Virus record (IMG/VR): IMGVR_UViG_3300025000_000053
Coordinates: 1-64,000 of that record
Direction: 5' to 3' (one strand)
Length of the DNA stretch: 64,000 nt
The translations under genes and the position numbers were made by a program. Under the pieces are notes generated by a model. The model saw only the letters and a list, made by a program, of their open reading frames with translations, did no database searches and was not told where the DNA came from. This document shows, in pieces, positions 1 through 64,000 of the stretch; position 1 is the stretch's first letter, and every line of letters starts with the position of its first letter.

Positions 1-239
1 TTGAGTAATCCGCAGCCAAGTCTCTAATATATTAGAGAAAGGTTCAACGACTATCCTTTAGCTTTGAAATAAGCAACAGGAGTAGGGCTCAAGTGAGTGG
101 GTGAAAATCCCTTAAATCGAAATAGGAAGCTCCTTAATGAATAATTCATTAAGGATGAAGATATAGTCTAGTATCTTATCGAAAGATAAGGAAGTTCATA
201 AGAGAACTGTATTGTTTAACGAACAATATGAATATATCG
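1..239 (+). mobile_element. Group I intron 1 (3' part; 5' end outside window), no ORF in P6, inserted in an RNAP beta-prime gene
   Basis: Core elements AATCCGCAGC (Q), GTTCAACGACTAT (R/P7), AAGATATAGTC (S/P7'), ending AATATATCG at 239; near-identical to four other copies in the window. Confidence 0.92.
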
Positions 240-404
240 GATCAAGTATCATTAAAGGTATTATTTTCTCAAGAAGCTAATCTTGAGGCAGAAAGAATTA
301 TGAAATCAAAAGGTCATATTCTTAATATCTATGGACAAAATATGAGAAAGACAACAAATGAAGGTGCTCATACTTTATTTATGCTAACGAAGTTTAATAA
401 ATAA
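240..404 (+). CDS. Last exon of a multisubunit RNA polymerase beta-prime subunit (segment starting at the final Asp of the catalytic DxDGD), probably virion RNAP
   Basis: Not in ORF track; translates DQVSLKVLFSQEANLEAERIMKSKGHILNIYGQNMRKTTNEGAHTLFMLTKFNK*, aligning by eye to RpoC [41 protein letters not shown]. Confidence 0.85.
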   Translation, partial: DQVSLKVLFSQEANLEAERIMKSKGHILNIYGQNMRKTTNEGAHTLFMLTKFNK

Positions 405-410
405 ATAATA

Positions 411-475
411 AAAATATATGTGATTTATTCACATATATTTTTTTCGTATTTTTAACATTAATAGATATATATTAT
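411..475 (+). promoter_or_regulatory. Terminator hairpin + CGTA + early-type promoter TATATATTAT (466-475)
   Basis: AAAATATATGTGA/TCACATATATTTT hairpin, then CGTA at 445 and the core motif 21 nt later; same layout at four other sites. Confidence 0.7.
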
Positions 476-523
476 TTTAGTAATATGAATAAAATAATAT
501 AAATTATAAGGGGGGTTTTCATA

Positions 524-856
524 ATGAAAATAACATTTGATTATACCATGAAGGAAGCCAATTCTATTAACGGTTTAATAACAGAGGCAAATAATGTTGC
601 TAAACTGTTATCTGAAACAAAAGGCGATGTTATTGTTATACCGTTTGAAAACAGGCTTGCAACATTGAAAGTTGTCAAAGGTGAAAAAGCTGTGCTAGAT
701 ATTAATGAAGATTTCTTTATTGATTCTTTGTCGTATTTAACACATGTTTATAACCGAATTGTACCACTTGTTTTAGCTTATAAAAATCTTATACAAGATA
801 TATTCCCTGTTGCAAAAGATTATGTAAACAAATGGTTTCCAAAGAAAGATAAATAA
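524..856 (+). CDS. Hypothetical protein (early-type promoter)
   Basis: 110-aa ORF with G-rich RBS, promoter motif upstream and terminator downstream. Confidence 0.8.
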   Translation: MKITFDYTMKEANSINGLITEANNVAKLLSETKGDVIVIPFENRLATLKVVKGEKAVLDINEDFFIDSLSYLTHVYNRIVPLVLAYKNLIQDIFPVAKDYVNKWFPKKDK

Positions 857-887
857 ATTTTTATATATTTTTATTTAATTTTACCTA

Positions 888-923
888 AAAAAATAAAGGT
901 GTAATAATCCACCTTTATTTTTT
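888..923. terminator. Intrinsic terminator hairpin
   Basis: AAAAAATAAAGGTG / CACCTTTATTTTTT inverted repeat. Confidence 0.8.
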
Positions 924-938
924 GTGTGTTCCTTGCTT

Positions 939-950
939 AACACTATTATA
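939..950 (+). promoter_or_regulatory. Late-type promoter AACA-N6-TA
   Basis: AACACTATTATA; same motif precedes capsid, sheath, terminase and other genes. Confidence 0.6.
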
Positions 951-1460
951 CTAAATTTTTATTTTCATGAACCCGTTTCCTACTATAAAAAGAAATGGGG
1001 GTGATTAAAGAATTGATAATACAATTTATATAAATATAAAACATATTTATCATAGATATTGATAATATTTTTAACTCAAATAATTTATATCTTCTATCAG
1101 TAAAATAACATATAGAAGGGAGGGATGCCTATATACACATAACGATGTATATGGGATAACCTCTAATTATTTGCGAGTTTAAAAATATTATCTTTATATA
1201 ACTTTATTTAGAATTCGCCTACAAACTCCCCATAGACACTTGTGTATATAGGCAATCTATGATGGATGGGGACACTATCGGTTTAGAATATGATGAAGAA
1301 TAATATGCTACCTATTTGTTACAATGAATTTAGATAGTGTGAAAAAATACCTACTATTTTACAATTAAATATGTTCCGATATAAATAGTAGTAATGGTGA
1401 ATTTATTTTTATAAAATAAAAATAAAGCTCTGTGTAAATAATCCACAGAGCTTTATTTTT
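950..1460 (+). ncRNA. Candidate large structured non-coding RNA of unknown family
   Basis: No ORF >=60 aa; bounded by late promoter and terminator; nested stems 1061-1084/1166-1192, 1211-1219/1396-1404, 1272-1279/1333-1340, 1351-1359/1383-1391; perfect 14-bp pairing 1126-1139/1241-1254. Confidence 0.55.
1418..1460. terminator. Bidirectional intrinsic terminator
   Basis: AAAAATAAAGCTCTGTG / CACAGAGCTTTATTTTT. Confidence 0.85.
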
Positions 1461-1805
1461 TTATTTTTTTTCAATAACATCGGGTATAATTTCTGGTTTT
1501 AAATTTTTAATTTCTTTCTGTTCAGACTTAGTACTTTTATTACTTTGTATAGGAACATTTTGAATTACTACTGGTTTTGATTTAGGGATTTCTTCCTTTA
1601 TATCATTGTCTTTATCAAAATTACGAGCTGTTAATTTAATTTCAGTACCATCTTTAAGTACTTCAACAACATTAACACCTTTACTAATCATAGCAAAGAT
1701 AGTGGAAGTTTGTTCTGTATAAGGACTTAAGATTGGTCCATACACTCCACCCTTTGCCATAATAGGAGCTGTGCTAAGGATTTTAATATTTTTAGTTTTA
1801 ATCAT
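1461..1805 (-). CDS. Hypothetical protein
   Basis: 114-aa ORF with GGAGGG RBS. Confidence 0.8.
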   Translation of the reverse strand: MIKTKNIKILSTAPIMAKGGVYGPILSPYTEQTSTIFAMISKGVNVVEVLKDGTEIKLTARNFDKDNDIKEEIPKSKPVVIQNVPIQSNKSTKSEQKEIKNLKPEIIPDVIEKK

Positions 1806-1827
1806 TTGTTAAACCCTCCAATTTTAT

Positions 1828-2079
1828 TTAATAATTAGTATCCGGAATAAAATTTTCTTTAATATGCTTTAATTTTTCTTCCATATCCTGTTCTTCATCA
1901 AACTCAGGAATTCCGTCAACAAGTTTTTTAATTTCAGTACTTTCATCATCATCTATCAAGCCGGTATCATCCAAGATAGCATCACGAATATCATCATCGC
2001 CACTACTTTGGGCTACAGCTTCCATTAAAAACAGTTCTTGATTACTTTTACGAATATTTTTTTTAAGGTTAGATAACAA
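1828..2079 (-). CDS. Hypothetical acidic protein (start revised to TTG at 2079)
   Basis: GGGGGT RBS before TTG 2079; late motif at 2101-2112 (-); the longer ORF-track start overlaps the upstream gene. Confidence 0.65.
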   Translation of the reverse strand: MLSNLKKNIRKSNQELFLMEAVAQSSGDDDIRDAILDDTGLIDDDESTEIKKLVDGIPEFDEEQDMEEKLKHIKENFIPDTNY

Positions 2080-2122
2080 TATAATTACCCCCAATCTTTT
2101 TATTAAAATGTTTAAATGAAAA

Positions 2123-3313
2123 TTAGTTATTAGAAACAAATTTATTATAATAATATCGGAGAATAAATAATAACATAGGTATTTTAATATATGAATTAAA
2201 AGTATATTCCATATAATCATATTCTTCTAATTTTTCTAAATTTATATTATAAACTGAATCAATATGTTTATTAAAATAATCTACTAATAAATTTTCAATA
2301 ATAAAATCATCACTAAGTTTAACATCAGTCATTATACTATTTAAAACTTCTTCCTCAATATAATTATCACCACTATTAGTAAATGAAATAGAATTAACAT
2401 TATCCATATAATAAAGAAATATAGAATTATAATTTTGAATTATTGCATTGATATATTTAATACTTGTAGGTAAATTCTTTTTACCTCTTTCTAATAATCT
2501 ATAAATTGATTTCTCATATTCAATCACAAATGATAAACTATCATCTTCATTAACCAAACAAATTGTATTAAAATTATATTTTTCATTAAATAAGATATTA
2601 TTATTAATAAAATGATTTAAATATTTATCATAGAATTTATTACCAAATTCATTATTAAATATAAAGCAATTATATTTTTTATTGAAAAAAAATATTTTAT
2701 ACTTATCAGCTATATATCTATAAATTTCATTTAGTTTAAGTATTTTATAATAATCATCTTCTCGAATTAAACACTTTTCTTGTGTACCAATATTTCTTAA
2801 TACACAATTATATATTTCATTAATTTGATTTTCTAAATCCGTAACTAATTCTCCATAAGCTGATTTTAAAGTAAAAGAAATTTTATAATAATTATTACTC
2901 TTTATAGTATCATATTTAACTTCTGTTACCATAAATAAATAATTTTTATCTAAATATGAAATAGTAAAAAAATCATTTGGTAAAGGTTTAAGTGTATTAG
3001 GAAGAATAATAAGTTCACTATCAAAATTAGTTGTTAAACCCTCTTCTTCTTCACTTAATTCCAACATAATAGATTCTAAACCATATACAGGAAAGTCGTT
3101 TATCTTTTTAAACTTTAGTGGAGAATTTTCCCCTAATAAATCTTCAATATTTTCAAATCCACTATCAGTAATACTATTAATATTATCAATATTATAATAT
3201 GTAACAAATGTAGGATTTTTATCTAAAAATCTAGAATATTGAGAATTCATTCTTTCTTCATACTTAAAAATATTTTCATTAATAAAAGTTTTATCATCTA
3301 TTAAATATCCCAA
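2123..3313 (-). CDS. Probable virion structural protein
   Basis: 396-aa ORF, GAGGAG RBS, late motif at 3346-3357 (-). Confidence 0.55.
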   Translation of the reverse strand: MGYLIDDKTFINENIFKYEERMNSQYSRFLDKNPTFVTYYNIDNINSITDSGFENIEDLLGENSPLKFKKINDFPVYGLESIMLELSEEEEGLTTNFDSELIILPNTLKPLPNDFFTISYLDKNYLFMVTEVKYDTIKSNNYYKISFTLKSAYGELVTDLENQINEIYNCVLRNIGTQEKCLIREDDYYKILKLNEIYRYIADKYKIFFFNKKYNCFIFNNEFGNKFYDKYLNHFINNNILFNEKYNFNTICLVNEDDSLSFVIEYEKSIYRLLERGKKNLPTSIKYINAIIQNYNSIFLYYMDNVNSISFTNSGDNYIEEEVLNSIMTDVKLSDDFIIENLLVDYFNKHIDSVYNINLEKLEEYDYMEYTFNSYIKIPMLLFILRYYYNKFVSNN

Positions 3314-3493
3314 GATTTACTCAACTCCTCTCATATATTTTAAATTAATATAATGTTAAAAAATATAAAGAAAATGATTTTTTCGTATTTTTATTATATT
3401 TATTTATATATTATTTAAATATATTTAATAAAATAATCTTACTAATAAGGGTAAATAAAAATACTTATTAGATAGAAAGGATGAAAAAAATTA

Positions 3494-3910
3494 ATGGAAA
3501 CTTTAAATGATGTTTTATTACAGAATAGATGTGATTATTATAATGTATGCCTGGAACATGATTGTCCTTGTGCATTAGATAGTAAGGAATTCGATCCCGT
3601 ATTATATAATAAATTACAAGAAGATTATTATAATGATTTAAAATCTCTTGGTTTTATTAATAGTATTGATAGTAGTATTATAGATGAAGATTATTGTGAT
3701 GATGAAAATGATGATAGAGAAGAAGATAATTATATTGATTTTTATATAAGTAATAATGAAATAAAGGTAGGTGATTCTGTAGGATTTTATCCATATGATA
3801 GTTATGATATGATAGAAGGTAAAGTAATAGGAATAGTTGATAAAATTTTATTTATTGTTTGTTATAATGGGAGATTATATAAGGTTGATGAACTCGATAT
3901 TCTTAAATAA
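3494..3910 (+). CDS. Hypothetical protein with acidic linker and short beta-rich C-terminus
   Basis: 138-aa ORF, early cassette at 3384-3414. Confidence 0.75.
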   Translation: METLNDVLLQNRCDYYNVCLEHDCPCALDSKEFDPVLYNKLQEDYYNDLKSLGFINSIDSSIIDEDYCDDENDDREEDNYIDFYISNNEIKVGDSVGFYPYDSYDMIEGKVIGIVDKILFIVCYNGRLYKVDELDILK

Positions 3911-4002
3911 AAGAATGAGTATATTCTTTTATTTTTTTAGGAACATAGAAAAAAATAAATCAGTATAAAAATTTACTGATTTATTTTTAATAAATATAAA
4001 AT

Positions 4003-4266
4003 TTAAATATAAAGTTTTTCTTTATACTCATTTAACATATAAATAGCATTATCCCTCTTATCAGTATAAAGTTCTAACAATTCTTGAGGTGACAATAAAT
4101 CCCAATTATCTGTGTCAATAATAAATCTACCATTTTTGTGAAGACTTTGCAATTCTTCTGAAGTAAGAATTAATTTTAGTTTCATATGATGAAATAACAG
4201 TCCTTCTTTCTCAGCTTTCGCAAATAAAGGTTGGAACATTTTTAAAATTTTTTGTTCCTGAGTCAT
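4003..4266 (-). CDS. Hypothetical protein, paralog family A
   Basis: AEKEGLLF...GRFII..NWDLLSP motif shared with neighbours. Confidence 0.8.
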   Translation of the reverse strand: MTQEQKILKMFQPLFAKAEKEGLLFHHMKLKLILTSEELQSLHKNGRFIIDTDNWDLLSPQELLELYTDKRDNAIYMLNEYKEKLYI

Positions 4267-4283
4267 AAATAAATCACTCCAAA

Positions 4284-4568
4284 TTATTTTTTATAGGATT
4301 TTTGAATTCTTATTTTAAATGTTTCAAGCTGATTTTCAATATTCCTTTTCCTGCACTCTAACAACTTAACTTCTTCCATAGGATCCCTCAGTATCCAATT
4401 AGGTGGACCCCAAATAAATCGTCCTTCTATATGACATTTTCTTAATTCATCAGGAGTGAACCATGAACCCTCACGTTCCAAATAAAACCATAACCCTTTT
4501 TCATCAGCCTCTTTAAACATAGGCTCTAATGATTCTAAAATAGCATTAATATTTATTGAATTAAACAT
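4284..4568 (-). CDS. Hypothetical protein, paralog family A
   Basis: ADEKGLWF..WFTPDEL..GRFIW...NWILRDP. Confidence 0.8.
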   Translation of the reverse strand: MFNSININAILESLEPMFKEADEKGLWFYLEREGSWFTPDELRKCHIEGRFIWGPPNWILRDPMEEVKLLECRKRNIENQLETFKIRIQKSYKK

Positions 4569-4689
4569 TTTATCACCCCTAAAATTTTATTCTTATTGTA
4601 TTAATAATATATATTTAATTTTTTAACCTGGTCAATCAAAGATTTTGAAATTTCTTTTTTCTTATGTTACATTATTTTATAACCTCCAT

Positions 4690-4983
4690 TTATAAATCAA
4701 CCATTATTCGTTTATCAGAAGGATTATCAATTGAATCTCTAACATTACTAATTAATTCTTCAATTTTTATTTTCTTAGATTCCAATCTTTTAATCAATTT
4801 TTCAGGATGTTCAAGTCTCCAATTTCTAGATTTAATAAGTTTTCTTTTCATTAAAGACTTAAATTCAGGCACATTATACCAACAACCACTATTCATACCA
4901 AGGAACCATAATCCATTTTCTTCGGCATCTTTAATCATTTGATTTAATATTTCTTGATTTTTATCATTTATCATATTAAACAC
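4690..4983 (-). CDS. Hypothetical protein, paralog family A
   Basis: AEENGLWF..WYNVPEF...NWRLEHP. Confidence 0.8.
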   Translation of the reverse strand: MFNMINDKNQEILNQMIKDAEENGLWFLGMNSGCWYNVPEFKSLMKRKLIKSRNWRLEHPEKLIKRLESKKIKIEELISNVRDSIDNPSDKRIMVDL

Positions 4984-5027
4984 TCCTAAAATTTATTATT
5001 CATTACTTTAATAATATATATATATAT

Positions 5028-5585
5028 TTAATTTTTTATATAATTTTCAATTTTATTTATCTCTAATTGTATTATTTCTTTTTTTTCATATAAAGAGTTA
5101 AGAATATCGTTATGACCACGTAACTCCCATTTTGTTTTACACATAATATATTCAATATTGTTATAATAATCTATTATTCCATTAGGTGTGAACCAAATTT
5201 TTAAAAATTCATCATAAAGTAATAACTTTTCATTCCTAGCTTTATTAATTAAAGATTCCAATGTTTTAAGATAATTAATTATTTCATTTTTACTAGAAAT
5301 AGAAAAAGATTCATTCCTAGATAAAATATTTGTATAATCAAACAATCCCTCATTAACTAGTTTATCCAAATAATCCGACTGAATAAATTCTATATCTAAA
5401 GGTTTAAAATTTAAAAAACTTACATCTACGTTACCGTATTTATAAATACGGTAGTTATATTCCATTTTACAAGCAGCCCTATAAATTTTAATTAGTTTAG
5501 TTATATCAATATTCTTTTGACATAATTCAAAATACCAGTCCATTAATAATATTGCTTTATCATTATAAAAAGAATTAAAAAGCAT
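5028..5585 (-). CDS. Hypothetical protein with C-terminal family A domain
   Basis: ARNEKLLL..IWFTP...KWELRG. Confidence 0.75.
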   Translation of the reverse strand: MLFNSFYNDKAILLMDWYFELCQKNIDITKLIKIYRAACKMEYNYRIYKYGNVDVSFLNFKPLDIEFIQSDYLDKLVNEGLFDYTNILSRNESFSISSKNEIINYLKTLESLINKARNEKLLLYDEFLKIWFTPNGIIDYYNNIEYIMCKTKWELRGHNDILNSLYEKKEIIQLEINKIENYIKN

Positions 5586-5609
5586 GTATAAAAGACCCCC
5601 ATTATTTTT

Positions 5610-6191
5610 TTAATAAACTAATATATTCTTAACTTTATTCCAAATAAATACGAAATGTTCTAAAGCGAACTTATCGGCATATAATTCACTAACATCAAAA
5701 TTATGTGCTATACGTATAGGGTCATATTTATCAAGTTCTGATAATTTAAACATGATACATAAAGTATTTTTAATTATATTATCAAAATAAAAACTAGTGC
5801 TAATATCTTGATTATATTTATATAGTTCATTTAATTGAGCAATGTGACCATACTCATGTAATAAAAGCAAGAGAAAATTTGTTTCTGGGCTTAATTCTAA
5901 TCCAGTATTATATTTTAAAAAATTACCAAATCTTTCATTAGTTGATTTATAAAATTCAGGATATTGTTTATAAAAGCTTTCACAATCCTCATGTCTAATA
6001 TTTATTTCAGCAATAAATCTTTTTTTGTTTTTGTCCGAATAATTTTCATTAAATTCAACAAAAGCAAATTGATCTAAAAGGTCTTCTGGTACTGACTTAT
6101 ATTCCGATTCAATTAATTTAATCTTAACCTTACCATGTTTAAATTTAAATTCCTTTTTACAAAATTGAATACAATTTTCATAGAATGACAT
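5610..6191 (-). CDS. Putative zincin metallopeptidase (ImmA/IrrE-like motif layout)
   Basis: LLLLHEYGH and downstream ELYADKFA. Confidence 0.6.
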   Translation of the reverse strand: MSFYENCIQFCKKEFKFKHGKVKIKLIESEYKSVPEDLLDQFAFVEFNENYSDKNKKRFIAEINIRHEDCESFYKQYPEFYKSTNERFGNFLKYNTGLELSPETNFLLLLLHEYGHIAQLNELYKYNQDISTSFYFDNIIKNTLCIMFKLSELDKYDPIRIAHNFDVSELYADKFALEHFVFIWNKVKNILVY

Positions 6192-6439
6192 ATGCTATAA
6201 CCACCTTTTAATATTTTTTAATATAAAAATAACACCCTGGATACTCAACATAATGTATTTCAGTACCTGGTGTGGAGTCGTTATTAAGTGTATAACTAAC
6301 ACCATAATTACTACAACTTAATATATTTACAGCTATATATTCATCTTTTTACTAAATTTTTCATTATAAAATATTTCTTTACGACCCAATACTGCTTCAA
6401 CTAAATCCATAAATCTAGTTAATGGTGTATAATTTGGTT

Positions 6440-6736
6440 TCATTTAAAGTCACCCCAATTTAAAACTATATTTTTTATCACCTTAATAATATTATCAATT
6501 TTATTTTTTATTAAACCTTGTAACACTTCAAGTGTTGTTCGCACATCCCATTCATTGATATTAATTCTAGAACTTTGGTATAATATTTTAAATTCACTAG
6601 GACTAAGCCATTCATAACTTACAGTGTTATAAAATAAAAAACCTCCTGTCTTTTCCATATCTTCAACTAATTTATTTAAAGAATCTATTATTTCATAATT
6701 GAATATATGAGATTTATCAAAACCCTTGGATTTCAT
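6440..6736 (-). CDS. Hypothetical protein, divergent family A paralog
   Basis: MEKTGGFLF..EWLSPSEF...EWDVR. Confidence 0.7.
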   Translation of the reverse strand: MKSKGFDKSHIFNYEIIDSLNKLVEDMEKTGGFLFYNTVSYEWLSPSEFKILYQSSRININEWDVRTTLEVLQGLIKNKIDNIIKVIKNIVLNWGDFK

Positions 6737-7764
6737 TTAAATTTAACCTCCTTTTTAATTAAATTAATCTCATTCTTTTTTACACCATAATCTTTTCCTA
6801 AGCTATTATAATACAAATTTATCTTATTGACAAAAGGATTTAATTCTTCGAATAGGTTTTTATAAAACCATGGTTTTTTATCTTTATCTGAAAATATATT
6901 AATAACGACATTTCCTATTACACCTGATTGAATATAAAATTTTAATACATTAATAAACCCACACCCACATACTGCTGTATATATTTTATTACTTTTTTCT
7001 TTATCAAATACATTATAATATAAACCTAAAACATCAAATACACCTTCAGCTATATTCACAGTAATAGTTTTAGGTGAGAGTAAATCAATAGTATTAGGAA
7101 TCGAATAAAACTTTCTAGTATTATCTAGATTTTTATATATGCTGTATTTAAAGTACCTTTTATATTTTCCACTGGTATCTCTAAATACAATGTGTTCATT
7201 CTTAGCTGATAAGAATCCTACATATTTATTATGTAATAAACTGGCTTGTTCTTTATTAGTTGTTATGGTTTTAATATTATTATGTCTAAGAAATTCTCCA
7301 AAATTGAATACTACTTTTAATTTAATAAATTCCTCTTCAGTAATATTTATACCAAGTCTATTCTCAATATATTCTTTCTTCTCTTTCACTAATTCTTTTA
7401 ATACTGATAGTGGTATTTTAAAATCAAAAATATTATTTTTTATACCCAATGTCTTATTAATTTTTCCTATAGTTTCTTTATTATAAGATAATAATTTACT
7501 ATTAATCTGTAAATCATTAATCCTAAATGTTCTCAATATAGATGGAGTCATAACACCTGATATATCACATAAGAAACAATGGAAAATAATGGGTGTATTT
7601 GTGTTCAATTCAATTTTTATAAAGAAGTGAGCACTTGTGCTATTCTTTATACTATCACCACAAAAAGGACAACGAATCACTATTTGTGATTCGTTGACAC
7701 TTTTCGAAGAATGCACACTAAGTAATTTATTTCTTATTTTTAATTTAAAAGAATAATTATCCAT
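6733..7764 (-). CDS. DNA primase (zinc-binding + TOPRIM, T4 gp61-like)
   Basis: CPFCGDS...CFLC zinc ribbon; IAEGVFD and SDKD TOPRIM motifs. Confidence 0.8.
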   Translation of the reverse strand: MDNYSFKLKIRNKLLSVHSSKSVNESQIVIRCPFCGDSIKNSTSAHFFIKIELNTNTPIIFHCFLCDISGVMTPSILRTFRINDLQINSKLLSYNKETIGKINKTLGIKNNIFDFKIPLSVLKELVKEKKEYIENRLGINITEEEFIKLKVVFNFGEFLRHNNIKTITTNKEQASLLHNKYVGFLSAKNEHIVFRDTSGKYKRYFKYSIYKNLDNTRKFYSIPNTIDLLSPKTITVNIAEGVFDVLGLYYNVFDKEKSNKIYTAVCGCGFINVLKFYIQSGVIGNVVINIFSDKDKKPWFYKNLFEELNPFVNKINLYYNSLGKDYGVKKNEINLIKKEVKFK

Positions 7765-7776
7765 ATAAAAAACCTC

Positions 7777-9315
7777 TTATAGTTGATTTAAGAAACTTAA
7801 GAATTCATCAGACACAACATCTTGGTTGATTTCAAGTTTTTCACCAAGTTTATCTAGATGATCATAATCAACAATAGTAAATGTTGAATTTAAAATAGTT
7901 GATAATAAATTTAAAATCAAATTAGATTTCTTTATTTCTTCAAGAGTTGAATATTTGTCTTGTATCAATGATTGATACAATGGTGTTTCTTCTAATTTAT
8001 TTAAAAATTTTGTGTTTTGAATAGTACGAGTATTTAAACGACCCTCAATATTTCCACTTATAATTTGCGGAAGATACAAACCACCCTGAATTTGTAATCT
8101 TCTCTTCAGCAATATAACAAGAATTATATATTGCTTTCTTGTTAACAAATTTAAATCTCTATATCCACCAAAATATTTGGCATAGAAATAATGAACCAAT
8201 TGTTTTTGAAATTTATTTTTCTTATGAAATTTCTTATAGAAAGTAATTTCATCTTTAGTAATCTTAACACCAATTTTTTTCTTAATTTTTTTAATTGTGC
8301 TTTTGATATTTACTTCAGATAATATTATCAATGATTCATCTATTTTATTAGAGTTCATTTCAAACTTATCTAAACCACTTAAACCATCTTCACCACTTTT
8401 ATCCGCACTTAATTCAACGAGATTAACTTTATAGTTTTTCTTAATAACAAAATAAAGTTGTTTCTCTAATATAAAAGAATTAAAATTAACAATGTTTTTA
8501 TTAAAAACATATTTAAACATAGTTTCAGTTATGATATTCTTTTTCAATAAACTGTTAAGATAAATTAATGGATCAACACCAAATATTTCTTGTTGTTCCC
8601 ACATTGGTTTATTGGAGGATAAATTCTTATTTATTTTAGCTGATACTGTCACCATTAATTTATTATAAATATTAATACCGTTACCATACAATTCAAATAA
8701 ACCTTTATAAAAAGTATAAATGTAATCAACATCTTTCTTAATGTTATTCACATTAATATATTGAAATACTACTGGAATCATTATTTTAATAGACATCGAA
8801 ATCATCATCATTATCTTGGCATGTTCATTCGTTATCTCTAATGACTCACTATACTTCTTTTTATCATTACTAGTCAAATCAATATAATAATTATCTTCAA
8901 CCATTTTGATAATCTTTTCTTTCATACTATCAGTAAATAATATACCATATAAAAGTTTAATAAAAGTTTTAGGTTTTTTAACAGGTTTAGTTTTATCATC
9001 AATAAAATATTTGAGTTTAAAGTATGACATTAATAATTCATTATTAGTATCATAAAATTTAATAAAATAATTCAAATAATGAATTATACCTTTTTCATTC
9101 TTAATTATACCATTTTCATTTTTTTTATTGGTATTATTAAGTTGATTAACATATGATTCTTTCTTAATAATAAAAACATTCAATGTACTGGCACTATCTT
9201 TTTTAAATATTTTATCAAATGGGATTATTATTAATTTCCCATCACACTTGATGATATTATCTTCTTCTTCGGGCTCCCATTCATCTACTCTTATTAAGTC
9301 GGTAACACAATCCAT
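7777..9315 (-). CDS. Non-virion RNAP promoter-specificity (sigma-like) subunit, AR9 gp226-like
   Basis: Blocks IPFDKIFKKD..NVFIIKKESY, IYNKL, LSGLDKFEMN..DESLIILSEVNIKSTIKKIKKK resemble AR9 gp226 as recalled; two genes from GroEL as in AR9 (gp226/gp228); early motifs upstream. Confidence 0.75.
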   Translation of the reverse strand: MDCVTDLIRVDEWEPEEEDNIIKCDGKLIIIPFDKIFKKDSASTLNVFIIKKESYVNQLNNTNKKNENGIIKNEKGIIHYLNYFIKFYDTNNELLMSYFKLKYFIDDKTKPVKKPKTFIKLLYGILFTDSMKEKIIKMVEDNYYIDLTSNDKKKYSESLEITNEHAKIMMMISMSIKIMIPVVFQYINVNNIKKDVDYIYTFYKGLFELYGNGINIYNKLMVTVSAKINKNLSSNKPMWEQQEIFGVDPLIYLNSLLKKNIITETMFKYVFNKNIVNFNSFILEKQLYFVIKKNYKVNLVELSADKSGEDGLSGLDKFEMNSNKIDESLIILSEVNIKSTIKKIKKKIGVKITKDEITFYKKFHKKNKFQKQLVHYFYAKYFGGYRDLNLLTRKQYIILVILLKRRLQIQGGLYLPQIISGNIEGRLNTRTIQNTKFLNKLEETPLYQSLIQDKYSTLEEIKKSNLILNLLSTILNSTFTIVDYDHLDKLGEKLEINQDVVSDEFLSFLNQL

Positions 9316-9432
9316 TATTAATATCCCACCCCCTAAAAAATACTCTCCGCTTCTGATATGTATTCTCTATTTCTATATTAATATAATATATAATTCATTT
9401 TATCTTATAATATATAGTTTAGGATGGGATAT

Positions 9433-10206
9433 CTATATTTTAGATTTTGTTACATTGGATTTCTTAGCCTTAATTTTACTTATAGGTTTAATTTTATTAA
9501 TAGCTGATTTTTTTACTCCTGATATTTTATCAATAACATTTTTAATCTTACTTTCATTTTTTTTCTTTTCTATAGTTTCTTTCTTACGTTTAATTTCATT
9601 ATTAGCATTCTTTATCTCAATCTTGATTTGATTAATATCACGAATAGACTTATTCAAATCACCTTTATTTAATTTTTTAGAATGAGAATTAAGATAAGAT
9701 TTTGATAAATATTTATTTCTATTTATTAATATATGAAAACCAATAAAATATATTGATTTTTCAAAACTTATAATTTCTCCTGGATTTCTTATTACAGGAT
9801 TATTTTTAATAACATCATTACCAAATTTATTACTAAGAAAATCAATTAATAAATCAAACTGATTAAAAGCATATGCAAAAGTAAAAGTAAAACTTGGTGA
9901 ATTTGAAAAGAATCTAACAAAATAATGGTCTATTGTTACCTCTCTTTTAAAATCTTCATCTTCCATAGTAAATGATACTACTACATCATATGAGTTATTT
10001 CTTTCAGATTCACTATGTAAAATAAAATGAAGAAGATAATCGTCTTTATCTCTATAAATAGTTGGTTCATTAATTTTTTTATTCTTTATTAATGAATAGT
10101 ATCTTCTATTAAGGTCATCCTTAATAAGTTGTCTATTCGGAATTGCATTACTACCTTTACCCATGGGATTGTCGATAAAATCTTTTAATGTCTGTAGTAT
10201 GAACAA
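9433..10206 (-). CDS. Hypothetical protein with basic C-terminal tail
   Basis: 257-aa ORF between GroEL and the sigma-like gene. Confidence 0.75.
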   Translation of the reverse strand: MFILQTLKDFIDNPMGKGSNAIPNRQLIKDDLNRRYYSLIKNKKINEPTIYRDKDDYLLHFILHSESERNNSYDVVVSFTMEDEDFKREVTIDHYFVRFFSNSPSFTFTFAYAFNQFDLLIDFLSNKFGNDVIKNNPVIRNPGEIISFEKSIYFIGFHILINRNKYLSKSYLNSHSKKLNKGDLNKSIRDINQIKIEIKNANNEIKRKKETIEKKKNESKIKNVIDKISGVKKSAINKIKPISKIKAKKSNVTKSKI

Positions 10207-10292
10207 AAGATAATACCCCCTAAGTTAGTAATTTATAAAATCTTATCTAGGAATGGTTGCTATTAACAACCATTCCTTTAATACTTATATTT

Positions 10293-11987
10293 CTAATGTT
10301 CCCTGTTAGTAATCATAATAGATATATATTGGTTACTGGATAGCAATAAAGATATTATAGATGTTGCAGCTTTTAAAATTTCAACATCCGTTTGACAAGA
10401 ATTAATAATATCTTTAGATAAACACTCATTAACCAAATCCCAACAAATCTTTCCACTAATACATGACTCAATTAATAAGTCAATTGAAAAATTAGCTTTA
10501 CCCTTAAATTTATTATCCATCACTTTACTGAATACTTCAACAAAAGCTTTTCTTAATAATTTTAAAAACCTTTTTTCAGTATCATTAAAATCAGTACACT
10601 CATTTAATAATTCATCTATTACAATCGGTATAATTAAATTACCACCAATATTATATCCATATTTAAATGCTGATTCACATGCTTTTACAGCATCTTCAAC
10701 CAAATCATAATTAGCAGTTTTTTCTAATGAAGAGTTACCACCAACATTTATTACTCCCATTTTACAAGAAAGTTTAGATACTCTTTGTTTTAAGTCATAA
10801 ATTTGACTATTAACAATATTTAAATTTTGATTAGTTTCTTCAACTTCTTTAAGTTTAGCAAGAGCATCATTTAAATATATATCATATGTGGTTTGTTTTA
10901 AAGAATTAAAACCTTTAATAACAGTTGCTTTACTTCCAATTGAAATTTTATCAACTTGCCCAATAAAATATTTGAAATAATCATCTTCTTTATTTTCTAA
11001 ATCAAATAAAGTATTTTCACCAATTAACATACCACCAGTCAACATACAAAAATCATTATAAAATAATTGTTGTAAATTATTAAATAATCCAACCCTTGTA
11101 TAAACAGTTCTACTAGTTCCAGTTGATCTAAATTCTATATTTGCTGTTTGAGAAATAAATTTTAATAACATTTGGTCATAATGTGGAGCTATTACAACAA
11201 CCCTTCTATCAGTTTTAATACCTAAATCAATTACTTTAGATATAATTTTATCAAAATGTGTTTTTTCAAGTTTATGATCAAACATAACGATTAAGGGATT
11301 TTCAATTTCACATATTCCATTTTCATTTTCAGCATATATACTATCTAAATAAGTTATATTAGCTTTATAACCTTCAATAATCTCACATGAAGTTATATTT
11401 GTTTTTGAAGGAGAAAATTCAATACTTGGATTTTTTGTTTCTTTATATATTGTATGGATTATATCTGACAGGGTATTATCACCATTAGTTGAAATCATTG
11501 CCAATTGATAGATCTCTTGATAATCATTATCCTTGGTAATTTTAACCGAAGATTGTAATATTTTATCTGTAATCATTTTAACACAAACAGATAAAATGTT
11601 AATAAAATCCCTAGGTCTTATTTTTTTTAATTCTGTATCTGAATCTAAAAGATTCAATATTGAATTGGCAGCAACTATTGATGATGAACTACCATCACCA
11701 ACTTTAATTACAACTTGTGATGCTATATTGATTAATAATTGTTTAATATTATTATCAATATTATTATCAGAATTGATATTTTTTAATATTTGCCAACCAT
11801 CTTTAGTAATATGCATTTCTCCGAATTTCTCGATTATTGTATTAGACCCATATGGTCCTAAACTTTTTTGTACAGCAGATGAAACTTTATCAAAAATCAT
11901 ATGAATACGTTGTTTAAAATCATCTTCACTAATAATATTCCAATTATTTGTTTCCTCAAAAGTAACCATAACTTTTCCTACCTCCAT
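10293..11987 (-). CDS. groEL: Phage GroEL-like chaperonin
   Basis: SLGPYG, ITKDGW, VGDGSSS, VINVGG, VEDAVKA motifs; no GroES seen in window. Confidence 0.92.
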   Translation of the reverse strand: MEVGKVMVTFEETNNWNIISEDDFKQRIHMIFDKVSSAVQKSLGPYGSNTIIEKFGEMHITKDGWQILKNINSDNNIDNNIKQLLINIASQVVIKVGDGSSSSIVAANSILNLLDSDTELKKIRPRDFINILSVCVKMITDKILQSSVKITKDNDYQEIYQLAMISTNGDNTLSDIIHTIYKETKNPSIEFSPSKTNITSCEIIEGYKANITYLDSIYAENENGICEIENPLIVMFDHKLEKTHFDKIISKVIDLGIKTDRRVVVIAPHYDQMLLKFISQTANIEFRSTGTSRTVYTRVGLFNNLQQLFYNDFCMLTGGMLIGENTLFDLENKEDDYFKYFIGQVDKISIGSKATVIKGFNSLKQTTYDIYLNDALAKLKEVEETNQNLNIVNSQIYDLKQRVSKLSCKMGVINVGGNSSLEKTANYDLVEDAVKACESAFKYGYNIGGNLIIPIVIDELLNECTDFNDTEKRFLKLLRKAFVEVFSKVMDNKFKGKANFSIDLLIESCISGKICWDLVNECLSKDIINSCQTDVEILKAATSIISLLLSSNQYISIMITNREH

Positions 11988-12048
11988 TTTTATTCTTTTA
12001 GTCTTTAGAAATATGTTGTTTGTGTAGTTGTTTTTAATATTTTAGGGT

Positions 12049-12744
12049 CTATTTAAAATTATAAGGTGAAAATGTTGCAAATTTAAATATTTTTTCCATT
12101 ATAGAATCCTCTACATTAAATCTAGGTATAAGTATATTCTTTTCATCTAAAGTAAAATTATAACCGTAGTTCGCTACAATTATATTAGTATATTCAGATT
12201 TATTTAATTCTAATATAATACCTACATCTAAAATATTTCTAAGGATATAAGTAGTAACTCCTGATAATTTACTGATAACATTAAATAAATTTCCAGTAAT
12301 ATAATTAATTTTTTCCATATCCTTAAATTGAGTTTGTATATCTATATGAACTCTTTTATCATATTTATCTGTATGAATATAAATTTTTTCAGTAAACTTT
12401 TGTTTTAACATTACATGAATACTAGAACTTATTATCAAAGGTTCAGACAATATATACATATCATCATATTTATAAAATATATCATTTAACGATTTTTTAT
12501 AATCAAATTCTTTTTTAGATAGTTGATGAAATATATTTACTTTTCTACGCTGAATACAAAATTTAAGTAAATCAATCATATTTAATTTATCTATTAATGA
12601 AAAGTTAATAAAATTATCATACACATTTCTATATGTAGTTCTCATTTGATGTAAAATAAAAGGATAAGGGTTTTTAATAACTTCATCATAACAAATAAAA
12701 ATTATTTCTGGTCTTTTAACAAACTCGGTACTCATTTTAATCAT
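12049..12744 (-). CDS. Hypothetical protein
   Basis: 231-aa ORF. Confidence 0.75.
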   Translation of the reverse strand: MIKMSTEFVKRPEIIFICYDEVIKNPYPFILHQMRTTYRNVYDNFINFSLIDKLNMIDLLKFCIQRRKVNIFHQLSKKEFDYKKSLNDIFYKYDDMYILSEPLIISSSIHVMLKQKFTEKIYIHTDKYDKRVHIDIQTQFKDMEKINYITGNLFNVISKLSGVTTYILRNILDVGIILELNKSEYTNIIVANYGYNFTLDEKNILIPRFNVEDSIMEKIFKFATFSPYNFK

Positions 12745-12808
12745 CCTTTTTATCTTAAAATATAAAAAAAGAATATAATGAAAAAATCATTATATTCTTT
12801 TAATAATT

Positions 12809-13588
12809 TTACATAAATTGATCAATACTTTCTAAGTTTTCTATATTACTAATGTCATTAGTTTCATTATTTGGTGGTGTAGAATTACTGTTAGAAAAGA
12901 CATTGCTTTGTTTTCCATAAGTGCGTCCTTCAATCCCATGTTTCTTTCCAATACCTTCAAGATATTTCATAGAAGCATCTCTATATCCTTTATCTGCATA
13001 CCTAATGGAATGTGCAGCTCCATTTGATATAGAGTCTCTACTACTTTTTAACAATTTCATAAAAGTAAGTAATTCAGAATGAAGACCAGAAGTAATCTCA
13101 AAGGTTCCTTCCTCTTCATTATAATCATCAACCCTATAAGACCTGTTAAATTCATAACAGATACTCATCTCAGGTTTTTTTGTTTCTTCATTTAGATTTT
13201 TATATATACCAACATATGGTCTATTACTACCAATTTTGTTATTTCCTGTTGCAATAACAAATAAAGAACTTGCACCAACAGGAACACCAATAGATTTAAT
13301 TTTATTGTCTTTAAGGGCAGGAAGAAGTATTTCTACAAAATCATTAATAAGAATTGTTACTTTTTCAGCTGTAAGTGCTGTTGAAACAGTTGTTTCATAA
13401 TCAAATACTTTAGACTCAGTCTGTTTATTTTTATCTAAAGCTGGATTTATTTTAATAGAAATGAATTCATTCCAGAATCCAAATGACAAAGCAGATGGAT
13501 CAAATCCCTCTTTATTTCTAAATTGAATACTTCTAGTATTAACATTAACAACATTTTTTGAATTATTTTGGGAATTGTTAGTAAACAT
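12809..13588 (-). CDS. Hypothetical protein, possibly ssDNA-binding
   Basis: Low-complexity tail ending acidic/hydrophobic (ENLESIDQFM); near polymerase gene; function is inference. Confidence 0.45.
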   Translation of the reverse strand: MFTNNSQNNSKNVVNVNTRSIQFRNKEGFDPSALSFGFWNEFISIKINPALDKNKQTESKVFDYETTVSTALTAEKVTILINDFVEILLPALKDNKIKSIGVPVGASSLFVIATGNNKIGSNRPYVGIYKNLNEETKKPEMSICYEFNRSYRVDDYNEEEGTFEITSGLHSELLTFMKLLKSSRDSISNGAAHSIRYADKGYRDASMKYLEGIGKKHGIEGRTYGKQSNVFSNSNSTPPNNETNDISNIENLESIDQFM

Positions 13589-13641
13589 GTTTTAACCTCC
13601 AATAATTTTATTTATAATAAAGTTCATTATGTTTTTAATTA

Positions 13642-14055
13642 TTAATTTATGATAAAATGTTTAAGCCAGTTACTTTCTTTAGGGTTTCTTAATAAATTAT
13701 TAATAATTGAATATATTGTATATTTCCTACCATTTTTATTAACTCTTTCAAAAGTAAAAATATCTTCATTAGAAAAATCCGGAGTTTTACCAAAAAATCT
13801 ATATATTTCTTTTAAAAATCTTTTTGCTTTCTTTTTTAATAATAAAAATTCTTTACGTGAACAACTAGAACCTAATGTACTTTTTTTTCTATTACCCTGT
13901 AAAACAATAGTTTTAGCCAATTTATATATAAATTGGCTCAGTCTTTTTTTCATATTATTAAAAACATCAACTAAACCATTTGAAAATTTTATTAATACTT
14001 CTTTGAGACTATTAGTAACCTCATTTAATACTTTTGAATCAATATTTAATTTCAT
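13642..14055 (-). CDS. Hypothetical protein
   Basis: 137-aa ORF with AGGAGG RBS. Confidence 0.75.
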   Translation of the reverse strand: MKLNIDSKVLNEVTNSLKEVLIKFSNGLVDVFNNMKKRLSQFIYKLAKTIVLQGNRKKSTLGSSCSRKEFLLLKKKAKRFLKEIYRFFGKTPDFSNEDIFTFERVNKNGRKYTIYSIINNLLRNPKESNWLKHFIIN

Positions 14056-14067
14056 ATTATTATCCTC

Positions 14068-15936
14068 CTATATACGAAGTATATTACTATAGTATTCATC
14101 TTCAGTTGTTTTAATAGTTGCAATACCCAAACTATCTAATACCCCATGGAACGTAGATAAGTTATTATTAATAATAGTATTATAATCAATAAACGGTATA
14201 ATCCAATTTGGTATTTTAGGTACATTTCTAGGTAAACCTATAACTTTAACTCCTTTCTCTTTTATTTTCTTATCACTATTATTATATATATTTTCAATAA
14301 TTCTTTCATATATTTCAGGTTCAGATTGTTTTATTCTTTCAATAGAATCTTCATCCATATTAACTTTAATGATGTCAATATGTTCAGGTAATTCTATTGC
14401 ATTATCAGGATAGGTATAATTCCATGCTATTACAGCTCGAACACCCATTTCTCTTAATGGATCTTTGTATGCTCCTAATTCTTTTACTAATTTAGGAATT
14501 AAGAAATCTTTTTGTCCTGATTCTAATGATACTCTAATCATATTTTCTAATTTTTCTAATTCTTTTAAAATATTTGAAATATTAATTTCTTCCGTTGATA
14601 ATAATTGTTCTTTAATAAGATTTTTAAAGAATTTTTCTGTTGCTTCTTTAGTTGATGATTTAACAAAATCTAAACCCTTAATATCAACTTTTTCAGGATA
14701 TATCTCATCACCTTCTCTTAATCTAACACTACTTATATACCTTTTCTTTTTTTGTGTTAGAATAATTCTAGAGAATAAAAATTCATTTTTCATATTTATT
14801 TTATGTCTATATCTTTTAGGTATATTGGCATCTTTTGTATACTTCTTTAAAACGTTAGTAATCATATTAGTTATTATATAAGCTAATATATTAATAGATA
14901 TAAATTTTAATTCAGTTTTATCCCTATTTATTAACTTATCATTAACATTAATAATATCATGTCTAATAAATTTAACCCATTTATCAATAGTCATTATTGT
15001 AGAGTCTGTATCTGAACCAACTACAGTTTTTCTTTCATCATATTTCAATCGTTTTATTCTATTATATGGAGAAAAATTAAAGAAAACAAACTCTTTATAT
15101 AATTTCCATAGTAATTCTAAATCATCTTTTACATTTTTAGGTATTTCATTGGGATTTTTAAATGTATCAATACTTTCTATAATATAAGATAACATATTTC
15201 TTATTTTTCTTAATTTTGAAAATTTAAGTAAGTTATTCTTATAATAAATTCTATTAATATCTTTTTGACTTAAAGTTGATAAATAATTTAAAATAAAATA
15301 ATTGTATTCTTCTTTATAGTTAAAGAATTTTTTCTTTAAATATTTCATTAATTGTTTTAAACTAATATTTTCTAAAAAGTTATCATTAAAATTTCTTTTT
15401 TCTTTAATAACATTAGATAAGAAAAACATACATTCTTCTAAATTATTAAATGGAGCGTTATTTTCTAAAAAAGTTTCAAAACCCATCTCAGCTGTACTAA
15501 TTAAAGATTGGCCGGAACTTGTGATCGCACTTGCAATATATAGATTATAAAAATTTGATGTAGAGGTTCCACTTGCTCCATAAAACGAATTTGCTGCCGT
15601 TTTCTCATTTCCTTGTAATCTATCAAAAGTACCATATTCATAATCATCTTTTTTATACTTTTTTAATTGATTTTTATATTCTTTCCTTAAAGACATAAAG
15701 TTTTCTAACATAACAGCCGCTGGATTTAATGACTCATCCTGATTTTTAAAAAATACACCAAAACCAGAAACTATAGGTTTAGTTTTTTTAACCCAATCAT
15801 AAACTGATATTAAATCAACATTAATAGATTTATGAATATAGTTATTATGAAGAATAGCTTTAGGATTGATTATATTTTTATCTATTATTTTATCTAAAAC
15901 TTTCGATATTTGTTTATCTGTTAATTCAGGATACAT
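14068..15936 (-). CDS. polB: Family B DNA polymerase, C-terminal subunit (motifs B and C); true start may be ATA 16005 or ATT 16011
   Basis: KTAANSFYG, GSDTDS, KKKRY, KGLDFVKS; lacks exonuclease and motif A. Confidence 0.88.
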   Translation of the reverse strand: MYPELTDKQISKVLDKIIDKNIINPKAILHNNYIHKSINVDLISVYDWVKKTKPIVSGFGVFFKNQDESLNPAAVMLENFMSLRKEYKNQLKKYKKDDYEYGTFDRLQGNEKTAANSFYGASGTSTSNFYNLYIASAITSSGQSLISTAEMGFETFLENNAPFNNLEECMFFLSNVIKEKRNFNDNFLENISLKQLMKYLKKKFFNYKEEYNYFILNYLSTLSQKDINRIYYKNNLLKFSKLRKIRNMLSYIIESIDTFKNPNEIPKNVKDDLELLWKLYKEFVFFNFSPYNRIKRLKYDERKTVVGSDTDSTIMTIDKWVKFIRHDIINVNDKLINRDKTELKFISINILAYIITNMITNVLKKYTKDANIPKRYRHKINMKNEFLFSRIILTQKKKRYISSVRLREGDEIYPEKVDIKGLDFVKSSTKEATEKFFKNLIKEQLLSTEEINISNILKELEKLENMIRVSLESGQKDFLIPKLVKELGAYKDPLREMGVRAVIAWNYTYPDNAIELPEHIDIIKVNMDEDSIERIKQSEPEIYERIIENIYNNSDKKIKEKGVKVIGLPRNVPKIPNWIIPFIDYNTIINNNLSTFHGVLDSLGIATIKTTEDEYYSNILRI

Positions 15937-16131
15937 TCGTTTAAATATTTCTATATTATTATCTTTCCAATCTTTTATAAATAAACTTTTATCTATTTTA
16001 GATATATTAATAACCTCCTTATCATAAATTTTAATAAAGAATTAATATTTTGTTATTTGAATTCTTATTTTTTATTTTAATTGAAAAATTGCCTATAGAA
16101 CAATTAATTAAAAAATTGACATTGAAAGGTT

Positions 16132-16596
16132 GTGTTGTTTGTGTTATTTAATAAAAATGGAAAATCTGATAGTTTTAATGAAGATTTAACTTCAGATTCG
16201 TTGTCTTTAATTGTTGAAAATATGTTAAAAGAAGAATTGAGTAAAGAAGAATTAGAGGCTTTTTTAGAAGATTCATCTGAAGTTAATTCAGCTATGCGGG
16301 ATGATATATTACTTGAAAGAACTATTGTTAGAATGGATAAGTATGCGAAATTAAATAGAAATCAAAAAATAGCAGTATTCACTATTGCTAAAGAAAGAAA
16401 AGATCCTAAATTCAAAAAACTATTAACTATTTGGAGAATTGAAAGATTCTTAGAAGCTGAACTTATGAAGAAATATGGTAATGAAGGTATGCGTCGGGCT
16501 AAAGCTGGTTTAAATAAAGCCAGAACCTCAACCTCTAAAGTCGTTAAAAATATTGCTACTAAAGTTCATACACAATTTAATAGTGGGCTTAAATAA
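16132..16596 (+). CDS. Hypothetical late (probably virion) protein
   Basis: Late motif at 16099-16110, terminator 16600-16640. Confidence 0.65.
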   Translation: MLFVLFNKNGKSDSFNEDLTSDSLSLIVENMLKEELSKEELEAFLEDSSEVNSAMRDDILLERTIVRMDKYAKLNRNQKIAVFTIAKERKDPKFKKLLTIWRIERFLEAELMKKYGNEGMRRAKAGLNKARTSTSKVVKNIATKVHTQFNSGLK

Positions 16597-16657
16597 TTAA
16601 AATAATACTAGATGAATATTCATCTAGTATTATTTTTTTATGTTCCGTTGATAAAAA

Positions 16658-16667
16658 TATATATTAT
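16658..16667 (+). promoter_or_regulatory. Early-type promoter TATATATTAT upstream of nvRNAP beta-prime (representative of ~14 sites)
   Basis: Same 10-mer upstream of accessory genes and the sigma-like gene, on the coding strand. Confidence 0.65.
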
Positions 16668-16720
16668 TAATAGAGAAAAAACAAATAAATAATTTATACT
16701 AAAGAAAGGTGTGACTGTAT

Positions 16721-17520
16721 TTGGAAAATAACATAAAAGAAATTATTGATTTATTAAGTAAAAGGGTATTTATTATTTCTGATATTATGGAAAGTAGGGA
16801 AACATTCAATGAGAATCTTGAAAACATTTATGACTATTTAAAACAAGGTTTCGAAATTAAAGAATTAAGAACTTGTCCAACCTATTTTAGATTTAAAGAA
16901 ACAACTGAAATTCATGCTTTACAATTAAGACATTTCCTTACCAATTTAATGTTTTGGGAACCATTGATGAGACTTGATGTTTCAGATAAATTAGATGAAA
17001 CTTATATAATTGATTGTACTAAAATGTCAACTAAGTTAATTAAGAATTATATAGATAATAAAATTGTTATACCATATAAAAGGATAGTTAATAATAAGAA
17101 AATGAATAAAGTTATTCATGATATGATTTATAATTTATCAAGAATATCAACAGATTTCAATATTATACTTGGTATGAGTATTAATATTGAAACCTTTATT
17201 GATGTTGCTAAAAGAAATCCAAGATTTAATGAAATTATTAGAACACAGTTGGATGAAAATATGCAACCAACTGAGATTGAAGAATATCTAGATAAATTAA
17301 TGCATGAACAAATAGAGATACTAAAAAATGATGAAAAAGATAATTTATTAAAACCAATACTTAAAGCAGGTGCAGGTATAAAAAGTAAACAATTAGCAGA
17401 GTTCTCAATTTCAGGCGGGTTAAAACCGAATCTCAGTGGTACTACAATACCTATCCCAATTAATACTAATTATGTAGTCGGTGGACTAAGAAATATATCT
17501 AATTATTATATAGATTCCCT
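16721..17520 (+). CDS. RNAP beta-prime C-terminal subunit (probably non-virion), exon 1; join(16721..17520,18695..19901), 668 aa
   Basis: GGLKPNLSG..PINTNYVVGGL..YYIDSL joins GGRKSL..NSGHFAR, the bridge-helix region; early motif at 16658. Confidence 0.88.
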
Positions 17521-18694
17521 AAATTACATTGGGGCTTAGTATAGTAATATACTTCGAACAACTTCTTTAATTGTCGGGGAAGCTCTAAGAGCCTAAAACT
17601 ACCAAGCTATAATAGTGATATTATGGTGGCTTAATCTAATCAATTAAGATACGGTAACAAGGTTTTAGGATTGAGTAATCCGCAGCTAAGATTCTTTACC
17701 TTAATAAAAAAATTAGAATAAAAAATATTGGGTTGAAATTGGAGGTGAAGTAATGAATGATAAATATTATGCTCGAAAAATGTTAATAATAATTAGACTT
17801 AAACCTACAATTTATAGAACTATTTATATTAATAATAATCCTACTAGGTATGAAGTTAGTAATTACGGTGATATTAGAAATAGTAAAACTAATTTGATTA
17901 TGAGACCTACTACTGATAATAAAGGATATATGAGGATTTGTTTAACTATTAATGGTAAAAAGATTACAAAAAAAATTCATAGATTAGTAGCAGAATGTTT
18001 TATTCATAAAAAATATAGTTTTCAAAATCAAGTTAATCATAAAAATAGGATTAGAAATGATAATTATGTATGTAATTTAGAATGGGTTACAGCTAAACAA
18101 AATCAGGAACATTCATATTTAGTTGGAGGACCAAGAAAAGTTAAAAAAGGTGAAAAGATGTTTAACGCTAAACACTATGAAATAGATATAATAAAAGTAT
18201 GTGAACTTTTAGAAAGAAAATTTAAATCAAAAGTAATTAATGAAATAACTGGTGTAAATAAACATGTTATAAATAAAATAAAAGAAGGTAAACTCTGGAA
18301 ACATATTTCAAAAGACTTTAATATACCTAGTCCTCGACAAAAAGAAATATATAGCTATAAATTAAAAGAAAGAATAAAAGAATTACTAATATTAAAACAT
18401 ACTTCAACCCAAATAATTAATATTTTAGATTTAGAATATAGTCAACCATATTATTCTTTAATCTTCAATATTAAGAATAAAATGAAAAAAGGTAAAGAAT
18501 AAAGTTCAACGACTATCCTTTAGCTTTGAAATAAGCATTAGGAGTAGGGCTCAAGTGAGTGGGTGAAAATCCCTTAAATCGAAATAGGAAGCATCTTTAA
18601 TAATAAAGATGATGATATAGTCTGGTATCCTAAGGAAAGCTTAGGGAAGTTCATAGGAGAACTGTATAGACTAACAATCTATATGAACTTTACG
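17521..18694 (+). mobile_element. Group I intron 2 (1174 nt) with HNH endonuclease ORF in P6
   Basis: P1 CCCU|AA..UUGGGG with U.G pair; conserved core; terminal G 18694; splicing restores CT|A Leu codon and frame. Confidence 0.93.
17753..18502 (+). CDS. Intron-encoded NUMOD4-HNH homing endonuclease (I-HmuI-like)
   Basis: YEVSNYG, IHRLVAECFI, VNHKN..N...NLEWVT; GGAGGTG RBS. Confidence 0.92.
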   Translation: MNDKYYARKMLIIIRLKPTIYRTIYINNNPTRYEVSNYGDIRNSKTNLIMRPTTDNKGYMRICLTINGKKITKKIHRLVAECFIHKKYSFQNQVNHKNRIRNDNYVCNLEWVTAKQNQEHSYLVGGPRKVKKGEKMFNAKHYEIDIIKVCELLERKFKSKVINEITGVNKHVINKIKEGKLWKHISKDFNIPSPRQKEIYSYKLKERIKELLILKHTSTQIINILDLEYSQPYYSLIFNIKNKMKKGKE

Positions 18695-19901
18695 AGGTGG
18701 AAGAAAATCTTTAATTATGAGTAAACTTGAGATGGGGAATTCTGGACATTTCGCAAGAATGGTCATGTTACTTGTTTCAAGTATTAATTTATCAAAAACT
18801 GTTGATTCATGTAATAGTGTACATCCAATAAAAATTGAACTATCTTCTAAAGAACATTTGATAAGAATGAGAGGTAGATATTACAGGACTATGTATTCTA
18901 GGAATTATCAATTGTTACGAGGAGATGAATATAATTTAATTAATGAAACTATTTTTGTTAAATCGCCTGCTACATGTGCATGTAAAGATGGTATATGTAA
19001 AATGTGTTATGGTGATTTATCTTATATAAATAAAGATATTACTATAGGTGCATTTGCTGGTACAAAAATTACTGAACCCGTATCACAAAATATTCTATCA
19101 TCTAAACACTTATTAACAACTAAATCACAAAAAATAGAATTCAATGAAGAATTCTATAAGTTTTTTAATATAAGTGGTAATGAAATCATTATTAATTCAA
19201 ATGAAGATAATGATGATTTAGATTTAGATGATTATACCTTACTTATAATTAAAAGTAATATTAAAACAATAGCAGATTATGATGATAATGATATGGAATT
19301 TAATGAATATGTAAATCTATTCCATGTATATAATAAGAAAACTGATGAAATGATAGAAATAAAAGAAACTGAAGAAAAAGATTTATATATATCTCCTGAA
19401 TTAAGAAAATTATTTAAGAAAAAAAGTAAGAAAGAAGTTTATGAGATTGATTTTAAAACTCTTGATGATGATAATAGAATATTCGTTATAGAAGTACTTA
19501 ATAATGAATTAACTAGACCTCTGTATGATATTATAAGGTTAATTGATAGAGTTGATTATAGAATCATACATTGGAACTGTGTAACAATTGATCAAATGTG
19601 TCAAAAGATGTTAGACTTAATAATAGAGTCTGAAATTAATTCAGATTCAGTTCATGGTGAATTAATACTAACACCATTACTAAGAGATAAAGACAATATA
19701 TTAGAAAGACCTAAATTCAACAGATATTTTAATAATGATGATGGATATCAAATATTAACAGTTAAAGCTGCTTTAGAGAAACATCCATCAGTATTAGTTG
19801 GCTTATCATTCCAAGCACTTGATAGACAATTAACAAACCCATTAACATTTAGAAAGAAAGAAAGTTCATTTATTGATCCTTTCTTTAAAGAAAGACCATA
19901 A
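18695..19901 (+). CDS. RNAP beta-prime C-terminal subunit, exon 2
   Basis: Zn site CACKDGICKMCYG; trigger-loop GAFAGTKITEPVSQNILSSKH; SVLVGLSFQ. Confidence 0.88.
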
Positions 19902-19924
19902 AAAATAAAAGGAGTTGTTTTGTA

Positions 19925-20344
19925 ATGGAAAACCTTAAGATAAAATTAAAATATAAAATAGGAGAACCTGATAATAATTTATTAATTAGTAAAGAAATTT
20001 GGAATAAATCTTTAGATAAACTTAAAGAATTAATAGAAAGAAATTCCTTATTAGTTACTTTAGGTAAAGAAGAACCATTATTTACGGATTTTTTCAAAGC
20101 TATTGGTAGAATAAAAGAGATAAATGATGAATATGCTATTATTGAATTAATTAAAGATGTCAATAGTACTAAAAATACTATTGACATTATCGGAATTGAT
20201 AATTTGAGATTGAATTTTAATGCTTGGTGTAAATATGATAAAATAGATAATTTAAAGGTTGTTACTAGACTTACCTTAGGAACTTTTTATATAGATTATT
20301 GTTCAACACCAAGTCATACTAAAAATAAAAGAGGAGCTGTATAA
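19925..20344 (+). CDS. Hypothetical protein
   Basis: 139-aa ORF with AGGAG RBS. Confidence 0.75.
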   Translation: MENLKIKLKYKIGEPDNNLLISKEIWNKSLDKLKELIERNSLLVTLGKEEPLFTDFFKAIGRIKEINDEYAIIELIKDVNSTKNTIDIIGIDNLRLNFNAWCKYDKIDNLKVVTRLTLGTFYIDYCSTPSHTKNKRGAV

Positions 20345-20345
20345 T

Positions 20346-21380
20346 ATGAAAAAACCACATCTTTCTGTACAATATAAAAAAGAGTTAGAGTTAGGTTGTG
20401 TTTTACCAAATCAATTTGATATTATATCAAAAGTTGGTAATTATGATGATGTAAAAGTTATTAATACTATTAAATTTCAGGAAGGTTCTGTTGAAGAATT
20501 TGGAATTAATGGTATTACTGAAGAGAGTTTATTATCAGTATTACTAATAAGATTTGAAGAGCTTCTTCAAAAGAGTCCTCTTTCTTGTGAAAAATATAAA
20601 CTATCATTAGAATTAGTAAATACACTATTACAATTATTAACAAAAACCGATGAAAATTATCTAATTCAAAATAACATAAGTAAAACAACTCTAAATCTTT
20701 TACTTGAAAAAAGAAAAGAAATTAAAGAAGAAATATTAACTAGAAAAATAACTCCAAAGCAGAGATTCATTAATCTTATTGATGAAGCTATTAAAAGGAA
20801 TATTAATCGTATTATGATTATTATACAGCAAATAGATAATTATGATTGTGAGCCAATTCATAATTATTATGGAAGTATGAATAATAATTGTTTTTCTGAT
20901 AAATTAAGATATAAGCTGATTGGTATTGAGACAGATGGGTTTAATACTTTAAAAAATGATATTATAGAAAATTTTGACGATGAATTAGTTCATAAAATAT
21001 TTAGTAAAACACTAATCTCTAGATTTTGTTATAGTAATTATATTGATAATGAATTCAATGAAAACATTTGTAAGTTATTAAATTTTAGACCATATAAACT
21101 CTATAATTCACCTAAAAAATGTTTATTAGATTATATTAAATACTCTGTTAGTATTCTTAGGAAATATATTGGTTATATTATAGAGGATTATAAAAAAGAA
21201 GTACGTCTTATAATGATTGATAATTTTTATGTACAAGACATAGAATTTATAAAAAGTCGTTTTAATGATGAATTAAATAATAAAAAAGAAACTCATTCTA
21301 TTATTGGATTTTATTCAAGTGATGATATTGATGAATTTAATAATATGATAGAAATAATGAAAAAAAGTAGATTTTATTAA
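20346..21380 (+). CDS. Protein with divergent N-terminal Tad1-like (Thoeris anti-defence sponge) domain and unknown C-terminal region
   Basis: TIKFQEG..E.GINGITEESLLSVLLIR...SPLSCE resembles Tad1 IKFQxG..GV..DLLxIVxDRL..GPFxxRE. Confidence 0.5.
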   Translation: MKKPHLSVQYKKELELGCVLPNQFDIISKVGNYDDVKVINTIKFQEGSVEEFGINGITEESLLSVLLIRFEELLQKSPLSCEKYKLSLELVNTLLQLLTKTDENYLIQNNISKTTLNLLLEKRKEIKEEILTRKITPKQRFINLIDEAIKRNINRIMIIIQQIDNYDCEPIHNYYGSMNNNCFSDKLRYKLIGIETDGFNTLKNDIIENFDDELVHKIFSKTLISRFCYSNYIDNEFNENICKLLNFRPYKLYNSPKKCLLDYIKYSVSILRKYIGYIIEDYKKEVRLIMIDNFYVQDIEFIKSRFNDELNNKKETHSIIGFYSSDDIDEFNNMIEIMKKSRFY

Positions 21381-21532
21381 AATAATTATGTATTAATAAA
21401 TCATAGTTTTAGTAGTATATAATTTATACTATAAACTATGATTTATTTTTTATAAAGAATTTAAATATATATTATATTGGTATAAGTTTTTATTATATAT
21501 AATAAAATATTTAAATTTTAGGGGGTATAAAA

Positions 21533-21790
21533 ATGGTAGGTAGAGGAACTGTGGGAGCTTTAAATAATTTAGTAAATGAATTTTGTGAAGTGTCTGAAGA
21601 CAAGTATAAAATAGTTAAGTTAAAAGAAAATATTAAATTCACTAGCAATTTTAAAGGAACAATTGAAGATTTAAAAAATGGTTTATTATATTTATTTGAA
21701 AAAAGCCATTCTGGTGATTGTCTTTGTCTATTGAATGATAGTCATTTAGTACTTGTTGATAGAAGAGATGTTTTAGATATAGTTTGTTAG
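21533..21790 (+). CDS. Hypothetical protein
   Basis: 85-aa ORF, early motif at 21466. Confidence 0.7.
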   Translation: MVGRGTVGALNNLVNEFCEVSEDKYKIVKLKENIKFTSNFKGTIEDLKNGLLYLFEKSHSGDCLCLLNDSHLVLVDRRDVLDIVC

Positions 21791-21827
21791 ATATATAATT
21801 TTATTGGGAGATGGAGGATGTAACTAA

Positions 21828-23786
21828 ATGAATGAGTTAAAAAAATTAGAATTACCAATTCATAATTATAGGGATGAAATTTTATCAGCTGTTAAAGAAA
21901 ATCCTGTTGTGATTATTACAGCTGAAACGGGTGCAGGTAAATCAACTCAAGTACCCCAATTCCTTATGGAAGAGGGATATAGGGTAGTTGTAACACAACC
22001 TAGAAGAATTAGTTGTACAACTTTAGCTTCAAGGGTAAGTGATGAGATTGGTTGTGAACTTGGAACTATAGTTGGATATCGTACAGCATATGATAGAAAA
22101 TGTAATGATGATACTGAAATATTATTTTGTACGGATGGTCTTCAACTTGTTCGTGAAATAAATAATAATGGCTTAACAGATGTTCTTATAATAGATGAAG
22201 TCCATGAATGGAATATTAATATTGAAACTTTAGTAGCATGGACTCATAAACAAATAGAAGAAGGATGGTCTATAAAAGTTATTTTAATGAGTGCTACACT
22301 TGAATCTAATGAATTGGCATTATTTTATGGTGAAGATACACCTATTATAAAAGTACCTGGGAGACTTTTTAATGTAACAAGTCAAGAAGATTCACACTAT
22401 AGATTAATTTATAATATTGAAAACCTTGTTAAAGAAGGTCGTAATGTTCTCGTATTCTTACCAGGTAAAAAAGAAATCGAAGAAACTTGTGATGAGTTAA
22501 AATATTCTCAAGCAATAGTTTTACCCCTTCATGCTGAACTTGATTTAACTGAACAAGAAAAATGTTTTTTAACTTATGAACAACCTAAAGTTGTAGTTGC
22601 TACGAATGTTGCTCAGACTTCTATAACAATTCCAGATATTGATGCAGTTGTTGATTCTGGAGTAGAAAGAAGGGTTGAGCTCGTCGATAATATAGAAGGT
22701 TTATATTTAAAAGATATTAGTCAAGCGGACTGTTTACAACGTAAAGGTAGAGCTGGAAGAGTAAAAGAAGGTATTTATATACTTTGCTCGGATGTATCAT
22801 TTAAAGAACGTCCAGTTTTCTCTATATCTGAGATAAATAGATCTAGATTAGATCAATTATTTTTACGCCTTGCTGTTGTAGGCATTGATGCAACAAAACT
22901 AGAATTTTTCCATCAACCAAATATAGAAGATCTACTTGAAGCTAAAAGAACTCTCCATGTTTTAGGTGCCATGTTAGATGATAAAGTAACCACTATCGGT
23001 AGACTCATGGGAAAATTACCAGTATCAGTTCATATAGCTAGAATGATTGTTGAAGCCGATAAACTTGGAGTTGTTGATGATGTAATAACAATTGCATCTA
23101 TATTGGAAACATACACTGGAACTCTTCGTGATAGAAATGGTAGATGGTTATCTTTTACATCAGAACGTAAAAGTGATTTATTAGTAGAACTCGATCTATG
23201 GAATTTAGCACAAGGTAAATTAGCAAAAGACCTTCATGAATTCGGTATATTTAAAAAATCTTATTATAAAGCAAGAGAAATTCGTAATAAACTATATAAA
23301 TCACTAAATGGATTAGTACAATTTGGCTCTAACGGTAAACGTGAATCTATTATGCAATCATGTGTTGCTGGTATGATAGATCATGTATATTTTAATAGTT
23401 TCATCGGATACCAAAATAGTAAAGATACCATTGGGCGTAATATATCGAAAGATAGTGTTACTAATATTTATGGTGGGAGTAAATTAATTGTAGGTCTACC
23501 AAAAGATATTCAATTTATTGGAAGATGGGGTAATAAATGTATTATAAATTTAGTTTCAATGTGTACGGAGATTGATGCAGAGCAATTAATTAAAGTAGCC
23601 CCACAGTTTATCCAAATTAAAGAGGGTATCAATCCTTTTTATAGTGTTGAACAAGATTCATGTTATTCAACAAAAAGAATTTTGTTTAATGATCAATTAA
23701 TTAAAGAAGAAATTGTTAAAAGTCCAGAACATGAAAAAGCAAGTGAACTTTTTATAAATTGGCTCGCTTGTAACATGGTTATATAA
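21828..23786 (+). CDS. HrpA/HrpB-like DEAH-box (DEVH) RNA helicase
   Basis: AETGAGKSTQVPQ, TQPRR, DEVHE, MSAT, ATNVAQTSITIP, QRKGRAGR, HA2-like GRLMGKLPV. Confidence 0.9.
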   Translation: MNELKKLELPIHNYRDEILSAVKENPVVIITAETGAGKSTQVPQFLMEEGYRVVVTQPRRISCTTLASRVSDEIGCELGTIVGYRTAYDRKCNDDTEILFCTDGLQLVREINNNGLTDVLIIDEVHEWNINIETLVAWTHKQIEEGWSIKVILMSATLESNELALFYGEDTPIIKVPGRLFNVTSQEDSHYRLIYNIENLVKEGRNVLVFLPGKKEIEETCDELKYSQAIVLPLHAELDLTEQEKCFLTYEQPKVVVATNVAQTSITIPDIDAVVDSGVERRVELVDNIEGLYLKDISQADCLQRKGRAGRVKEGIYILCSDVSFKERPVFSISEINRSRLDQLFLRLAVVGIDATKLEFFHQPNIEDLLEAKRTLHVLGAMLDDKVTTIGRLMGKLPVSVHIARMIVEADKLGVVDDVITIASILETYTGTLRDRNGRWLSFTSERKSDLLVELDLWNLAQGKLAKDLHEFGIFKKSYYKAREIRNKLYKSLNGLVQFGSNGKRESIMQSCVAGMIDHVYFNSFIGYQNSKDTIGRNISKDSVTNIYGGSKLIVGLPKDIQFIGRWGNKCIINLVSMCTEIDAEQLIKVAPQFIQIKEGINPFYSVEQDSCYSTKRILFNDQLIKEEIVKSPEHEKASELFINWLACNMVI

Positions 23787-23809
23787 AAATAAAGGAGTGT
23801 GATAATAAT

Positions 23810-24826
23810 ATGAATTTATCCTCTATAATAGTATACAATCAACAAATACAACTGAATGCCCGAAAATTTAATATTCAGGCAGGTGAAGACATTTTTCCAA
23901 TAATGTCTAAATCTCAATGGAAAGAACACTTAACTAATCTATTAAATGGTGCAAGAAATTTATCAGAAATTATAGATTTAAGTATTCTTCAGATTCCTCA
24001 ATTAGATTCAGAATTAATTGAGATAATAAAAGAATTTAATCCTGATTTTATTACAGTTGACAATAATATTCTACATATAGAATATGGTAAAGAAGATGAT
24101 AAATACTATTGTCGAACTAATGTTGACGAAAATTTTGCACGTAATACTATATTAGATAATATAGTATTACCTGGAGGTCGTATTGTTGAAATTTATTGTA
24201 ATAATATTTCAGCCAATAATTTTATAAATTTAGTAGAAAAAATCGAGGGTGAACGAATAAAAAGACGTTTATCTCAGATTTCAACTAAATATGAAAAATG
24301 GACATCTAAATTAGACAATGTGTTGGAATGGATACCAGAAATTGGTTCCAAAGTTGAAATTACACGTAAGGATAATGGAAAGGGTGAACCAATCAACGGT
24401 TTTATAACATTGAAAATGGAACACAATGGGTGGACAAAATTTATTACAGAAGATGATAGATATAAAGTGATTGTTGATACCCAAAGTATTATTGAACAAA
24501 TAATGAAATTATTTGTTGACGAGATTTTTACAATAAATAGAGAAGACCCATGGTACAAAAATGAAGGAAGCTTTTTTTCAAATTGGCGATTAACTGAATT
24601 GGGTCAACGATTGCTAGATAAATTTAATGAACTTGCTAATGTTGACTATATTGAAAACTTATCTATTAATAATATAATAGATAGGATTAATAATATTAAA
24701 GGTCTTATATCATCTACTAAAAATGAAATTGAATTTGGTGGAAAGGATAAAGCAATAAAAAATCTTAATAATTCTATAGAATTATTAAGAGATTCTTTTA
24801 ATGCAAGTAAATGTTATAAAAAATAA
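23810..24826 (+). CDS. Hypothetical protein, possibly the separated C-terminal part of the helicase
   Basis: 338-aa ORF directly downstream with own RBS. Confidence 0.65.
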   Translation: MNLSSIIVYNQQIQLNARKFNIQAGEDIFPIMSKSQWKEHLTNLLNGARNLSEIIDLSILQIPQLDSELIEIIKEFNPDFITVDNNILHIEYGKEDDKYYCRTNVDENFARNTILDNIVLPGGRIVEIYCNNISANNFINLVEKIEGERIKRRLSQISTKYEKWTSKLDNVLEWIPEIGSKVEITRKDNGKGEPINGFITLKMEHNGWTKFITEDDRYKVIVDTQSIIEQIMKLFVDEIFTINREDPWYKNEGSFFSNWRLTELGQRLLDKFNELANVDYIENLSINNIIDRINNIKGLISSTKNEIEFGGKDKAIKNLNNSIELLRDSFNASKCYKK

Positions 24827-24845
24827 AAAAAGGGGCTGTTTTATA

Positions 24846-25280
24846 ATGTTATCCCATCAAGTTGCATCAGTTTTTATCATTAATGATAAAAATGAAATTC
24901 TATTAATTAATCACAAAAAACTTATTGTTTGGCTTCCACCAGGCGGTCATGTTGAACATGAAAAAAATGAATTAATTCATCATGCTGCAATTAGAGAAGT
25001 GATGGAAGAGACTGGTGTTCATTTTAAGTTTATAAGTGGTGGGAAAGGTGATATGAATAAAGTATTAGGTTCATTACCTTTACCCTCATTTATTCAACTA
25101 GAAGATTTAGGCGATCATTATCATGAAGACTTTATTTATGTTGGACTATTTGTTTCAAATGATATACCTAAAGAAGCTACAGAAATTAAATGGTTTAACA
25201 AAGAAAGTATTAATTCAATTAATACTTTTGAACATGTTAAAAGACATCTTCAAATAATTTGTAATAGATATTTTATTTAA
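24846..25280 (+). CDS. Nudix hydrolase
   Basis: PGGHVE...AAIREVMEETG Nudix box; ATG 24846 after AGGGG. Confidence 0.88.
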   Translation: MLSHQVASVFIINDKNEILLINHKKLIVWLPPGGHVEHEKNELIHHAAIREVMEETGVHFKFISGGKGDMNKVLGSLPLPSFIQLEDLGDHYHEDFIYVGLFVSNDIPKEATEIKWFNKESINSINTFEHVKRHLQIICNRYFI

Positions 25281-25431
25281 TAAAAATAAAGGAGAGAAAA
25301 TCTCCTTTATTTTTTTCGTATGTTTGTACTATTCATTTATATATTATATTAACATAATAGGATATAATACACACTAAAAATATATATTAAATATATCTTA
25401 TTAAAAAATAAAAAGAGGGGGAATTTTTTGT

Positions 25432-26184
25432 ATGAGTAGAAAGTTATTGGTTAGTATTATTATCTGTTGTTTATTATGTATTTGTGGAGGTGCTTTTGCT
25501 AATCAACCAATAATTAAGATTGATCTTATTACTAGGGACTTTTCATCAACCCCCCTAGTAAATGAAAATGGTACTTTATTAGCTCCAGCTAAACCTATTG
25601 CTGAAGCATTTAGGGGGACTGTTAAAGGTACTGTTAATACTTGCTATGTGTATATAAATCGTGGTAATAAATGTGTTGTTTTGAATCCTACTAATATAGG
25701 GGAATATTATCTTCAAGAGGGTAAGTATGTTAAAAGTAAAGATACCTCAATTGCAGGACAAGTAATAAATGGAAATTTATATATACCTATAAGAGCTTAT
25801 GTTGAAGCTCTTGAAGGTAGAGTTCTATGGGATGGAACTAAAAATACTGTAATGGTTTATACTGATTCTGCTGATGTTAACTATTTTTTAAGTAAGCAAA
25901 AATTAGAACCATCCTCTAATCAAAATTCAGAATCTTCTAATGTAAGTGTATCAGAAAATTCACTAGATAGAAATGGTAATGAAATCCAAATAGGAGATAT
26001 TGTTTCATCTGGTGGATTTTATGGAAATGTGCAGCAAATAAATGGTAGTAGAATATTAGTTTATTGGGATAGTAAATCAGAATTCATTCCCGATAAAGAT
26101 ATTACTTTCTGGGCATCCATAAATGGAATTAGATATAAATCCAGTAATTGGGTTGATTCTAGTGGTGTATTAATAGAAAGATAA
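25432..26184 (+). CDS. Secreted protein with copper-amine-oxidase N-terminal (stalk)-like domain
   Basis: Signal peptide ending AFA; NGTLLAPAKPIAEAF and NGNLYIPIRAYVEALEGRVLWD repeats. Confidence 0.75.
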   Translation: MSRKLLVSIIICCLLCICGGAFANQPIIKIDLITRDFSSTPLVNENGTLLAPAKPIAEAFRGTVKGTVNTCYVYINRGNKCVVLNPTNIGEYYLQEGKYVKSKDTSIAGQVINGNLYIPIRAYVEALEGRVLWDGTKNTVMVYTDSADVNYFLSKQKLEPSSNQNSESSNVSVSENSLDRNGNEIQIGDIVSSGGFYGNVQQINGSRILVYWDSKSEFIPDKDITFWASINGIRYKSSNWVDSSGVLIER

Positions 26185-26347
26185 ATTTTTATTAATAAAA
26201 GAACTTTTAATTAAGTTCTTTTATTTTTTTAGTATTATTATATATTTTAAATATATATTATTTCATTGAATAAAATATTATTCCCACAATAAGGGGAAAT
26301 AAATATACTTATTGTATATATCTAAGATGATATATTTAGGAGGTGTA

Positions 26348-26425
26348 ATGAATTTTATCTCATCATTCTCAATTTCGTTAATTTGTTTCTGTGTTCCATA
26401 TATGTTTTTTAAACTTATATTTTAA
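26348..26425 (+). CDS. Small hydrophobic peptide (25 aa)
   Basis: AGGAGGTG RBS then MNFISSFSISLICFCVPYMFFKLIF*; downstream of early cassette at 26231-26261. Confidence 0.45.
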   Translation: MNFISSFSISLICFCVPYMFFKLIF

Positions 26426-26437
26426 GGGGGTATTAAA

Positions 26438-26878
26438 ATGAGTTCAATGAATACTCATCAATATGTAATTATAACTTTACCAAGTTCTATTTATGATTCT
26501 AGTAGGGAAGTGGCATCTTTATCATTAAAGAATTATATTTTTCAGTTTTGTCAAAAGCATGGAATTACTCCAGCTAAATTTCCTGTAGATATTTATAGCA
26601 CATATAACAAATGTCCAGAATATTACTGTGATGGTAGTAACCCATTTGAAATTATTGATGCTAATTTCGATGGAATAAAGTTAATTTCCAAAAAGGAAAA
26701 AGTTGAATTAGCTGTAGCCATTGAAACAAATTTACCATGTGAGAATATTGTTAGACTTTTTGAACTAAAAATTATTCAAGGGTTTTCAGTTCATGTTTTC
26801 GGCTCAATATTCCGTCATGATAACATATCGGGTTTATTAGCAAAGTTGTTCAAGATAATCAATGAAAAAAAGAAATAA
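26438..26878 (+). CDS. Hypothetical protein
   Basis: 146-aa ORF with RBS. Confidence 0.7.
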   Translation: MSSMNTHQYVIITLPSSIYDSSREVASLSLKNYIFQFCQKHGITPAKFPVDIYSTYNKCPEYYCDGSNPFEIIDANFDGIKLISKKEKVELAVAIETNLPCENIVRLFELKIIQGFSVHVFGSIFRHDNISGLLAKLFKIINEKKK

Positions 26879-27017
26879 AATTTTGTTCTTTGCCATTATC
26901 CAACACTAATAAAAAAGTGTTGGATACATGAAAAGAATTATAACGCTTGCAAGTGCGAAAATACTTGCATCGTCATTGTAATTAAAAAATATTACTTTGA
27001 CGTAAAAAGGAGGAAAA

Positions 27018-27545
27018 ATGAAAAATAATAGTTTTAAGAAATTAACAGAGCAAGAAAAGAAAGCAATGTTACTTGCTGTTATTGCCAAAAGAACTGAAGG
27101 TAAGTTAAGTAAAAGTCAGTTGGAATATATGGTTAGAGATATTCCAACAGATGTGCAATATAGCATTAAAGTAATAACTGATGCTAAAGAATTTGCAAAG
27201 GCTATTACTTTACCTGACTATGAAATGAAACATTCATGGGCAGGAGAAACAAAATGTAATGCTGAAACTAATATTTTATTAATTTCAGGTATAAAATTTG
27301 GTAGAACAAAACATTATCAATACCTTGATAATGGTAGTTTAACTAGTGAAGAAAAATGGAACTCTTTACCAGATTTTGATGTGAATGAAATTCATGCAGT
27401 TGCAGTTAGTATTCGGTCTTTTAGTGATTATAACAATGAACACTACAACAATACTGATAATTTCATTTATATTTATATACCTTCTAACATGGCCTTTATT
27501 GTGTCAAAAGAAGTTCAATATATTCTTGATAATTTCTCTATTTAG
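27018..27545 (+). CDS. Hypothetical protein
   Basis: 175-aa ORF with AGGAGG RBS. Confidence 0.75.
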   Translation: MKNNSFKKLTEQEKKAMLLAVIAKRTEGKLSKSQLEYMVRDIPTDVQYSIKVITDAKEFAKAITLPDYEMKHSWAGETKCNAETNILLISGIKFGRTKHYQYLDNGSLTSEEKWNSLPDFDVNEIHAVAVSIRSFSDYNNEHYNNTDNFIYIYIPSNMAFIVSKEVQYILDNFSI

Positions 27546-27610
27546 TTTTCATCGGTTTGGTGTTATCCGTTAAACACTAAATAAAAATTTTAATAAAATG
27601 AGGTGATGAT

Positions 27611-27784
27611 GTGATTAAAAGAATGACATGTGATGACTGTGGTAATACATTTTCAACTAATACAGAAAATGTAAATGACCAAGGTATGGTTCTTGATGTT
27701 CAGTGTAAATGTGGTAGTTGGGAAGTTAATATAGCCAAAGATGAAAAAGTTGAACAAATACTTCCTAAACATTTAAGGAAATAA
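27611..27784 (+). CDS. Small zinc-ribbon protein (57 aa)
   Basis: Below ORF-track cutoff; GAGGTG RBS; CDDC...CKCG. Confidence 0.65.
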   Translation: MIKRMTCDDCGNTFSTNTENVNDQGMVLDVQCKCGSWEVNIAKDEKVEQILPKHLRK

Positions 27785-27845
27785 TCAGATTTAATTAATA
27801 AGAGAACTTTTTAATAAGGTTCTCTTATTTTTTTTATACTAGGAG

Positions 27846-29294
27846 GTGTACTATATGAATATTATTAAGGCTAAACATACTTCAATTATTATTCCTAATT
27901 ATAATTTAGGTGATAATTTAACATTGGAACATAGTTTATCAGTTTGGAATGATAGTTATTATAGATATGATAATAAAGGCTTTTATTATAATAAAAGCAC
28001 TAAAGAATTATTATTACCAAGAGGTTTAGATTTAGGTTATTTAGAAAAAGTTTTTAATTTAAATATAGATATTGATTTTAAACCTGATCCATATGAAACA
28101 GTTTCATACAGATTAAAGGTAGAACCAAGAAATGATATACAAAGAAAATCTATTTGTTTTTTAATTGGAGAAGATGATTTTTCATATACTAAAAAATATT
28201 CTCAGTTAGCTTTAAATTTAGGTACTGGGGATGGAAAAACGTATACTGTTATAGCATCACTTTCATTTATAAGAACAAAAGCTATTATATTTACTCATGT
28301 TAATGAGTTAAAGAAACAATGGATAAAAGAGATTAAAAAATTTACTGATGTAATAGACTCTCAAATATGTAATATTAGTGGTGGAGCTACTATAAAAAAA
28401 ATATTAAAATCCGATAAGCTACCTTATAAAATTTATCTTGTTAATCATAGAACCATTAATAATTATGGTGAAACACATGGTTGGGATAAAGTGACTGAAT
28501 TATTTCAAAAGATTAAAGTTGGGGTTAAAGTTTATGATGAAGCCCATTTTGAATTTGATAATATAATAAAAACTGATTTACATACTAATACTAAAAAAAC
28601 TATTTATTTAACAGCTAATTTTGAGAGATCTGATTTTAAAGAAAATAAATTATTTAATTTATGTTTTAAGAATATTGCTAAGTATGGTGTTGAAACAAGA
28701 CATGAAAAAAGAAAGCATATTGTATATTTAGGTTTATTATTCAATAGTAAACCTGATATAGTTAACCAAGCTTCTATAAAGAAAAGACATGGATTTGATA
28801 AAAATACTTATATTGATTATCAAATAAAAAAAGGAAAGATATTTGATGTATTATTTTATATAATGTATTATTTTCATGATAAAGAAGGTAAGATGCTAGT
28901 ATTATCTTCTAAAATAGAATCTACTGAAGTAATAGCAAAATATTTAAAAGAAGAATTTCCTGAAAAAACTGTAGGTGTTTTTAATTCTACTATAAGTGAA
29001 AGTGATAAAATTAAAGCATTACAATGTGATATAATAAGTTCAACTCCTAAAAGTTTAGGAACTGGGTTAGATATACCTGATTTAAGATTTATTATTATGA
29101 CAGAACCATATAGTTCATCTATAACAGCTAACCAAACATCTGGTAGATTAAGAGAATTATCTCCAGAAATATATACTTTTTTTATTGAGTTGGTTGATAC
29201 TGGATTTAATAAAGTTCATAGTATGTATAAATCTAGAATGAAAATATTTAAACAAAAATGTGCTAAATTGGTTCAATTAAAATACACTGAATAA
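27846..29294 (+). CDS. Superfamily 2 DNA helicase (UvsW-like)
   Basis: GTGDGKT, YDEAH, LTA, GLDIPDL, QTSGRLR. Confidence 0.87.
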   Translation: MYYMNIIKAKHTSIIIPNYNLGDNLTLEHSLSVWNDSYYRYDNKGFYYNKSTKELLLPRGLDLGYLEKVFNLNIDIDFKPDPYETVSYRLKVEPRNDIQRKSICFLIGEDDFSYTKKYSQLALNLGTGDGKTYTVIASLSFIRTKAIIFTHVNELKKQWIKEIKKFTDVIDSQICNISGGATIKKILKSDKLPYKIYLVNHRTINNYGETHGWDKVTELFQKIKVGVKVYDEAHFEFDNIIKTDLHTNTKKTIYLTANFERSDFKENKLFNLCFKNIAKYGVETRHEKRKHIVYLGLLFNSKPDIVNQASIKKRHGFDKNTYIDYQIKKGKIFDVLFYIMYYFHDKEGKMLVLSSKIESTEVIAKYLKEEFPEKTVGVFNSTISESDKIKALQCDIISSTPKSLGTGLDIPDLRFIIMTEPYSSSITANQTSGRLRELSPEIYTFFIELVDTGFNKVHSMYKSRMKIFKQKCAKLVQLKYTE

Positions 29295-29343
29295 AATAAA
29301 TATATATTATTAAGTAGAATAAAAAATAAAGGGGTAGATAAAT

Positions 29344-29550
29344 GTGATTAATATTAAGAAAATTGAAGTATTAATGTATGAGATGACAATTACAGCAGAT
29401 GACATGTGTGAACTTTGGGAGATTATGAATACAATAAATAGAGGGGATTCAATAGGTACTGGTGTTATTAAGAGTGCTGAAAAATTTTTTAATAAACTTG
29501 AGGATATTAGACCCGGTGGTGGCTTTGAACAAAGAAAATATGTAAAGTAA
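29344..29550 (+). CDS. Hypothetical protein
   Basis: 68-aa ORF, early motif at 29301. Confidence 0.6.
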   Translation: MINIKKIEVLMYEMTITADDMCELWEIMNTINRGDSIGTGVIKSAEKFFNKLEDIRPGGGFEQRKYVK

Positions 29551-29599
29551 TAATTATATATGTCATAATATTTAATAAAAAATAGGAGGTTTATTATAA

Positions 29600-30181
29600 A
29601 TGAAACAATATCTTGTAACCTGCGGTATAATACCACAATCAGGTGAATGTAAATTTGGAGAAAAATGTACTCCTAAAATGTGCCCAAATTTTATACACAA
29701 TTTATCAGATAAACAAAAAATTATTGAGATTATTAAACATCATGTTATATTTAGTGATGATGAACTATTTGAGGAACACCGATTTGTTGGTAAAGCTGCA
29801 AATGGTAAGTATTTTTATTTATGGGGAGAAAAATATCTTACTGATGGTTTAATACCAGTAATAAATCTTGGAAATACAGATAGTGGTATTATGTATTTTA
29901 ATACTAAGGATGATGTTATCGAAGCATTTAATATTGTCCTTGAAATAATTGAATTTTCACAAAAAGAACTTCTTGGTAAAATATGTTTTAATAAACATTC
30001 GATTAGTCATAAAGCTGTAATAATAAATAGTAGTATTTGTTATTTAGATGAAGAAACAAATGAAATAAAGGTAATAGATAATAAGTTAAATTCTTTACTC
30101 TTTTGTACCATTAATAATTTATATTATGAAAATTATTTAAATCTATTTATGAAACTTAAATATGATGACTTGTTACCATAA
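29600..30181 (+). CDS. Hypothetical protein with N-terminal Cys cluster
   Basis: AGGAGG RBS; four Cys in first 30 aa. Confidence 0.7.
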   Translation: MKQYLVTCGIIPQSGECKFGEKCTPKMCPNFIHNLSDKQKIIEIIKHHVIFSDDELFEEHRFVGKAANGKYFYLWGEKYLTDGLIPVINLGNTDSGIMYFNTKDDVIEAFNIVLEIIEFSQKELLGKICFNKHSISHKAVIINSSICYLDEETNEIKVIDNKLNSLLFCTINNLYYENYLNLFMKLKYDDLLP

Positions 30182-30309
30182 ATATATAAAATAATAAGTG
30201 ATGATTATATAATCATCACTTATTATTTTTTTAGTATTTTTAACATAATACTTTATATATTATAAATACATATATAGAAAAGATTTAGTTGTATTGGAGG
30301 TGAGATTAG

Positions 30310-30576
30310 TTGAAAGCAAAAATAGAAACAAAAATAGGTTTAAATAAAGATGAATATATTAAATTCTTATCATTAACTGAAATAAGTTCAGGTGAATGGA
30401 TAGCACTAACTAATAACAATAGGGAATTAAGTATTACAGTAATTGATGGGAAAGAATTAACTGTTACTGTAAAAGAATCTAAAGAAATATTATTTAAAAT
30501 AATATTTCGTGGATGTGTAAATAGAATAGTTCTTATTAGAAATCTATTACAATTACATGGATATAAAATTGCTTAA
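30310..30576 (+). CDS. Hypothetical protein
   Basis: GGAGGTG RBS; early cassette 30233-30263. Confidence 0.7.
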   Translation: MKAKIETKIGLNKDEYIKFLSLTEISSGEWIALTNNNRELSITVIDGKELTVTVKESKEILFKIIFRGCVNRIVLIRNLLQLHGYKIA

Positions 30577-30619
30577 ATTTAAAAGTACAGTGATTTTTTC
30601 ACTGTACTTTATTTTTTTG

Positions 30620-31345
30620 TTAAATAATGAATATTGGACTCTGTTCTAAATGTGAAATATCTCGATATTTCTCAATCATTTCTTTTCTATCAGATTCAGC
30701 GTTAGACCATTCATCTATTTTTAAAGATATTGTACCATAAGCTGTTTGAATTTCATTATAATGCTTTAATGTATTATATAAGAATCTTTTAATATCAATT
30801 AATGCTAATTCATAAAAACTTTCCCATTGTGTTGATGGTATTGTGGCCAGATTTGTAGTATGGGCTAACCCAATTTCAACATCAATTTCACCATACATTG
30901 TTGCAAAATTATATAATACTAAAATATTAGGTTCTTGAAATTTAAATGTCATCGGTGGGGCAGCAACCGACATTAAATCAGCACTAGCTTGACCTAACAT
31001 TAATGATTCATATGTTGAAATTTCTCCATCAAATATTGGAGATGTATATCCATTAGAAAAAGATTTATTTTTAGGATTTACATTCTTTATCATTATAACT
31101 TTTTTATCACCAAAAATATCAGGTAATTTATAAGATGATTCACTGTAATTAGAATTTAAACAAGTTAGAGTTCTTATATCTAAATTTAATTTCATTGTGT
31201 AAGGAAAGAATACACTATAAGATGTTAAAGACTTTAATTTAATAACATTAAACAATGTTTCATCAGGTTTTTCAAAAGGAAGAGCTAATCCATATATACC
31301 TAAATCCATTTTTATAGAAGTTAATAAATCACTAACATTTATCAT
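30620..31345 (-). CDS. Probable neck/head-tail adaptor protein
   Basis: Next to prohead protease; C-terminal GTISLKIDEWSNAESDRKEMIE resembles T4 gp13-type ends. Confidence 0.5.
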   Translation of the reverse strand: MINVSDLLTSIKMDLGIYGLALPFEKPDETLFNVIKLKSLTSYSVFFPYTMKLNLDIRTLTCLNSNYSESSYKLPDIFGDKKVIMIKNVNPKNKSFSNGYTSPIFDGEISTYESLMLGQASADLMSVAAPPMTFKFQEPNILVLYNFATMYGEIDVEIGLAHTTNLATIPSTQWESFYELALIDIKRFLYNTLKHYNEIQTAYGTISLKIDEWSNAESDRKEMIEKYRDISHLEQSPIFII

Positions 31346-31368
31346 TTTTTATCACCACTCTTATTTTT

Positions 31369-32199
31369 TTATAGTCTTGACATAAAATGAGTAATATCTC
31401 TTTTTATTTTATCCTCAATTTTTACAATAAAAGTAGAACCATTTTCTTTTAAAATCACATTTTTAAAATCAGATGTAACTTCCATACTTTCACTTACAAC
31501 TTCATATATATTAGAGACCAATTTAATATTCTTTGATTCAGTTTTGATAAAATCAACAATTTGTGATTCTTGAACTGTAGTTAATAGATTTTCTTGTATA
31601 GTGTTACCACTAAGTTCAATATTTTTAATAATTTTTTTAATTGGAACTGAATCATCTCTATACGCTTTATCATGACTAGGAAGTATAACCCAATCATATG
31701 TAACAACATGACCTCTACTATTAATTAACCCACCATTAGCTGTTTTAACAACTTTAGCTAATGCTCTTAGACTAAAAGCAGGTTCCATTCCCTGTAAGAT
31801 AGATTTAGTCATATCTTTACCAAAATGGTCATTATCTAATGTCTCAATTCTTCCTCTTAATAAATTACCAGATAAATTAAATGATAAAATTTTATGAGAT
31901 GTTAATTTAGGATCAATTACTAATATACGTTTTGGATCATCTGATGTTGGATGACCTGCCTCACCACACCATGAGTTCTTTAATATTAATTCACTAATAT
32001 GAGGAGCATTTAATGATTCCATCATAGGTTTATCAACATATAATCTCCCGTTTCTATTTTTTATATTAAACTCTTGTAATACTGTATCAAACTGTAAATA
32101 AAATAAATTATCTCTATTGATTGTTTTTAAATTTATTGGTTTAACTGGTTCTGAAACAGACTCCCTTATAAGATAAGCGACAACTTCTTGTTTTTGCAT
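31369..32199 (-). CDS. Prohead maturation protease (T4 gp21-like)
   Basis: NRNGRLY, GEAGHP, FSLRA, YDWVILPS; late motif at 32242-32253 (-). Confidence 0.87.
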   Translation of the reverse strand: MQKQEVVAYLIRESVSEPVKPINLKTINRDNLFYLQFDTVLQEFNIKNRNGRLYVDKPMMESLNAPHISELILKNSWCGEAGHPTSDDPKRILVIDPKLTSHKILSFNLSGNLLRGRIETLDNDHFGKDMTKSILQGMEPAFSLRALAKVVKTANGGLINSRGHVVTYDWVILPSHDKAYRDDSVPIKKIIKNIELSGNTIQENLLTTVQESQIVDFIKTESKNIKLVSNIYEVVSESMEVTSDFKNVILKENGSTFIVKIEDKIKRDITHFMSRL

Positions 32200-32345
32200 A
32201 ATTATATAATCAACTCCTTTAAGTTATTTTATAGGTATTTTTAAATTATTGTTTTTGGTTGTTCATATAATTCTTATAAATAAAGTCTTTATTTGTAACA
32301 CAAACAAATATTTAAATGAATATTTATAAAGGAGTGAATTAATTT

Positions 32346-33899
32346 ATGAATATAAACATAGATAGAGTTTTATCTAATGTAAAAGTTAATACTATTAAAA
32401 AAGAGTTTACTATTTTAAAAGAAAACTATTCGGCTGTAAATTCAATTAATTTTTTAAAGTTTGTACGTTCCCAACCTATTGATACTATTTTTGAGAATTC
32501 TCAATATATATTTTCAGAATTAAGAGAAGGATATAAATTTTACAATAGAATTTTAAAATCCTTTGATTTATCATTAGAACAACTACAAGTTCAACAAAAT
32601 AAATTAAATGATTTTATAACTAAATGTAAAAATGAAAAATACAATAATAAAAATCATCTTATTTCACTTAATGAATCTATTGAGTTTATTAAATCGGAAA
32701 TACAATATAAAAATAGTTTTGAATATTTAAAAGAATCCATTATTTATGATATTCATTGTAATTATCTTCAGCCAGTATTGGAAAATAATATTAATGACAT
32801 AATGGATGAAATTATATTAGATATAAATTATGAGCCTGAACTTTTGTCTGATTATCAAGCTCTTATTCAAAATATAGAAAAAAATTATATATTAGTAACA
32901 GGAAAGAACTTTCCTTTAATTCTAACCAAAAACACTGTTCTTATTTTATCTATGGGTGGAATTATAGCTGGAACACTTCTTATATTAGTTTTATCAATAC
33001 CTTTGCTGATAGTTAATTCAATTATAGAAAAAAAATTAGATACTAAATATATTGAATCATATAAATATTGTATAAGGAAAGAAATATCAAGATTGAAATT
33101 ATCTAAAGAAGAGGATGTTAATAGAAAGAAAAATACTGATAAATATATTGACCAATTGGAATTGGCATATAAAAAATTAGATGAGTTTAAAGGTAGTAAT
33201 ATTATTAAAGAAAATACTGGTTCAGTAACAACTATAAATGAGGATGAAAATGATTTAACAACCACCATTTTAACTCAATTTATTGATACTTTAGTATTTG
33301 ATGAAGAAGAAGATGACGAAACTGAAGACATGCAAATTGAATTAGAAAATTTTAATATTTTAATTAGAAATATAAGAAAATTACAATCATTAAAAGAAAG
33401 AGAATATTTACAAGAAAGTTTAATTAATGATGCTAGTAGAAAGGTTGCTCATGCAGTTCGTTCTACAGGCAAATCTATAAGTAATGCTGGTACTAATGTT
33501 AAAAAATCAACTAATAATGTTGTAGATGCTTTTAATGATACAATTGATAAATATAGAAAAATGCAAGCAAATGAAAGAAGAAATAGAATTATTGAAGGTG
33601 GTTCTCAATTTACTTTAATGAAAATAATTAAATATGGTATTGCAGTTGGGGGAATTTGGGCTGTTTCACCAGCTTTAGCAGCTATAGGTTTATTGGCTTC
33701 AATTGCTCTTGATATTAGAGCTGATGATAAAGCAAGAAAAAAAATTCTTGATGACTTAGAAGATGAATTAAAAATAGTTGAAGCTAAAATAGAAGATTCT
33801 AGAAATGATGAACAAAAAGAAAAAAAATATCAATTAATGAGAATTAAAGGTAAATTAGAAAAAGATATTGCTCGAATTAAATACAGGTTAAATGATTAG
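32346..33899 (+). CDS. Probable head/inner virion protein
   Basis: Late motif 32303-32314; head module; two hydrophobic segments. Confidence 0.55.
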   Translation: MNINIDRVLSNVKVNTIKKEFTILKENYSAVNSINFLKFVRSQPIDTIFENSQYIFSELREGYKFYNRILKSFDLSLEQLQVQQNKLNDFITKCKNEKYNNKNHLISLNESIEFIKSEIQYKNSFEYLKESIIYDIHCNYLQPVLENNINDIMDEIILDINYEPELLSDYQALIQNIEKNYILVTGKNFPLILTKNTVLILSMGGIIAGTLLILVLSIPLLIVNSIIEKKLDTKYIESYKYCIRKEISRLKLSKEEDVNRKKNTDKYIDQLELAYKKLDEFKGSNIIKENTGSVTTINEDENDLTTTILTQFIDTLVFDEEEDDETEDMQIELENFNILIRNIRKLQSLKEREYLQESLINDASRKVAHAVRSTGKSISNAGTNVKKSTNNVVDAFNDTIDKYRKMQANERRNRIIEGGSQFTLMKIIKYGIAVGGIWAVSPALAAIGLLASIALDIRADDKARKKILDDLEDELKIVEAKIEDSRNDEQKEKKYQLMRIKGKLEKDIARIKYRLND

Positions 33900-33913
33900 G
33901 AGGTGTTATTAAT

Positions 33914-34660
33914 ATGGATTTTTTTGATGTGTTATTAGAAGCTAAAAAATCTAAATCAACAAAAACACCATCTAAAAAAACTATTAAAGTAGATAGTCCT
34001 TCAAATAAAACTACTGATTACTCAGATGATGTTAAAATTGATAACAAAGACGATAGTAAAGATGATGACAGTAATAATAAAGATAATGATGTAACTGACT
34101 ATACAGATGATGAAAATAATAAAGATGATAATACAACAGATTACACATCAGAAGATGTACAAAAAGATCCAACTGATAATCCTGATGATAGCACAGATAC
34201 AACAGATGAAAATACTGATGATAATATAGATGGTACTAATGATTATACTGATGAAAATATGGATGACAATACAGATGATTCATCTGATGATACTGATAAT
34301 TCAGACTCAACTGATGAAAGTTCAGATGATGATAATAATGAAAAAATTAAAAATAATAGTTTATTAAAAGATTATTTAGATCTTTATTATTTAACAAAAA
34401 ATACTATTACTAAATTATCAAATTTAGATAAGAGCGATATAATACTAAATAAAGTTTCAACACAAGTTATTTCAAATTTAAATAAAATTCAAAATCAAAT
34501 ATTTAGTTTTATTTTATATAAGTTTTCAAAAAATAATTATATAAATAACCTATATCAATATAACTATTTTATTGAAGCCTTTAGAATTAATATTGAAATG
34601 GTAAAAAAAATAAGCTTTTTTGTGACCAATAAACAAAACAAATATATAAAAAATCAATGA
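33914..34660 (+). CDS. Acidic low-complexity protein, scaffold-like
   Basis: D/N/T-rich tract with repeated (T/N)DY(T/S); directly upstream of capsid gene. Confidence 0.55.
   Translation: MDFFDVLLEAKKSKSTKTPSKKTIKVDSPSNKTTDYSDDVKIDNKDDSKDDDSNNKDNDVTDYTDDENNKDDNTTDYTSEDVQKDPTDNPDDSTDTTDENTDDNIDGTNDYTDENMDDNTDDSSDDTDNSDSTDESSDDDNNEKIKNNSLLKDYLDLYYLTKNTITKLSNLDKSDIILNKVSTQVISNLNKIQNQIFSFILYKFSKNNYINNLYQYNYFIEAFRINIEMVKKISFFVTNKQNKYIKNQ
34637..34648 (+). promoter_or_regulatory. Late-type promoter of capsid gene (representative of 16 AACA-N6-TA sites)
   Basis: AACAAATATATA; matches the AR9 nvRNAP late consensus as recalled. Confidence 0.7.
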
Positions 34661-34676
34661 GAGGAAGTGCCAAAGA

Positions 34677-36383
34677 ATGTACGAATACTTAGATGACAAT
34701 CAAAACCCGACGAGGGTAATTGGCTCGTTTACTATGGATAGAAATACAGATTTTAAAGACAATTTTAAAGCTCTTGTTGAAAACTTCAAAGGACATTACA
34801 GTATTGACCCCATTGATGATTTACTTAAAATTTTAAAAGTTGATACCTTAAGAGAAGATTATAAAGACCAACTACTTGGTGATGTTGATACAGGACAGAT
34901 TGATGATATGTATTATTCATTACATCCTCAAAAACTAAGTCAATTGTTTGAAAACACATGCCTAGAACTTATTAAAGAATCTTCGGACATCGGACAATTA
35001 TCTCCGATTGTTGGTATTTCATTACCGGTACTTAAAAAAAATTATTTGGAATGTCATTCTAAAGATATTGTTATGACAGAAATCCCCACCAAACCAATTA
35101 TTAAAATTGCGTTTGAAAGAAAATTTTTAAAAGATAAACCTGGTAATAAGTATTATATTCCTGAAATTTTTTATGATGGTTCTTATGCGGATGTAGTTGC
35201 AAAAACTAAAGGTGCCGCTATTGTAAATACATGGTTTCCGGCAGATGAAGGAGTAACATTACCCTTCCAAGATTTACCGATTATGAGATTGTCAGGTGGT
35301 TCTCTTGAAACAAGAGACAGTCTTGCTTATGATTTCTGTATTGAAGCTGTTAAAATGACTGTTGATGGTGAGGATAAAATCATTGATGGTTTAAATGTTC
35401 AGGCTGATTTTGGTTCCAACAACTCTTTTAACTATCGTGTTAAAACTGTAAATGCAGCTGGTCAATCTGTAGAAGATATAATTACAGGTCAGGTGGATAC
35501 CTATTCAGGTTCCGTATCTGTTGCGTGTACAAGTGGTAAAATAACTAAAGTGAGATTTGGTGGACACTTAAGTAATGAAAATAACGTTGAAACCGTTGAA
35601 CTGGATAAAGAAAGAGTGACCAAAGAATGGAAAATTCCTGATGGTCAAAGAATTAACACCGGTTTGACCATTGAGAAAATTAAAGATAACCGTGCTTTAT
35701 TTAATACAAATCTAACTGCTGATATTATTACTGATATGAGTACGGTTTTGACTCATTTCGAAGACAGTAATATTCTACAGTTTTTAGATGACAGTTTTGG
35801 TAAATGGAAAGATAAAAAAGACCTACCTTTTGGTTATACTGGTGGTTTTGTCGAAACCTCTAGTTTTAACTGTTTCCCAACTTCAAGTGTTCACATTCCA
35901 ATTTCACAATGGATTAATACTGAACTTAAGTTTTATTTGACTCGTCTTATTGATGAACTCAAAACAAAACTCAAAATCACCGATATGATGTTTGTTATTT
36001 ATGGTAATCCAAGTAATATTACTTTGATTCAAGATAATGTTAAATGGGTTATAGATGAGGATACGAAAATCGGTGGAATTCAACTTGAATACAAATTTGG
36101 TGTACTTACCGGTAATAAGAGTAGAGTTCACGTTGTAAGTTCATTGAAAGTTCCAAGGGAGAAAGGGCTACGTATTGTAGCATTTCCTCTGACTCAAGAA
36201 ACAATTACATTCAAGCATTACAAATATAGTATGAACATTGAAAATGTTTACAGAAATCCAAATACTCCGCTGATTCCCAACATTATGGGAACCTCCAGAT
36301 ATTTAACAACTGAAGTTCTTCCAGTTCAAGGTGGAATGACTTTGCTAAATAATGATTTCGGTATTAGTAAATACTCTTCTTAA
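34677..36383 (+). CDS. Major capsid protein
   Basis: 568 aa, late motif 34637-34648, position after scaffold-like gene and near protease, terminator after. Confidence 0.75.
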   Translation: MYEYLDDNQNPTRVIGSFTMDRNTDFKDNFKALVENFKGHYSIDPIDDLLKILKVDTLREDYKDQLLGDVDTGQIDDMYYSLHPQKLSQLFENTCLELIKESSDIGQLSPIVGISLPVLKKNYLECHSKDIVMTEIPTKPIIKIAFERKFLKDKPGNKYYIPEIFYDGSYADVVAKTKGAAIVNTWFPADEGVTLPFQDLPIMRLSGGSLETRDSLAYDFCIEAVKMTVDGEDKIIDGLNVQADFGSNNSFNYRVKTVNAAGQSVEDIITGQVDTYSGSVSVACTSGKITKVRFGGHLSNENNVETVELDKERVTKEWKIPDGQRINTGLTIEKIKDNRALFNTNLTADIITDMSTVLTHFEDSNILQFLDDSFGKWKDKKDLPFGYTGGFVETSSFNCFPTSSVHIPISQWINTELKFYLTRLIDELKTKLKITDMMFVIYGNPSNITLIQDNVKWVIDEDTKIGGIQLEYKFGVLTGNKSRVHVVSSLKVPREKGLRIVAFPLTQETITFKHYKYSMNIENVYRNPNTPLIPNIMGTSRYLTTEVLPVQGGMTLLNNDFGISKYSS

Positions 36384-36483
36384 TACAAATATATAAAGAT
36401 TATAGGTTAATAACCTATAATCTTTATTATTTATTTCAAAGAACACTTTAGTAATATAAAACAATTGAAAGGATGGTTATAAA

Positions 36484-37722
36484 ATGTCAGATTCTATACT
36501 AAAAATAGTTGAAAATTGTTTTAAAGAAATAAAAGAAAAAGTAAATATTTTATCTAATTTAAATATAATTGAACGTAATATAAATAGATTATTTGATTTA
36601 AATTTTAAAGTTAGTATTGTAGAAAATAATATTAATGAATTTTTTGGTATGAGTGTCTTTCCATCAACAAATCTTATTGATAATGTTATTTTAGCAACAT
36701 TTAAAAGAGATGTTAGAACACAATTAGATATTATAATGAAAATGTGGGGAGAAGAAAGAGATTGGTTTTTAGAAATAGATAGTATATTATTATATGATAA
36801 AAATTTAAATGTTAATCCATCGGAAATTGTAGCTGTATTATTACATGAAATAGGCCATGTTATTCATTCTAATGAAGCACCACAAAGATTTGTTAGACTA
36901 GTTAAATATTCATTGATGAATATTAATTTTCATATTAGAGAATTATGTAAAAATGATACAATAAGAAAATTATTTTCATTAGCACTAATTGAATCATGTA
37001 TAACTAAAAACTTTAATATAATTCAATCTAATACAGAAGTTATTGCAGATAAACATGTAATAAAATTTGGTTATGGTGATTCTTTAAATAATTTTATTGA
37101 TAAATTAATTACATCACAAAATAATAGATTAGTTGAAAGAACAGATAAAGATAAAGACATAGATGTGAAAATTATTATTAAATGGACAATAGATAATATT
37201 AGTGAATTAGAATTTAGGAAAAATAAATTAAGAAGTACAATACAAGCTGAAATGCTAGGCACATCAAGTATGTATATTAAATCATATCTTAAAAAACTAG
37301 CTGTTATATTTTTTGGTGAACAAGGTGCTGATAGTTATAAACAGATCTTATCTGAACAATATTTTGTTGAAATGTGTAATTTAAGTAAAACAAAAGTTAT
37401 TAAAGAATTCTTTGATAAGTTTGGTAAAATTAAAAAGATTCAACAAAGTGATATTGATATTCTCTTTATTGAATTTGATAAAATGCAAAATAATAATGAT
37501 AAAATTTACCTTATTGAATTAATTCATGATAAATTAGATACTATTAGTATGGCTTTAGAATGTATTAATAATAATGAAAAAGATAGAGTTCAACAAAGTG
37601 AAACTACTCTTAAAGGATTTAAAACTCAATTAGAAAAGTTAAGATTACAAACTTTGAGTATTCATCTTAAAGAAAAAGAATATGGTTTATTTATTAAATA
37701 CCCAAAAGGATATGAGGGTTAA
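36484..37722 (+). CDS. Late protein with HEXXH metallopeptidase motif
   Basis: VLLHEIGH, EVIADK..GYG; late motif 36442-36453. Confidence 0.6.
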   Translation: MSDSILKIVENCFKEIKEKVNILSNLNIIERNINRLFDLNFKVSIVENNINEFFGMSVFPSTNLIDNVILATFKRDVRTQLDIIMKMWGEERDWFLEIDSILLYDKNLNVNPSEIVAVLLHEIGHVIHSNEAPQRFVRLVKYSLMNINFHIRELCKNDTIRKLFSLALIESCITKNFNIIQSNTEVIADKHVIKFGYGDSLNNFIDKLITSQNNRLVERTDKDKDIDVKIIIKWTIDNISELEFRKNKLRSTIQAEMLGTSSMYIKSYLKKLAVIFFGEQGADSYKQILSEQYFVEMCNLSKTKVIKEFFDKFGKIKKIQQSDIDILFIEFDKMQNNNDKIYLIELIHDKLDTISMALECINNNEKDRVQQSETTLKGFKTQLEKLRLQTLSIHLKEKEYGLFIKYPKGYEG

Positions 37723-37773
37723 ATAAAAAATAATAAAGTTTATATTTTTTACATGGAGGTGTACAATAATTTT

Positions 37774-39444
37774 ATGAATATAATTAGTCAGATTCAACAT
37801 AGAAGGGATACTACAGCTAATTGGGAATTAAATAATCCTATATTAAATGAAGGTGAATTAGGAATAGAATTTAGAACTAATGGATCTACAGGTGTTAAAA
37901 TAGGTGATGGGACTAGTACATGGAATGATTTAGTATATATTAGTGCTGATGGTATTACAGTAGAAACACAGGAAGCTATTGATGATATAGCTGGTGAAGG
38001 GAGAACTATTGAAACAGTTAAAGGATTAAGTGATATAGTTAGTAATCATTTGGATGATATTGCAAAAGTATTTAAATTGGCTACAGAGCTAGGAATGGTG
38101 GATAATGACGAAACAAAAGCTGTTGCAAACTATGAAATTATTAATACTTTCCTAAATGGTGGAGAAAATAGAGTAATATTTTTAAATGGTGGTAAATTTT
38201 GGATTAGTGAAAAGTTAAGGTTAACTCTACCCCATACATCTATATTAGGAAACAATAGGGGTAAAAATCTTGATGTATCTTGTATTGCTGGAAATTTTGC
38301 TGATACTGTAATTGAAGTGGCTATTATCTCGGGGGATAATGGCTCGTATATTCAAAACATAGCTATAGACGGTAATGATGTAGCAACAATGGGATTAGAT
38401 ACTGGAAACAATAATTTCCATGATAATTTGTTTGACGGAATTTATATTGATAATATCAATGGTGTTGGTTTTCATGTAGGTGAAAATAATTATTCATCCA
38501 TTTATTACAGAATATTTACTGGAAGTGAATGCTCGGTAGGTTTACAATTAGAAAGTGAAGCAAATCAACAAAGTAGTTTTCGAGATTGTAAATTTCTTGG
38601 AATTACTTATGGTGGTATTATTGGAACTGATGATAATGTAAAAGAAGAATTAAGATGTATTGATTTTTCAGGTTGTTTATTTAATTCTCCTGGTACCCCG
38701 TTGAAATTTAACAAGTGTAGTTACGGGATAGAATTTCAAAGAACATGGGTGGAAAAATCTACTTCTGGTATATTATCAGACTATTTGATAATTTTAGGTT
38801 CCATAGATACCAAGGCATCTGGCATAACATTTACTGACACACATTTCCAAAGTAATGCATTAACTAATTATACATTTCATTGGAAAAACGCAGATGCAAT
38901 TAATTTTATGGGTAATGTAAAAATTAATAATAGTGTAAATGGGTTTATAGATGCAACTGGAGCAATTACAGTAAATTCAAACAGTATTTTTTTGGCAACT
39001 GGGGCACCAAATCCTACAACAGTAGTTAATGGATTAAAAATTTCACAATTGTTTAAGCTATACTTGGGTGATTCTGTTGTTACAGACCCTCAGTTTAAAA
39101 CGTCTGTGTATATTGATTTAGATGCACAAACAGCTGCTTCACCAAACGGAGTTCTTATAAGATCAAGACGTAAGAGTGAAACACAGGACAGAGTTTCACT
39201 AAAAGAATCAGGGTTATATTTTGGTGACGGATCTATTGCTGCTGATACTAGATTTGCAAGAAAAAGTGCAGGTGTGGGGGGTATGGGAACAGGTCAACAT
39301 TTTCAACTTGATGGTACTTGGGATGGTGGTCATTTTCTGATGGGTAATTATCATATGTGGATTGACGGGACCGGAAAACCAAGACTTAAAAATGGTGCTC
39401 CGACGAGTGATACAGACGGAGTTATATTTAGTGCAATAGTATAA
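37774..39444 (+). CDS. Fibre/spike protein: Mtd-like N-terminal domain + beta-helix (possible depolymerase)
   Basis: QIQHRRDTTANW..NPILNEGELG..KIGDG; G/N/I-rich beta-helix-like repeats. Confidence 0.75.
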   Translation: MNIISQIQHRRDTTANWELNNPILNEGELGIEFRTNGSTGVKIGDGTSTWNDLVYISADGITVETQEAIDDIAGEGRTIETVKGLSDIVSNHLDDIAKVFKLATELGMVDNDETKAVANYEIINTFLNGGENRVIFLNGGKFWISEKLRLTLPHTSILGNNRGKNLDVSCIAGNFADTVIEVAIISGDNGSYIQNIAIDGNDVATMGLDTGNNNFHDNLFDGIYIDNINGVGFHVGENNYSSIYYRIFTGSECSVGLQLESEANQQSSFRDCKFLGITYGGIIGTDDNVKEELRCIDFSGCLFNSPGTPLKFNKCSYGIEFQRTWVEKSTSGILSDYLIILGSIDTKASGITFTDTHFQSNALTNYTFHWKNADAINFMGNVKINNSVNGFIDATGAITVNSNSIFLATGAPNPTTVVNGLKISQLFKLYLGDSVVTDPQFKTSVYIDLDAQTAASPNGVLIRSRRKSETQDRVSLKESGLYFGDGSIAADTRFARKSAGVGGMGTGQHFQLDGTWDGGHFLMGNYHMWIDGTGKPRLKNGAPTSDTDGVIFSAIV

Positions 39445-39464
39445 ATTAGGAGGTGTGAAACTTA

Positions 39465-39737
39465 ATGGGACTGATTCAAAGAGTTGAATTTGAAAATGGG
39501 CTTATAGCAGAAAATTGCTACCATAAAGTTGGAAGTGTAAGTCACGGTGATAATACCGGACTGATTGAATTATTATTATACAAAGATCAGCCTGCCAAAA
39601 ATGATGGTAAACCAGTAATTGATAAAAAGTATTATGTGTTTATACCTTCAGTTGAGGACAATGCACCTAATGCTAAGAAGCAGGCATATTTGTATTTGAA
39701 AAGCTTACCAGAATTTACAAATGTTATTGATGCATAA
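39465..39737 (+). CDS. Small fibre-associated protein (chaperone-like)
   Basis: Follows fibre gene; QAYLYLKSLPEF C-terminus. Confidence 0.55.
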   Translation: MGLIQRVEFENGLIAENCYHKVGSVSHGDNTGLIELLLYKDQPAKNDGKPVIDKKYYVFIPSVEDNAPNAKKQAYLYLKSLPEFTNVIDA

Positions 39738-39884
39738 TAAATATATGATATACAACAATATATATGTTGACAAACCAAATATATAAATTAATAATATTAA
39801 AACTTATCTTTATAATAAAGATAAGTTTTAATATATTTTAACATCTCAATAAATCATATATATATATTAAGGAGGTTTTATCAT

Positions 39885-40529
39885 GTGAAGAAACCATATA
39901 TTTATGATTTAGAAACTAAGAATTTATCTTTTATACAAACGGCTAAAGATTTACATATACTTGGTATTAAGAATAATGTATTTTTTTTAAAGCTATATGA
40001 TAAATCTTTAAAGAAAGTTGATCCCCATTCACCATTTTTAACAGATGATCAAATTATTAAAATTATTAATGAGTGTATGATTAACCCTTGGTATTATTTA
40101 AGAGAGGTTGCAAGGATTCCAGATCAGGGTGGTCGTGGTATAAGTTACCAGTTAAATAGAGGTAATTTAGCATCTACTTGGTGTTATTTAAATGGTATAG
40201 ACGACTATTTAGTATTACCAAGACAAATAGGTAAAACACAAAGTAAACTATGTATAATAAATTGGACATTTTTACTAGGTACTACTAATTCACAATTTAT
40301 GTTTTTGAGTTTAGATCAAACGGCCGCTAATGAAAATCTTGATAGGTTAAAAAAACAAAGAGATTTATTACCTCCTTATTTACAATTTAAACTAGTAACT
40401 TCAGATGAAGGTAAAATTATTAAAGAAATTGATAATGTTAAAACTCTAGTTAACCCAGTTAATAATAATAAAATTGTAACTAAACCTTCTGCTAAATCAA
40501 CTGAAGCTGCTGAGAAAATAGGTAGGGGT
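39885..40529 (+). CDS. terL: Terminase large subunit, exon 1; join(39885..40529,40916..42334), 687 aa
   Basis: Walker A LPRQIGKT; spliced GRG|NTQPIQMYDE gives Walker B; late motif 39840-39851. Confidence 0.88.
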
Positions 40530-40915
40530 AATTTTTTAGCCCCAACATATAGTAATATATGTTAAAAACTTCTTTAATTGTCGGGGAAGCTCTTAGAGCC
40601 TAAAACTACTAAATTAATATAGTAATATATTAATGGCTTGGACTAATCAACCAAGGTATAGTAATAAGGTTTTAGGATTGGGTGATCCGCAGCTAAGATT
40701 CCTGTATACAGGAATAAAGTTCAACGACTATCCCATGGATCTAAAATGATCATTAGGAGTAGGGCTCAAGTGAGTGGGTGAAAATCCCTTAAATCGAAAT
40801 AGGAGACTCCTTATTATTTAATAATAAGGATGAAGATATAGTCTAGTATCCTAAGGAAATCTTAGGGAAGTTCATAAGAGAACTGCATAGATTAACGACC
40901 TATGTGAATATATCG
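40530..40915 (+). mobile_element. Group I intron 3 (386 nt, no ORF)
   Basis: P1 GGGGU|..GCCCC; conserved core; terminal G 40915; frame restored. Confidence 0.93.
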
Positions 40916-42334
40916 AATACTCAACCAATTCAGATGTATGACGAAGTAGAATTTACGAGTTATATTAAAACTATTATTGAAGCTGCTGCCATGGCGTTTA
41001 AAACGGCTTCAGACAATGCTAAGAGAAATAATGCCCCTTATTCAAGGTCCCTACTCTCAACTCCTGGTGATCTCGATACTAAAGCTGGACAAGATGCCAT
41101 GGAAATAATTAGTAAGACATATAGATGGACTGAAAAATTTTATGATATGAAGATAGATGATGTTAAAGAAATTATAAAAAATAATTCAGAAAATAGGATA
41201 GTTTATATTGAATATGAGTATAAACAATTAGGAAAAGATGAAGAGTGGTTTAATGATTCATGTGCAATAATAGGTAATAACCCATTAAAAATTAAGAGAG
41301 AAATATTATTACAAAGAATGAGAGGTTCTTCTAATTCCCCATTTGAACCAGAAGATTTAGAACTTATTAGGGAAAAACAGGGTAAAATAATTGAAGAAAT
41401 CTTTATTAATAAATTATTTAGATTAGATGTTTATAAACCATTAGTAAGAGATAGGATATATTTTATATGTGTTGACGTTTCTAAAGGTTATGGTCAAGAT
41501 AATTCAGCCGTAGTAATATTAGACCCATATGAATTAAAACCTGTGGCAGAATTTGAATCGCCATATATAGGTGTAACTCAACTAAAGAATTTTTTATATA
41601 CACTTGTTAAAAAATATTTACCTAGAAGTATTTTATGTATTGAAAGAAATGAAAATGGTGAATCTATATTAGATGGATTGAGATATACTGATATAATGCA
41701 TAATTTATATTTTGATAAAGATAAAGATCCAATTGCCTCTCAATTAGATGATAGGATGGATAGTCAGGGATTTTTAAAACAAGAAGCTTTAAAACGTAAA
41801 TTATATGGAGTATGGACTGGAACTAAATCAAGACAAGTGATGTTTAGTTTGTTAGAAACACATATTGCAGAGTATAAAGATAATTTTATTTGTGCTAATA
41901 TTATTAATGATTTATTTAAATTAGTTATGAAAAAGAATGGTAAGATTGAAGCTGAGTCTGGATTCCATGATGATTCTATTATGGCTTATTTAATAGGATT
42001 GTATGTATATTATCATGGTAATAATCTACACTATTTTGGTTTTGTTAAGGGTCAGTTACCTGATGAGGAAGAAAGAAATAAAGGATTACAAACATATGAT
42101 GAGATAATGGAAGAAATGCCTGATGAAGAAAGACAATATTTCAATGAAAGTTTTGGTTCTAAATCTATAGATGATTATCAACAACATGTAATAGAAGAAC
42201 TTAAAAGAGTACAAAAAGAACAAAATAGTTTAATTAATATGAGTGGAATGATGAAACCCTCAACATATGCAGAAGAATATGATAATGATGAGAATGAAAT
42301 ATCATTAGATTTCTTTGATGAATTAAATAATTAA
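40916..42334 (+). CDS. terL: Terminase large subunit, exon 2
   Basis: MYDE, LSTP, nuclease CVDVSKG, IERN, HDDSIMA. Confidence 0.88.
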   Translation, partial: NTQPIQMYDEVEFTSYIKTIIEAAAMAFKTASDNAKRNNAPYSRSLLSTPGDLDTKAGQDAMEIISKTYRWTEKFYDMKIDDVKEIIKNNSENRIVYIEYEYKQLGKDEEWFNDSCAIIGNNPLKIKREILLQRMRGSSNSPFEPEDLELIREKQGKIIEEIFINKLFRLDVYKPLVRDRIYFICVDVSKGYGQDNSAVVILDPYELKPVAEFESPYIGVTQLKNFLYTLVKKYLPRSILCIERNENGESILDGLRYTDIMHNLYFDKDKDPIASQLDDRMDSQGFLKQEALKRKLYGVWTGTKSRQVMFSLLETHIAEYKDNFICANIINDLFKLVMKKNGKIEAESGFHDDSIMAYLIGLYVYYHGNNLHYFGFVKGQLPDEEERNKGLQTYDEIMEEMPDEERQYFNESFGSKSIDDYQQHVIEELKRVQKEQNSLINMSGMMKPSTYAEEYDNDENEISLDFFDELNN

Positions 42335-42415
42335 TAATATAATGTGTTATTTAACACATTATATTATTTTTTACTAATTTAGTAACATTGTTTTAATTAT
42401 GAATAAAAAAGGAGT

Positions 42416-43198
42416 GTGATTAAATTGAATTATGATGATGATGAATATATTAGAACTAGTGATTTAGATATAGAGATGTTATTAGCAGAATTACCATTTA
42501 ATTTAACAAAAGAAAATATAATTGAACAAATAAATGATCCACTTTCCATTCAGGTTGATTATATAACTACATTAAAAGATAAGTGTGAAATTGTTAAACA
42601 ACAGTTTAGTGATAATTCAGAAGTTATTAAAGAGATTGATATAAAATTGAGATCAGTTTTTGACCTTGTAATAAGAGAAATGAATTATAAATTTAGTTTA
42701 CATGCAAGTTTAGAACAAACTGATGAAGACATTATTAAAATGGGTGAGTCTTTATATACCTATTTAATATTAAGATATAAGAAAAATATTAGTAGGTTTA
42801 TATTTAGATTTATATTAAAAAATAAGAAAGAACTTATTGAAAAATTTGATACAACTAAGAAAAAAGATATTACTTCATTGGCATTAAAGAAACAATTTAA
42901 AAATAAAGATGATGTTATTTTAATAACATCATTACCTAATATTATAAAACATATTATGAATTTAGATATAGAACCTATTGAATTTTTGGATTATATATCT
43001 AAAGGTGAACATTATGATGCTAGTATTATTAAAGATTATATTCTATCAGGACAGATAATAGGTAATTTTATACCAAGATATTTTTATCTAATGATAGATG
43101 AATATGAACATATTATGGATGAAATTCAAACAGATATAAAATTAAAGTTGATAAATAAAATAAAAAACAATGAAGGGAAGAGGATGAAAAATGAATAA
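42416..43198 (+). CDS. Hypothetical late protein
   Basis: Late motif 42384-42395. Confidence 0.7.
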   Translation: MIKLNYDDDEYIRTSDLDIEMLLAELPFNLTKENIIEQINDPLSIQVDYITTLKDKCEIVKQQFSDNSEVIKEIDIKLRSVFDLVIREMNYKFSLHASLEQTDEDIIKMGESLYTYLILRYKKNISRFIFRFILKNKKELIEKFDTTKKKDITSLALKKQFKNKDDVILITSLPNIIKHIMNLDIEPIEFLDYISKGEHYDASIIKDYILSGQIIGNFIPRYFYLMIDEYEHIMDEIQTDIKLKLINKIKNNEGKRMKNE

Positions 43199-44165
43199 CC
43201 CATTGAGAAGGATTGATAATGAACCGTTAACATTAGATGGTGGTTTTGAAAGTACTAAACTTTTAGAAGTTAATAAAGACAAAGACATTCTAAATATACT
43301 AGGAATTAAATCTAAGTTAAATAACTTTACTCAAATGAGAAATAAAATTGTTAATCAAAAAATATCGGTTATTAATAATAGTGAGGTAATTGATATTTTA
43401 AATGAGCGTACTAAAAATTTAACTGTTTTTCAAATCAAACGGTTAACTAATGAACAAGTTGAAGAGATTTATACTATCAATGGTGAGAAAGTTATTTTAT
43501 CTATTGAAATGGATAATGAAGAAAAAAAGATTAGTTTCATGAGAGAATACTTAATATTTAATAAAGAAAGTTCAGAAGCATTAAGACAAATTGATAAATC
43601 TATAGAAACTTTTGAAAAAGAATTAAAAAAAGATGAGGATGAATTAAATAAGGTTATTAATGAATATGGAGATGTTCAAACACTTATTAAAAATCATCTT
43701 ATTGATAATATTAATAAGTCTACGGATGAAAATATAAAAAATCGTAATATTAAAATTCTTGATAATTTTAATGATGCCTCCACATTAAATATAATTTATG
43801 AACATTATAAAAATCAAAAAGTTCTAAATACTTTACATGATTATAAAATAAGAGCTGAAGGTATTTATAAGAATTATGTTAAGACATGTAAACAATTAAG
43901 TATTAAATCGGACATAACTATTTTTGAGAATTTAGAAATGAAATTCCTACCTCAAAAATATCATAAATATCCGAATCTATTTTTATTTGCAATTATTAGG
44001 TATTTTGCATATAAGAAAGATGACTGTAATAAATATTCTGATGGTATTTTTTTATCTCAGTTTATAGTGAATGTACAAAATCTATTTTGTGATAAATTTA
44101 AAGATAGTGAAGAAAAACAATTATTTATTAATTCAATTATGAAAGTGTTAGATTTATTTTACTAA
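43191..44165 (+). CDS. Hypothetical late protein
   Basis: 324-aa ORF overlapping the previous gene end. Confidence 0.7.
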   Translation: MNNPLRRIDNEPLTLDGGFESTKLLEVNKDKDILNILGIKSKLNNFTQMRNKIVNQKISVINNSEVIDILNERTKNLTVFQIKRLTNEQVEEIYTINGEKVILSIEMDNEEKKISFMREYLIFNKESSEALRQIDKSIETFEKELKKDEDELNKVINEYGDVQTLIKNHLIDNINKSTDENIKNRNIKILDNFNDASTLNIIYEHYKNQKVLNTLHDYKIRAEGIYKNYVKTCKQLSIKSDITIFENLEMKFLPQKYHKYPNLFLFAIIRYFAYKKDDCNKYSDGIFLSQFIVNVQNLFCDKFKDSEEKQLFINSIMKVLDLFY

Positions 44166-44230
44166 TAAAAACATTAGGATAAGGTTGTGAATTTTTAATT
44201 CACTTCCTTATCCTAATTTTATTTTTTAAG

Positions 44231-44977
44231 GTGGGTGATATTTTAATGATTGAAAAATTCTTAAGTGATGATGGAACAAATATAATATTTAATGGAGAAC
44301 AATTAATAGCGTATATACCTGAATTTTATTTTAAAAATGGTAAATTAGGTGAACATTTAGGTTCATCATTAAGAGTTTTTGGTTTATTTAATGTTAGGAT
44401 GAATAATGGGGGTAGACTATCAAAACTTGAAACATTTAATTTACCTTCTATGATTTTTTTATTTCCATCGACAATAGAATACAAAACACTAAAATTAGTA
44501 GATGAACAAGAAGAAGAATGTTATATGGTGTTAAATTTTTTTAAAGGCGGAAAAATAACACCTAACAATATGTCACAAGATGCAACTAATGTAGAATTAT
44601 TTTTAGACCTTATATGTGGTGGTAAATTACCAGAAACAATTCCTTATAATCAAATAATTCAAATATGGCAAAAAAATTTAACTTTAAATAATATTAATTT
44701 AAATGTAACATCAACTGTATTAGAAGTTATTTTAAGTGAAATTTATCGTAATAAGAAAAAACCCGAAGAAACATTTGCTAAATTATGGGGACGCAACCCA
44801 AATATATCTCAATATGAATATAAACGTGCTAATATTAGAGAAATTTGTGCTAGAAATTCTACTTTTGCTGCTTTAACGTATGAAGATATGGATGCTATGA
44901 TAACATCATCTCTTAATATTAAGAATTATAATAGAGAGGAAACTGAATCCCCTATAGAAAAAATAATAAAGATGTAA
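44231..44977 (+). CDS. Probable virion RNAP beta-prime extreme C-terminal subunit
   Basis: LEVILSEIYR...NSTFAALTYEDM...ESPIEKII parallels RpoC HIEVIVRQM...SFISAASFQET and the C-terminus of 18695-19901; late motif 44170-44181. Confidence 0.55.
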   Translation: MGDILMIEKFLSDDGTNIIFNGEQLIAYIPEFYFKNGKLGEHLGSSLRVFGLFNVRMNNGGRLSKLETFNLPSMIFLFPSTIEYKTLKLVDEQEEECYMVLNFFKGGKITPNNMSQDATNVELFLDLICGGKLPETIPYNQIIQIWQKNLTLNNINLNVTSTVLEVILSEIYRNKKKPEETFAKLWGRNPNISQYEYKRANIREICARNSTFAALTYEDMDAMITSSLNIKNYNREETESPIEKIIKM

Positions 44978-45018
44978 TAATCAATGAGAACAATTAAATA
45001 AAAAAATTCACAAGGAGG

Positions 45019-46869
45019 TTGAATACTTTGCCTGCAATCGGACAAATCATTCCTAAATATACACATCCTCATACAGAAACATTTATTAATGATAATACTG
45101 TATTTGAGGAAATTGTTTCCGAACCAGAAAGTGGTATACGTTTTATTAACGTATTCGCTTCAGCAAAAGGACGAGATGGTGTTGTTTTAAAGAAAAAAAC
45201 ATACACTGATTATATTGAAGAGTATGGTAAACCAAACTATAAATTATTTGGCCAACCTGGTTATATGCCGTATGCTTCTTTAAGAACATTTCAAGCAGAG
45301 TGTAATTGTATGCGGATTATGCCGGAGGATGCCGCTTATGCGAATGTCGTAATTTTAGCTAAAGTTAAAGTTGATACATCTGTAGTTAATAGTCCAAAAT
45401 TACTAATTAGGCATCAAGCAGTATCTCTTGTAGGTCTTACTGATGCAGCGGAGTTATCTGTTAAGGTGGAGCTATTAAAAGACACTGATCCGGATGAAGA
45501 TGATTGGTTAACATATCCTTTATTTGGTGTATATGTACTTGGTAGAGGTATTTATGGTAACACTTTAAGAATAAGAATGAGTGCATCCCCACAAGCAGAC
45601 ATTGATAATGGGTATAAAAATTATCGTTTTGAAATTCTTGATAGTGATGGTGGTTTGGTACGTAAAGAACTATTTACTGGTAGCTTATTTACTGATGCCT
45701 TAGTTGGTTCAAATACTTTATTTATTGAAGAATTAATTAATGATTCTGAAACTGGAAGTAATAAAATTGGATTTTATGTATCTGATAACTCTCTTAGTGA
45801 AATTCTTGACATGTATAATACTAGTGTTGCACCAGATGCTAATTTAACATTACAAACTTTTGATATTATTACAGCTCGCAGTATGACTGCAACTACTTTA
45901 TCTGATATAGTAATTTCAAAAACTGTCGATGATGTTTCTTTAGATGATGTATCAGGTATTTTACTTTCTGGTGGAACAGATGGTTCTTTTTCGATTGATG
46001 CTGATGCTGGAACCAGAGAAACAGCTATTGATGATGCTTATATTAAGGCATTTACAGAAAATAAAGTTCTTTTAAGTAAAAGAAGAACTCCAGCAGATTT
46101 AATACTTGATGCTAATTATTCAGATGATGTTAAAAGAGCTCTTATTAGTTTTATTACTAAAAGATATGACGCATATGGTTTTATTGATGGTGGTATACTT
46201 GAAACTCCAACTGACGCTATATCATGGGCTGAGTCAATGGCATCTTTATCAGATAGAGTATTTTCTAAAGAGTGTAATCACTATTATATAAAAGATCCAT
46301 TTTCAGGTAAATCTATTCCCATGACAATAACATATTTTTATGCTAGTCAATTACCACTCCATTTTAAAACTAATGGTAATAATATTCCATTCCAAGGTGA
46401 AAAATATGCTAAATTAACCGGTTTTGTTAAAAACTCTTTAAAACCAGTTATTGATGCTGATGATGATGATATAAAAGAAGAAATATATAATCTTAAAGTA
46501 AACTATTTCGAATGTATTGCAGAAAATACTTTTATCAGAGGAGTTCAAGGTACATCTCAAAATGTTTGGTCTGATTTATCAGAAGAACATAATATGCATG
46601 TTTTGTTAGAATTAAAAAGAAAAGTTGAAGCTTTAGTAGCTTCAAAATCATATAATTTTGCTGAAAAAGAAGATAGAGTTGAATTTACGGAAATAGCTGA
46701 ACGAATTTTTTCACCATATCGTGGTAAAAAAGTAAGAGAAATTGAAATATATTTTGATATGAATCCTTTTGAAGAAGAAAGAAGTATACTGCATTGCTAT
46801 ATGGCTGTTATTTATAAAACAATAGCTAAAAGAGGTATTATTGAAATTGATATCAACAAGAGGGTTTAA
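45019..46869 (+). CDS. Contractile tail sheath protein
   Basis: LSGGTDG, ILDANY, C-terminal IIEIDINKRV; late motif 44989-45000; precedes tube gene. Confidence 0.85.
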   Translation: MNTLPAIGQIIPKYTHPHTETFINDNTVFEEIVSEPESGIRFINVFASAKGRDGVVLKKKTYTDYIEEYGKPNYKLFGQPGYMPYASLRTFQAECNCMRIMPEDAAYANVVILAKVKVDTSVVNSPKLLIRHQAVSLVGLTDAAELSVKVELLKDTDPDEDDWLTYPLFGVYVLGRGIYGNTLRIRMSASPQADIDNGYKNYRFEILDSDGGLVRKELFTGSLFTDALVGSNTLFIEELINDSETGSNKIGFYVSDNSLSEILDMYNTSVAPDANLTLQTFDIITARSMTATTLSDIVISKTVDDVSLDDVSGILLSGGTDGSFSIDADAGTRETAIDDAYIKAFTENKVLLSKRRTPADLILDANYSDDVKRALISFITKRYDAYGFIDGGILETPTDAISWAESMASLSDRVFSKECNHYYIKDPFSGKSIPMTITYFYASQLPLHFKTNGNNIPFQGEKYAKLTGFVKNSLKPVIDADDDDIKEEIYNLKVNYFECIAENTFIRGVQGTSQNVWSDLSEEHNMHVLLELKRKVEALVASKSYNFAEKEDRVEFTEIAERIFSPYRGKKVREIEIYFDMNPFEEERSILHCYMAVIYKTIAKRGIIEIDINKRV

Positions 46870-46906
46870 AAAGTTAATAAATTATAATAAAGGAGTGAGA
46901 ATATAG

Positions 46907-47731
46907 ATGCCAGATATTAATACACTACAAACTAATATTAAAAATAATACTAAAGATATGACATTGTATTCCTTATTTTTAGGTGGATTAAATGTAACCT
47001 CTAAAGCACTAGCACAATATGACCCATTAAAAACTGGATATGCGAGAATATTTTTTATAAAAATGCCTCCTTTTATGAAAACCATTTTACCTGAAAAAAC
47101 TAAACAATTTAAACATTTACTCGAATATGGATTCGTAGGGATAGATGGTTTGCAAAACATTTCAATGGAGTTTGAACAAGTTACGGGTGGTTATGCCGGA
47201 AGACAATTTGAAATACCGACAGTCGCTAAGGATGAAACTAATAGTCTTACTGTTAAAGTATATGAACAAGCAGGTTCACCTGTTAGAGAATATACTGATA
47301 TGTGGATTTCTGGTATTGCAGACCCATATACTGGGCTTGGACATTACCATGGTGCATTGGAAATAGCGAGTGCAGGATTAACATATTCTCAAGTAAATCA
47401 TTCTGGGGAAGCAATTTATGTTGAAACTGACCCAACCGGTCGTAGTAATGGTATTGAGTATTCATGTCTATTATCTAATTTGGTACCTAAAACTACAAAA
47501 ATGGATCATTTTAATCAAGAGGCTGGTAGTCATCCAATTGTCCAGACTGATATTGAATTTACTGCAACCAGATATCAATCTCCTCAAATTAATGAAATTG
47601 CAAAAGCATTAGTTGCTAAATTTAAAATCCTTAGGGATTATTTAAGTTTTAATTCTCAATATACTATTACAGATGTAGCTAACATGACAGTACCTAATAT
47701 TAGTGATTGGGGTACTTCTGGTACAACTTAA
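46907..47731 (+). CDS. Tail tube protein
   Basis: Follows sheath; VYEQAGSPVREYTDMWISGIADPYTG pattern. Confidence 0.75.
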   Translation: MPDINTLQTNIKNNTKDMTLYSLFLGGLNVTSKALAQYDPLKTGYARIFFIKMPPFMKTILPEKTKQFKHLLEYGFVGIDGLQNISMEFEQVTGGYAGRQFEIPTVAKDETNSLTVKVYEQAGSPVREYTDMWISGIADPYTGLGHYHGALEIASAGLTYSQVNHSGEAIYVETDPTGRSNGIEYSCLLSNLVPKTTKMDHFNQEAGSHPIVQTDIEFTATRYQSPQINEIAKALVAKFKILRDYLSFNSQYTITDVANMTVPNISDWGTSGTT

Positions 47732-47736
47732 AAAAT

Positions 47737-47775
47737 ATTTATGTCTATACTGAATATTCAGTATAGACATAAATT
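47737..47775. terminator. Bidirectional terminator between tube and portal genes
   Basis: ATTTATGTCTATACTGAAT / ATTCAGTATAGACATAAAT inverted repeat. Confidence 0.75.
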
Positions 47776-48209
47776 TATTGTTCAGTTGTTGCTTCATCAG
47801 GATTCTCTAATTTAAATTTTTCATACTCTAATTTAGAATCCTCTATCACTTCATCAAACATTCTCCAAGGTAACATAGGTAACATTTCTCTTGATGCCTT
47901 ATTCATAACAATATCTTTAATTTTATTATCTTTATCAGTTGGAGTAAGATTTTCACCTGTTGTTGTTTTTAACATAAATGCTAAAACTTGATCGGCGTTT
48001 GAAATTAAATCACTCATATTCATAGTATTTAATGCTTTTGGTAAATTTAAACTATATATAAAAGTTTCAATTATTTCTTGGGGTATTTCAGTACTAGAAA
48101 ATTTCATTACTTTTTTATAAAATTCAGTTATATTAGGGTTAAAATCAAGTTGATCACTTACAACTCTACCAATAAATTTAGCATTAGCCATAACTAAAGT
48201 TTTGGCATA
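47775..48209 (-). CDS. Portal protein, exon 2
   Basis: YAKTLVMANAKFIGRV continues exon 1 in frame; resembles T4 gp20 ..DELKFAKFI.. helix. Confidence 0.72.
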   Translation of the reverse strand, partial: YAKTLVMANAKFIGRVVSDQLDFNPNITEFYKKVMKFSSTEIPQEIIETFIYSLNLPKALNTMNMSDLISNADQVLAFMLKTTTGENLTPTDKDNKIKDIVMNKASREMLPMLPWRMFDEVIEDSKLEYEKFKLENPDEATTEQ

Positions 48210-48595
48210 CGATATATTCACATAGGTCGTTAATCTATGCAGTTCTCTTATGAACTTCCTTATCTTTTGATAAGATACTAGACTATATCTTCATCCTTAT
48301 TATTTCTAATAAGGAGCTCTCCACTTCGATTTAAGGGATTCTCACCCACTCACTTGAGCCCTACTCCTGTTGATCATTTCAGATCCAATGGGATAGTCGT
48401 TGAACCTTTCTCATAGTAATACTATGAGACTTGGCTGCGGATCATCTAATCTTAAACATTATTACCTTACTCAGGTTAATTACTCCTGACCACTTATACC
48501 ATCGCTAATATAGTTTGGTAGTTTAAGATTTAAAGGCTTCCCCGACAATTAAAAGAGAATTGGTATTATAGATTGCTCTATAACCTGACTAATAA
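48210..48595 (-). mobile_element. Group I intron 4 (386 nt, no ORF)
   Basis: P1 CUGAU|UUAUUA GUCAG; conserved core on minus strand; terminal G at 48210. Confidence 0.92.
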
Positions 48596-50389
48596 ATCAG
48601 CTTCATTAATATAATTCATTATTACTGATGGAACTCCACTTCCATTAATATATGATGTTTTCAACATTTCCATTAAATCTGTATTTAATTGTATGTCCTG
48701 ACCTGCTAATACATCAAATTCTATACCCTTGTCTCCTGTTCTACCTACAGGAACAAAAATACCTTTAGCATGACCAATTTTAGATACCATCGTATTATAA
48801 TTCAGTAAATCCATAAAATTTATATCTCTTTCTTTCATAGTTCTAGCAACATCTTGTAGTTTATTAATAATATTTGCATCTATACCAGAATTTTTAATAT
48901 AATTAATTCTAGTATCATTAGATTTACTAATAATAGAAACCATTTTAAATATTAATAATGCCAGATAAAGCTTAGCATAAAATAATGATTTCATTAATAT
49001 GCTAGTACCTTCACCTTCTTCATTCTCATTGACAGTAAATTCAGTTATATAATCAACTGGTATAAATTGAAATTTTATTTTCTTCTTATACATTTCGTTA
49101 TAAGATAGGCAGTTCATTATTAATTCTTTAAATTTAATATTTTCTTCTAAATATTTCTTATTAAATGCTTTAACAATCTTTTCAGTTAATTTAGTTAAAA
49201 ACATATTTTCAAGTTCAGGTGTATTGAGATTCACTGTATTAACTCTTATTGTATTTATAAAAGGAGATTTAGTAATAGGTGATGATTCATGTATATAATA
49301 ATAACCTATAACATGTTCCATTATTTTAACTGGTATCATTTTTTTAGGACTAATTAATTTTATATAACAATCAGTTATATTATCAAAATTATTATTTTTA
49401 TCTTTTTCTGTAGATATAGTTCCATCATTAAAAAATGAAGATATTGAATTAGTTCTATTTTTAGTCTTAGCGTTATTTTTAATGGCTTCTTCAACATTTT
49501 TCTTAAATTTTTCATCAGTAATAAGTTCCGATACATCTACACCTTCTAAAATAGGTATATGTACAACATCATTTTCAATCTCAATGTCTTTAACTAAACT
49601 ATTTATTTCATTTTTTAAAGATGATGGATTACTTTTAATATTACCTTCATTTTTTAATTCAGTTATAAAATTGTCATCAATAGATTCAGTAATAGAAAAT
49701 GTTGTTAATTCTTTATTTTTCTTATCATAAAAATTTTCAAATAGTTTTGAATATGGTACAGTATATGCATAGTACTTACCATATTGTAGAGTTTTCGGTA
49801 TAATATGATTCTTTAATTTATTTGCTAATTTAAATTTCTTTTCTAAATTTTCAACTAAAGAAATATAACTTTGTTTATCCTCTTCACTACAGTTAGAACT
49901 TTTAAATTGTAAATTTCTAGATATAGATTGAGTTACATCATCAGCTGTTACAATAGCATCCCTAGTTGCATTAACAGCTTCCTCCAATTCAAATAAATGA
50001 CTACAGATTAAATCAAGGTCTTCATATAAAAGATTTTGATTTCTATATCTTTCATTAAAAAATTGAAATACAGCATTATCTTCTGCTGAAAATATATCTT
50101 CAATTTTTTTTATATTTGAAAATTGTTGATTGTCATAATCATTAAATAATTTTACTAAAAATGTTGAAACATCTTCACCAGTAAAATCAGTTAATTTTTT
50201 TATTTCATGATAAATAACATCATCAACTTGGTCTGATAATTTCTTTAATTCTTTTTCTCTTTTAGTATCATTAGAAAAAGTATTAAAAGATATTTTATCT
50301 ATTAAATCCGTAAATAAAGAATTCAATTTTACTAAGGGCTTTTCAATTTTTTTTACAACTTTTTTTTTATCATCTTTTTCATTACTCAC
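48596..50389 (-). CDS. Portal protein, exon 1; complement join gives 742 aa
   Basis: YGKYY, GTSIL, IEFDVLAG, YINGSGVPS motifs typical of T4 gp20-like portals. Confidence 0.72.
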
Positions 50390-50441
50390 TTATTCACACC
50401 CCTTATTATTTTTTAATAAAAATACTAGGATATATTATATC

Positions 50442-51083
50442 CTAGTATTTAATACATGTATACTTATGAAATAAGTTAAAATAATTAGTTTCTGATACTA
50501 TTAAACTTTCAAATAAATTACTATTAATAATATCTTTAAAGTAAATATTATTTTTTATACTTTTTAACATTAATGGTATTAGTTTAGAAGTTAATCGTAT
50601 TTTATAGTTATTCTCCGAAAAAGTAATAATATTCTTACTATTTAATTTTTTTATTATATCATCTGATAATATTATTTTATTAGTATTATTAAATTCATTT
50701 ATTTTATTTAGAGCTATTTTATATAGAATAACTAATTCTTTTGTTAATGAATTGATATTAGTTAAAGTTCCTATTTGAAAAACATTATCACCTTTTTCAT
50801 CTGTTAATAATATTTTGTCTTTTGAAATTGTTAAATATTTTATATGCTTTTTATTTTCTTGAATAACTTTAAATATATCCTTGGAATTTATACAAAATAT
50901 TTGTTTTTCTTCAATCATACTAAAGACTTGAACATCCATTTTACCAAAATGTTCTCCATAGCTCAAATGTTTATCATCGTTAATAAATAATATAGTACCA
51001 TCAGAAAATATAAAATATTCTGTAGATACCTTTTTAGCTAATTGGTTAAATTCATTTATTTTATTTACTTCAATTTTATACAT
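50442..51083 (-). CDS. Hypothetical protein
   Basis: 213-aa ORF with AAGGAG RBS downstream of polymerase. Confidence 0.75.
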   Translation of the reverse strand: MYKIEVNKINEFNQLAKKVSTEYFIFSDGTILFINDDKHLSYGEHFGKMDVQVFSMIEEKQIFCINSKDIFKVIQENKKHIKYLTISKDKILLTDEKGDNVFQIGTLTNINSLTKELVILYKIALNKINEFNNTNKIILSDDIIKKLNSKNIITFSENNYKIRLTSKLIPLMLKSIKNNIYFKDIINSNLFESLIVSETNYFNLFHKYTCIKY

Positions 51084-51094
51084 AAAATACTCCT

Positions 51095-51649
51095 TTATAC
51101 TACAAGTTTATTAATATAATAACTATTAACATCATTAATATCAATAATTAATTTACTCTTAGGTTTAATATTTAATTCCTCTTTTATAATAGAGTCTATT
51201 TCTTCTAACTTAGGAAGATTGAAAAATGCATGACCTAAACTATTCAAATCACCAGTTAACATATTATCTACAAATATTTTTCCTATATCTTCTTTCTTAC
51301 CCTTATCATCAATATCTTCAATATAATTAGGTAACTCTTTATTAGTTTCTATAATTAATTTACCTATCATAGAATTTGGTTCAATATTAAAACAAATAAT
51401 AATACTTGGATACATAGCAGAAAAATCCATATCAATAATATTATCAAATATAAATTTACTTTTTTTACCTAAAATTTCAATACCAACATGTGAGTTTAAT
51501 AATGGATTAGCAACTAGTGCTCCTGCAAATTTTTCATCTTCTTCTTCCTCATTATTTTTAACTGATTCTACACCATATTGAATATTATTGTTATTACCTA
51601 TTATTAAACCTTGTTTATAAAATTCTATATATGCACGATTTTTTAAGAA
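51095..51649 (-). CDS. polB: Family B DNA polymerase N-terminal subunit, exon 2 (motif A)
   Basis: FAGALV..P, DMDFSAMYPSII..NI. Confidence 0.88.
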   Translation of the reverse strand, partial: FLKNRAYIEFYKQGLIIGNNNNIQYGVESVKNNEEEEDEKFAGALVANPLLNSHVGIEILGKKSKFIFDNIIDMDFSAMYPSIIICFNIEPNSMIGKLIIETNKELPNYIEDIDDKGKKEDIGKIFVDNMLTGDLNSLGHAFFNLPKLEEIDSIIKEELNIKPKSKLIIDINDVNSYYINKLVV

Positions 51650-52756
51650 CGTATTATTCACATAGGTCGTTAGTCTATGCAGTTCTCTTATGAACTTCCT
51701 TATCTTTCAATAAGATACCAGACTATATCATTAACCTAATAATTTCTTATTGGGCTACTTCCTATTTCGATTTAAGGGATTTTCACCCACTCACTTGAGC
51801 CCTACTCCTAATGATCATTTCAGACCCAATGGGATAGTCGTTGAACCTTTTACCTTTTTTCGTATTCTGTCAATAACATTTCTGACGGCGTCATTATTTT
51901 TTAAAAATAATTTTTCTTTGATTTCTTTATTACTAAATCCCATTTTAATTAAAGAAATTATTTCTTCCTTTAATTCAATAGGATATTTTAGAGTAAAGTT
52001 AAAATCTTTTTTGGGTGGGAACTCATATTTTTTTGTTACATGTCTCCAAAATTTTTTATAATATAACTCTGTAATATATGACTGGCTTAAATCATATTTC
52101 AATGAAAGTTCTTTTGTAGTTTTCCCTTTCACTAAATCATTACAGATTGATATGATTAATTTTTTAGGATATTTATTAAAATGACTCCGTTCCCCAATAC
52201 AGGTTAAACCAATATCCCTAGCATGTATAGAATTATCTTTATGAGTTGACCATTCCAAATTATTAGAATAATTATTTTTTACATTACCGTCTTTATGATT
52301 AACTACTGGAAGATTATCGGGATTGGGAATAAACGCTTTTGCGACTAATCTGCTAATTTGTCTTCTATATTGAATACCATTTATATATAAATTAACATAT
52401 TCCCGTTTATTTTTAAATTCATTATTTTTTAATATTCTTCCAGAAACAGAATTTCTAACTCTACCAAGATCGCTAATTAAATATTTAGTTTTAATATTAT
52501 TAATTATAATCGGTCTAAAAAATTCAACATTAACTTTCATATTTTTCACCCTTTCTTTTTATTAGCGTCTAAAGAGTTTAAAAGGAATTTTGGCTGCGGA
52601 TTACTCAATCCTAAAACCTTATTACTATACCTTAGTTAATTAGACTAAGCCATTAATATATCACTATATTAACTTAGTAGTTTTAGGCTCTAAGAGCTTC
52701 CCCGACAATTAAAGAAGTTTTCTATATATGTTACCACATATAGGGTCTAATAATTA
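51650..52756 (-). mobile_element. Group I intron 5 (1107 nt) with HNH endonuclease ORF
   Basis: P1 GGUU|UAA..UUAGACC; conserved core; terminal G 51650; joins RQTV|FLKNR in frame. Confidence 0.93.
51815..52549 (-). CDS. Intron-encoded NUMOD4-HNH homing endonuclease
   Basis: YLISDLGRV, RLVAKAFIPNP, VNHKDG..NN..NLEW; paralogous to 17753-18502. Confidence 0.92.
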   Translation of the reverse strand: MKNMKVNVEFFRPIIINNIKTKYLISDLGRVRNSVSGRILKNNEFKNKREYVNLYINGIQYRRQISRLVAKAFIPNPDNLPVVNHKDGNVKNNYSNNLEWSTHKDNSIHARDIGLTCIGERSHFNKYPKKLIISICNDLVKGKTTKELSLKYDLSQSYITELYYKKFWRHVTKKYEFPPKKDFNFTLKYPIELKEEIISLIKMGFSNKEIKEKLFLKNNDAVRNVIDRIRKKVKGSTTIPLGLK

Positions 52757-54007
52757 AACCGTTTGTCTGAATACTTTTTTATAAGTTGTTGCATTGGTAT
52801 AAGAACGTTGATAAACATTATCAATATCGTTAACCTTCCTTTCAATACCTAATTGAAGTAAAACATCTTTAATATTATACATAACAAATTTCTTATAATT
52901 TCTGTATGGTAAAGTTTTAATATTACCATCTTCAGCATAATCTAATTTTTTATCACTAATCTCTTTTTCTGCAACATAAGTAAGAGCATTGGAACGTAGT
53001 TCTGATCCTCCTTTTCGTAAACTCGCATACACTATCATTTGGTCTAAGAAAACAGTATAAGAAGATATTTTAAAATAGTCTCCTTTATTTGCTACTTTAA
53101 AGTTTCTCATATCCTTTACAAACATTAGTTCTTTTATGTTAAAATCAGGATGACACATTACCTCTTTTGGGTCTAAATCTAACTCTTTCATCCTAGCTAT
53201 CATATACGGTACATCAAATCCGATATTCCATATCATTAGAAAATCTCGTTTAAGAGTATTTATTAATTTAAATGTATCTATTAGTAATTCACTTTCATCC
53301 TCATACATATAAATATTGTAATTTAGTTTCCCATATGATTCATCAAATGTATTATGAAGTTCTTCAATAAAATTATCTATATCTTTTTTAAATTCTTCTA
53401 TTTGAGGATTATTTTCATTTTCTAAAAGAAAAGTAAAACAAGTATTAGTTGTTTCATCTATTAAAGTAATTGCATTGATAGGGCATTCACCATCTTTAGG
53501 GAATCCAACTACTTCTATTGAATCAACCTCAATATCAAGATATGTTTTAGTTATAGGTTTAGGTTTATCATTATGATAATTTAATAACCATTGTATTCTA
53601 TACCAATTTTCAATATTATAATCTGAACCAAATACATATCTATATTTATGTAAATTATTAATAGCATATCTATTTCTGGTTTCTATCTTTTGTTTAATAT
53701 AAGTTAAATATTCTTCACCAGCTTGTTTAGCTATATAAAAAGGTAAGTCTTTATATTTGGCTCGGTGACATTCAGTTTCGTTTAAAGGACTAAATGATTT
53801 ATTATGTTGAAAGTTTTTAAATTCTTCTTTTGTAAAATAAATTTCCATTTCAGGCTCATCTATAGTTAATATATGTTTCTCTCCAGTAGTTAAATCTTTA
53901 TAAATAATGTCAAGACTGTCTTTATACTTTCTTTCCTTATTAGGATAATGATAAATTGTTTCTAAAAACATTATGTTATTACTTTTTATTTTTCCGAGAA
54001 AATTCAT
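52757..54007 (-). CDS. polB: Family B DNA polymerase N-terminal subunit, exon 1 (3'-5' exonuclease); spliced product 601 aa
   Basis: ExoI YLDIEV, ExoII WNIGFDVPY, ExoIII YNIKDV; late motif 54040-54051 (-). Confidence 0.88.
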
Positions 54008-54137
54008 TCAATTCACCACCAATTCAAATATTTTTTATTTAAAAATTTGTTACTAAAATAATTGAAAGCTATCATTTTGGTACTGGCTATATTATATGAA
54101 TTAATTAACAAAACACAATAATAAGGGGGTTGATATT

Positions 54138-55244
54138 ATGAATAAAAAATTATTTACTGTAGATATTAAAATACCTTTAAAAGATAATGAATTATTAGAA
54201 GGAATTCGTTCTTTAACTACACCAATATATCAAAAGAATGAAAAAAATAATTCATTTACTTTATCTTCAATAAGTAATAATAAAAAAAAAGAAAAGAAAA
54301 AAAAGAATAAATTTGATAATATAGAATTAATGGCTGGTGGTGAAATAAAAAATATAGCAGATGACAATATTGAAAGAAATGAAGATACAAATCTAATAGA
54401 CATAGATGAATTACTTAGGGATGAGGATGATGATATAGGGAATTTGATTATTAATGAGCAAGGAAAAAATTATAAAAAATTAAAAGAGAAAGAAGATTAT
54501 AAGAAAGAATTTGCTGAAGAGTTAATTCTATTATATAGATTATTAGATGAAACTAATGTATTTGGTAAAGAACTAGAAAAAAAATATAAAAGTTTAGATG
54601 GGACTAAAGTTAGAGGTATTAATAAATTTGTTTTTGATTTAGGTTTATTAGTATTAAATTCTAAGCAAAGTAAATTAAATATACTAAAAGAAATTTCATC
54701 AGTGAAAAAATCTATTATTGATTTGAAGATTAAGGCTGATGGTAAAAAAGATGCTGCTTTAAATACAATGACATCAGAACATTTAGCTTCTTCATATCTT
54801 AAAGCTGTTGTTAATCATGGTCGTTCTGATTTCATAAAAGAAATGAATAATAAAGATACTTATAGTGGAATAATAGAATCAATAAATTCAGATTCAGATG
54901 ATAATAATATTGAAGGTTATAATGAAAAAGAATTTAGCAATTATAATGAGTACATTGCTTCAAGATTAGAAAAGGAAAATAATCCTTTTAGAAGTAGTGA
55001 TGGTAGTAAATATATTGAGTATGAGAATTTAGAAGTAAAGCTTCATATAAAAAAATGTGTTGATACTGGTGAATGGGAATTTGTTGCATTAGATAAAGAT
55101 AAACAACAAATATTTGATTATCCGGTACCAACTAAAAGAGATGTTGGTAAAATGAAATTTAGTCCTGATGGAACATATGCAACAGATTCAAGAGGAAGAA
55201 GTTATAGAGTAACAGAATATTTTTCTAGTATGAGTGATGAATAA
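54138..55244 (+). CDS. Hypothetical late protein
   Basis: Late motif 54112-54123; terminator 55247-55285. Confidence 0.75.
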   Translation: MNKKLFTVDIKIPLKDNELLEGIRSLTTPIYQKNEKNNSFTLSSISNNKKKEKKKKNKFDNIELMAGGEIKNIADDNIERNEDTNLIDIDELLRDEDDDIGNLIINEQGKNYKKLKEKEDYKKEFAEELILLYRLLDETNVFGKELEKKYKSLDGTKVRGINKFVFDLGLLVLNSKQSKLNILKEISSVKKSIIDLKIKADGKKDAALNTMTSEHLASSYLKAVVNHGRSDFIKEMNNKDTYSGIIESINSDSDDNNIEGYNEKEFSNYNEYIASRLEKENNPFRSSDGSKYIEYENLEVKLHIKKCVDTGEWEFVALDKDKQQIFDYPVPTKRDVGKMKFSPDGTYATDSRGRSYRVTEYFSSMSDE

Positions 55245-55289
55245 AAAAATAATAGATATGGGAATTCCCATATCTATTATTTTTATTAA

Positions 55290-55453
55290 TTAATAACAAG
55301 TTGATACTATTTTTAGAGCCTTTTCTAACCCTTTAATCATTCCCTGTAATTCTAAATCTTCAGGGTTCTCTTTTAGTTTAATATCTAATTCTTTTTTTCA
55401 TCTGTAATCTTTTCAATTACATTATCATATGCGATATCGGCAAACATTGACAA
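55290..55453 (-). pseudogene. Small gene broken by a -1 frameshift at A_AAA_AAG (programmed frameshift, pseudogene or indel error)
   Basis: GGAGGTG RBS; MFADIAYDNVIEKITDEKK then -1 frame ELDIKLKENPEDLELQGMIKGLEKALKIVSTCY*. Confidence 0.5.
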
Positions 55454-55465
55454 AAATACCACCTC

Positions 55466-56320
55466 CTATTTTTTAATAATTTCTTTCATTGTACATTCTA
55501 AACAAAGAATACCCAAACCTAATATATTAAACACAGGGATTGTTCTTTTATCACATTTTACACAATTATCAACCCCCATATATTGATGAAGTAACATACT
55601 TTTATCATAAAATAAAATAGGGAATAAATTAATTTTAGCTTCAGATAAAAATTTTTTAATACAATCTTCACAAAGAATATATTCTTGATTAGTATTATCT
55701 CGTATATGGTAAAATGATTCGGATATGCAATTACATTTAATTGCTCCCTTTTTAACAGGTTTATCTTCAATAAAAGCTTCCAATAATTGTTCAGAGTTTT
55801 TCTTTACATATTCTCTAATATTAGTATTATTCATATTATTAAAAAACTTTACATGAAGGCTTTCATTTGTTCTAAACGGAAGGTATGCTGATTTAATTTC
55901 ATGATTATCATCTTCCTCATTTTTAATATAAAATTCTTCTATTCTCCATTTAAATATAGCAAGAATAACTTGTATCCATGAAAGCAATCCTGTATTTCTA
56001 AAATCATACCATTTAGTTAACTCATAGGTTTCTGAACCAATTTGTATATCAAAATCTAACTTCTCAGGAATATTTAGATATTCTTGATTTAAGAATTTAG
56101 TAACTTTTTCATAACCTCTAGTGTTACTTTCTTCACTAAATCCCCTATACTTAACTCTTTGTGGATATACTTTTGTTATTTCTTTGTCATCATTAATATT
56201 ATCAACAATAGCCCAACCAAATACATGAAGATTCATATTCACATACCATAACATACCACTATCTCTAAATTCCTGCCACGCATCTTGAACTAACTTATCC
56301 ATTATTTTAAAACCTCCCAT
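55466..56320 (-). CDS. Hypothetical protein with two family B repeats and C-terminal Cys motifs
   Basis: WQEFRDSGML..FGW and WYDFRNTGLL..FKW; CxxC motifs. Confidence 0.75.
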   Translation of the reverse strand: MGGFKIMDKLVQDAWQEFRDSGMLWYVNMNLHVFGWAIVDNINDDKEITKVYPQRVKYRGFSEESNTRGYEKVTKFLNQEYLNIPEKLDFDIQIGSETYELTKWYDFRNTGLLSWIQVILAIFKWRIEEFYIKNEEDDNHEIKSAYLPFRTNESLHVKFFNNMNNTNIREYVKKNSEQLLEAFIEDKPVKKGAIKCNCISESFYHIRDNTNQEYILCEDCIKKFLSEAKINLFPILFYDKSMLLHQYMGVDNCVKCDKRTIPVFNILGLGILCLECTMKEIIKK

Positions 56321-56367
56321 TTTTCTTTTGTATTAAAATTTATATTAATCGTATTATCAATATTAAT

Positions 56368-56415
56368 ATTTGGATATTAAACTATCAATTAGGATTGATA
56401 GTTTAATATCCAAAT
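56368..56415. repeat. Perfect 22-bp inverted repeat with 4-nt loop
   Basis: ATTTGGATATTAAACTATCAAT tagg ATTGATAGTTTAATATCCAAAT. Confidence 0.9.
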
Positions 56416-56496
56416 TCAGAACTTTTTATCATTTTAAGTAAAGATCTTTTAATATTATTCACCAATACATTTTTATCTATTTATATGATAAGGAAA

Positions 56497-56709
56497 CTAT
56501 TCACCGAATGCACCAAAAGTTAATATACTAGTAATAATAAAAGAAATTGCAAATAAAAATAAACCTGTAAAAATTTCAATTAATATTTTAAATACAATCA
56601 AATAATCATTATTTATCCATATTTCTTTTAATATAGGTATGGTTAAAAATATATTGAATAATGATATTATGCCAATAAACATAATAAGAAATAATGAATC
56701 TTTTACCAT
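56497..56709 (-). CDS. Small two-helix membrane protein
   Basis: Two hydrophobic segments; AGGAG RBS. Confidence 0.7.
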   Translation of the reverse strand: MVKDSLFLIMFIGIISLFNIFLTIPILKEIWINNDYLIVFKILIEIFTGLFLFAISFIITSILTFGAFGE

Positions 56710-56786
56710 TTTATTATGTCATCTCCTAATGAGAACATTTTATTGTTTTAAGTAAAGTTCTTTTAATATTATCAATTACTACATTT

Positions 56787-57392
56787 TTATCCAATATAAT
56801 CAGTCTTATCTATAATAGTTTTAAAATTTATTGGATAACAATAAAGTTTCATTATTGATTTTATTTTTATTTCTTTAATTTTATTTGTTGTACCTGTTAT
56901 AAAATCATCTTGCAATAAAAAACGGTGTCTATAATCAAATAACTTAATTCTAATTGGTAAAAATAAAATATTATCTTTATTATAATAAATAAGTTCCCAA
57001 CCAAAAGTTTTTAATACTGTATTGATATATTTCAATACTCCTGTATAAATAAACCCATACCAACAATTTTCCTCTTTATTAACATATTTCGAAGTCTTTT
57101 TAGTTAATATGACTTCAATTATATTTTTATTCTTTTTATATTCTAACTCATAGTTAAAAATATTTTTATTTACTATTTGTAACATATTACTTTCTATGAA
57201 GTCATTCCAAAGAATATTAATTGTTAGATTATCATATTTTGTTCTTTCATGCACTTTACATATATATTCCGGTGATTTAAATTCATTAAACATTATTAAC
57301 ATATGATTATACCATAATTCTTTATACTCTTTAAGTAACTTATTTTCACATGTTTCTGTTTTTAATAAAAATTCCATTAATAAACACCCCAA
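56787..57392 (-). CDS. Hypothetical protein with family B repeats
   Basis: WNDFIESNML and WYGFIYTGVL..FGW..LPIR. Confidence 0.7.
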   Translation of the reverse strand: MGCLLMEFLLKTETCENKLLKEYKELWYNHMLIMFNEFKSPEYICKVHERTKYDNLTINILWNDFIESNMLQIVNKNIFNYELEYKKNKNIIEVILTKKTSKYVNKEENCWYGFIYTGVLKYINTVLKTFGWELIYYNKDNILFLPIRIKLFDYRHRFLLQDDFITGTTNKIKEIKIKSIMKLYCYPINFKTIIDKTDYIG

Positions 57393-57400
57393 TATATTAT

Positions 57401-57736
57401 TTATTCTAAAGTTTTTACAAAATCAATTAATTTATTGATATATTCATCTCTTATACAAAGCATTAATTGAACAGTTTCATCATTTTTAAGCCAAATAAAT
57501 CCTTTTTTACCTATTCTTTTAGATAACTCATCATAATATTCTTGACATTTATTAATCGTTTCCATTTGTATATCTTTCATGTCATCTATTTTCTCATCTA
57601 TAATAGGTTCATGAAAATATAAGGTATCATTTTCCTTACAATATCCACATATACAACCCCAAGGTTTTTCTGTTAAATTCATTATTGACAACTTATATTT
57701 TACAGGTAAATCTAAGTTAGGTCCTATTCCCCACAA
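57401..57736 (-). CDS. Hypothetical protein, paralog family C (N-terminus probably frameshifted, start 57816)
   Basis: LTEKPWGCICGYC.EN.TLY.HE shared with 58298-58543. Confidence 0.65.
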   Translation of the reverse strand: MWGIGPNLDLPVKYKLSIMNLTEKPWGCICGYCKENDTLYFHEPIIDEKIDDMKDIQMETINKCQEYYDELSKRIGKKGFIWLKNDETVQLMLCIRDEYINKLIDFVKTLE

Positions 57737-57844
57737 ATATTATCAACATCATGATCATGAAATCTTTCATGAACTAAAACGGTGTTTTCATTTGTTGGAA
57801 CTAGCTCATATTTCATTTAATTCATCCCCTATATTATTCATATT

Positions 57845-58231
57845 TTAATTACCATAATCTATTTTTAAAAGTTTACCATTTTTATATCCCCAATTATTTA
57901 CCCCACAATCATCTAACATAAAATCTTTCATTTTATCATCTTTATATCTTTCTTCTATCATTTCAACAAATGGTAACCAAGAATCATGGGGGTTATATCC
58001 ATCTATAACAACAAAATCGACTTTTTCCATAATTAAAAACAATCCAAATCTATTACAATGATAAACTTTTGCTAAGTCTTTATGACTGCCGGAAAAAATC
58101 TTTTCATTTAAATTATGAATTATTCCCCTTATAAAAAGATTATAATGTTTTATATTGGGTATTTTAATAACAAAATTCTTAAAAATAAAAACTATTCTAG
58201 TGTTTCCTCTTTTATCAATATTAAAAAACAT
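57845..58231 (-). CDS. Minimal protein-kinase-like protein
   Basis: G.TR.V, VIKIP, N.NE, LIMEK, D....NNWG, KIDYG in kinase order. Confidence 0.55.
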   Translation of the reverse strand: MFFNIDKRGNTRIVFIFKNFVIKIPNIKHYNLFIRGIIHNLNEKIFSGSHKDLAKVYHCNRFGLFLIMEKVDFVVIDGYNPHDSWLPFVEMIEERYKDDKMKDFMLDDCGVNNWGYKNGKLLKIDYGN

Positions 58232-58297
58232 TTTTTGCCTCCTTATTTATTAGGACAATCATTTTTTAGTTATAAATATCGGTTTTGTTAAGTTACT

Positions 58298-58543
58298 TTA
58301 TATAATTTTTTTGATAGAGTCGTACATTTCTAATTTCATTCTCGTTATTTCATCCACATTATCATGTTCATGATAATATAATGTGTTATTCTCTTCACAA
58401 TAACCACATATACAACCCCATGGCTTTTCAGTTAATGGTATGGTTAAAGTAATGAATTGTTTCATATCTCCAGGAGAGTTATTACTAATAAATACATTAA
58501 CTTTTACATTATAACTTCCGGGTGGTATCAGAAAATACTTCAT
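58298..58543 (-). CDS. Hypothetical protein, paralog family C
   Basis: LTEKPWGCICGYC; early motif 58579-58588 (-). Confidence 0.7.
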   Translation of the reverse strand: MKYFLIPPGSYNVKVNVFISNNSPGDMKQFITLTIPLTEKPWGCICGYCEENNTLYYHEHDNVDEITRMKLEMYDSIKKII

Positions 58544-58653
58544 AATATTTATTTCTCCTTTTTATTTATTCTTAATTTATAATATATATTTTTATAATAT
58601 TTAAAAATTATATATTTAATCTTGTAAATATTTATCTAAATAAGATAAATAAT

Positions 58654-58956
58654 TTATTTAGAGAAATACCCATTACATTTTTCACACTTATAAATTTTTA
58701 TATTACCATAACTTTTATGTTCTTTTTTTAGTGATGTTATGAATTTATATAATCTTGAACAGTTACACTGATTAAAACTCTTCAATATTTGTAATTCTTT
58801 TTTATACCATGATAAACGTTTTTCTTCTCTTAGTAACATACCAATCCCTGAATCTGTAATATGACACCAAGAGTATTTAGATATTTGGTAATGTGCATTT
58901 AATGATGTTTGAGTTTGCTCAATTTTATTTTCAAATATTTTAATAATTAAATTCAT
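58654..58956 (-). CDS. Hypothetical protein with C-terminal Cys motifs
   Basis: CNC...CEKC. Confidence 0.6.
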   Translation of the reverse strand: MNLIIKIFENKIEQTQTSLNAHYQISKYSWCHITDSGIGMLLREEKRLSWYKKELQILKSFNQCNCSRLYKFITSLKKEHKSYGNIKIYKCEKCNGYFSK

Positions 58957-58977
58957 TTAATAAAACCCTCATCTCCC

Positions 58978-61638
58978 TTATTTAAAAATTATGTTTTTAT
59001 TCTTATAATTATCTAATTCAACATTAGATGTTAGTATTAAATCAACTGGATAACTATCAAACATGTTATTATGTGTTATTAAGAATATCTGTTCCGCTTT
59101 TATAATATCAAGCTGTATGTCTAGTATATTAAGAAACATAATTCTATTTTTTTGATCCAATGTGGCATCAATTTCATCTAATAACATAATATTATATTTT
59201 TTTATAGATTGCTCTATTAGAGCAAAGGACAAAGCTATTGAAACAAAGCTTCTTTCTCCTTGAGATGTGTGAATAATATCATCAATTTTCATATTATTTT
59301 TAATGTACGGAATCTTAAATTCCTTTTCATTAATTTCAAAATCATCTATTTCTAATTCACCTTTATATATAAAATCTAATAAATTATTAACAATCATTTT
59401 AGTATTTTTTAAATATAATTGTATGAATAATAAGGGTATACCTTTATTAGATGATACTGATTCTTTGATTAGTGAAATTTCATCAAATTGTTCTTCAAGG
59501 ATATTTCTTTCTTCATTTAATGATTTAAATTCCCTTATTTTAAATTTAATATTATTAATCTCATTTTCTATCTTCTTTATTTGTACATCATAATTACTTA
59601 TTTCTTTCTTATAAATATTTATCCTATTAAAATAAACTTCTGTTTCTTGAAGTTTATTTTTCTTATCTTTAATATATTTATCAATTTCATCATATCTTTC
59701 TTCTAATAGTATTAACCCATTATTTAAAAATGTATATGATAAATATAGTTCTTTAGTATTATTGTATTTATCAATAGTAATATTTAATTGATTAGTATTA
59801 TCTTTTAAATCACTTATTTGATTTTCTAATGACAAAATATCATCATTAATCTTATTTATTTCATCTTGTAATACTTTCAATGATTTAGAATTCTTCTCTA
59901 TAAAAATCATTTCTCTTTTAATTTCTTTAATTTTATCATTAATAGATAAATAATCTTCATAGTCTTCTAAAACACTAATATATTCAGTAATCTTCTCTTC
60001 ATCAAAGAATGTAATATATTCCTTAATAGAATTAAGAAGATTATTAATATTGAAAAATTCTTCTGGTAATTTATCTAATAATTCTTTATTAGTCTTAATC
60101 AGTAAATAAATATAATTCATATTTTTACTAATAGAATCCATGGTTATATAATATTCTCTTCTAGTTTCAAGTTTATTATTTTCTTGGTTTAGTTTTTCAA
60201 TAGGTGTTTCTGTTTTAGATGAATATCTATTATAAAAATTAATATATGGACATTCATTTTCTTTACAACCAGGAGTTTTAAACATAACGAATAAACCTTT
60301 ATTAGTAAAACCACTTTCATTAAGATTCATAAGTTTAATATTATTCTTATTTATCTTATCATCAATTCTAAGAATATTTTCTTTAATTATACCATCTAAA
60401 TTACTCTTATTTATTATATGATTAATTACTTCAATTACAGCATTAGAATTAAAAGTATAAATATTAGAAATAATATTATTAATTTCTTGCATTAGTCTTA
60501 AAGCTCGTAATAGTTCTTCTTTGGTACATTTAGGATTAAAATCTCTAAATATTTTTTTATAATTACTTTGTTTATTATTTAATTCTATATAGAAATCATT
60601 TAGTTTAATATACTCAACTTCAGATATAAGATATTTTAATTCATTATCAAGTTCTTCTCTTTTTAAATAAAGTTTATCCAATTGAGTAATATAAAAACTA
60701 ATCATATTTTTATTAGATTCAATTTTACTATTAGAATTATATATATTCTTATCTAATTCTTTTATATTATCAGAAACATTTCCTATTATAATAAGATTCA
60801 TTTTACTTTTTTTCTTTTTAATAGATTGAATTTCAATATGAATATCTTTTAATAACTCAATATGTGATTTTAAATCATTATTAAATGATTCTATTGAATC
60901 GGGTATTATTGATTCAATAGTAGTATTATATTTCCATATTAAACCTATATTATTTTCTCTATGTTCCTTTAACTTATTTAACTCTAATTCTAACTTCTTT
61001 ATTTCATTCTTTAATTCTTTAATATCAATAATTCTCAACTTATCTATTTTATCAACAACTGATTTTAACATAACTCTTAATAATTTACTATCCTCATTTA
61101 TCTTCTTATAAAATTGAGAATATATATCAATATCAGATAATAAATCTGATGTAAATCCTTTTCTTTCAGTTGCTTTCATATCAATAAAATTAGTTACATT
61201 AGAACCTAATCTAATTAATTTTAAGAAATCTAATTCTAATAAAAATTCCATTAAAATACATTCTTTAAATGAGTTAACATTACCATTAGGATTTAATTCA
61301 ATATCATTCTTAGATATAAAGCTCTTAACGCTAATTCCATTTTTAGAATTAATGTAATGATGTTTAATTACGTATAAAATATCATCATCTTTTATATGTA
61401 TTTCCTTATAACCATTCTCACCTTCTATTATTAAATTAGTGTTATTTCTGACATCCATATTACCAGGATAAGGAAAAGGATGTAAATGACTTATTAAAGA
61501 TGTTTTACCTGAACCATTATCACCTACTAATAAAATAACCCTATTTTTTGATTTAGATATATCTATTTCAATAGTCTTTCTTCTCATAGAAGAATATATA
61601 CTAGCCATATTTTTTAAACATAAATAAAGTATTTTCAT
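58978..61638 (-). CDS. sbcC: SbcC/Rad50-like SMC ATPase
   Basis: GDNGSGKTS, long coiled coil with C..CP hook-like motif, SQGE signature, LLDEID, ITH. Confidence 0.9.
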   Translation of the reverse strand: MKILYLCLKNMASIYSSMRRKTIEIDISKSKNRVILLVGDNGSGKTSLISHLHPFPYPGNMDVRNNTNLIIEGENGYKEIHIKDDDILYVIKHHYINSKNGISVKSFISKNDIELNPNGNVNSFKECILMEFLLELDFLKLIRLGSNVTNFIDMKATERKGFTSDLLSDIDIYSQFYKKINEDSKLLRVMLKSVVDKIDKLRIIDIKELKNEIKKLELELNKLKEHRENNIGLIWKYNTTIESIIPDSIESFNNDLKSHIELLKDIHIEIQSIKKKKSKMNLIIIGNVSDNIKELDKNIYNSNSKIESNKNMISFYITQLDKLYLKREELDNELKYLISEVEYIKLNDFYIELNNKQSNYKKIFRDFNPKCTKEELLRALRLMQEINNIISNIYTFNSNAVIEVINHIINKSNLDGIIKENILRIDDKINKNNIKLMNLNESGFTNKGLFVMFKTPGCKENECPYINFYNRYSSKTETPIEKLNQENNKLETRREYYITMDSISKNMNYIYLLIKTNKELLDKLPEEFFNINNLLNSIKEYITFFDEEKITEYISVLEDYEDYLSINDKIKEIKREMIFIEKNSKSLKVLQDEINKINDDILSLENQISDLKDNTNQLNITIDKYNNTKELYLSYTFLNNGLILLEERYDEIDKYIKDKKNKLQETEVYFNRINIYKKEISNYDVQIKKIENEINNIKFKIREFKSLNEERNILEEQFDEISLIKESVSSNKGIPLLFIQLYLKNTKMIVNNLLDFIYKGELEIDDFEINEKEFKIPYIKNNMKIDDIIHTSQGERSFVSIALSFALIEQSIKKYNIMLLDEIDATLDQKNRIMFLNILDIQLDIIKAEQIFLITHNNMFDSYPVDLILTSNVELDNYKNKNIIFK

Positions 61639-61717
61639 AAGTTCACCTCCAAAAATATAAAAAAATAATAGACTATATAAATATAGTCTATTATTTTGTA
61701 GTTGATAATTTAAAAAA

Positions 61718-62044
61718 CTAATTTGAAATACTTCTAGAAATATAATCTATTTTTTTCAATTCCTTAGATGTTTTATTTAAAATGACACTAATCCCATAAA
61801 TAATATCAGATGAATTTAATAAAAAGGCTTTAACATCACGACTCTTAGATAAATCTACCATTAAAATATCTTTATCAAAATGTAACGGTAACGAATCACT
61901 CCATGCTATATTATATCCATCATCATTTTTACAGACAGAAATAGGAACAGGGCTATTTATTACAAAATTACCAACAAGTGTGTGAGTAACTTTTAATAAT
62001 TCTAATAAATTCTCAGCAGCTTTAATTATATTTTCATTTACCAT
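61718..62044 (-). CDS. Hypothetical protein
   Basis: 108-aa ORF. Confidence 0.65.
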   Translation of the reverse strand: MVNENIIKAAENLLELLKVTHTLVGNFVINSPVPISVCKNDDGYNIAWSDSLPLHFDKDILMVDLSKSRDVKAFLLNSSDIIYGISVILNKTSKELKKIDYISRSISN

Positions 62045-62053
62045 GGTGACCCC

Positions 62054-62365
62054 CTAATTTAAATTTAGTCTATTATTTTGATATATATTACCAACAATTT
62101 CACAAATTGAATTAACATCTTTTAATTGATAGCCTGCATAAAAGATACCATCTTTAAAAGTCACTGGTTTAATAGTTTCTTCTTTTTCTGAAAAGAAATT
62201 TTTATATTTCACTAAAAATCCACTATAAATTTTTTTACCATTTTTATCCCGTAATCCAGTATATAAAAGTTTCTTATGACTATCTGGGTTTAAAGTTAAA
62301 CCTCTTCTTATATCAATAATTCTACCATCACAAGTTATTACACATTTATCTTTTTTCATATTCAT
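62054..62365 (-). CDS. YopX-family phage protein
   Basis: YTGLRDKNGKKIYSG..V...EIVGNIYQN. Confidence 0.8.
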   Translation of the reverse strand: MNMKKDKCVITCDGRIIDIRRGLTLNPDSHKKLLYTGLRDKNGKKIYSGFLVKYKNFFSEKEETIKPVTFKDGIFYAGYQLKDVNSICEIVGNIYQNNRLNLN

Positions 62366-62417
62366 TTTTATTTATATACCAAATAAGGAATTCAATATTC
62401 AAAATAAAGAACCTCCT

Positions 62418-62711
62418 TTATTCAACCGGAATTAAAATTACTGCTGGTATACCTCTAGGTTTATCGGGACATAAATCTTTCTCAGAAAACCCCTGTGCAA
62501 TTAACTTATCCGACAATTTTCTGATATATATCCCACCAGAAGTTTTAGTAGTTTTATCAGGTAAATAAATACATTTTTTTATTTTTTCCAGTGGTTTTAT
62601 ATTCTCGGTACTTCTAGGATTGTTTCCTATGACAAGTATATCATTGTCATTGTAAGGTTTTAGTAATTTAATTAAATCTTTTTTTCTTATATACATATTT
62701 TTTACCCCCAT
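62418..62711 (-). CDS. Hypothetical protein
   Basis: 97-aa ORF. Confidence 0.65.
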   Translation of the reverse strand: MGVKNMYIRKKDLIKLLKPYNDNDILVIGNNPRSTENIKPLEKIKKCIYLPDKTTKTSGGIYIRKLSDKLIAQGFSEKDLCPDKPRGIPAVILIPVE

Positions 62712-62715
62712 AAAT

Positions 62716-63150
62716 TTATTTTATTGAACTATTATATATACTAAAAACCTCTTTTACAATTTTATCAACTGTAGGAGAATTAATTCTATTACAACTAAAT
62801 TCAATTTCATATTCATCAGTAACTGGAATTTCTTTTAATTCTTTTTTATTACTGAAAATACTTAAAAATATGTTATGGTCTGTTCGTGTATTTTCTAAAA
62901 TCATTGTATATCTTTTTGCATGATAAATATGTTTCTCTAAAAATCTACAAAAATATATTTTACTGGAAAAATAATCCCCTGTAGTAAAGTCTTTCATATT
63001 CTTTGCATATATAACTCTATTCTTTTCTAAATCTAAATACCAAAAATACTCAGTATTATCATTTAGAGGATAAATTCTCCAATCTTCTTTATAACCAAAA
63101 TATTTATATATTAATTCCTGTAACTTAAAATATTTATCAAGTAATTTCAT
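62716..63150 (-). CDS. Hypothetical protein
   Basis: 144-aa ORF with GAGGAGG RBS. Confidence 0.75.
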   Translation of the reverse strand: MKLLDKYFKLQELIYKYFGYKEDWRIYPLNDNTEYFWYLDLEKNRVIYAKNMKDFTTGDYFSSKIYFCRFLEKHIYHAKRYTMILENTRTDHNIFLSIFSNKKELKEIPVTDEYEIEFSCNRINSPTVDKIVKEVFSIYNSSIK

Positions 63151-63168
63151 TTTTCCTCCTCATTTAAC

Positions 63169-63321
63169 TTATATTTTAATATCAATAACTAAACCACCAT
63201 TACTATTTTCAGATGGTTTTTTATCCTTTTTTTTCTTTTTCTTTTCTACTTTCTTTTGAAACTTTTCTAACATATCAAATACATCATCAATACAGAAATT
63301 ATCAACGTCTATTTTAGCCAT
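63169..63321 (-). CDS. Small Lys-rich protein (start revised)
   Basis: AGGAG RBS at 63331-63335; early motif 63355-63364 (-). Confidence 0.55.
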   Translation of the reverse strand: MAKIDVDNFCIDDVFDMLEKFQKKVEKKKKKKDKKPSENSNGGLVIDIKI

Positions 63322-63441
63322 ATAAAACATCTCCTTTTTTATTTTATTTAAATAATAATATATATTCATATATGATTTTGTTGTTGAAATAATAAAAAAT
63401 AAAATCCAATAATTATTGGATTTTATTATATAATAAAATAA

Positions 63442-63954
63442 TTAATATTTCTCTAATAACTTACTAAATTTATTAACTAATAATAAGGATAAATCTTCAT
63501 CCTTTAAGTTAATGTTATTAGCCTCTTTGCCAAATAAATAAATTAAACGTGTGATACCAAACTCAGAAACCAATGAAGTTATTTTTTCTTTACTTTTTAT
63601 TGATAAAGGAATTTTTATTTCTTTTTCAAATAAATTAAAAAATATCTCATCCTCTTTAGAAGGAGTATAGTACAGTCCATGAATTGCCCAGTTTCTAACT
63701 ATAGAAACAAAATAACCAAAAGTCTGTTTTTTCTCATCATCTTTTCTAGAAAATACATCTATGGCCGCTTCTAAATATTTAATAGGGTTAAGCTTACGTG
63801 AAGTAAGATAAAAATATAATTCTTTTATACCCTTAACTTCAATATCATGTTCATGAATATTTGGGGATATATTTTTCCTATAATAATTTATTAAATGGTC
63901 TATTTCAGTACCAACTTTATCAACTTTATTCTGAGTATTATTTTTTGTCTGCAT
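63442..63954 (-). CDS. Hypothetical protein, weak DnaD-like motif; may extend beyond window
   Basis: YFVSIVRNW resembles DnaD YxxxIxxxW. Confidence 0.5.
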   Translation of the reverse strand: MQTKNNTQNKVDKVGTEIDHLINYYRKNISPNIHEHDIEVKGIKELYFYLTSRKLNPIKYLEAAIDVFSRKDDEKKQTFGYFVSIVRNWAIHGLYYTPSKEDEIFFNLFEKEIKIPLSIKSKEKITSLVSEFGITRLIYLFGKEANNINLKDEDLSLLLVNKFSKLLEKY

Positions 63955-64000
63955 TCTACTCCATGCTGACCTAACTGTAGTGATAAGTATATTCTTATCT

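What the first reader, a model, noticed from the sequence alone, without database searches (positions are those of the whole stretch)
939..1460. Candidate novel ~500-nt structured phage RNA with a 14-bp interdomain pseudoknot or switch
Seen: an ORF-free interval in an otherwise gene-dense genome, starting at a late AACA-N6-TA motif (939-950) and ending at a terminator (1418-1460). Domain 1 is closed by GATAATATTTTTAACTCAAATAAT (1061-1084) with 1166-1192 and contains CTTCTAT/ATAGAAG and GAGG/CCTC stems. Domain 2 is closed by GAATTCGCC/GGTGAATTT (1211-1219/1396-1404, with G.U pairs) and holds TCCCCAT/ATGGGGA, CATAGA/TCTATG, ACACTATC/GATAGTGT and CTACTATTT/AAATAGTAG stems. TGCCTATATACACA (1126-1139) is perfectly complementary to TGTGTATATAGGCA (1241-1254), which lies in a domain 2 loop, but can instead pair locally with TGTATATGGG (1146-1155). 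I do not recognise tmRNA, RNase P, SRP or intron motifs. Inference: a late-expressed large ornate RNA (in the spirit of ROOL/GOLLD) with mutually exclusive conformations.
Basis: partly seen in the sequence, partly recalled or inferred. Interest (0 to 1): 0.85.

Follow-up and report, generated by a model that had tools for sequence, protein, structure and literature searches.

The report
Split ribosome-binding site for phage micropeptide
The "ORF-free structured RNA" is most likely the folded leader of a tiny, conserved 14-codon gene in an uncultured jumbo phage, in which a long-range RNA helix brings a strong ribosome-binding sequence next to a start codon 135 bases away.

Summary
The interval folds better than shuffles: z -4.7 on the + strand without the terminator, -3.6 on the - strand. 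It matches no Rfam family.

It is not ORF-free. Positions 1259-1303 encode MMDGDTIGLEYDEE. This micro-ORF recurs at the same syntenic place in 12 lineages of uncultured AR9-like jumbo phages. Its variation falls on third codon positions (entropy 0.35, 0.11 and 1.49 bits for positions 1, 2 and 3).

Eleven lineages keep an equivalent helix, several with different arm sequences and with G·U pairs that fit only the + strand.

- The 5' arm always starts 1-7 nt after a very strong Shine-Dalgarno-like motif.
- The 3' arm always ends 4-8 nt before the micro-ORF AUG.
- Across the helix the SD-AUG spacing is 5-14 nt, against 72-402 nt in linear sequence.
- One lineage has an ordinary contiguous site (8 nt).
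- An alternative local hairpin with SD:anti-SD pairing recurs in most lineages.

Best reading: a split ribosome-binding site, possibly a translational switch, like T4 genes 38 and 25 but with far larger inserts. It is not a ROOL/GOLLD-like RNA. Expression and peptide function are untested.

The parts
463..475 (+). AR9-type early-promoter box (AGATATATATTAT). It lies just after the terminator of the RNAP beta'-like gene. In most relatives this box directly precedes the micro-ORF RNA. Here the 110-aa gene sits in between.
   Evidence: It matches the AR9 early consensus AAATATATATTAT-(6N)-G (PMC5312081). A TATATATTAT-type box is present upstream of the element in all 16 loci. Promoter function is inferred, not shown.
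524..856 (+). 110-aa ORF of unknown function. It is an insertion/deletion relative to other lineages.
   Evidence: It is present in L004, deleted in L003 (which keeps only its RBS), and absent from L019, L013, L022 and L028-L036. It has no Pfam or PHROG hit.
887..924 (+). Terminator-like hairpin (AAAGGUG / CACCUUU followed by a U-run) after the 110-aa gene.
   Evidence: Sequence; conserved in L003 and L004.
939..950 (+). AACA-N6-TA match to the AR9 late-promoter consensus. It is not conserved.
   Evidence: L003 and L004 have ATCG and ACCG in place of AACA.
972..1006 (+). Upstream hairpin (CCCGUUUC 972-979 with GAAAUGGG 992-999) that buries a second orphan SD-like motif (GGGGGUGAU, about 993-1006). 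Its role is unexplained.
   Evidence: Conserved in L003 and L004. A similar GAAAUGAAGGUGAUUA occurs in L019.
1061..1192 (+). A long A-U-rich closing helix (1061-1084 with 1166-1192) encloses the CUUCUAU/AUAGAAG hairpin, the SD:anti-SD pairing and the local hairpin.
   Evidence: It is in the MFE fold. The closing helix is kept in L003 with a compensating extra U and extra A and a G-C to G.U change. It is weaker in L004.
1115..1124 (+). Strong Shine-Dalgarno-like motif GAAGGGAGGG (core GGAGG 1119-1123). No usable start codon follows within 4-15 nt.
   Evidence: It is the strongest SD-like 12-mer of the interval (-17.1 kcal/mol against the anti-SD; top 0.1%). It is one of only 14 such sites in the 64-kb window and one of 5 that lack a following ORF.
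1126..1139 (+). 5' arm of the long-range helix. It can pair instead with 1146-1155 as a local hairpin.
1146..1156 (+). 3' strand of the local hairpin. In the long-range state it pairs with 1228-1238, forming the second tier of the bipartite helix.
1160..1164 (+). Anti-SD-like CCUCU that pairs with the SD core in the OFF state.
   Evidence: Analogous pyrimidine tracts follow the local hairpin in most lineages.
1228..1254 (+). 3' side of the bipartite long-range helix: CCCCAUAGACA (1228-1238) plus the 14-nt 3' arm (1241-1254). It ends 4 nt before the AUG.
   Evidence: The pair probability is 0.96 when 1113-1291 is folded alone.
1259..1303 (+). Micro-ORF encoding MMDGDTIGLEYDEE, stop codon included. 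It belongs to a conserved acidic micropeptide family with the core (I/L)(I/L)L(D/E)G(D/E)T(I/V)(G/C).
   Evidence: All three substitutions among win, L003 and L004 are at third positions: Tyr synonymous, Glu to Asp, and TAA to TAG.
1304..1417 (+). 3' untranslated part with lineage-specific hairpins. ACACUAUC 1272-1279 pairs with GAUAGUGU 1333-1340. CUACUAUUU 1351-1359 pairs with AAAUAGUAG 1383-1391. The strand GGUGAAUUU 1396-1404 pairs with 1211-1219.
   Evidence: The 1351-1391 hairpin is deleted in L004. This part is not conserved in distant lineages.
1418..1460 (.). Bidirectional intrinsic terminator with a 17-bp stem and A/U runs on both sides. It is shared with the convergent 114-aa gene at 1461-1805 on the - strand.

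Best explanation
The interval is the structured leader and trailer of a very small mRNA that encodes a conserved acidic micropeptide (window 1259-1303, MMDGDTIGLEYDEE).

The micro-ORF has no adequate Shine-Dalgarno (SD) sequence of its own. A very strong SD-like motif (1115-1124) lies 135 nt upstream. A bipartite long-range helix (1127-1139 with 1241-1253, plus 1146-1156 with 1228-1238) loops out the sequence in between. Across the helix, the SD core and the AUG are about 8 unpaired nucleotides apart. This is a split, or discontinuous, ribosome-binding site.

The same nucleotides can fold differently. The 5' arm forms a local hairpin, the SD pairs with a downstream CCUCU, and the AUG region pairs with CCCCAUAGA. 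In that fold both the SD and the AUG are hidden. The element therefore probably toggles between a translation-OFF fold, which forms first during transcription, and a translation-ON fold that contains the long-range helix.

Shown by comparison of sequences:
- the micro-ORF is under selection as a coding sequence;
- the helix is maintained with changed sequences on the + strand;
- the helix always abuts a strong SD on one side and the AUG on the other.

Inferred:
- ribosomes use the juxtaposed SD and AUG;
- the two folds act as a switch;
- the transcript starts at the upstream early-type promoter (by read-through of the 887-924 terminator) or at the unconserved AACA motif;
- the peptide acts in trans. 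Its target is unknown.
For: 1. Coding signal.
- The micro-ORF is present at the same syntenic position, between the RNAP beta'-like gene and the convergent 114-aa gene, in 12 lineages with a confident match: the window clade, L019/L034, L013, L022, L005, L028-L032, L035 and L036.
- Across the 12 lineages, the entropy of the six core codons is 0.35, 0.11 and 1.49 bits at codon positions 1, 2 and 3.
- All three substitutions among win, L003 and L004 are third-position changes that preserve the residue, its class or the stop.

2. The helix.
- For each of 13 sequences, the best partner of the 34 nt before the AUG, anywhere upstream, is a segment that starts 1-7 nt after a top-0.1-1% SD-like 12-mer. 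Duplex energies are -16 to -32 kcal/mol.
- In a blind test I took the single strongest SD-like site and tested the 36 nt after it. In 8 of 11 lineages the pre-AUG segment is the best partner of all windows (z -3.7 to -10.3). The other three carry several SD-like sites.
- Arm sequences differ between lineages. Cognate pairs average -20.1 kcal/mol and non-cognate pairs -11.5.
- L003 has a U.G pair in the 14-bp arm helix. L004 has matching 2-nt deletions in both arms.
- The + strand duplex is at least as stable as the - strand duplex in 13 of 13 sequences, because of G.U pairs.

3. Geometry.
- Unpaired SD-to-AUG spacing across the helix is 5-14 nt (median 9). Linear distances are 72-402 nt.
- L036 has no insert and has a normal GGAGG-8 nt-AUG site in front of its homologous ORF.

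4. Thermodynamics.
- When the stretch from the SD to AUG+33 is folded alone, the long-range helix has mean pair probability 0.69-0.96 in 9 of 13 sequences.
- In the window, the forced helix costs about 7 kcal/mol relative to the full-length MFE (-95.8 against -102.7).

5. OFF fold.
- In most lineages the 5' module alone folds as an SD:anti-SD stem enclosing the local hairpin.

6. Conservation.
- The two most conserved 50-nt blocks of the interval are 1101-1150 (98% and 94% identity) and 1251-1300 (96% and 98%). These are the SD/5'-arm block and the micro-ORF. Neighbouring genes are mostly 74-90% identical.

7. Precedent.
- T4 genes 38 and 25 use a hairpin between SD and AUG to shorten the spacing from 22 to 5 nt and from 27 to 11 nt (PMC3014915).
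Against: - No expression data exist. No RNA run holding the sequence was listed. The transcript ends, translation and the peptide are all unobserved.
- In the window clade the peptide lacks the N-terminal MDDxxIIL part found elsewhere.
- A terminator (887-924) separates the conserved early-type promoter from the element.
- With the upstream sequence included, the predicted MFE prefers the OFF fold.
- In L013, L035 and L005 the long-range helix is not favoured by the energy model.
- No ribosome is known to accept an insert of 70-330 nt inside a binding site. The T4 precedents have inserts of about 20 nt.
- The arms are A/U-rich alternating sequences, which pair easily.
- In several lineages the arms share the CUACAUAUAU / AUAUAUGUAG sequence. 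The number of truly independent compensatory events is therefore smaller than the number of lineages.
- The peptide matches no PHROG family and no GenBank phage.
Confidence: 0.6

Rival explanations
1. This is a large non-coding structured RNA. The folded domains themselves are the functional product, as in ROOL or GOLLD. The micro-ORF and the SD-like motif are incidental parts of that structure.
For: The interval folds better than shuffles. All proposed helices exist and are kept in L003 and L004. The core is more conserved than the flanking genes. The micro-ORF lacks its own SD.
Against: There is no Rfam match. Outside the three close variants, neither sequence nor length is kept (nhmmer E 0.4-0.7 for two short motifs only; inserts 0-334 nt). 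The conserved piece shows 3-nt periodicity typical of coding sequence. L036 reduces the whole element to promoter, RBS, micro-ORF and terminator within a 280-nt interval.
Confidence: 0.1
2. The SD-like motifs are 5' stabilisers. They would work like the STAB-SD of Bacillus thuringiensis cryIIIA, which binds the 16S rRNA 3' end without initiating and so blocks 5'-3' decay. On this view the long-range helix merely closes a structured domain, and the micro-ORF is translated poorly, independently or not at all.
For: Two of the five orphan strong SD-like sites in the 64-kb window lie in this interval, at 997 and 1119. Several lineages carry two or three such motifs. The motifs resemble GAAAGGAGG.
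Against: It does not explain why, in 11 lineages, the helix starts 1-7 nt after one SD-like site and ends 4-8 nt before the AUG, giving an RBS-like 5-14 nt spacing. It also does not explain why the insert-free lineage uses the motif as an ordinary RBS. The two roles are not mutually exclusive.
Confidence: 0.12
3. The bipartite helix of about 22-26 bp is an RNase III processing stalk. Cleavage would excise the enclosed RNA, or would separate SD from AUG. This would work as processing-dependent regulation of an early phage transcript.
For: The helix is long and is interrupted by an internal loop, like known RNase III sites. That Firmicute phage early RNAs are processed by RNase III is my own knowledge, not tested here.
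Against: The enclosed sequences are not conserved between lineages and can be absent, so no conserved excised product exists. Cleavage would uncouple SD and AUG. No data bear on cleavage.
Confidence: 0.1
4. It is a DNA-level element in a convergent intergenic region, such as a replication origin, a cruciform or a protein-binding inverted repeat.
For: It is an A/T-rich interval between convergent genes with many inverted repeats. The - strand also folds better than shuffles (z -3.6). One relative (L005) has a 36-nt-periodic, iteron-like array at this locus.
Against: G.U pairs make the helices systematically better on the + strand (13 of 13; L003 changes). The conserved core shows codon periodicity. 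The helix positions are tied to translation signals.
Confidence: 0.05

Closest known systems
Split ribosome-binding sites of bacteriophage T4 genes 38 and 25 (Nivinskas et al. 1999; Malys and Nivinskas 2009; reviewed in PMC3014915)
   Same: SD and AUG are too far apart in linear sequence. An intervening RNA structure brings them to a functional spacing: 22 to 5 nt and 27 to 11 nt in T4, and 72-402 to 5-14 nt here. In both cases the structure is phylogenetically conserved within a phage clade and absent in relatives that have a contiguous site.
   Different: The T4 inserts are single small hairpins of about 20 nt in front of ordinary structural genes. Here the helix is 12-17 bp plus a second tier, and it encloses 31-334 nt of lineage-specific structure. 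The gene is an 11-29-codon micro-ORF. A conserved competing fold hides the SD and the AUG. Function here is untested.
Translational RNA switches with SD sequestration (for example the two conformations of lambda cIII mRNA, RNA thermometers and translational riboswitches)
   Same: Mutually exclusive pairings either hide or expose the SD and the start codon. The anti-SD tract CCUCU pairs with the SD.
   Different: No ligand-binding aptamer, protein partner or temperature dependence has been identified. The ON state does more than expose the RBS: it assembles it from two distant halves. The lambda cIII comparison comes from my own knowledge.
ROOL / GOLLD large ornate RNAs of phages and Firmicutes
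   Same: Size of about 500 nt, phage context and a multi-helix fold with long-range pairing.
   Different: There is no covariance-model match. There is no conserved multi-domain architecture between lineages. The element contains a coding micro-ORF that is its most conserved part.
STAB-SD 5' mRNA stabiliser (B. thuringiensis cryIIIA)
   Same: A perfect SD-like sequence in an untranslated region, with no adjacent start codon, in a low-GC Gram-positive-type system.
   Different: Here the motif is joined by a conserved helix to a start codon. Any stabilising role is untested.

Membership tests
Rfam large structured RNAs (ROOL, GOLLD, tmRNA, RNase P, group I/II introns and others) | Match to the family covariance model | tested here: not met
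   cmscan of the whole window at gathering thresholds gives 0 hits. A scan of 850-1520 at E<=10 gives only terminator-like sub-threshold noise. ARAGORN finds no tmRNA.
Large ornate non-coding RNA (ROOL/GOLLD-like, generic) | Multi-domain secondary structure conserved, with covariation, across divergent homologues | tested here: not met
   Beyond the three close variants, only two short motifs align. The sequence enclosed by the helix varies from 0 to 334 nt. Only the SD-helix-AUG module and the local 5' hairpin recur.
Large ornate non-coding RNA (generic) | Absence of protein-coding signal | tested here: not met
   The core shows three-nucleotide periodicity of variation: 0.35, 0.11 and 1.49 bits at codon positions 1, 2 and 3.
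Split (discontinuous) ribosome-binding site, T4 gene 38/25 type | SD and start codon are separated by more than a functional spacing in linear sequence | tested here: met
   The distance is 135 nt in the window and 72-402 nt in the other lineages. The micro-ORF has no adequate SD of its own.
Split (discontinuous) ribosome-binding site, T4 gene 38/25 type | An intervening structure reduces the effective spacing to a functional 5-13 nt | tested here: met
   Unpaired spacing across the helix is 5-14 nt, with a median of 9 and 8 in the window. This rests on predicted pairing, not on probing.
Split (discontinuous) ribosome-binding site, T4 gene 38/25 type | The structure is phylogenetically maintained, and relatives with a contiguous site exist | tested here: met
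   The helix is present in 11 lineages, several with different arm sequences. L036 has a contiguous GGAGG-8 nt-AUG site.
Split (discontinuous) ribosome-binding site, T4 gene 38/25 type | Destabilising the structure lowers translation, and compensatory changes restore it | not testable with these tools
   This needs reporter fusions or toeprinting.
Translational riboswitch or RNA switch | Conserved, mutually exclusive folds that hide or expose the SD and AUG | tested here: inconclusive
   The 5' module folds as an SD:anti-SD stem plus a local hairpin in most lineages, and the long-range helix competes with it. Both are predictions. The anti-SD pairing is short and its statistics are weak: 1-46% of control windows pair as well.
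Translational riboswitch or RNA switch | A defined trigger (ligand aptamer, protein or temperature) | not tested
   None was identified. No known aptamer matched.
Small protein-coding gene (micropeptide) | Purifying selection at the amino-acid level across lineages | tested here: met
   The motif occurs only once in the six-frame translation of the 64-kb window.
Small protein-coding gene (micropeptide) | Evidence of translation, or membership of a known protein family | tested here: not met
   There is no PHROG match. tblastn against GenBank phages gives no meaningful hit (best E = 6). No RNA or ribosome data were available.
AR9-type late promoter (AACA-N6-TA/G) | Consensus match that is conserved in homologues | tested here: not met
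   The match at 939-950 is present in the window only. L003 and L004 differ in the AACA tetranucleotide.
AR9-type early promoter (AAATATATATTAT-N6-G) | Consensus box upstream of the element | tested here: met
   The window has AGATATATATTAT at 463-475. A TATATATTAT-type box is upstream in all 16 loci. Activity is untested. In the window a gene and a terminator lie between the box and the element.

The most novel reading that the evidence does not exclude
The lineage-specific RNA enclosed by the helix, together with the conserved OFF hairpin, forms a sensor for a metabolite, a protein, temperature or the timing of co-transcriptional folding. The sensor decides whether the two halves of the ribosome-binding site are assembled. 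That would be a new class of 'RBS-assembling' riboregulator, controlling an early regulatory micropeptide found across a clade of nucleus-less AR9-like jumbo phages. The peptide's position next to the phage RNA polymerase genes hints at a role in transcription.
Probability: 0.2. Interest if true: 0.8.

Novelty: new variant of a known kind. Interest (0 to 1): 0.55.

Why it matters
If the model holds, three things follow.

1. It would extend the split ribosome-binding-site principle. That principle is so far known from two T4 genes with inserts of about 20 nt. Here the inserts reach hundreds of nucleotides. This would show that bacterial-type ribosomes can use an SD and a start codon brought together by long-range RNA structure.

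2. It defines a previously unannotated, deeply conserved micropeptide gene in a large clade of uncultured jumbo phages related to AR9/PBS1. Ordinary gene callers and ORF-length cut-offs miss it.

3. It gives a compact natural RNA device (SD, 5' arm, insert, 3' arm, AUG, with a competing OFF hairpin). The device is directly testable with compensatory mutations and could be reused as a translational switch.

It is also a caution for genome scans. An 'ORF-free, highly structured, highly conserved' interval can be the leader of a micro-ORF rather than a non-coding RNA.

Tried and rejected
- Rfam at gathering and at permissive thresholds gave nothing relevant.
- blastn of the interval against 50,697 GenBank phage records gave no match.
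- An exact 18-mer scan of IMG/VR found only the window's own contig and its two close variants.
- An nhmmer profile of the three close copies against the distant loci gave only two short motifs at E 0.4-0.7. Homology of whole 'domains' was therefore rejected.
- RNAalifold on a MAFFT alignment of 11 modules returned no structure, because MAFFT split the 5' arm around the variable insert. I replaced it with anchored duplex calculations and controls in Python.
- I did not use the count of structure pairs. It needed a dot-bracket string of more than 500 characters, and I did not want to type one.
- Two searches for RNA sequencing runs (the window, and L013) listed no run holding the sequence.
- The peptide was searched against PHROGs and GenBank phages without result. 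The search for homologous proteins refuses queries under 40 aa.
- Tiny ORFs directly after the SD (MPIYT in the window, MYEP in L005) were considered and rejected, because they are not conserved.
- MITE-like terminal inverted repeats were considered and rejected. The arms differ between lineages, tolerate G.U pairs, and are locked to the SD and the AUG.
- An intron between SD and AUG was considered and rejected. There are no group I or group II core motifs and no conserved insert.
- A resemblance of DGDTIG to the N-terminal strand of staphylococcal-nuclease-like proteins was noted from memory. It was not pursued, because the peptides are too short to test.
- The genome-contig scan for host clues returned only a Herbinix sp. 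MAG contig that lacks the micro-ORF.
Full report
**Context**

The window is the start of IMG/VR contig IMGVR_UViG_3300025000_000053 (249,853 bp; also listed as Ga0209318_1000017). The only RNA-run rows listed were same-sample and same-study additions labelled groundwater metagenome, so the contig probably comes from groundwater. The genome is about 24% G+C. It encodes a split multisubunit RNA polymerase, a GroEL, a divergent family-B DNA polymerase, and a virion protein whose nearest cultured relatives are Bacillus phages AR9 and PBS1 and the Staphylococcus jumbo phages, at about 36% identity. So it is an uncultured AR9-like jumbo phage.

The finding lies between two convergent genes: a 110-aa ORF at 524-856 (+) and a 114-aa ORF at 1461-1805 (-). 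It is bounded by terminator-like hairpins at 887-924 and 1418-1460.

Yes, for the pairings.
- 1126-1139 is the perfect reverse complement of 1241-1254 (-20.5 kcal/mol).
- 1128-1137 can instead pair with 1146-1155 (-10.9 kcal/mol).
- Without the terminator the + strand folds at -102.7 kcal/mol, against -79.3 ± 5.0 for dinucleotide shuffles (z = -4.7). The - strand gives z = -3.6.
- Rfam finds nothing at curated thresholds in the whole window. At E<=10 it finds only terminator-like noise. ARAGORN finds no tmRNA.

Two points do not hold up.
- The AACA-N6-TA motif at 939-950 fits the AR9 late-promoter consensus (PMC5312081), but it is not kept in the two closest homologues.
- 'ORF-free' is true only above about 25 codons.

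**Homologues**

Two close copies exist.
- L003 is 87% identical over the interval.
- L004 is 78% identical. Oddly, it lies at the other end of the same contig.

Across these three, the most conserved 50-nt blocks are 1101-1150 (98% and 94%) and 1251-1300 (96% and 98%). That is as high as the best-conserved coding blocks nearby (the RNAP exon and parts of the virion protein gene). Most neighbouring coding sequence is 74-90% identical.

I then used the flanking virion protein and the 114-aa protein to fetch more distant relatives (40-62% protein identity) from IMG/VR, JGI, ENA, NCBI and Logan assemblies.
- All of them have an interval without long ORFs, 280-1,650 nt long, at the same place. It lies between the C-terminal end of the RNAP beta'-like gene and the convergent 114-aa homologue.
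- AR9 itself does not. At the positionally equivalent spot, AR9 has a 41-nt gap.
- At the nucleotide level these intervals are not alignable with the window, apart from two short motifs.

**The conserved core is a micro-ORF**

One of the two motifs is a short reading frame. Its products in the different lineages are:

| Lineage | Peptide |
|---|---|
| window, 1259-1303 | MMDGDTIGLEYDEE |
| L019 | MDEGEDIILEGDTIGGFE |
| L013 | MDDRDDIILDGDTIGVEDDDNDNE |
| L005 | MMRKEYECVDDVVLDGETVGVWR |
| L028 | MDDMILDGETICVFE |
| L029 | MNDDYPFTSENDGEDENIILEGDTIGEWE |
| L030 | MDDNDLILDGDTIGIEEY |
| L031 | MDDFLMDGETICTFDDDDED |
| L032 | MDDIIILDGETIGIFED |
| L035 | MDDLWMDGETYGCEDEDEDEE |
| L036 | MNVQPIKPNNVYEGETMGMPV |
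| L022 (more doubtful) | MFESETYGEEN |

- Over the six core codons in 12 non-redundant lineages, the mean column entropy is 0.35, 0.11 and 1.49 bits at codon positions 1, 2 and 3.
- Among the three close variants, all three substitutions in the ORF are third-position changes: TAT to TAC, GAA to GAC and TAA to TAG.
- The motif occurs only once in the six-frame translation of the 64-kb window.

I take this as strong evidence that the frame is translated and that the peptide sequence is under selection. The peptide matches no PHROG family and nothing meaningful in GenBank phages.

**The 14-bp helix is conserved and joins an SD to the start codon**

The micro-ORF has no adequate SD of its own. The second conserved motif is a very strong SD-like sequence. 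It is GAAGGGAGGG at 1115-1124 in the window, and GAAAGGAGGUGA or a close variant elsewhere. No start codon follows it at a usable distance.

For each of 13 sequences I asked which upstream segment pairs best with the 34 nt before the micro-ORF AUG.
- In every case the answer is a segment that starts 1-7 nt after a top-0.1-1% SD-like 12-mer. Duplex energies are -16 to -32 kcal/mol. The 3' arm ends 4-8 nt before the AUG.
- The helix is bipartite: 12-17 bp in most lineages, an internal loop, then 6-10 bp.
- In the window it is 1127-1139 with 1241-1253, plus 1146-1156 with 1228-1238.

Its sequence differs between several lineages:

| Lineage | 5' arm | 3' arm |
|---|---|---|
| window | GCCUAUAUACACA | UGUGUAUAUAGGC |
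| L019 | GCUGCAUAUAUUAUA | UAUAAUAUAUGUAGC |
| L013 | GCUACGUAUAUUC | GAAUGUAUGUAGU |

The arms of L022, L005 and L035 are different again.

Controls:
- I chose the strongest SD-like site blindly and tested the 36 nt after it against all other windows of the same interval. The pre-AUG segment is the unique best partner in 8 of 11 lineages (z -3.7 to -10.3). The remaining three have several SD-like sites, and there the helix uses the second-strongest.
- Cognate arm pairs average -20.1 kcal/mol, against -11.5 for non-cognate pairs.
- L003 carries a U.G pair in the 14-bp arm helix. L004 has matching 2-nt deletions in both arms.
- Because of G.U pairs, the + strand duplex is at least as stable as its - strand counterpart in 13 of 13 sequences. 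This places the structure in the RNA that also carries the micro-ORF.

**Geometry**

Counting only unpaired nucleotides between the GGAGG core and the AUG, the spacing across the helix is 5-14 nt (median 9; 8 in the window). The linear distance is 72-402 nt, and the enclosed sequence is 31-334 nt.

Lineage L036 has no insert at all. Its whole interval is 280 nt: promoter box, GAGGAGG, 8 nt, AUG, a 21-codon homologous ORF and a terminator. This is the pattern expected if the helix assembles a ribosome-binding site from two halves.

The closest documented case is the split site of T4 genes 38 and 25. There a small hairpin between SD and AUG shortens 22 nt to 5 and 27 nt to 11. It is needed for efficient initiation, and it is conserved only within the close T-even phages (PMC3014915).

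**Two folds**

- Folded alone, the stretch from the SD to AUG+33 adopts the long-range helix. Mean pair probability is 0.96 in the window and 0.69 or more in 9 of 13 sequences. The SD stays mostly unpaired.
- The 5' half alone folds differently in most lineages. The 5' arm pairs with the segment just after it, and the SD pairs with a following pyrimidine tract: CCUCU at 1160-1164 in the window, and CCUCUU, CUCUUUU, UCACCU and similar elsewhere.
- In the window clade a further 24-bp A-U-rich helix (1061-1084 with 1166-1192) clamps this OFF module. It is kept in L003 by a compensating extra U and extra A.
- With it, the full-length MFE is the OFF fold at -102.7 kcal/mol. Forcing the long-range helix gives -95.8.
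- In the OFF fold the AUG region can also pair with CCCCAUAGA.

If the clamp helix persists, the long-range pairing is formally a pseudoknot. I read the element as a translational switch whose ON state assembles the binding site. The trigger is unknown. It could be simple folding kinetics (the OFF module is transcribed first), temperature, a protein or a ligand.

**Transcription**

In all 16 loci, a box matching the AR9 early-promoter consensus (AAATATATATTAT-N6-G; PMC5312081) follows the terminator of the RNAP gene and precedes the element. In most lineages nothing lies in between, so early transcription by the virion RNA polymerase is the likeliest source.

In the window and L004, the 110-aa gene and a terminator have been inserted between the box (463-475) and the element. 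In L003 that gene has been deleted again, leaving its RBS.

In the window, then, the RNA would arise by read-through of the 887-924 terminator or from the unconserved AACA motif. No RNA sequencing run holding this sequence, or that of L013, was listed. Transcript ends and abundance remain unknown.

**Rivals**

- *Purely non-coding ornate RNA.* This is hard to reconcile with the codon periodicity, with the lack of any conserved domain architecture, and with the minimal L036 version.
- *STAB-SD-like stabiliser.* This role is compatible with the two orphan SD-like sites at 997 and 1119, which are two of only five in the 64-kb window. It may coexist with the split site. It does not explain the helix geometry.
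- *RNase III stalk.* This cannot be excluded, but there is no conserved excised product.
- *DNA-level element.* The strand asymmetry and the coding signal argue against it.

**Verdict**

The sequence features are real, and the long-range helix is one of the better-supported parts of the finding. The element is best described as the structured mRNA of a conserved acidic micropeptide with a discontinuous, probably switchable, ribosome-binding site. It is a new and much larger variant of a mechanism known from T4, not a new class of large non-coding RNA.

Approximate confidence:
- 0.9 that the micro-ORF is coding;
- 0.9 that the helix is selected;
- 0.6 that its function is to assemble the binding site;
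- 0.4 that it operates as a regulated switch.

Noticed in passing
window 1-191 (+), exon about 228-404: The window starts inside a group I intron (RF00028, 56 bits, 5'-truncated by the window edge) that interrupts the RNAP beta'-like gene. The last exon (...GQNMRKTTNEGAHTLFMLTKFNK) follows. Relatives carry GIY-YIG homing-endonuclease ORFs in this intron (L003 9329-9952, L019 5713-6441, and the Pfam GIY-YIG genes in L033 and L034). L013, L022, L031, L035 and L036 have an uninterrupted gene of about 528 aa.
   Followed up: partly
window 524-856; L003 about 8440-8960; L004 8455-8778: The 110-aa gene between the early-promoter box and the element is an indel. It is present in the window and L004. 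It is deleted in L003, where only its RBS and a few codons remain. It is absent from all the more distant lineages.
   Followed up: partly
contig IMGVR_UViG_3300025000_000053, positions 1-9313 and 224449-237636 (L001 and L004): The same contig carries two diverged copies (about 78-89% identical) of the whole region, one near each end and in the same orientation. This suggests either a chimeric assembly of two strains or a diverged long terminal duplication.
   Followed up: no
L005 8786-10130 (- strand): In this relative the micro-ORF is followed by about 1.3 kb of degenerate repeats. There are 19 GAATCA and 18 ATTTCA motifs, spaced at multiples of about 36 nt. It looks like an iteron-like array or a repeated RNA motif, and it is found in no other lineage examined.
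   Followed up: partly
window 972-1006: A second orphan, very strong SD-like motif (AAAUGGGGGUGAU) is buried in a conserved hairpin upstream of the main module. A similar GAAAUGAAGGUGAUUA occurs in L019. No conserved ORF follows it. Its role is unexplained.
   Followed up: partly
window 26338 (+), 55465 (-), 6647 (-): These are the other three strong SD-like sites in the window that are not followed by an ORF of 30 aa or more. Two precede ORFs of 25 and 22 codons. They may mark further micro-ORFs or other split sites.
   Followed up: no
L036 6441-6720 (- strand): This is a minimal version of the locus in 280 nt: an early-promoter box, a contiguous GAGGAGG-8 nt-AUG site, a 21-codon homologue of the micro-ORF, and a G+C-rich terminator.
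   Followed up: yes
L034 1-757: A TnpB/IS605 OrfB-like gene (Pfam OrfB_IS605, Cas12f1-like_TNB) lies a few kb from the virion protein gene in one jumbo-phage relative.
   Followed up: no
L033 (GCA_949063285.1, labelled Romboutsia ilealis) and L037 (MAG labelled Herbinix sp.): Related jumbo-phage contigs of more than 200 kb are filed inside Clostridia genome bins. This hints at Firmicute hosts and fits the Firmicute-style SD motifs. Binning is not proof of host.
   Followed up: no

What the first reader, a model, noticed from the sequence alone, without database searches (positions are those of the whole stretch)
7777..9315. AR9-type sigma-like subunit with AR9-type late promoters: is this a uracil-DNA phage?
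Seen: AACA-N6-TA at 16 sites (+: 939, 16099, 32303, 34637, 36442, 39840, 42384, 44170, 44989, 54112; -: 2101, 3346, 12006, 16043, 32242, 54040). Established (recalled): AR9 nvRNAP reads this motif on the template strand and needs dU, with gp226 V206 excluding thymine. In my by-eye alignment the equivalent segment is SNKPMW, with Pro at that position. Inference: either the genome contains dU, or this is a T-tolerant version of the same promoter logic.
Basis: partly seen in the sequence, partly recalled or inferred. Interest (0 to 1): 0.6.

Follow-up and report, generated by a model that had tools for sequence, protein, structure and literature searches.

The report
AR9-type sigma subunit, thymine-DNA phage
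The gene is a real relative of the phage AR9 promoter-recognition subunit and the AR9-type late promoters are real. However, the phage encodes its own thymidylate pathway and lacks the enzymes uracil-DNA phages use, so it most likely reads the same promoter on ordinary thymine DNA.

Summary
ORF 7777-9315(-) is an ortholog of AR9 gp226, the sigma-like subunit of the non-virion RNA polymerase. Support: phmmer to 7S01_A E=4e-14, Foldseek top hit 7S01_A E=4e-17, and the same primase/gp226/gp227/GroEL gene order.

AACA-N6-TA is not enriched overall in the window (75 found, 102 expected). It is strongly and specifically enriched on the sense strand within 100 nt upstream of ORFs: 64 versus 20.5±4.5 genome-wide, and only at spacing 6. 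It sits mostly 30-50 nt before start codons and precedes virion-gene homologs. The same test on AR9 gives 78 versus 22. AR9's early box TATATATTAT is also conserved and precedes the gp226-like gene.

Pro237 does align with AR9 V206, but this column is hypervariable in about 120 environmental homologs.

The uracil-DNA reading is not supported. The 250-kb contig carries an operon of thymidylate kinase, deaminase and tandem ThyX. It has no homolog of the dTMP phosphatase, the dTTP pyrophosphatase or Ugi. All six cultured gp226 phages show the opposite pattern.

Most likely this is a natural thymine-compatible variant of AR9-type promoter recognition. It belongs to a large environmental clade in which 29 of 31 large genomes encode ThyX or ThyA.

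The parts
7777..9315 (-). 512-aa ortholog of AR9 gp226, the sigma-like promoter-specificity subunit of the non-virion multisubunit RNA polymerase
   Evidence: phmmer to 7S01_A E=4.2e-14 over residues 28-483. phrog_25005 'RNA polymerase' E=1.9e-24. AF2 model pLDDT 84; Foldseek top hits 7s01_A E=3.9e-17 and 7um0_A, then phiKZ 8que_B E=7.5e-5. dN/dS 0.078 against the second-strain copy.
8599..8616 (-). Codons for S234-N-K-P237-M-W239, the segment equivalent to AR9 S203-D-V-V206-I-W208 (start of helix 2.1bis, the -10 base pocket)
   Evidence: Alignments. In the model P237 lies at the N-terminus of helix 236-244.
9383..9414 (-). Two AR9-early-type promoter boxes (TATATATTAT cores at 9383-9390 and 9407-9414), 75 and 99 nt upstream of the gp226-like start codon
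   Evidence: One box is conserved in the second strain. AR9 gp226 also has an annotated early promoter.
6733..7764 (-). DNA primase, homolog of AR9 gp225; syntenic neighbour
   Evidence: phrog_19847 E=6e-59; tblastn to AR9 193281-194243 E=3e-30.
9433..10206 (-). Homolog of AR9 gp227 (function unknown); syntenic neighbour
   Evidence: phrog_20045 E=8e-42; tblastn to AR9 E=7e-29.
10293..11987 (-). GroEL-like chaperonin, homolog of AR9 gp228; syntenic neighbour with a late-type promoter
   Evidence: Pfam Cpn60_TCP1 E=1e-21; phrog_5725 E=4e-83.
12006..12017 (-). AACA-N6-TA site 30 nt upstream of the GroEL-like gene
   Evidence: conserved in the second strain.
3346..3357 (-). AACA-N6-TA site 44 nt upstream of the homolog of AR9 virion protein gp165
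16043..16054 (-). AACA-N6-TA site 118 nt upstream of the called DNA polymerase ORF
   Evidence: the box is conserved between strains.
16099..16110 (+). AACA-N6-TA site 33 nt upstream of the homolog of AR9 virion protein gp153
   Evidence: conserved between strains.
16660..16691 (+). Early box (16660-16667) followed by a late box (16680-16691) upstream of the nvRNAP beta'-C gene
   Evidence: both boxes conserved between strains.
16721..19901 (+). nvRNAP beta'-C subunit (AR9 gp154 homolog) in two exons, 16721-17539 and 18717-19901. They are split by a probable group I intron that carries an HNH endonuclease ORF (17753-18502).
   Evidence: tblastn to AR9 128156-129688. Weak Intron_gpI halves at 17515-17751 and 18593-18644.
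23772..23783 (+). AACA-N6-TA site 38 nt upstream of ORF 23810-24826
32242..32253 (-). AACA-N6-TA site 54 nt upstream of the prohead protease homolog (AR9 gp114)
32303..32314 (+). AACA-N6-TA site 43 nt upstream of ORF 32346-33899
34637..34648 (+). AACA-N6-TA site 40 nt upstream of the major head protein homolog (AR9 gp117)
36442..36453 (+). AACA-N6-TA site 42 nt upstream of ORF 36484-37722
39840..39851 (+). AACA-N6-TA site 45 nt upstream of terminase large subunit exon 1
42384..42395 (+). AACA-N6-TA site 32 nt upstream of ORF 42416-43198
44170..44181 (+). AACA-N6-TA site 61 nt upstream of the homolog of AR9 virion protein gp125
44989..45000 (+). AACA-N6-TA site 30 nt upstream of the tail sheath homolog (AR9 gp126)
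54040..54051 (-). AACA-N6-TA site 44 nt upstream of the DNA polymerase exonuclease-part homolog (AR9 gp132)
54112..54123 (+). AACA-N6-TA site 26 nt upstream of ORF 54138-55244

Best explanation
The window is the first 64 kb of an uncultivated AR9-like jumbo phage of about 228 kb from groundwater, GC 24.5%. ORF 7777-9315(-) is the ortholog of AR9 gp226. Like its AR9 counterpart it is preceded by early-type promoter boxes, which in AR9 are read by the injected virion RNA polymerase. It is inferred to join the phage's split beta/beta' non-virion RNA polymerase core and direct it to late promoters of the form aAACA-N6-TAa, about 30-50 nt before the start codons of virion and other late genes. By analogy with AR9 it would do this by reading the -11 to -8 tetranucleotide on the template strand. 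Unlike AR9, this phage most likely has ordinary thymine DNA. It encodes an early-promoter-driven operon of thymidylate kinase, CDA-family deaminase and tandem ThyX, and it has none of the known thymidine-removing enzymes. The polymerase would therefore read 3'-TTGT-5' rather than 3'-UUGU-5', using a remodelled 2.1bis helix and pocket (D204N, V206P, Y210Q in the sigma-like subunit; K375N in beta-N; the stacking Arg363 is kept). Shown here: homology, fold, synteny, motif enrichment and placement, and gene content. Inferred: thymine in the DNA, template-strand reading, and tolerance of thymine by the pocket.
For: Homology and fold. Synteny with AR9 gp225-228. All nvRNAP and vRNAP subunit homologs are present. 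Promoter motif: N6-specific and strand-specific enrichment, 64 against 20.5±4.5. Position 30-50 nt from starts. The motif and its one-base-shifted form are the two top dyads of an unbiased scan here, and AACA-N6-TA is the top dyad in AR9. The identical test on AR9 gives 78 against 22.1±4.9. The late motif alone precedes 15 homologs of AR9 virion or late genes; the early motif alone precedes none, but does precede homologs of two nvRNAP subunits (beta-C, beta'-N), ligase, gyrase A and NrnB (Fisher p=0.04). Boxes are conserved between two strains that are about 86% identical. The early box TATATATTAT occurs 47-49 times against about 2 expected. Thymine DNA: ThyX Pfam E=7e-31, deaminase E=3e-20, Tmk E=4e-16, adjacent to each other, with dN/dS 0.26-0.43 against a relative and early-type boxes upstream. 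No ThyA, dUTPase, Ugi, Dtm or Ham1-like Dtt. The six cultured gp226 phages have no ThyX, ThyA or Tmk. Dtm (AR9 gp151; characterised as the PBS1 enzyme) has homologs in the four others tested, at E 1e-60 to 1e-12. ThyX or ThyA is present in 29 of 31 large environmental relatives. In the gp226 tree the cultured phages lacking thymidylate synthase sit on one side of a single branch with 97% support. The cultured phages keep D-x-V-[IM]-W-x-[YF]; the window protein has N-K-P-M-W-E-Q.
Against: There are no chemical data on the DNA and no RNA data; only DNA metagenome runs hold the sequence, so transcription starts are unverified. The ThyX is unusual: it is a tandem in which each half keeps only part of the catalytic motifs. 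It has no PDB match by single-sequence search and only moderate constraint (dN/dS 0.32). The deaminase could be a dCTP deaminase, as in PBS1 (PMC12697855), and thymidylate kinases often also accept dUMP. Ugi-type inhibitors are too small and divergent for absence to be shown. In AR9 the exclusion of T at -11 comes from the DNA backbone conformation, not from a single residue, so how T would fit there is unexplained. Pro keeps a C-beta and removes one of the main-chain N-H donors that contact the -10 base. The relative G004, used as a second example of the motif in a genome with a thymidylate synthase, carries ThyA plus a weak Dtm-like gene and might have hydroxymethyl-U rather than T.
Confidence: 0.7

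Rival explanations
1. The phage has uracil DNA like AR9/PBS1, and its polymerase needs dU at -11 and -10. Under this reading the deaminase makes dUTP or dUMP, the kinase acts as a dUMP kinase, and the ThyX-like protein is inactive or does something else.
For: The sigma-like subunit is orthologous and the promoter consensus is identical. No dUTPase of either family is present. A CDA-family deaminase of the kind that is a dCTP deaminase in PBS1 and phiR1-37 is present. The ThyX halves are each degenerate.
Against: ThyX and Tmk are absent from all six cultured gp226 phages and present here. Dtm has homologs in the four other cultured phages tested and none here, and the Ham1-like Dtt is absent. 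The two ThyX halves keep complementary motif sets (SQRY plus EDARYxLP in one; RHR plus AQxEIR in the other), and this arrangement is conserved in relatives and under purifying selection. The helix signature that is invariant in cultured gp226 phages is lost.
Confidence: 0.13
2. The DNA carries a modified thymine or another pyrimidine modification (for example a 5-hydroxymethyl-U derivative or a post-replicative modification), and the pocket is adapted to that base.
For: The pocket residues are remodelled and hypervariable across the clade. Some relatives carry ThyA homologs plus weak Dtm-like genes, a combination reminiscent of hydroxymethyl-U phages.
Against: This genome has ThyX, not a ThyA-family enzyme. 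To my knowledge the known pyrimidine hydroxymethylases are ThyA homologs. No Dtm-like gene is present. I did not scan systematically for modification enzymes.
Confidence: 0.1
3. The upstream AACA-N6-TA enrichment is not a promoter read by this protein. It would be a by-product of AT-rich leader composition, or a signal read by another factor.
For: The motif is short. Total occurrences in the window are below chance. No transcript data exist. 11 of the 26 AR9-homologous genes preceded only by a late motif are homologs of non-virion genes.
Against: Enrichment is specific to spacing 6 and to the sense strand. It is positionally constrained and conserved between strains within diverging intergenic DNA. 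It is reproduced at the same strength in AR9, where the motif is experimentally established (PMC9209446).
Confidence: 0.05

Closest known systems
Bacillus phage AR9/PBS1 gp226 and its late promoters (PDB 7S01, 7UM0, 7UM1; PMC9209446, PMC5449584)
   Same: Orthologous protein with the same fold. Same gene neighbourhood (primase, gp226, gp227, GroEL). Early-type promoter upstream of the gene. Same late consensus AACA-N6-TA with equal enrichment. Same early box TATATATTAT. Split beta/beta' subunits interrupted by group I introns. W208 and beta-N R363 are conserved.
   Different: About 23% identity. The helix 2.1bis signature is changed (D204N, V206P, Y210Q) and beta-N K375 is N. The genome encodes ThyX and Tmk and lacks Dtm and Ugi, so thymine DNA is the likely template.
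Engineered AR9 gp226 V206G (PMC9209446)
   Same: An altered residue 206 gives a polymerase that accepts T at -10. This is the precedent for thymine tolerance in this pocket.
   Different: Here the residue is Pro, not Gly, and the surrounding helix is also changed. The AR9 mutant did not relieve the -11 requirement, which arises from the DNA conformation. A few environmental relatives do carry Gly naturally (L035, L044-46, L076).
Other cultured gp226 phages: Staphylococcus S6, Machias and MarsHill, Yersinia phiR1-37, Listeria LPJP1, Bacillus BpSp
   Same: They carry gp226 homologs and two multisubunit RNA polymerases.
   Different: They all keep D-x-V-[IM]-W-x-[YF], carry a Dtm homolog, and lack ThyX, ThyA and Tmk. 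In the gp226 tree they fall on the other side of a supported branch from the window's clade.
PhiKZ nvRNAP subunit gp68 (PDB 8QUE, 7OGR)
   Same: It is the third-best structural match (E=7.5e-5). From my own knowledge, not tested here, phiKZ has thymine DNA and encodes ThyX. If so, a gp226/gp68-type subunit working on T-DNA has a precedent.
   Different: About 10% identity. From my own knowledge, phiKZ promoters have a different consensus.

Membership tests
AR9 gp226-type sigma-like subunit of the jumbo-phage non-virion RNAP | Significant sequence similarity to gp226 over most of its length | tested here: met
   phmmer E=4.2e-14 over residues 28-483 against 16-442; phrog_25005 E=1.9e-24.
AR9 gp226-type sigma-like subunit of the jumbo-phage non-virion RNAP | Same fold as the solved gp226 | tested here: met
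   AF2 model pLDDT 84. Foldseek top hit 7s01_A E=3.9e-17, TM 0.49/0.54; the high global rmsd reflects domain orientation.
AR9 gp226-type sigma-like subunit of the jumbo-phage non-virion RNAP | Genomic context: conserved neighbours and a complete split beta/beta' nvRNAP core in the genome | tested here: met
   Homologs of gp225, gp227 and gp228 flank the gene. Homologs of gp105, gp089, gp270 and gp154 are present.
AR9 gp226-type sigma-like subunit of the jumbo-phage non-virion RNAP | Helix 2.1bis signature of the uracil-reading group (D204, V206, aromatic residue at 210) | tested here: not met
   N235, P237 and Q241 replace D204, V206 and Y210. All six cultured homologs keep the signature.
AR9 gp226-type sigma-like subunit of the jumbo-phage non-virion RNAP | Binds the core enzyme and recognises the template strand of the promoter | not testable with these tools
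   This needs a reconstituted enzyme. No complex prediction was run.
AR9-type late promoter (5'-AACA-N6-TA-3', start at the A of TA) | Motif with fixed spacing enriched upstream of genes on the sense strand | tested here: met
   64 against 20.5±4.5, at N=6 only. One of the two top dyads, with its shifted form, in the unbiased scan. AR9 control 78 against 22.
AR9-type late promoter (5'-AACA-N6-TA-3', start at the A of TA) | Precedes late (virion) genes, while nvRNAP genes carry early promoters | tested here: met
   The late motif alone precedes 15 homologs of AR9 virion or late genes and the early motif alone precedes none. The early motif precedes two nvRNAP subunit genes (beta-C, beta'-N) and the gp226-like gene; beta'-C has both boxes.
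AR9-type late promoter (5'-AACA-N6-TA-3', start at the A of TA) | Transcripts start at the TA | not testable with these tools
   Only DNA runs, kept as contigs, hold the sequence.
Uracil-DNA (dU for dT) phages | No thymidylate synthase encoded | tested here: not met
   Tandem ThyX at genome 162550-163884(-), Pfam E=7e-31. Six cultured gp226 phages have neither ThyX nor ThyA.
Uracil-DNA (dU for dT) phages | A thymidine-nucleotide-removing enzyme (PBS1-type Dtm or phiR1-37-type Dtt) | tested here: not met
   No Dtm match at E<=1, while four cultured phages match at 1e-60 to 1e-12. No Ham1-like match, while phiR1-37 matches. The DSS3_VP1-type Dtm was not tested.
Uracil-DNA (dU for dT) phages | CDA-family dCTP deaminase supplying dUTP | tested here: inconclusive
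   A deaminase domain with HAE...PCxxC is present inside a 456-aa protein. Its substrate (dCMP or dCTP) cannot be told from sequence.
Uracil-DNA (dU for dT) phages | Uracil-DNA glycosylase inhibitor | tested here: inconclusive
   No match to AR9 Ugi at E<=10. Such small proteins diverge beyond detection.
Uracil-DNA (dU for dT) phages | dU replaces dT in virion DNA | not testable with these tools
   This needs LC-MS or UDG digestion of the DNA.

The most novel reading that the evidence does not exclude
A large, uncultivated clade of AR9-like jumbo phages has thymine DNA. At least 160 gp226 homologs were found, and 29 of 31 near-complete genomes carry ThyX or ThyA. At least some members of the clade still use the AR9 late promoter AACA-N6-TA. 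They would therefore carry natural sigma-like subunits that read 3'-TTGT-5' on the template strand through a remodelled pocket. Uracil dependence of this promoter mechanism would then be a speciality of the cultured Bacillus, Staphylococcus, Listeria and Yersinia branch, not a property of the gp226 family.
Probability: 0.6. Interest if true: 0.65.

Novelty: new variant of a known kind. Interest (0 to 1): 0.55.

Why it matters
AR9 gp226 is the only promoter-specificity factor known to read the -10 element on the template strand, and its mechanism has been explained as requiring uracil. A natural ortholog with the same promoter consensus in a genome equipped to make dTTP would separate template-strand reading from uracil dependence. 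It offers ready-made sequence variants, at positions 204, 206 and 210 of the sigma-like subunit and 375 of beta-N, for testing how the pocket accommodates the 5-methyl group at both -10 and -11. It also gives a simple gene-content rule for predicting dU against dT genomes among uncultivated jumbo phages: ThyX/ThyA plus Tmk on one side, Dtm/Dtt on the other.

Tried and rejected
1. tblastn of the window protein against 50,697 phage records found nothing at E<=1e-3. The homology is too distant for that tool, and AR9 gp226 as query does not reach this clade either.
2. Pfam has no family for the protein.
3. Pfam NT5C (PF06941) as a probe for Dtm failed its positive control: AR9 was not detected. 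I replaced it with the AR9 gp151 protein.
4. phmmer of the ThyX against PDB gave no hit. I checked its motifs instead against canonical ThyX from relatives.
5. Rfam at gathering threshold on the whole window found nothing. Targeted searches then found the group I introns.
6. I looked for a link between the residue at position 206 and thymidylate synthase content or promoter type. None is simple: V occurs with ThyX (G007, G023-25), with ThyA (G010) and with neither (G031).
7. The search for RNA runs to map transcription starts found only DNA contigs from one groundwater study.
8. Read laying across the contig's internal junction found no bridging contig.
9. The careful tree did not finish in time, so the quick tree is reported.
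10. I did not run the large representative protein search, because the word search and family scans settled the protein's identity.
Full report
**What the window is**

The window is the first 64 kb of a single 249,853-bp virus contig with GC 24.5%. The contig comes from groundwater metagenomes. Four DNA runs from one study hold it, and no RNA run does.

tblastn of its ORFs against Bacillus phage AR9 (fetched) gives 80 hits. They cover the replication genes, both multisubunit RNA polymerases and the virion genes. This is an AR9-like jumbo phage.

The last 21.6 kb of the contig (228,254-249,853) is an 82-89% identical second version of the first 21.2 kb. The junction lies in a high-copy repeat, and no Logan contig bridges it. 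I read this as an assembly that runs on into a related strain, which would make the real genome about 228 kb. The second version is useful as a natural comparison.

**The protein**

ORF 7777-9315(-) encodes 512 aa.
- It has no Pfam family.
- It matches phrog_25005 'RNA polymerase' at E=1.9e-24.
- By phmmer it matches the solved AR9 gp226 chain 7S01_A at E=4.2e-14, over residues 28-483.
- An AlphaFold2 model built on 36 homologs has pLDDT 84. Its best Foldseek matches are 7s01_A (E=3.9e-17) and 7um0_A, followed by the phiKZ nvRNAP subunit 8que_B (E=7.5e-5).
- Its neighbours are homologs of AR9 gp225 (primase), gp227 and gp228 (GroEL), in the same order and orientation as in AR9.
- Against the second-strain copy its dN/dS is 0.078.

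This is an ortholog.

**The promoter motif**

They are 16 of 75 matches in the window, and shuffles give 101.6±10.3, so the motif alone is not over-represented. The signal is positional.
- On the sense strand within 100 nt upstream of ORFs there are 64 sites genome-wide, against 20.5±4.5 in shuffles. Only the six-base spacing stands out: 2.22/kb, against 0.6-1.6/kb at spacings 2-11, 0.73/kb on the antisense strand and 0.35-0.59/kb inside coding sequence.
- In the window alone there are 18 such sites against 5.3±2.2.
- 39 of the 64 sites lie 30-50 nt before the start codon. 51 are followed by A, and a Shine-Dalgarno sequence follows.
- In a scan of every 4-mer/gap/2-mer dyad, AACA-N6-TA (z 7.5) and its one-base-shifted form AAAC-N7-TA (z 7.7) are the two top scorers, i.e. 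aAACA-N6-TA. The same scan puts AACA-N6-TA at the top in AR9.
- The identical enrichment test on AR9, where the motif is experimentally established, gives 78 against 22.1±4.9. This genome without its duplicated end gives 61 against 18.1±4.0.
- Among genes with AR9 homologs, the late motif alone precedes 15 homologs of AR9 virion or late genes. These include major head, sheath, prohead protease, terminase and vRNAP subunits.
- The AR9 early box alone precedes no such gene. It does precede homologs of two nvRNAP subunits (beta-C, beta'-N), ligase, gyrase A and NrnB (Fisher p=0.04).
- The boxes upstream of the GroEL-like, gp153-like, DNA polymerase and beta'-C genes are conserved between the two strains.

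Site 16043(-) is 118 nt from the called DNA polymerase start. Sites 939(+) and 2101(-) have no nearby ORF start.

**The early promoter**

De novo k-mer counting also finds TATATATTAT upstream of ORFs 47-49 times, against about 2 expected. This is the core of the early promoters annotated in AR9. Two copies lie 75 and 99 nt upstream of the gp226-like gene, at 9383-9390 and 9407-9414. AR9 gp226 likewise has an early promoter. The whole two-polymerase, two-promoter programme of AR9 appears to be conserved.

**The V206 position**

- T at -11 or -10 of the template inactivates AR9 promoters.
- C5 of the -10 uracil lies 3.9 Å from the C-beta of V206.
- V206G accepts T at -10.
- The valine is conserved in close homologs from dU phages.
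- The -10 base stacks on beta-N R363 and hydrogen-bonds to K375 and to the main-chain N of V206 and I207.
- The -9 G stacks on Y210.
- Exclusion of T at -11 comes from the DNA backbone conformation.

In HMMER and MAFFT alignments P237 lies opposite V206, two residues before the nearly invariant Trp (116 of 118 sequences).

Across 118 metagenomic homologs and 79 IMG/VR loci, however, this column is hypervariable. It holds V, L, I, T, Q, P, A, G, S, K, D and M. The six cultured homologs (AR9, BpSp, LPJP1, Machias, S6, phiR1-37) all keep D-x-V-[IM]-W-x-[YF]. The window protein reads N-K-P-M-W-E-Q, and most of its clade reads N-x-x-[ILM]-W-[ED]-Q. In the beta-N homolog R363 is kept, but K375 is N.

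So the pocket is remodelled as a whole. Pro alone proves nothing: it still has a C-beta, and it removes one main-chain N-H donor.

**Uracil or thymine?**

At genome 162550-166077(-) lie three adjacent genes.
- A thymidylate kinase (Pfam E=4e-16).
- A 456-aa protein with a CDA-family deaminase domain (E=3e-20; HAE...PCxxC present).
- A 444-aa tandem ThyX (E=7e-31, both halves over the Pfam cut-off).

Two early-type boxes precede the operon.

The two ThyX halves keep complementary parts of the catalytic motifs. The N half has SQRY and EDARYxLP. The C half has RHR and AQxEIR. Two other tandem ThyX relatives that were aligned (G002, G005) show the same split. dN/dS against the ortholog in a related contig is 0.32, and 0.43 and 0.26 for the deaminase and the kinase.

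The genome has no ThyA, no dUTPase of either family, and no match to AR9 Ugi.

PMC12697855 identifies the enzymes that remove thymidine nucleotides in dU phages. These are Dtm in PBS1 (AR9 gp151) and a Ham1-like Dtt in phiR1-37.
- AR9 gp151 finds homologs in BpSp, LPJP1, S6 and phiR1-37, at E 1e-60 to 1e-12. It finds nothing in this genome at E<=1.
- The Ham1 family is found in phiR1-37 but not here.
- Conversely, none of the six cultured gp226 phages has ThyX, ThyA or Tmk.

The two gene sets are thus mutually exclusive, and this genome sits on the thymine side.

**The clade**

Of 31 large IMG/VR relatives, 22 have ThyX and 7 have ThyA, never both. Two have neither (G008, G031).

In a quick maximum-likelihood tree of the gp226 homologs, the cultured phages lacking thymidylate synthase sit on one side of a single branch (SH-aLRT 97). 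All 31 rows of the environmental clade (the window and 30 relatives) sit on the other. The window groups with L019, and then with ThyX and ThyA relatives.

The late motif is also strongly enriched in G004 (ThyA, Q at position 206; 57 against 14.4) and in G008 (no thymidylate synthase, G at 206; 48 against 18). In G007 (canonical ThyX, V at 206) the enriched dyad is GACA-N6-TA. G031 shows only ACA-type signals.

G003, G004 and G013 carry ThyA plus weak Dtm-like hits. Their base chemistry is therefore less clear, and G004 is not a clean second example.

**Conclusion**

The protein and promoters are of the AR9 type. The uracil-DNA reading is unlikely (about 0.13). The best reading (about 0.7) is a natural thymine-compatible variant of AR9-type promoter recognition.

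Three things remain inferred and need biochemistry: thymine in the DNA, template-strand reading, and the way two 5-methyl groups fit the pocket.

Noticed in passing
window 1-21181 versus genome 228254-249853 (L014, L015): The end of the contig is an 82-89% identical second version of its start. It includes a second gp226-like gene (503 aa, also with Pro at the V206 position). The junction lies in a high-copy repeat (depth 280-710 against about 10-30), and no Logan contig bridges it. This is probably an assembly that runs on into a related strain, so the real genome would be about 228 kb.
   Followed up: partly
window 40520-40867 (+); also 17515-17751 with 18593-18644; repeat copies at 1-232, 18495-18692, 48217-48468, 51657-51850 and many more outside the window: A family of repeats of about 200-350 nt lies between the pieces of split genes (terminase, beta'-C, DNA polymerase and others). 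The copy in the terminase gene scores 53.8 bits for Rfam Intron_gpI, above the cut-off. The copy in beta'-C is split around an HNH endonuclease ORF (17753-18502). The phage appears to carry a dozen or more related group I introns, as AR9 does.
   Followed up: partly
genome 162550-163884 (-) = L011:2550-3884: The ThyX is a tandem fusion in which each half keeps a complementary subset of the catalytic motifs. The N half has SQRY and EDARYxLP but has lost RHR. The C half has RHR and AQxEIR but has lost SQRY. The pattern is conserved in G002 and G005 and looks like a pseudo-heterodimer.
   Followed up: partly
genome 163925-165295 (-) = L011:3925-5295: The deaminase domain (residues 139-254) is embedded in a 456-aa protein. 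The N-terminal region is Cys-rich and repeated, and a long C-terminal extension looks partly like a coiled coil. Its substrate (dCMP or dCTP) is unknown.
   Followed up: no
IMG/VR relatives G001-G031 (loci L019-L094): ThyX (22 genomes) and ThyA (7 genomes) are mutually exclusive and have swapped several times on the gp226 tree. G008 (L044; D-R-G-H-W) and G031 (L094; N-A-V-I-W) have neither enzyme and no Dtm hit. The ThyA-bearing G003, G004 and G013 have weak Dtm-like genes, which might indicate hydroxymethyl-U-type DNA.
   Followed up: partly
G007 (L105-L109, L125-L129): In this relative, which has a canonical single-domain ThyX and Val at position 206, the enriched upstream dyad is GACA-N6-TA(A) (27 against a median of 5), not AACA-N6-TA. 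The -11 position of the late promoter has changed.
   Followed up: partly
genome-wide upstream regions: A 20-nt element, GGAAGTTCATAAGAGAACTG, recurs upstream of 13-14 ORFs. It may be part of the intron or homing-endonuclease repeats.
   Followed up: no
whole genome versus AR9 189695-192867: At E<=1e-5 there is no tblastn hit to AR9's class I ribonucleotide reductase genes (NrdE, NrdF, NrdI). ARAGORN finds no tRNA gene in the window.
   Followed up: no
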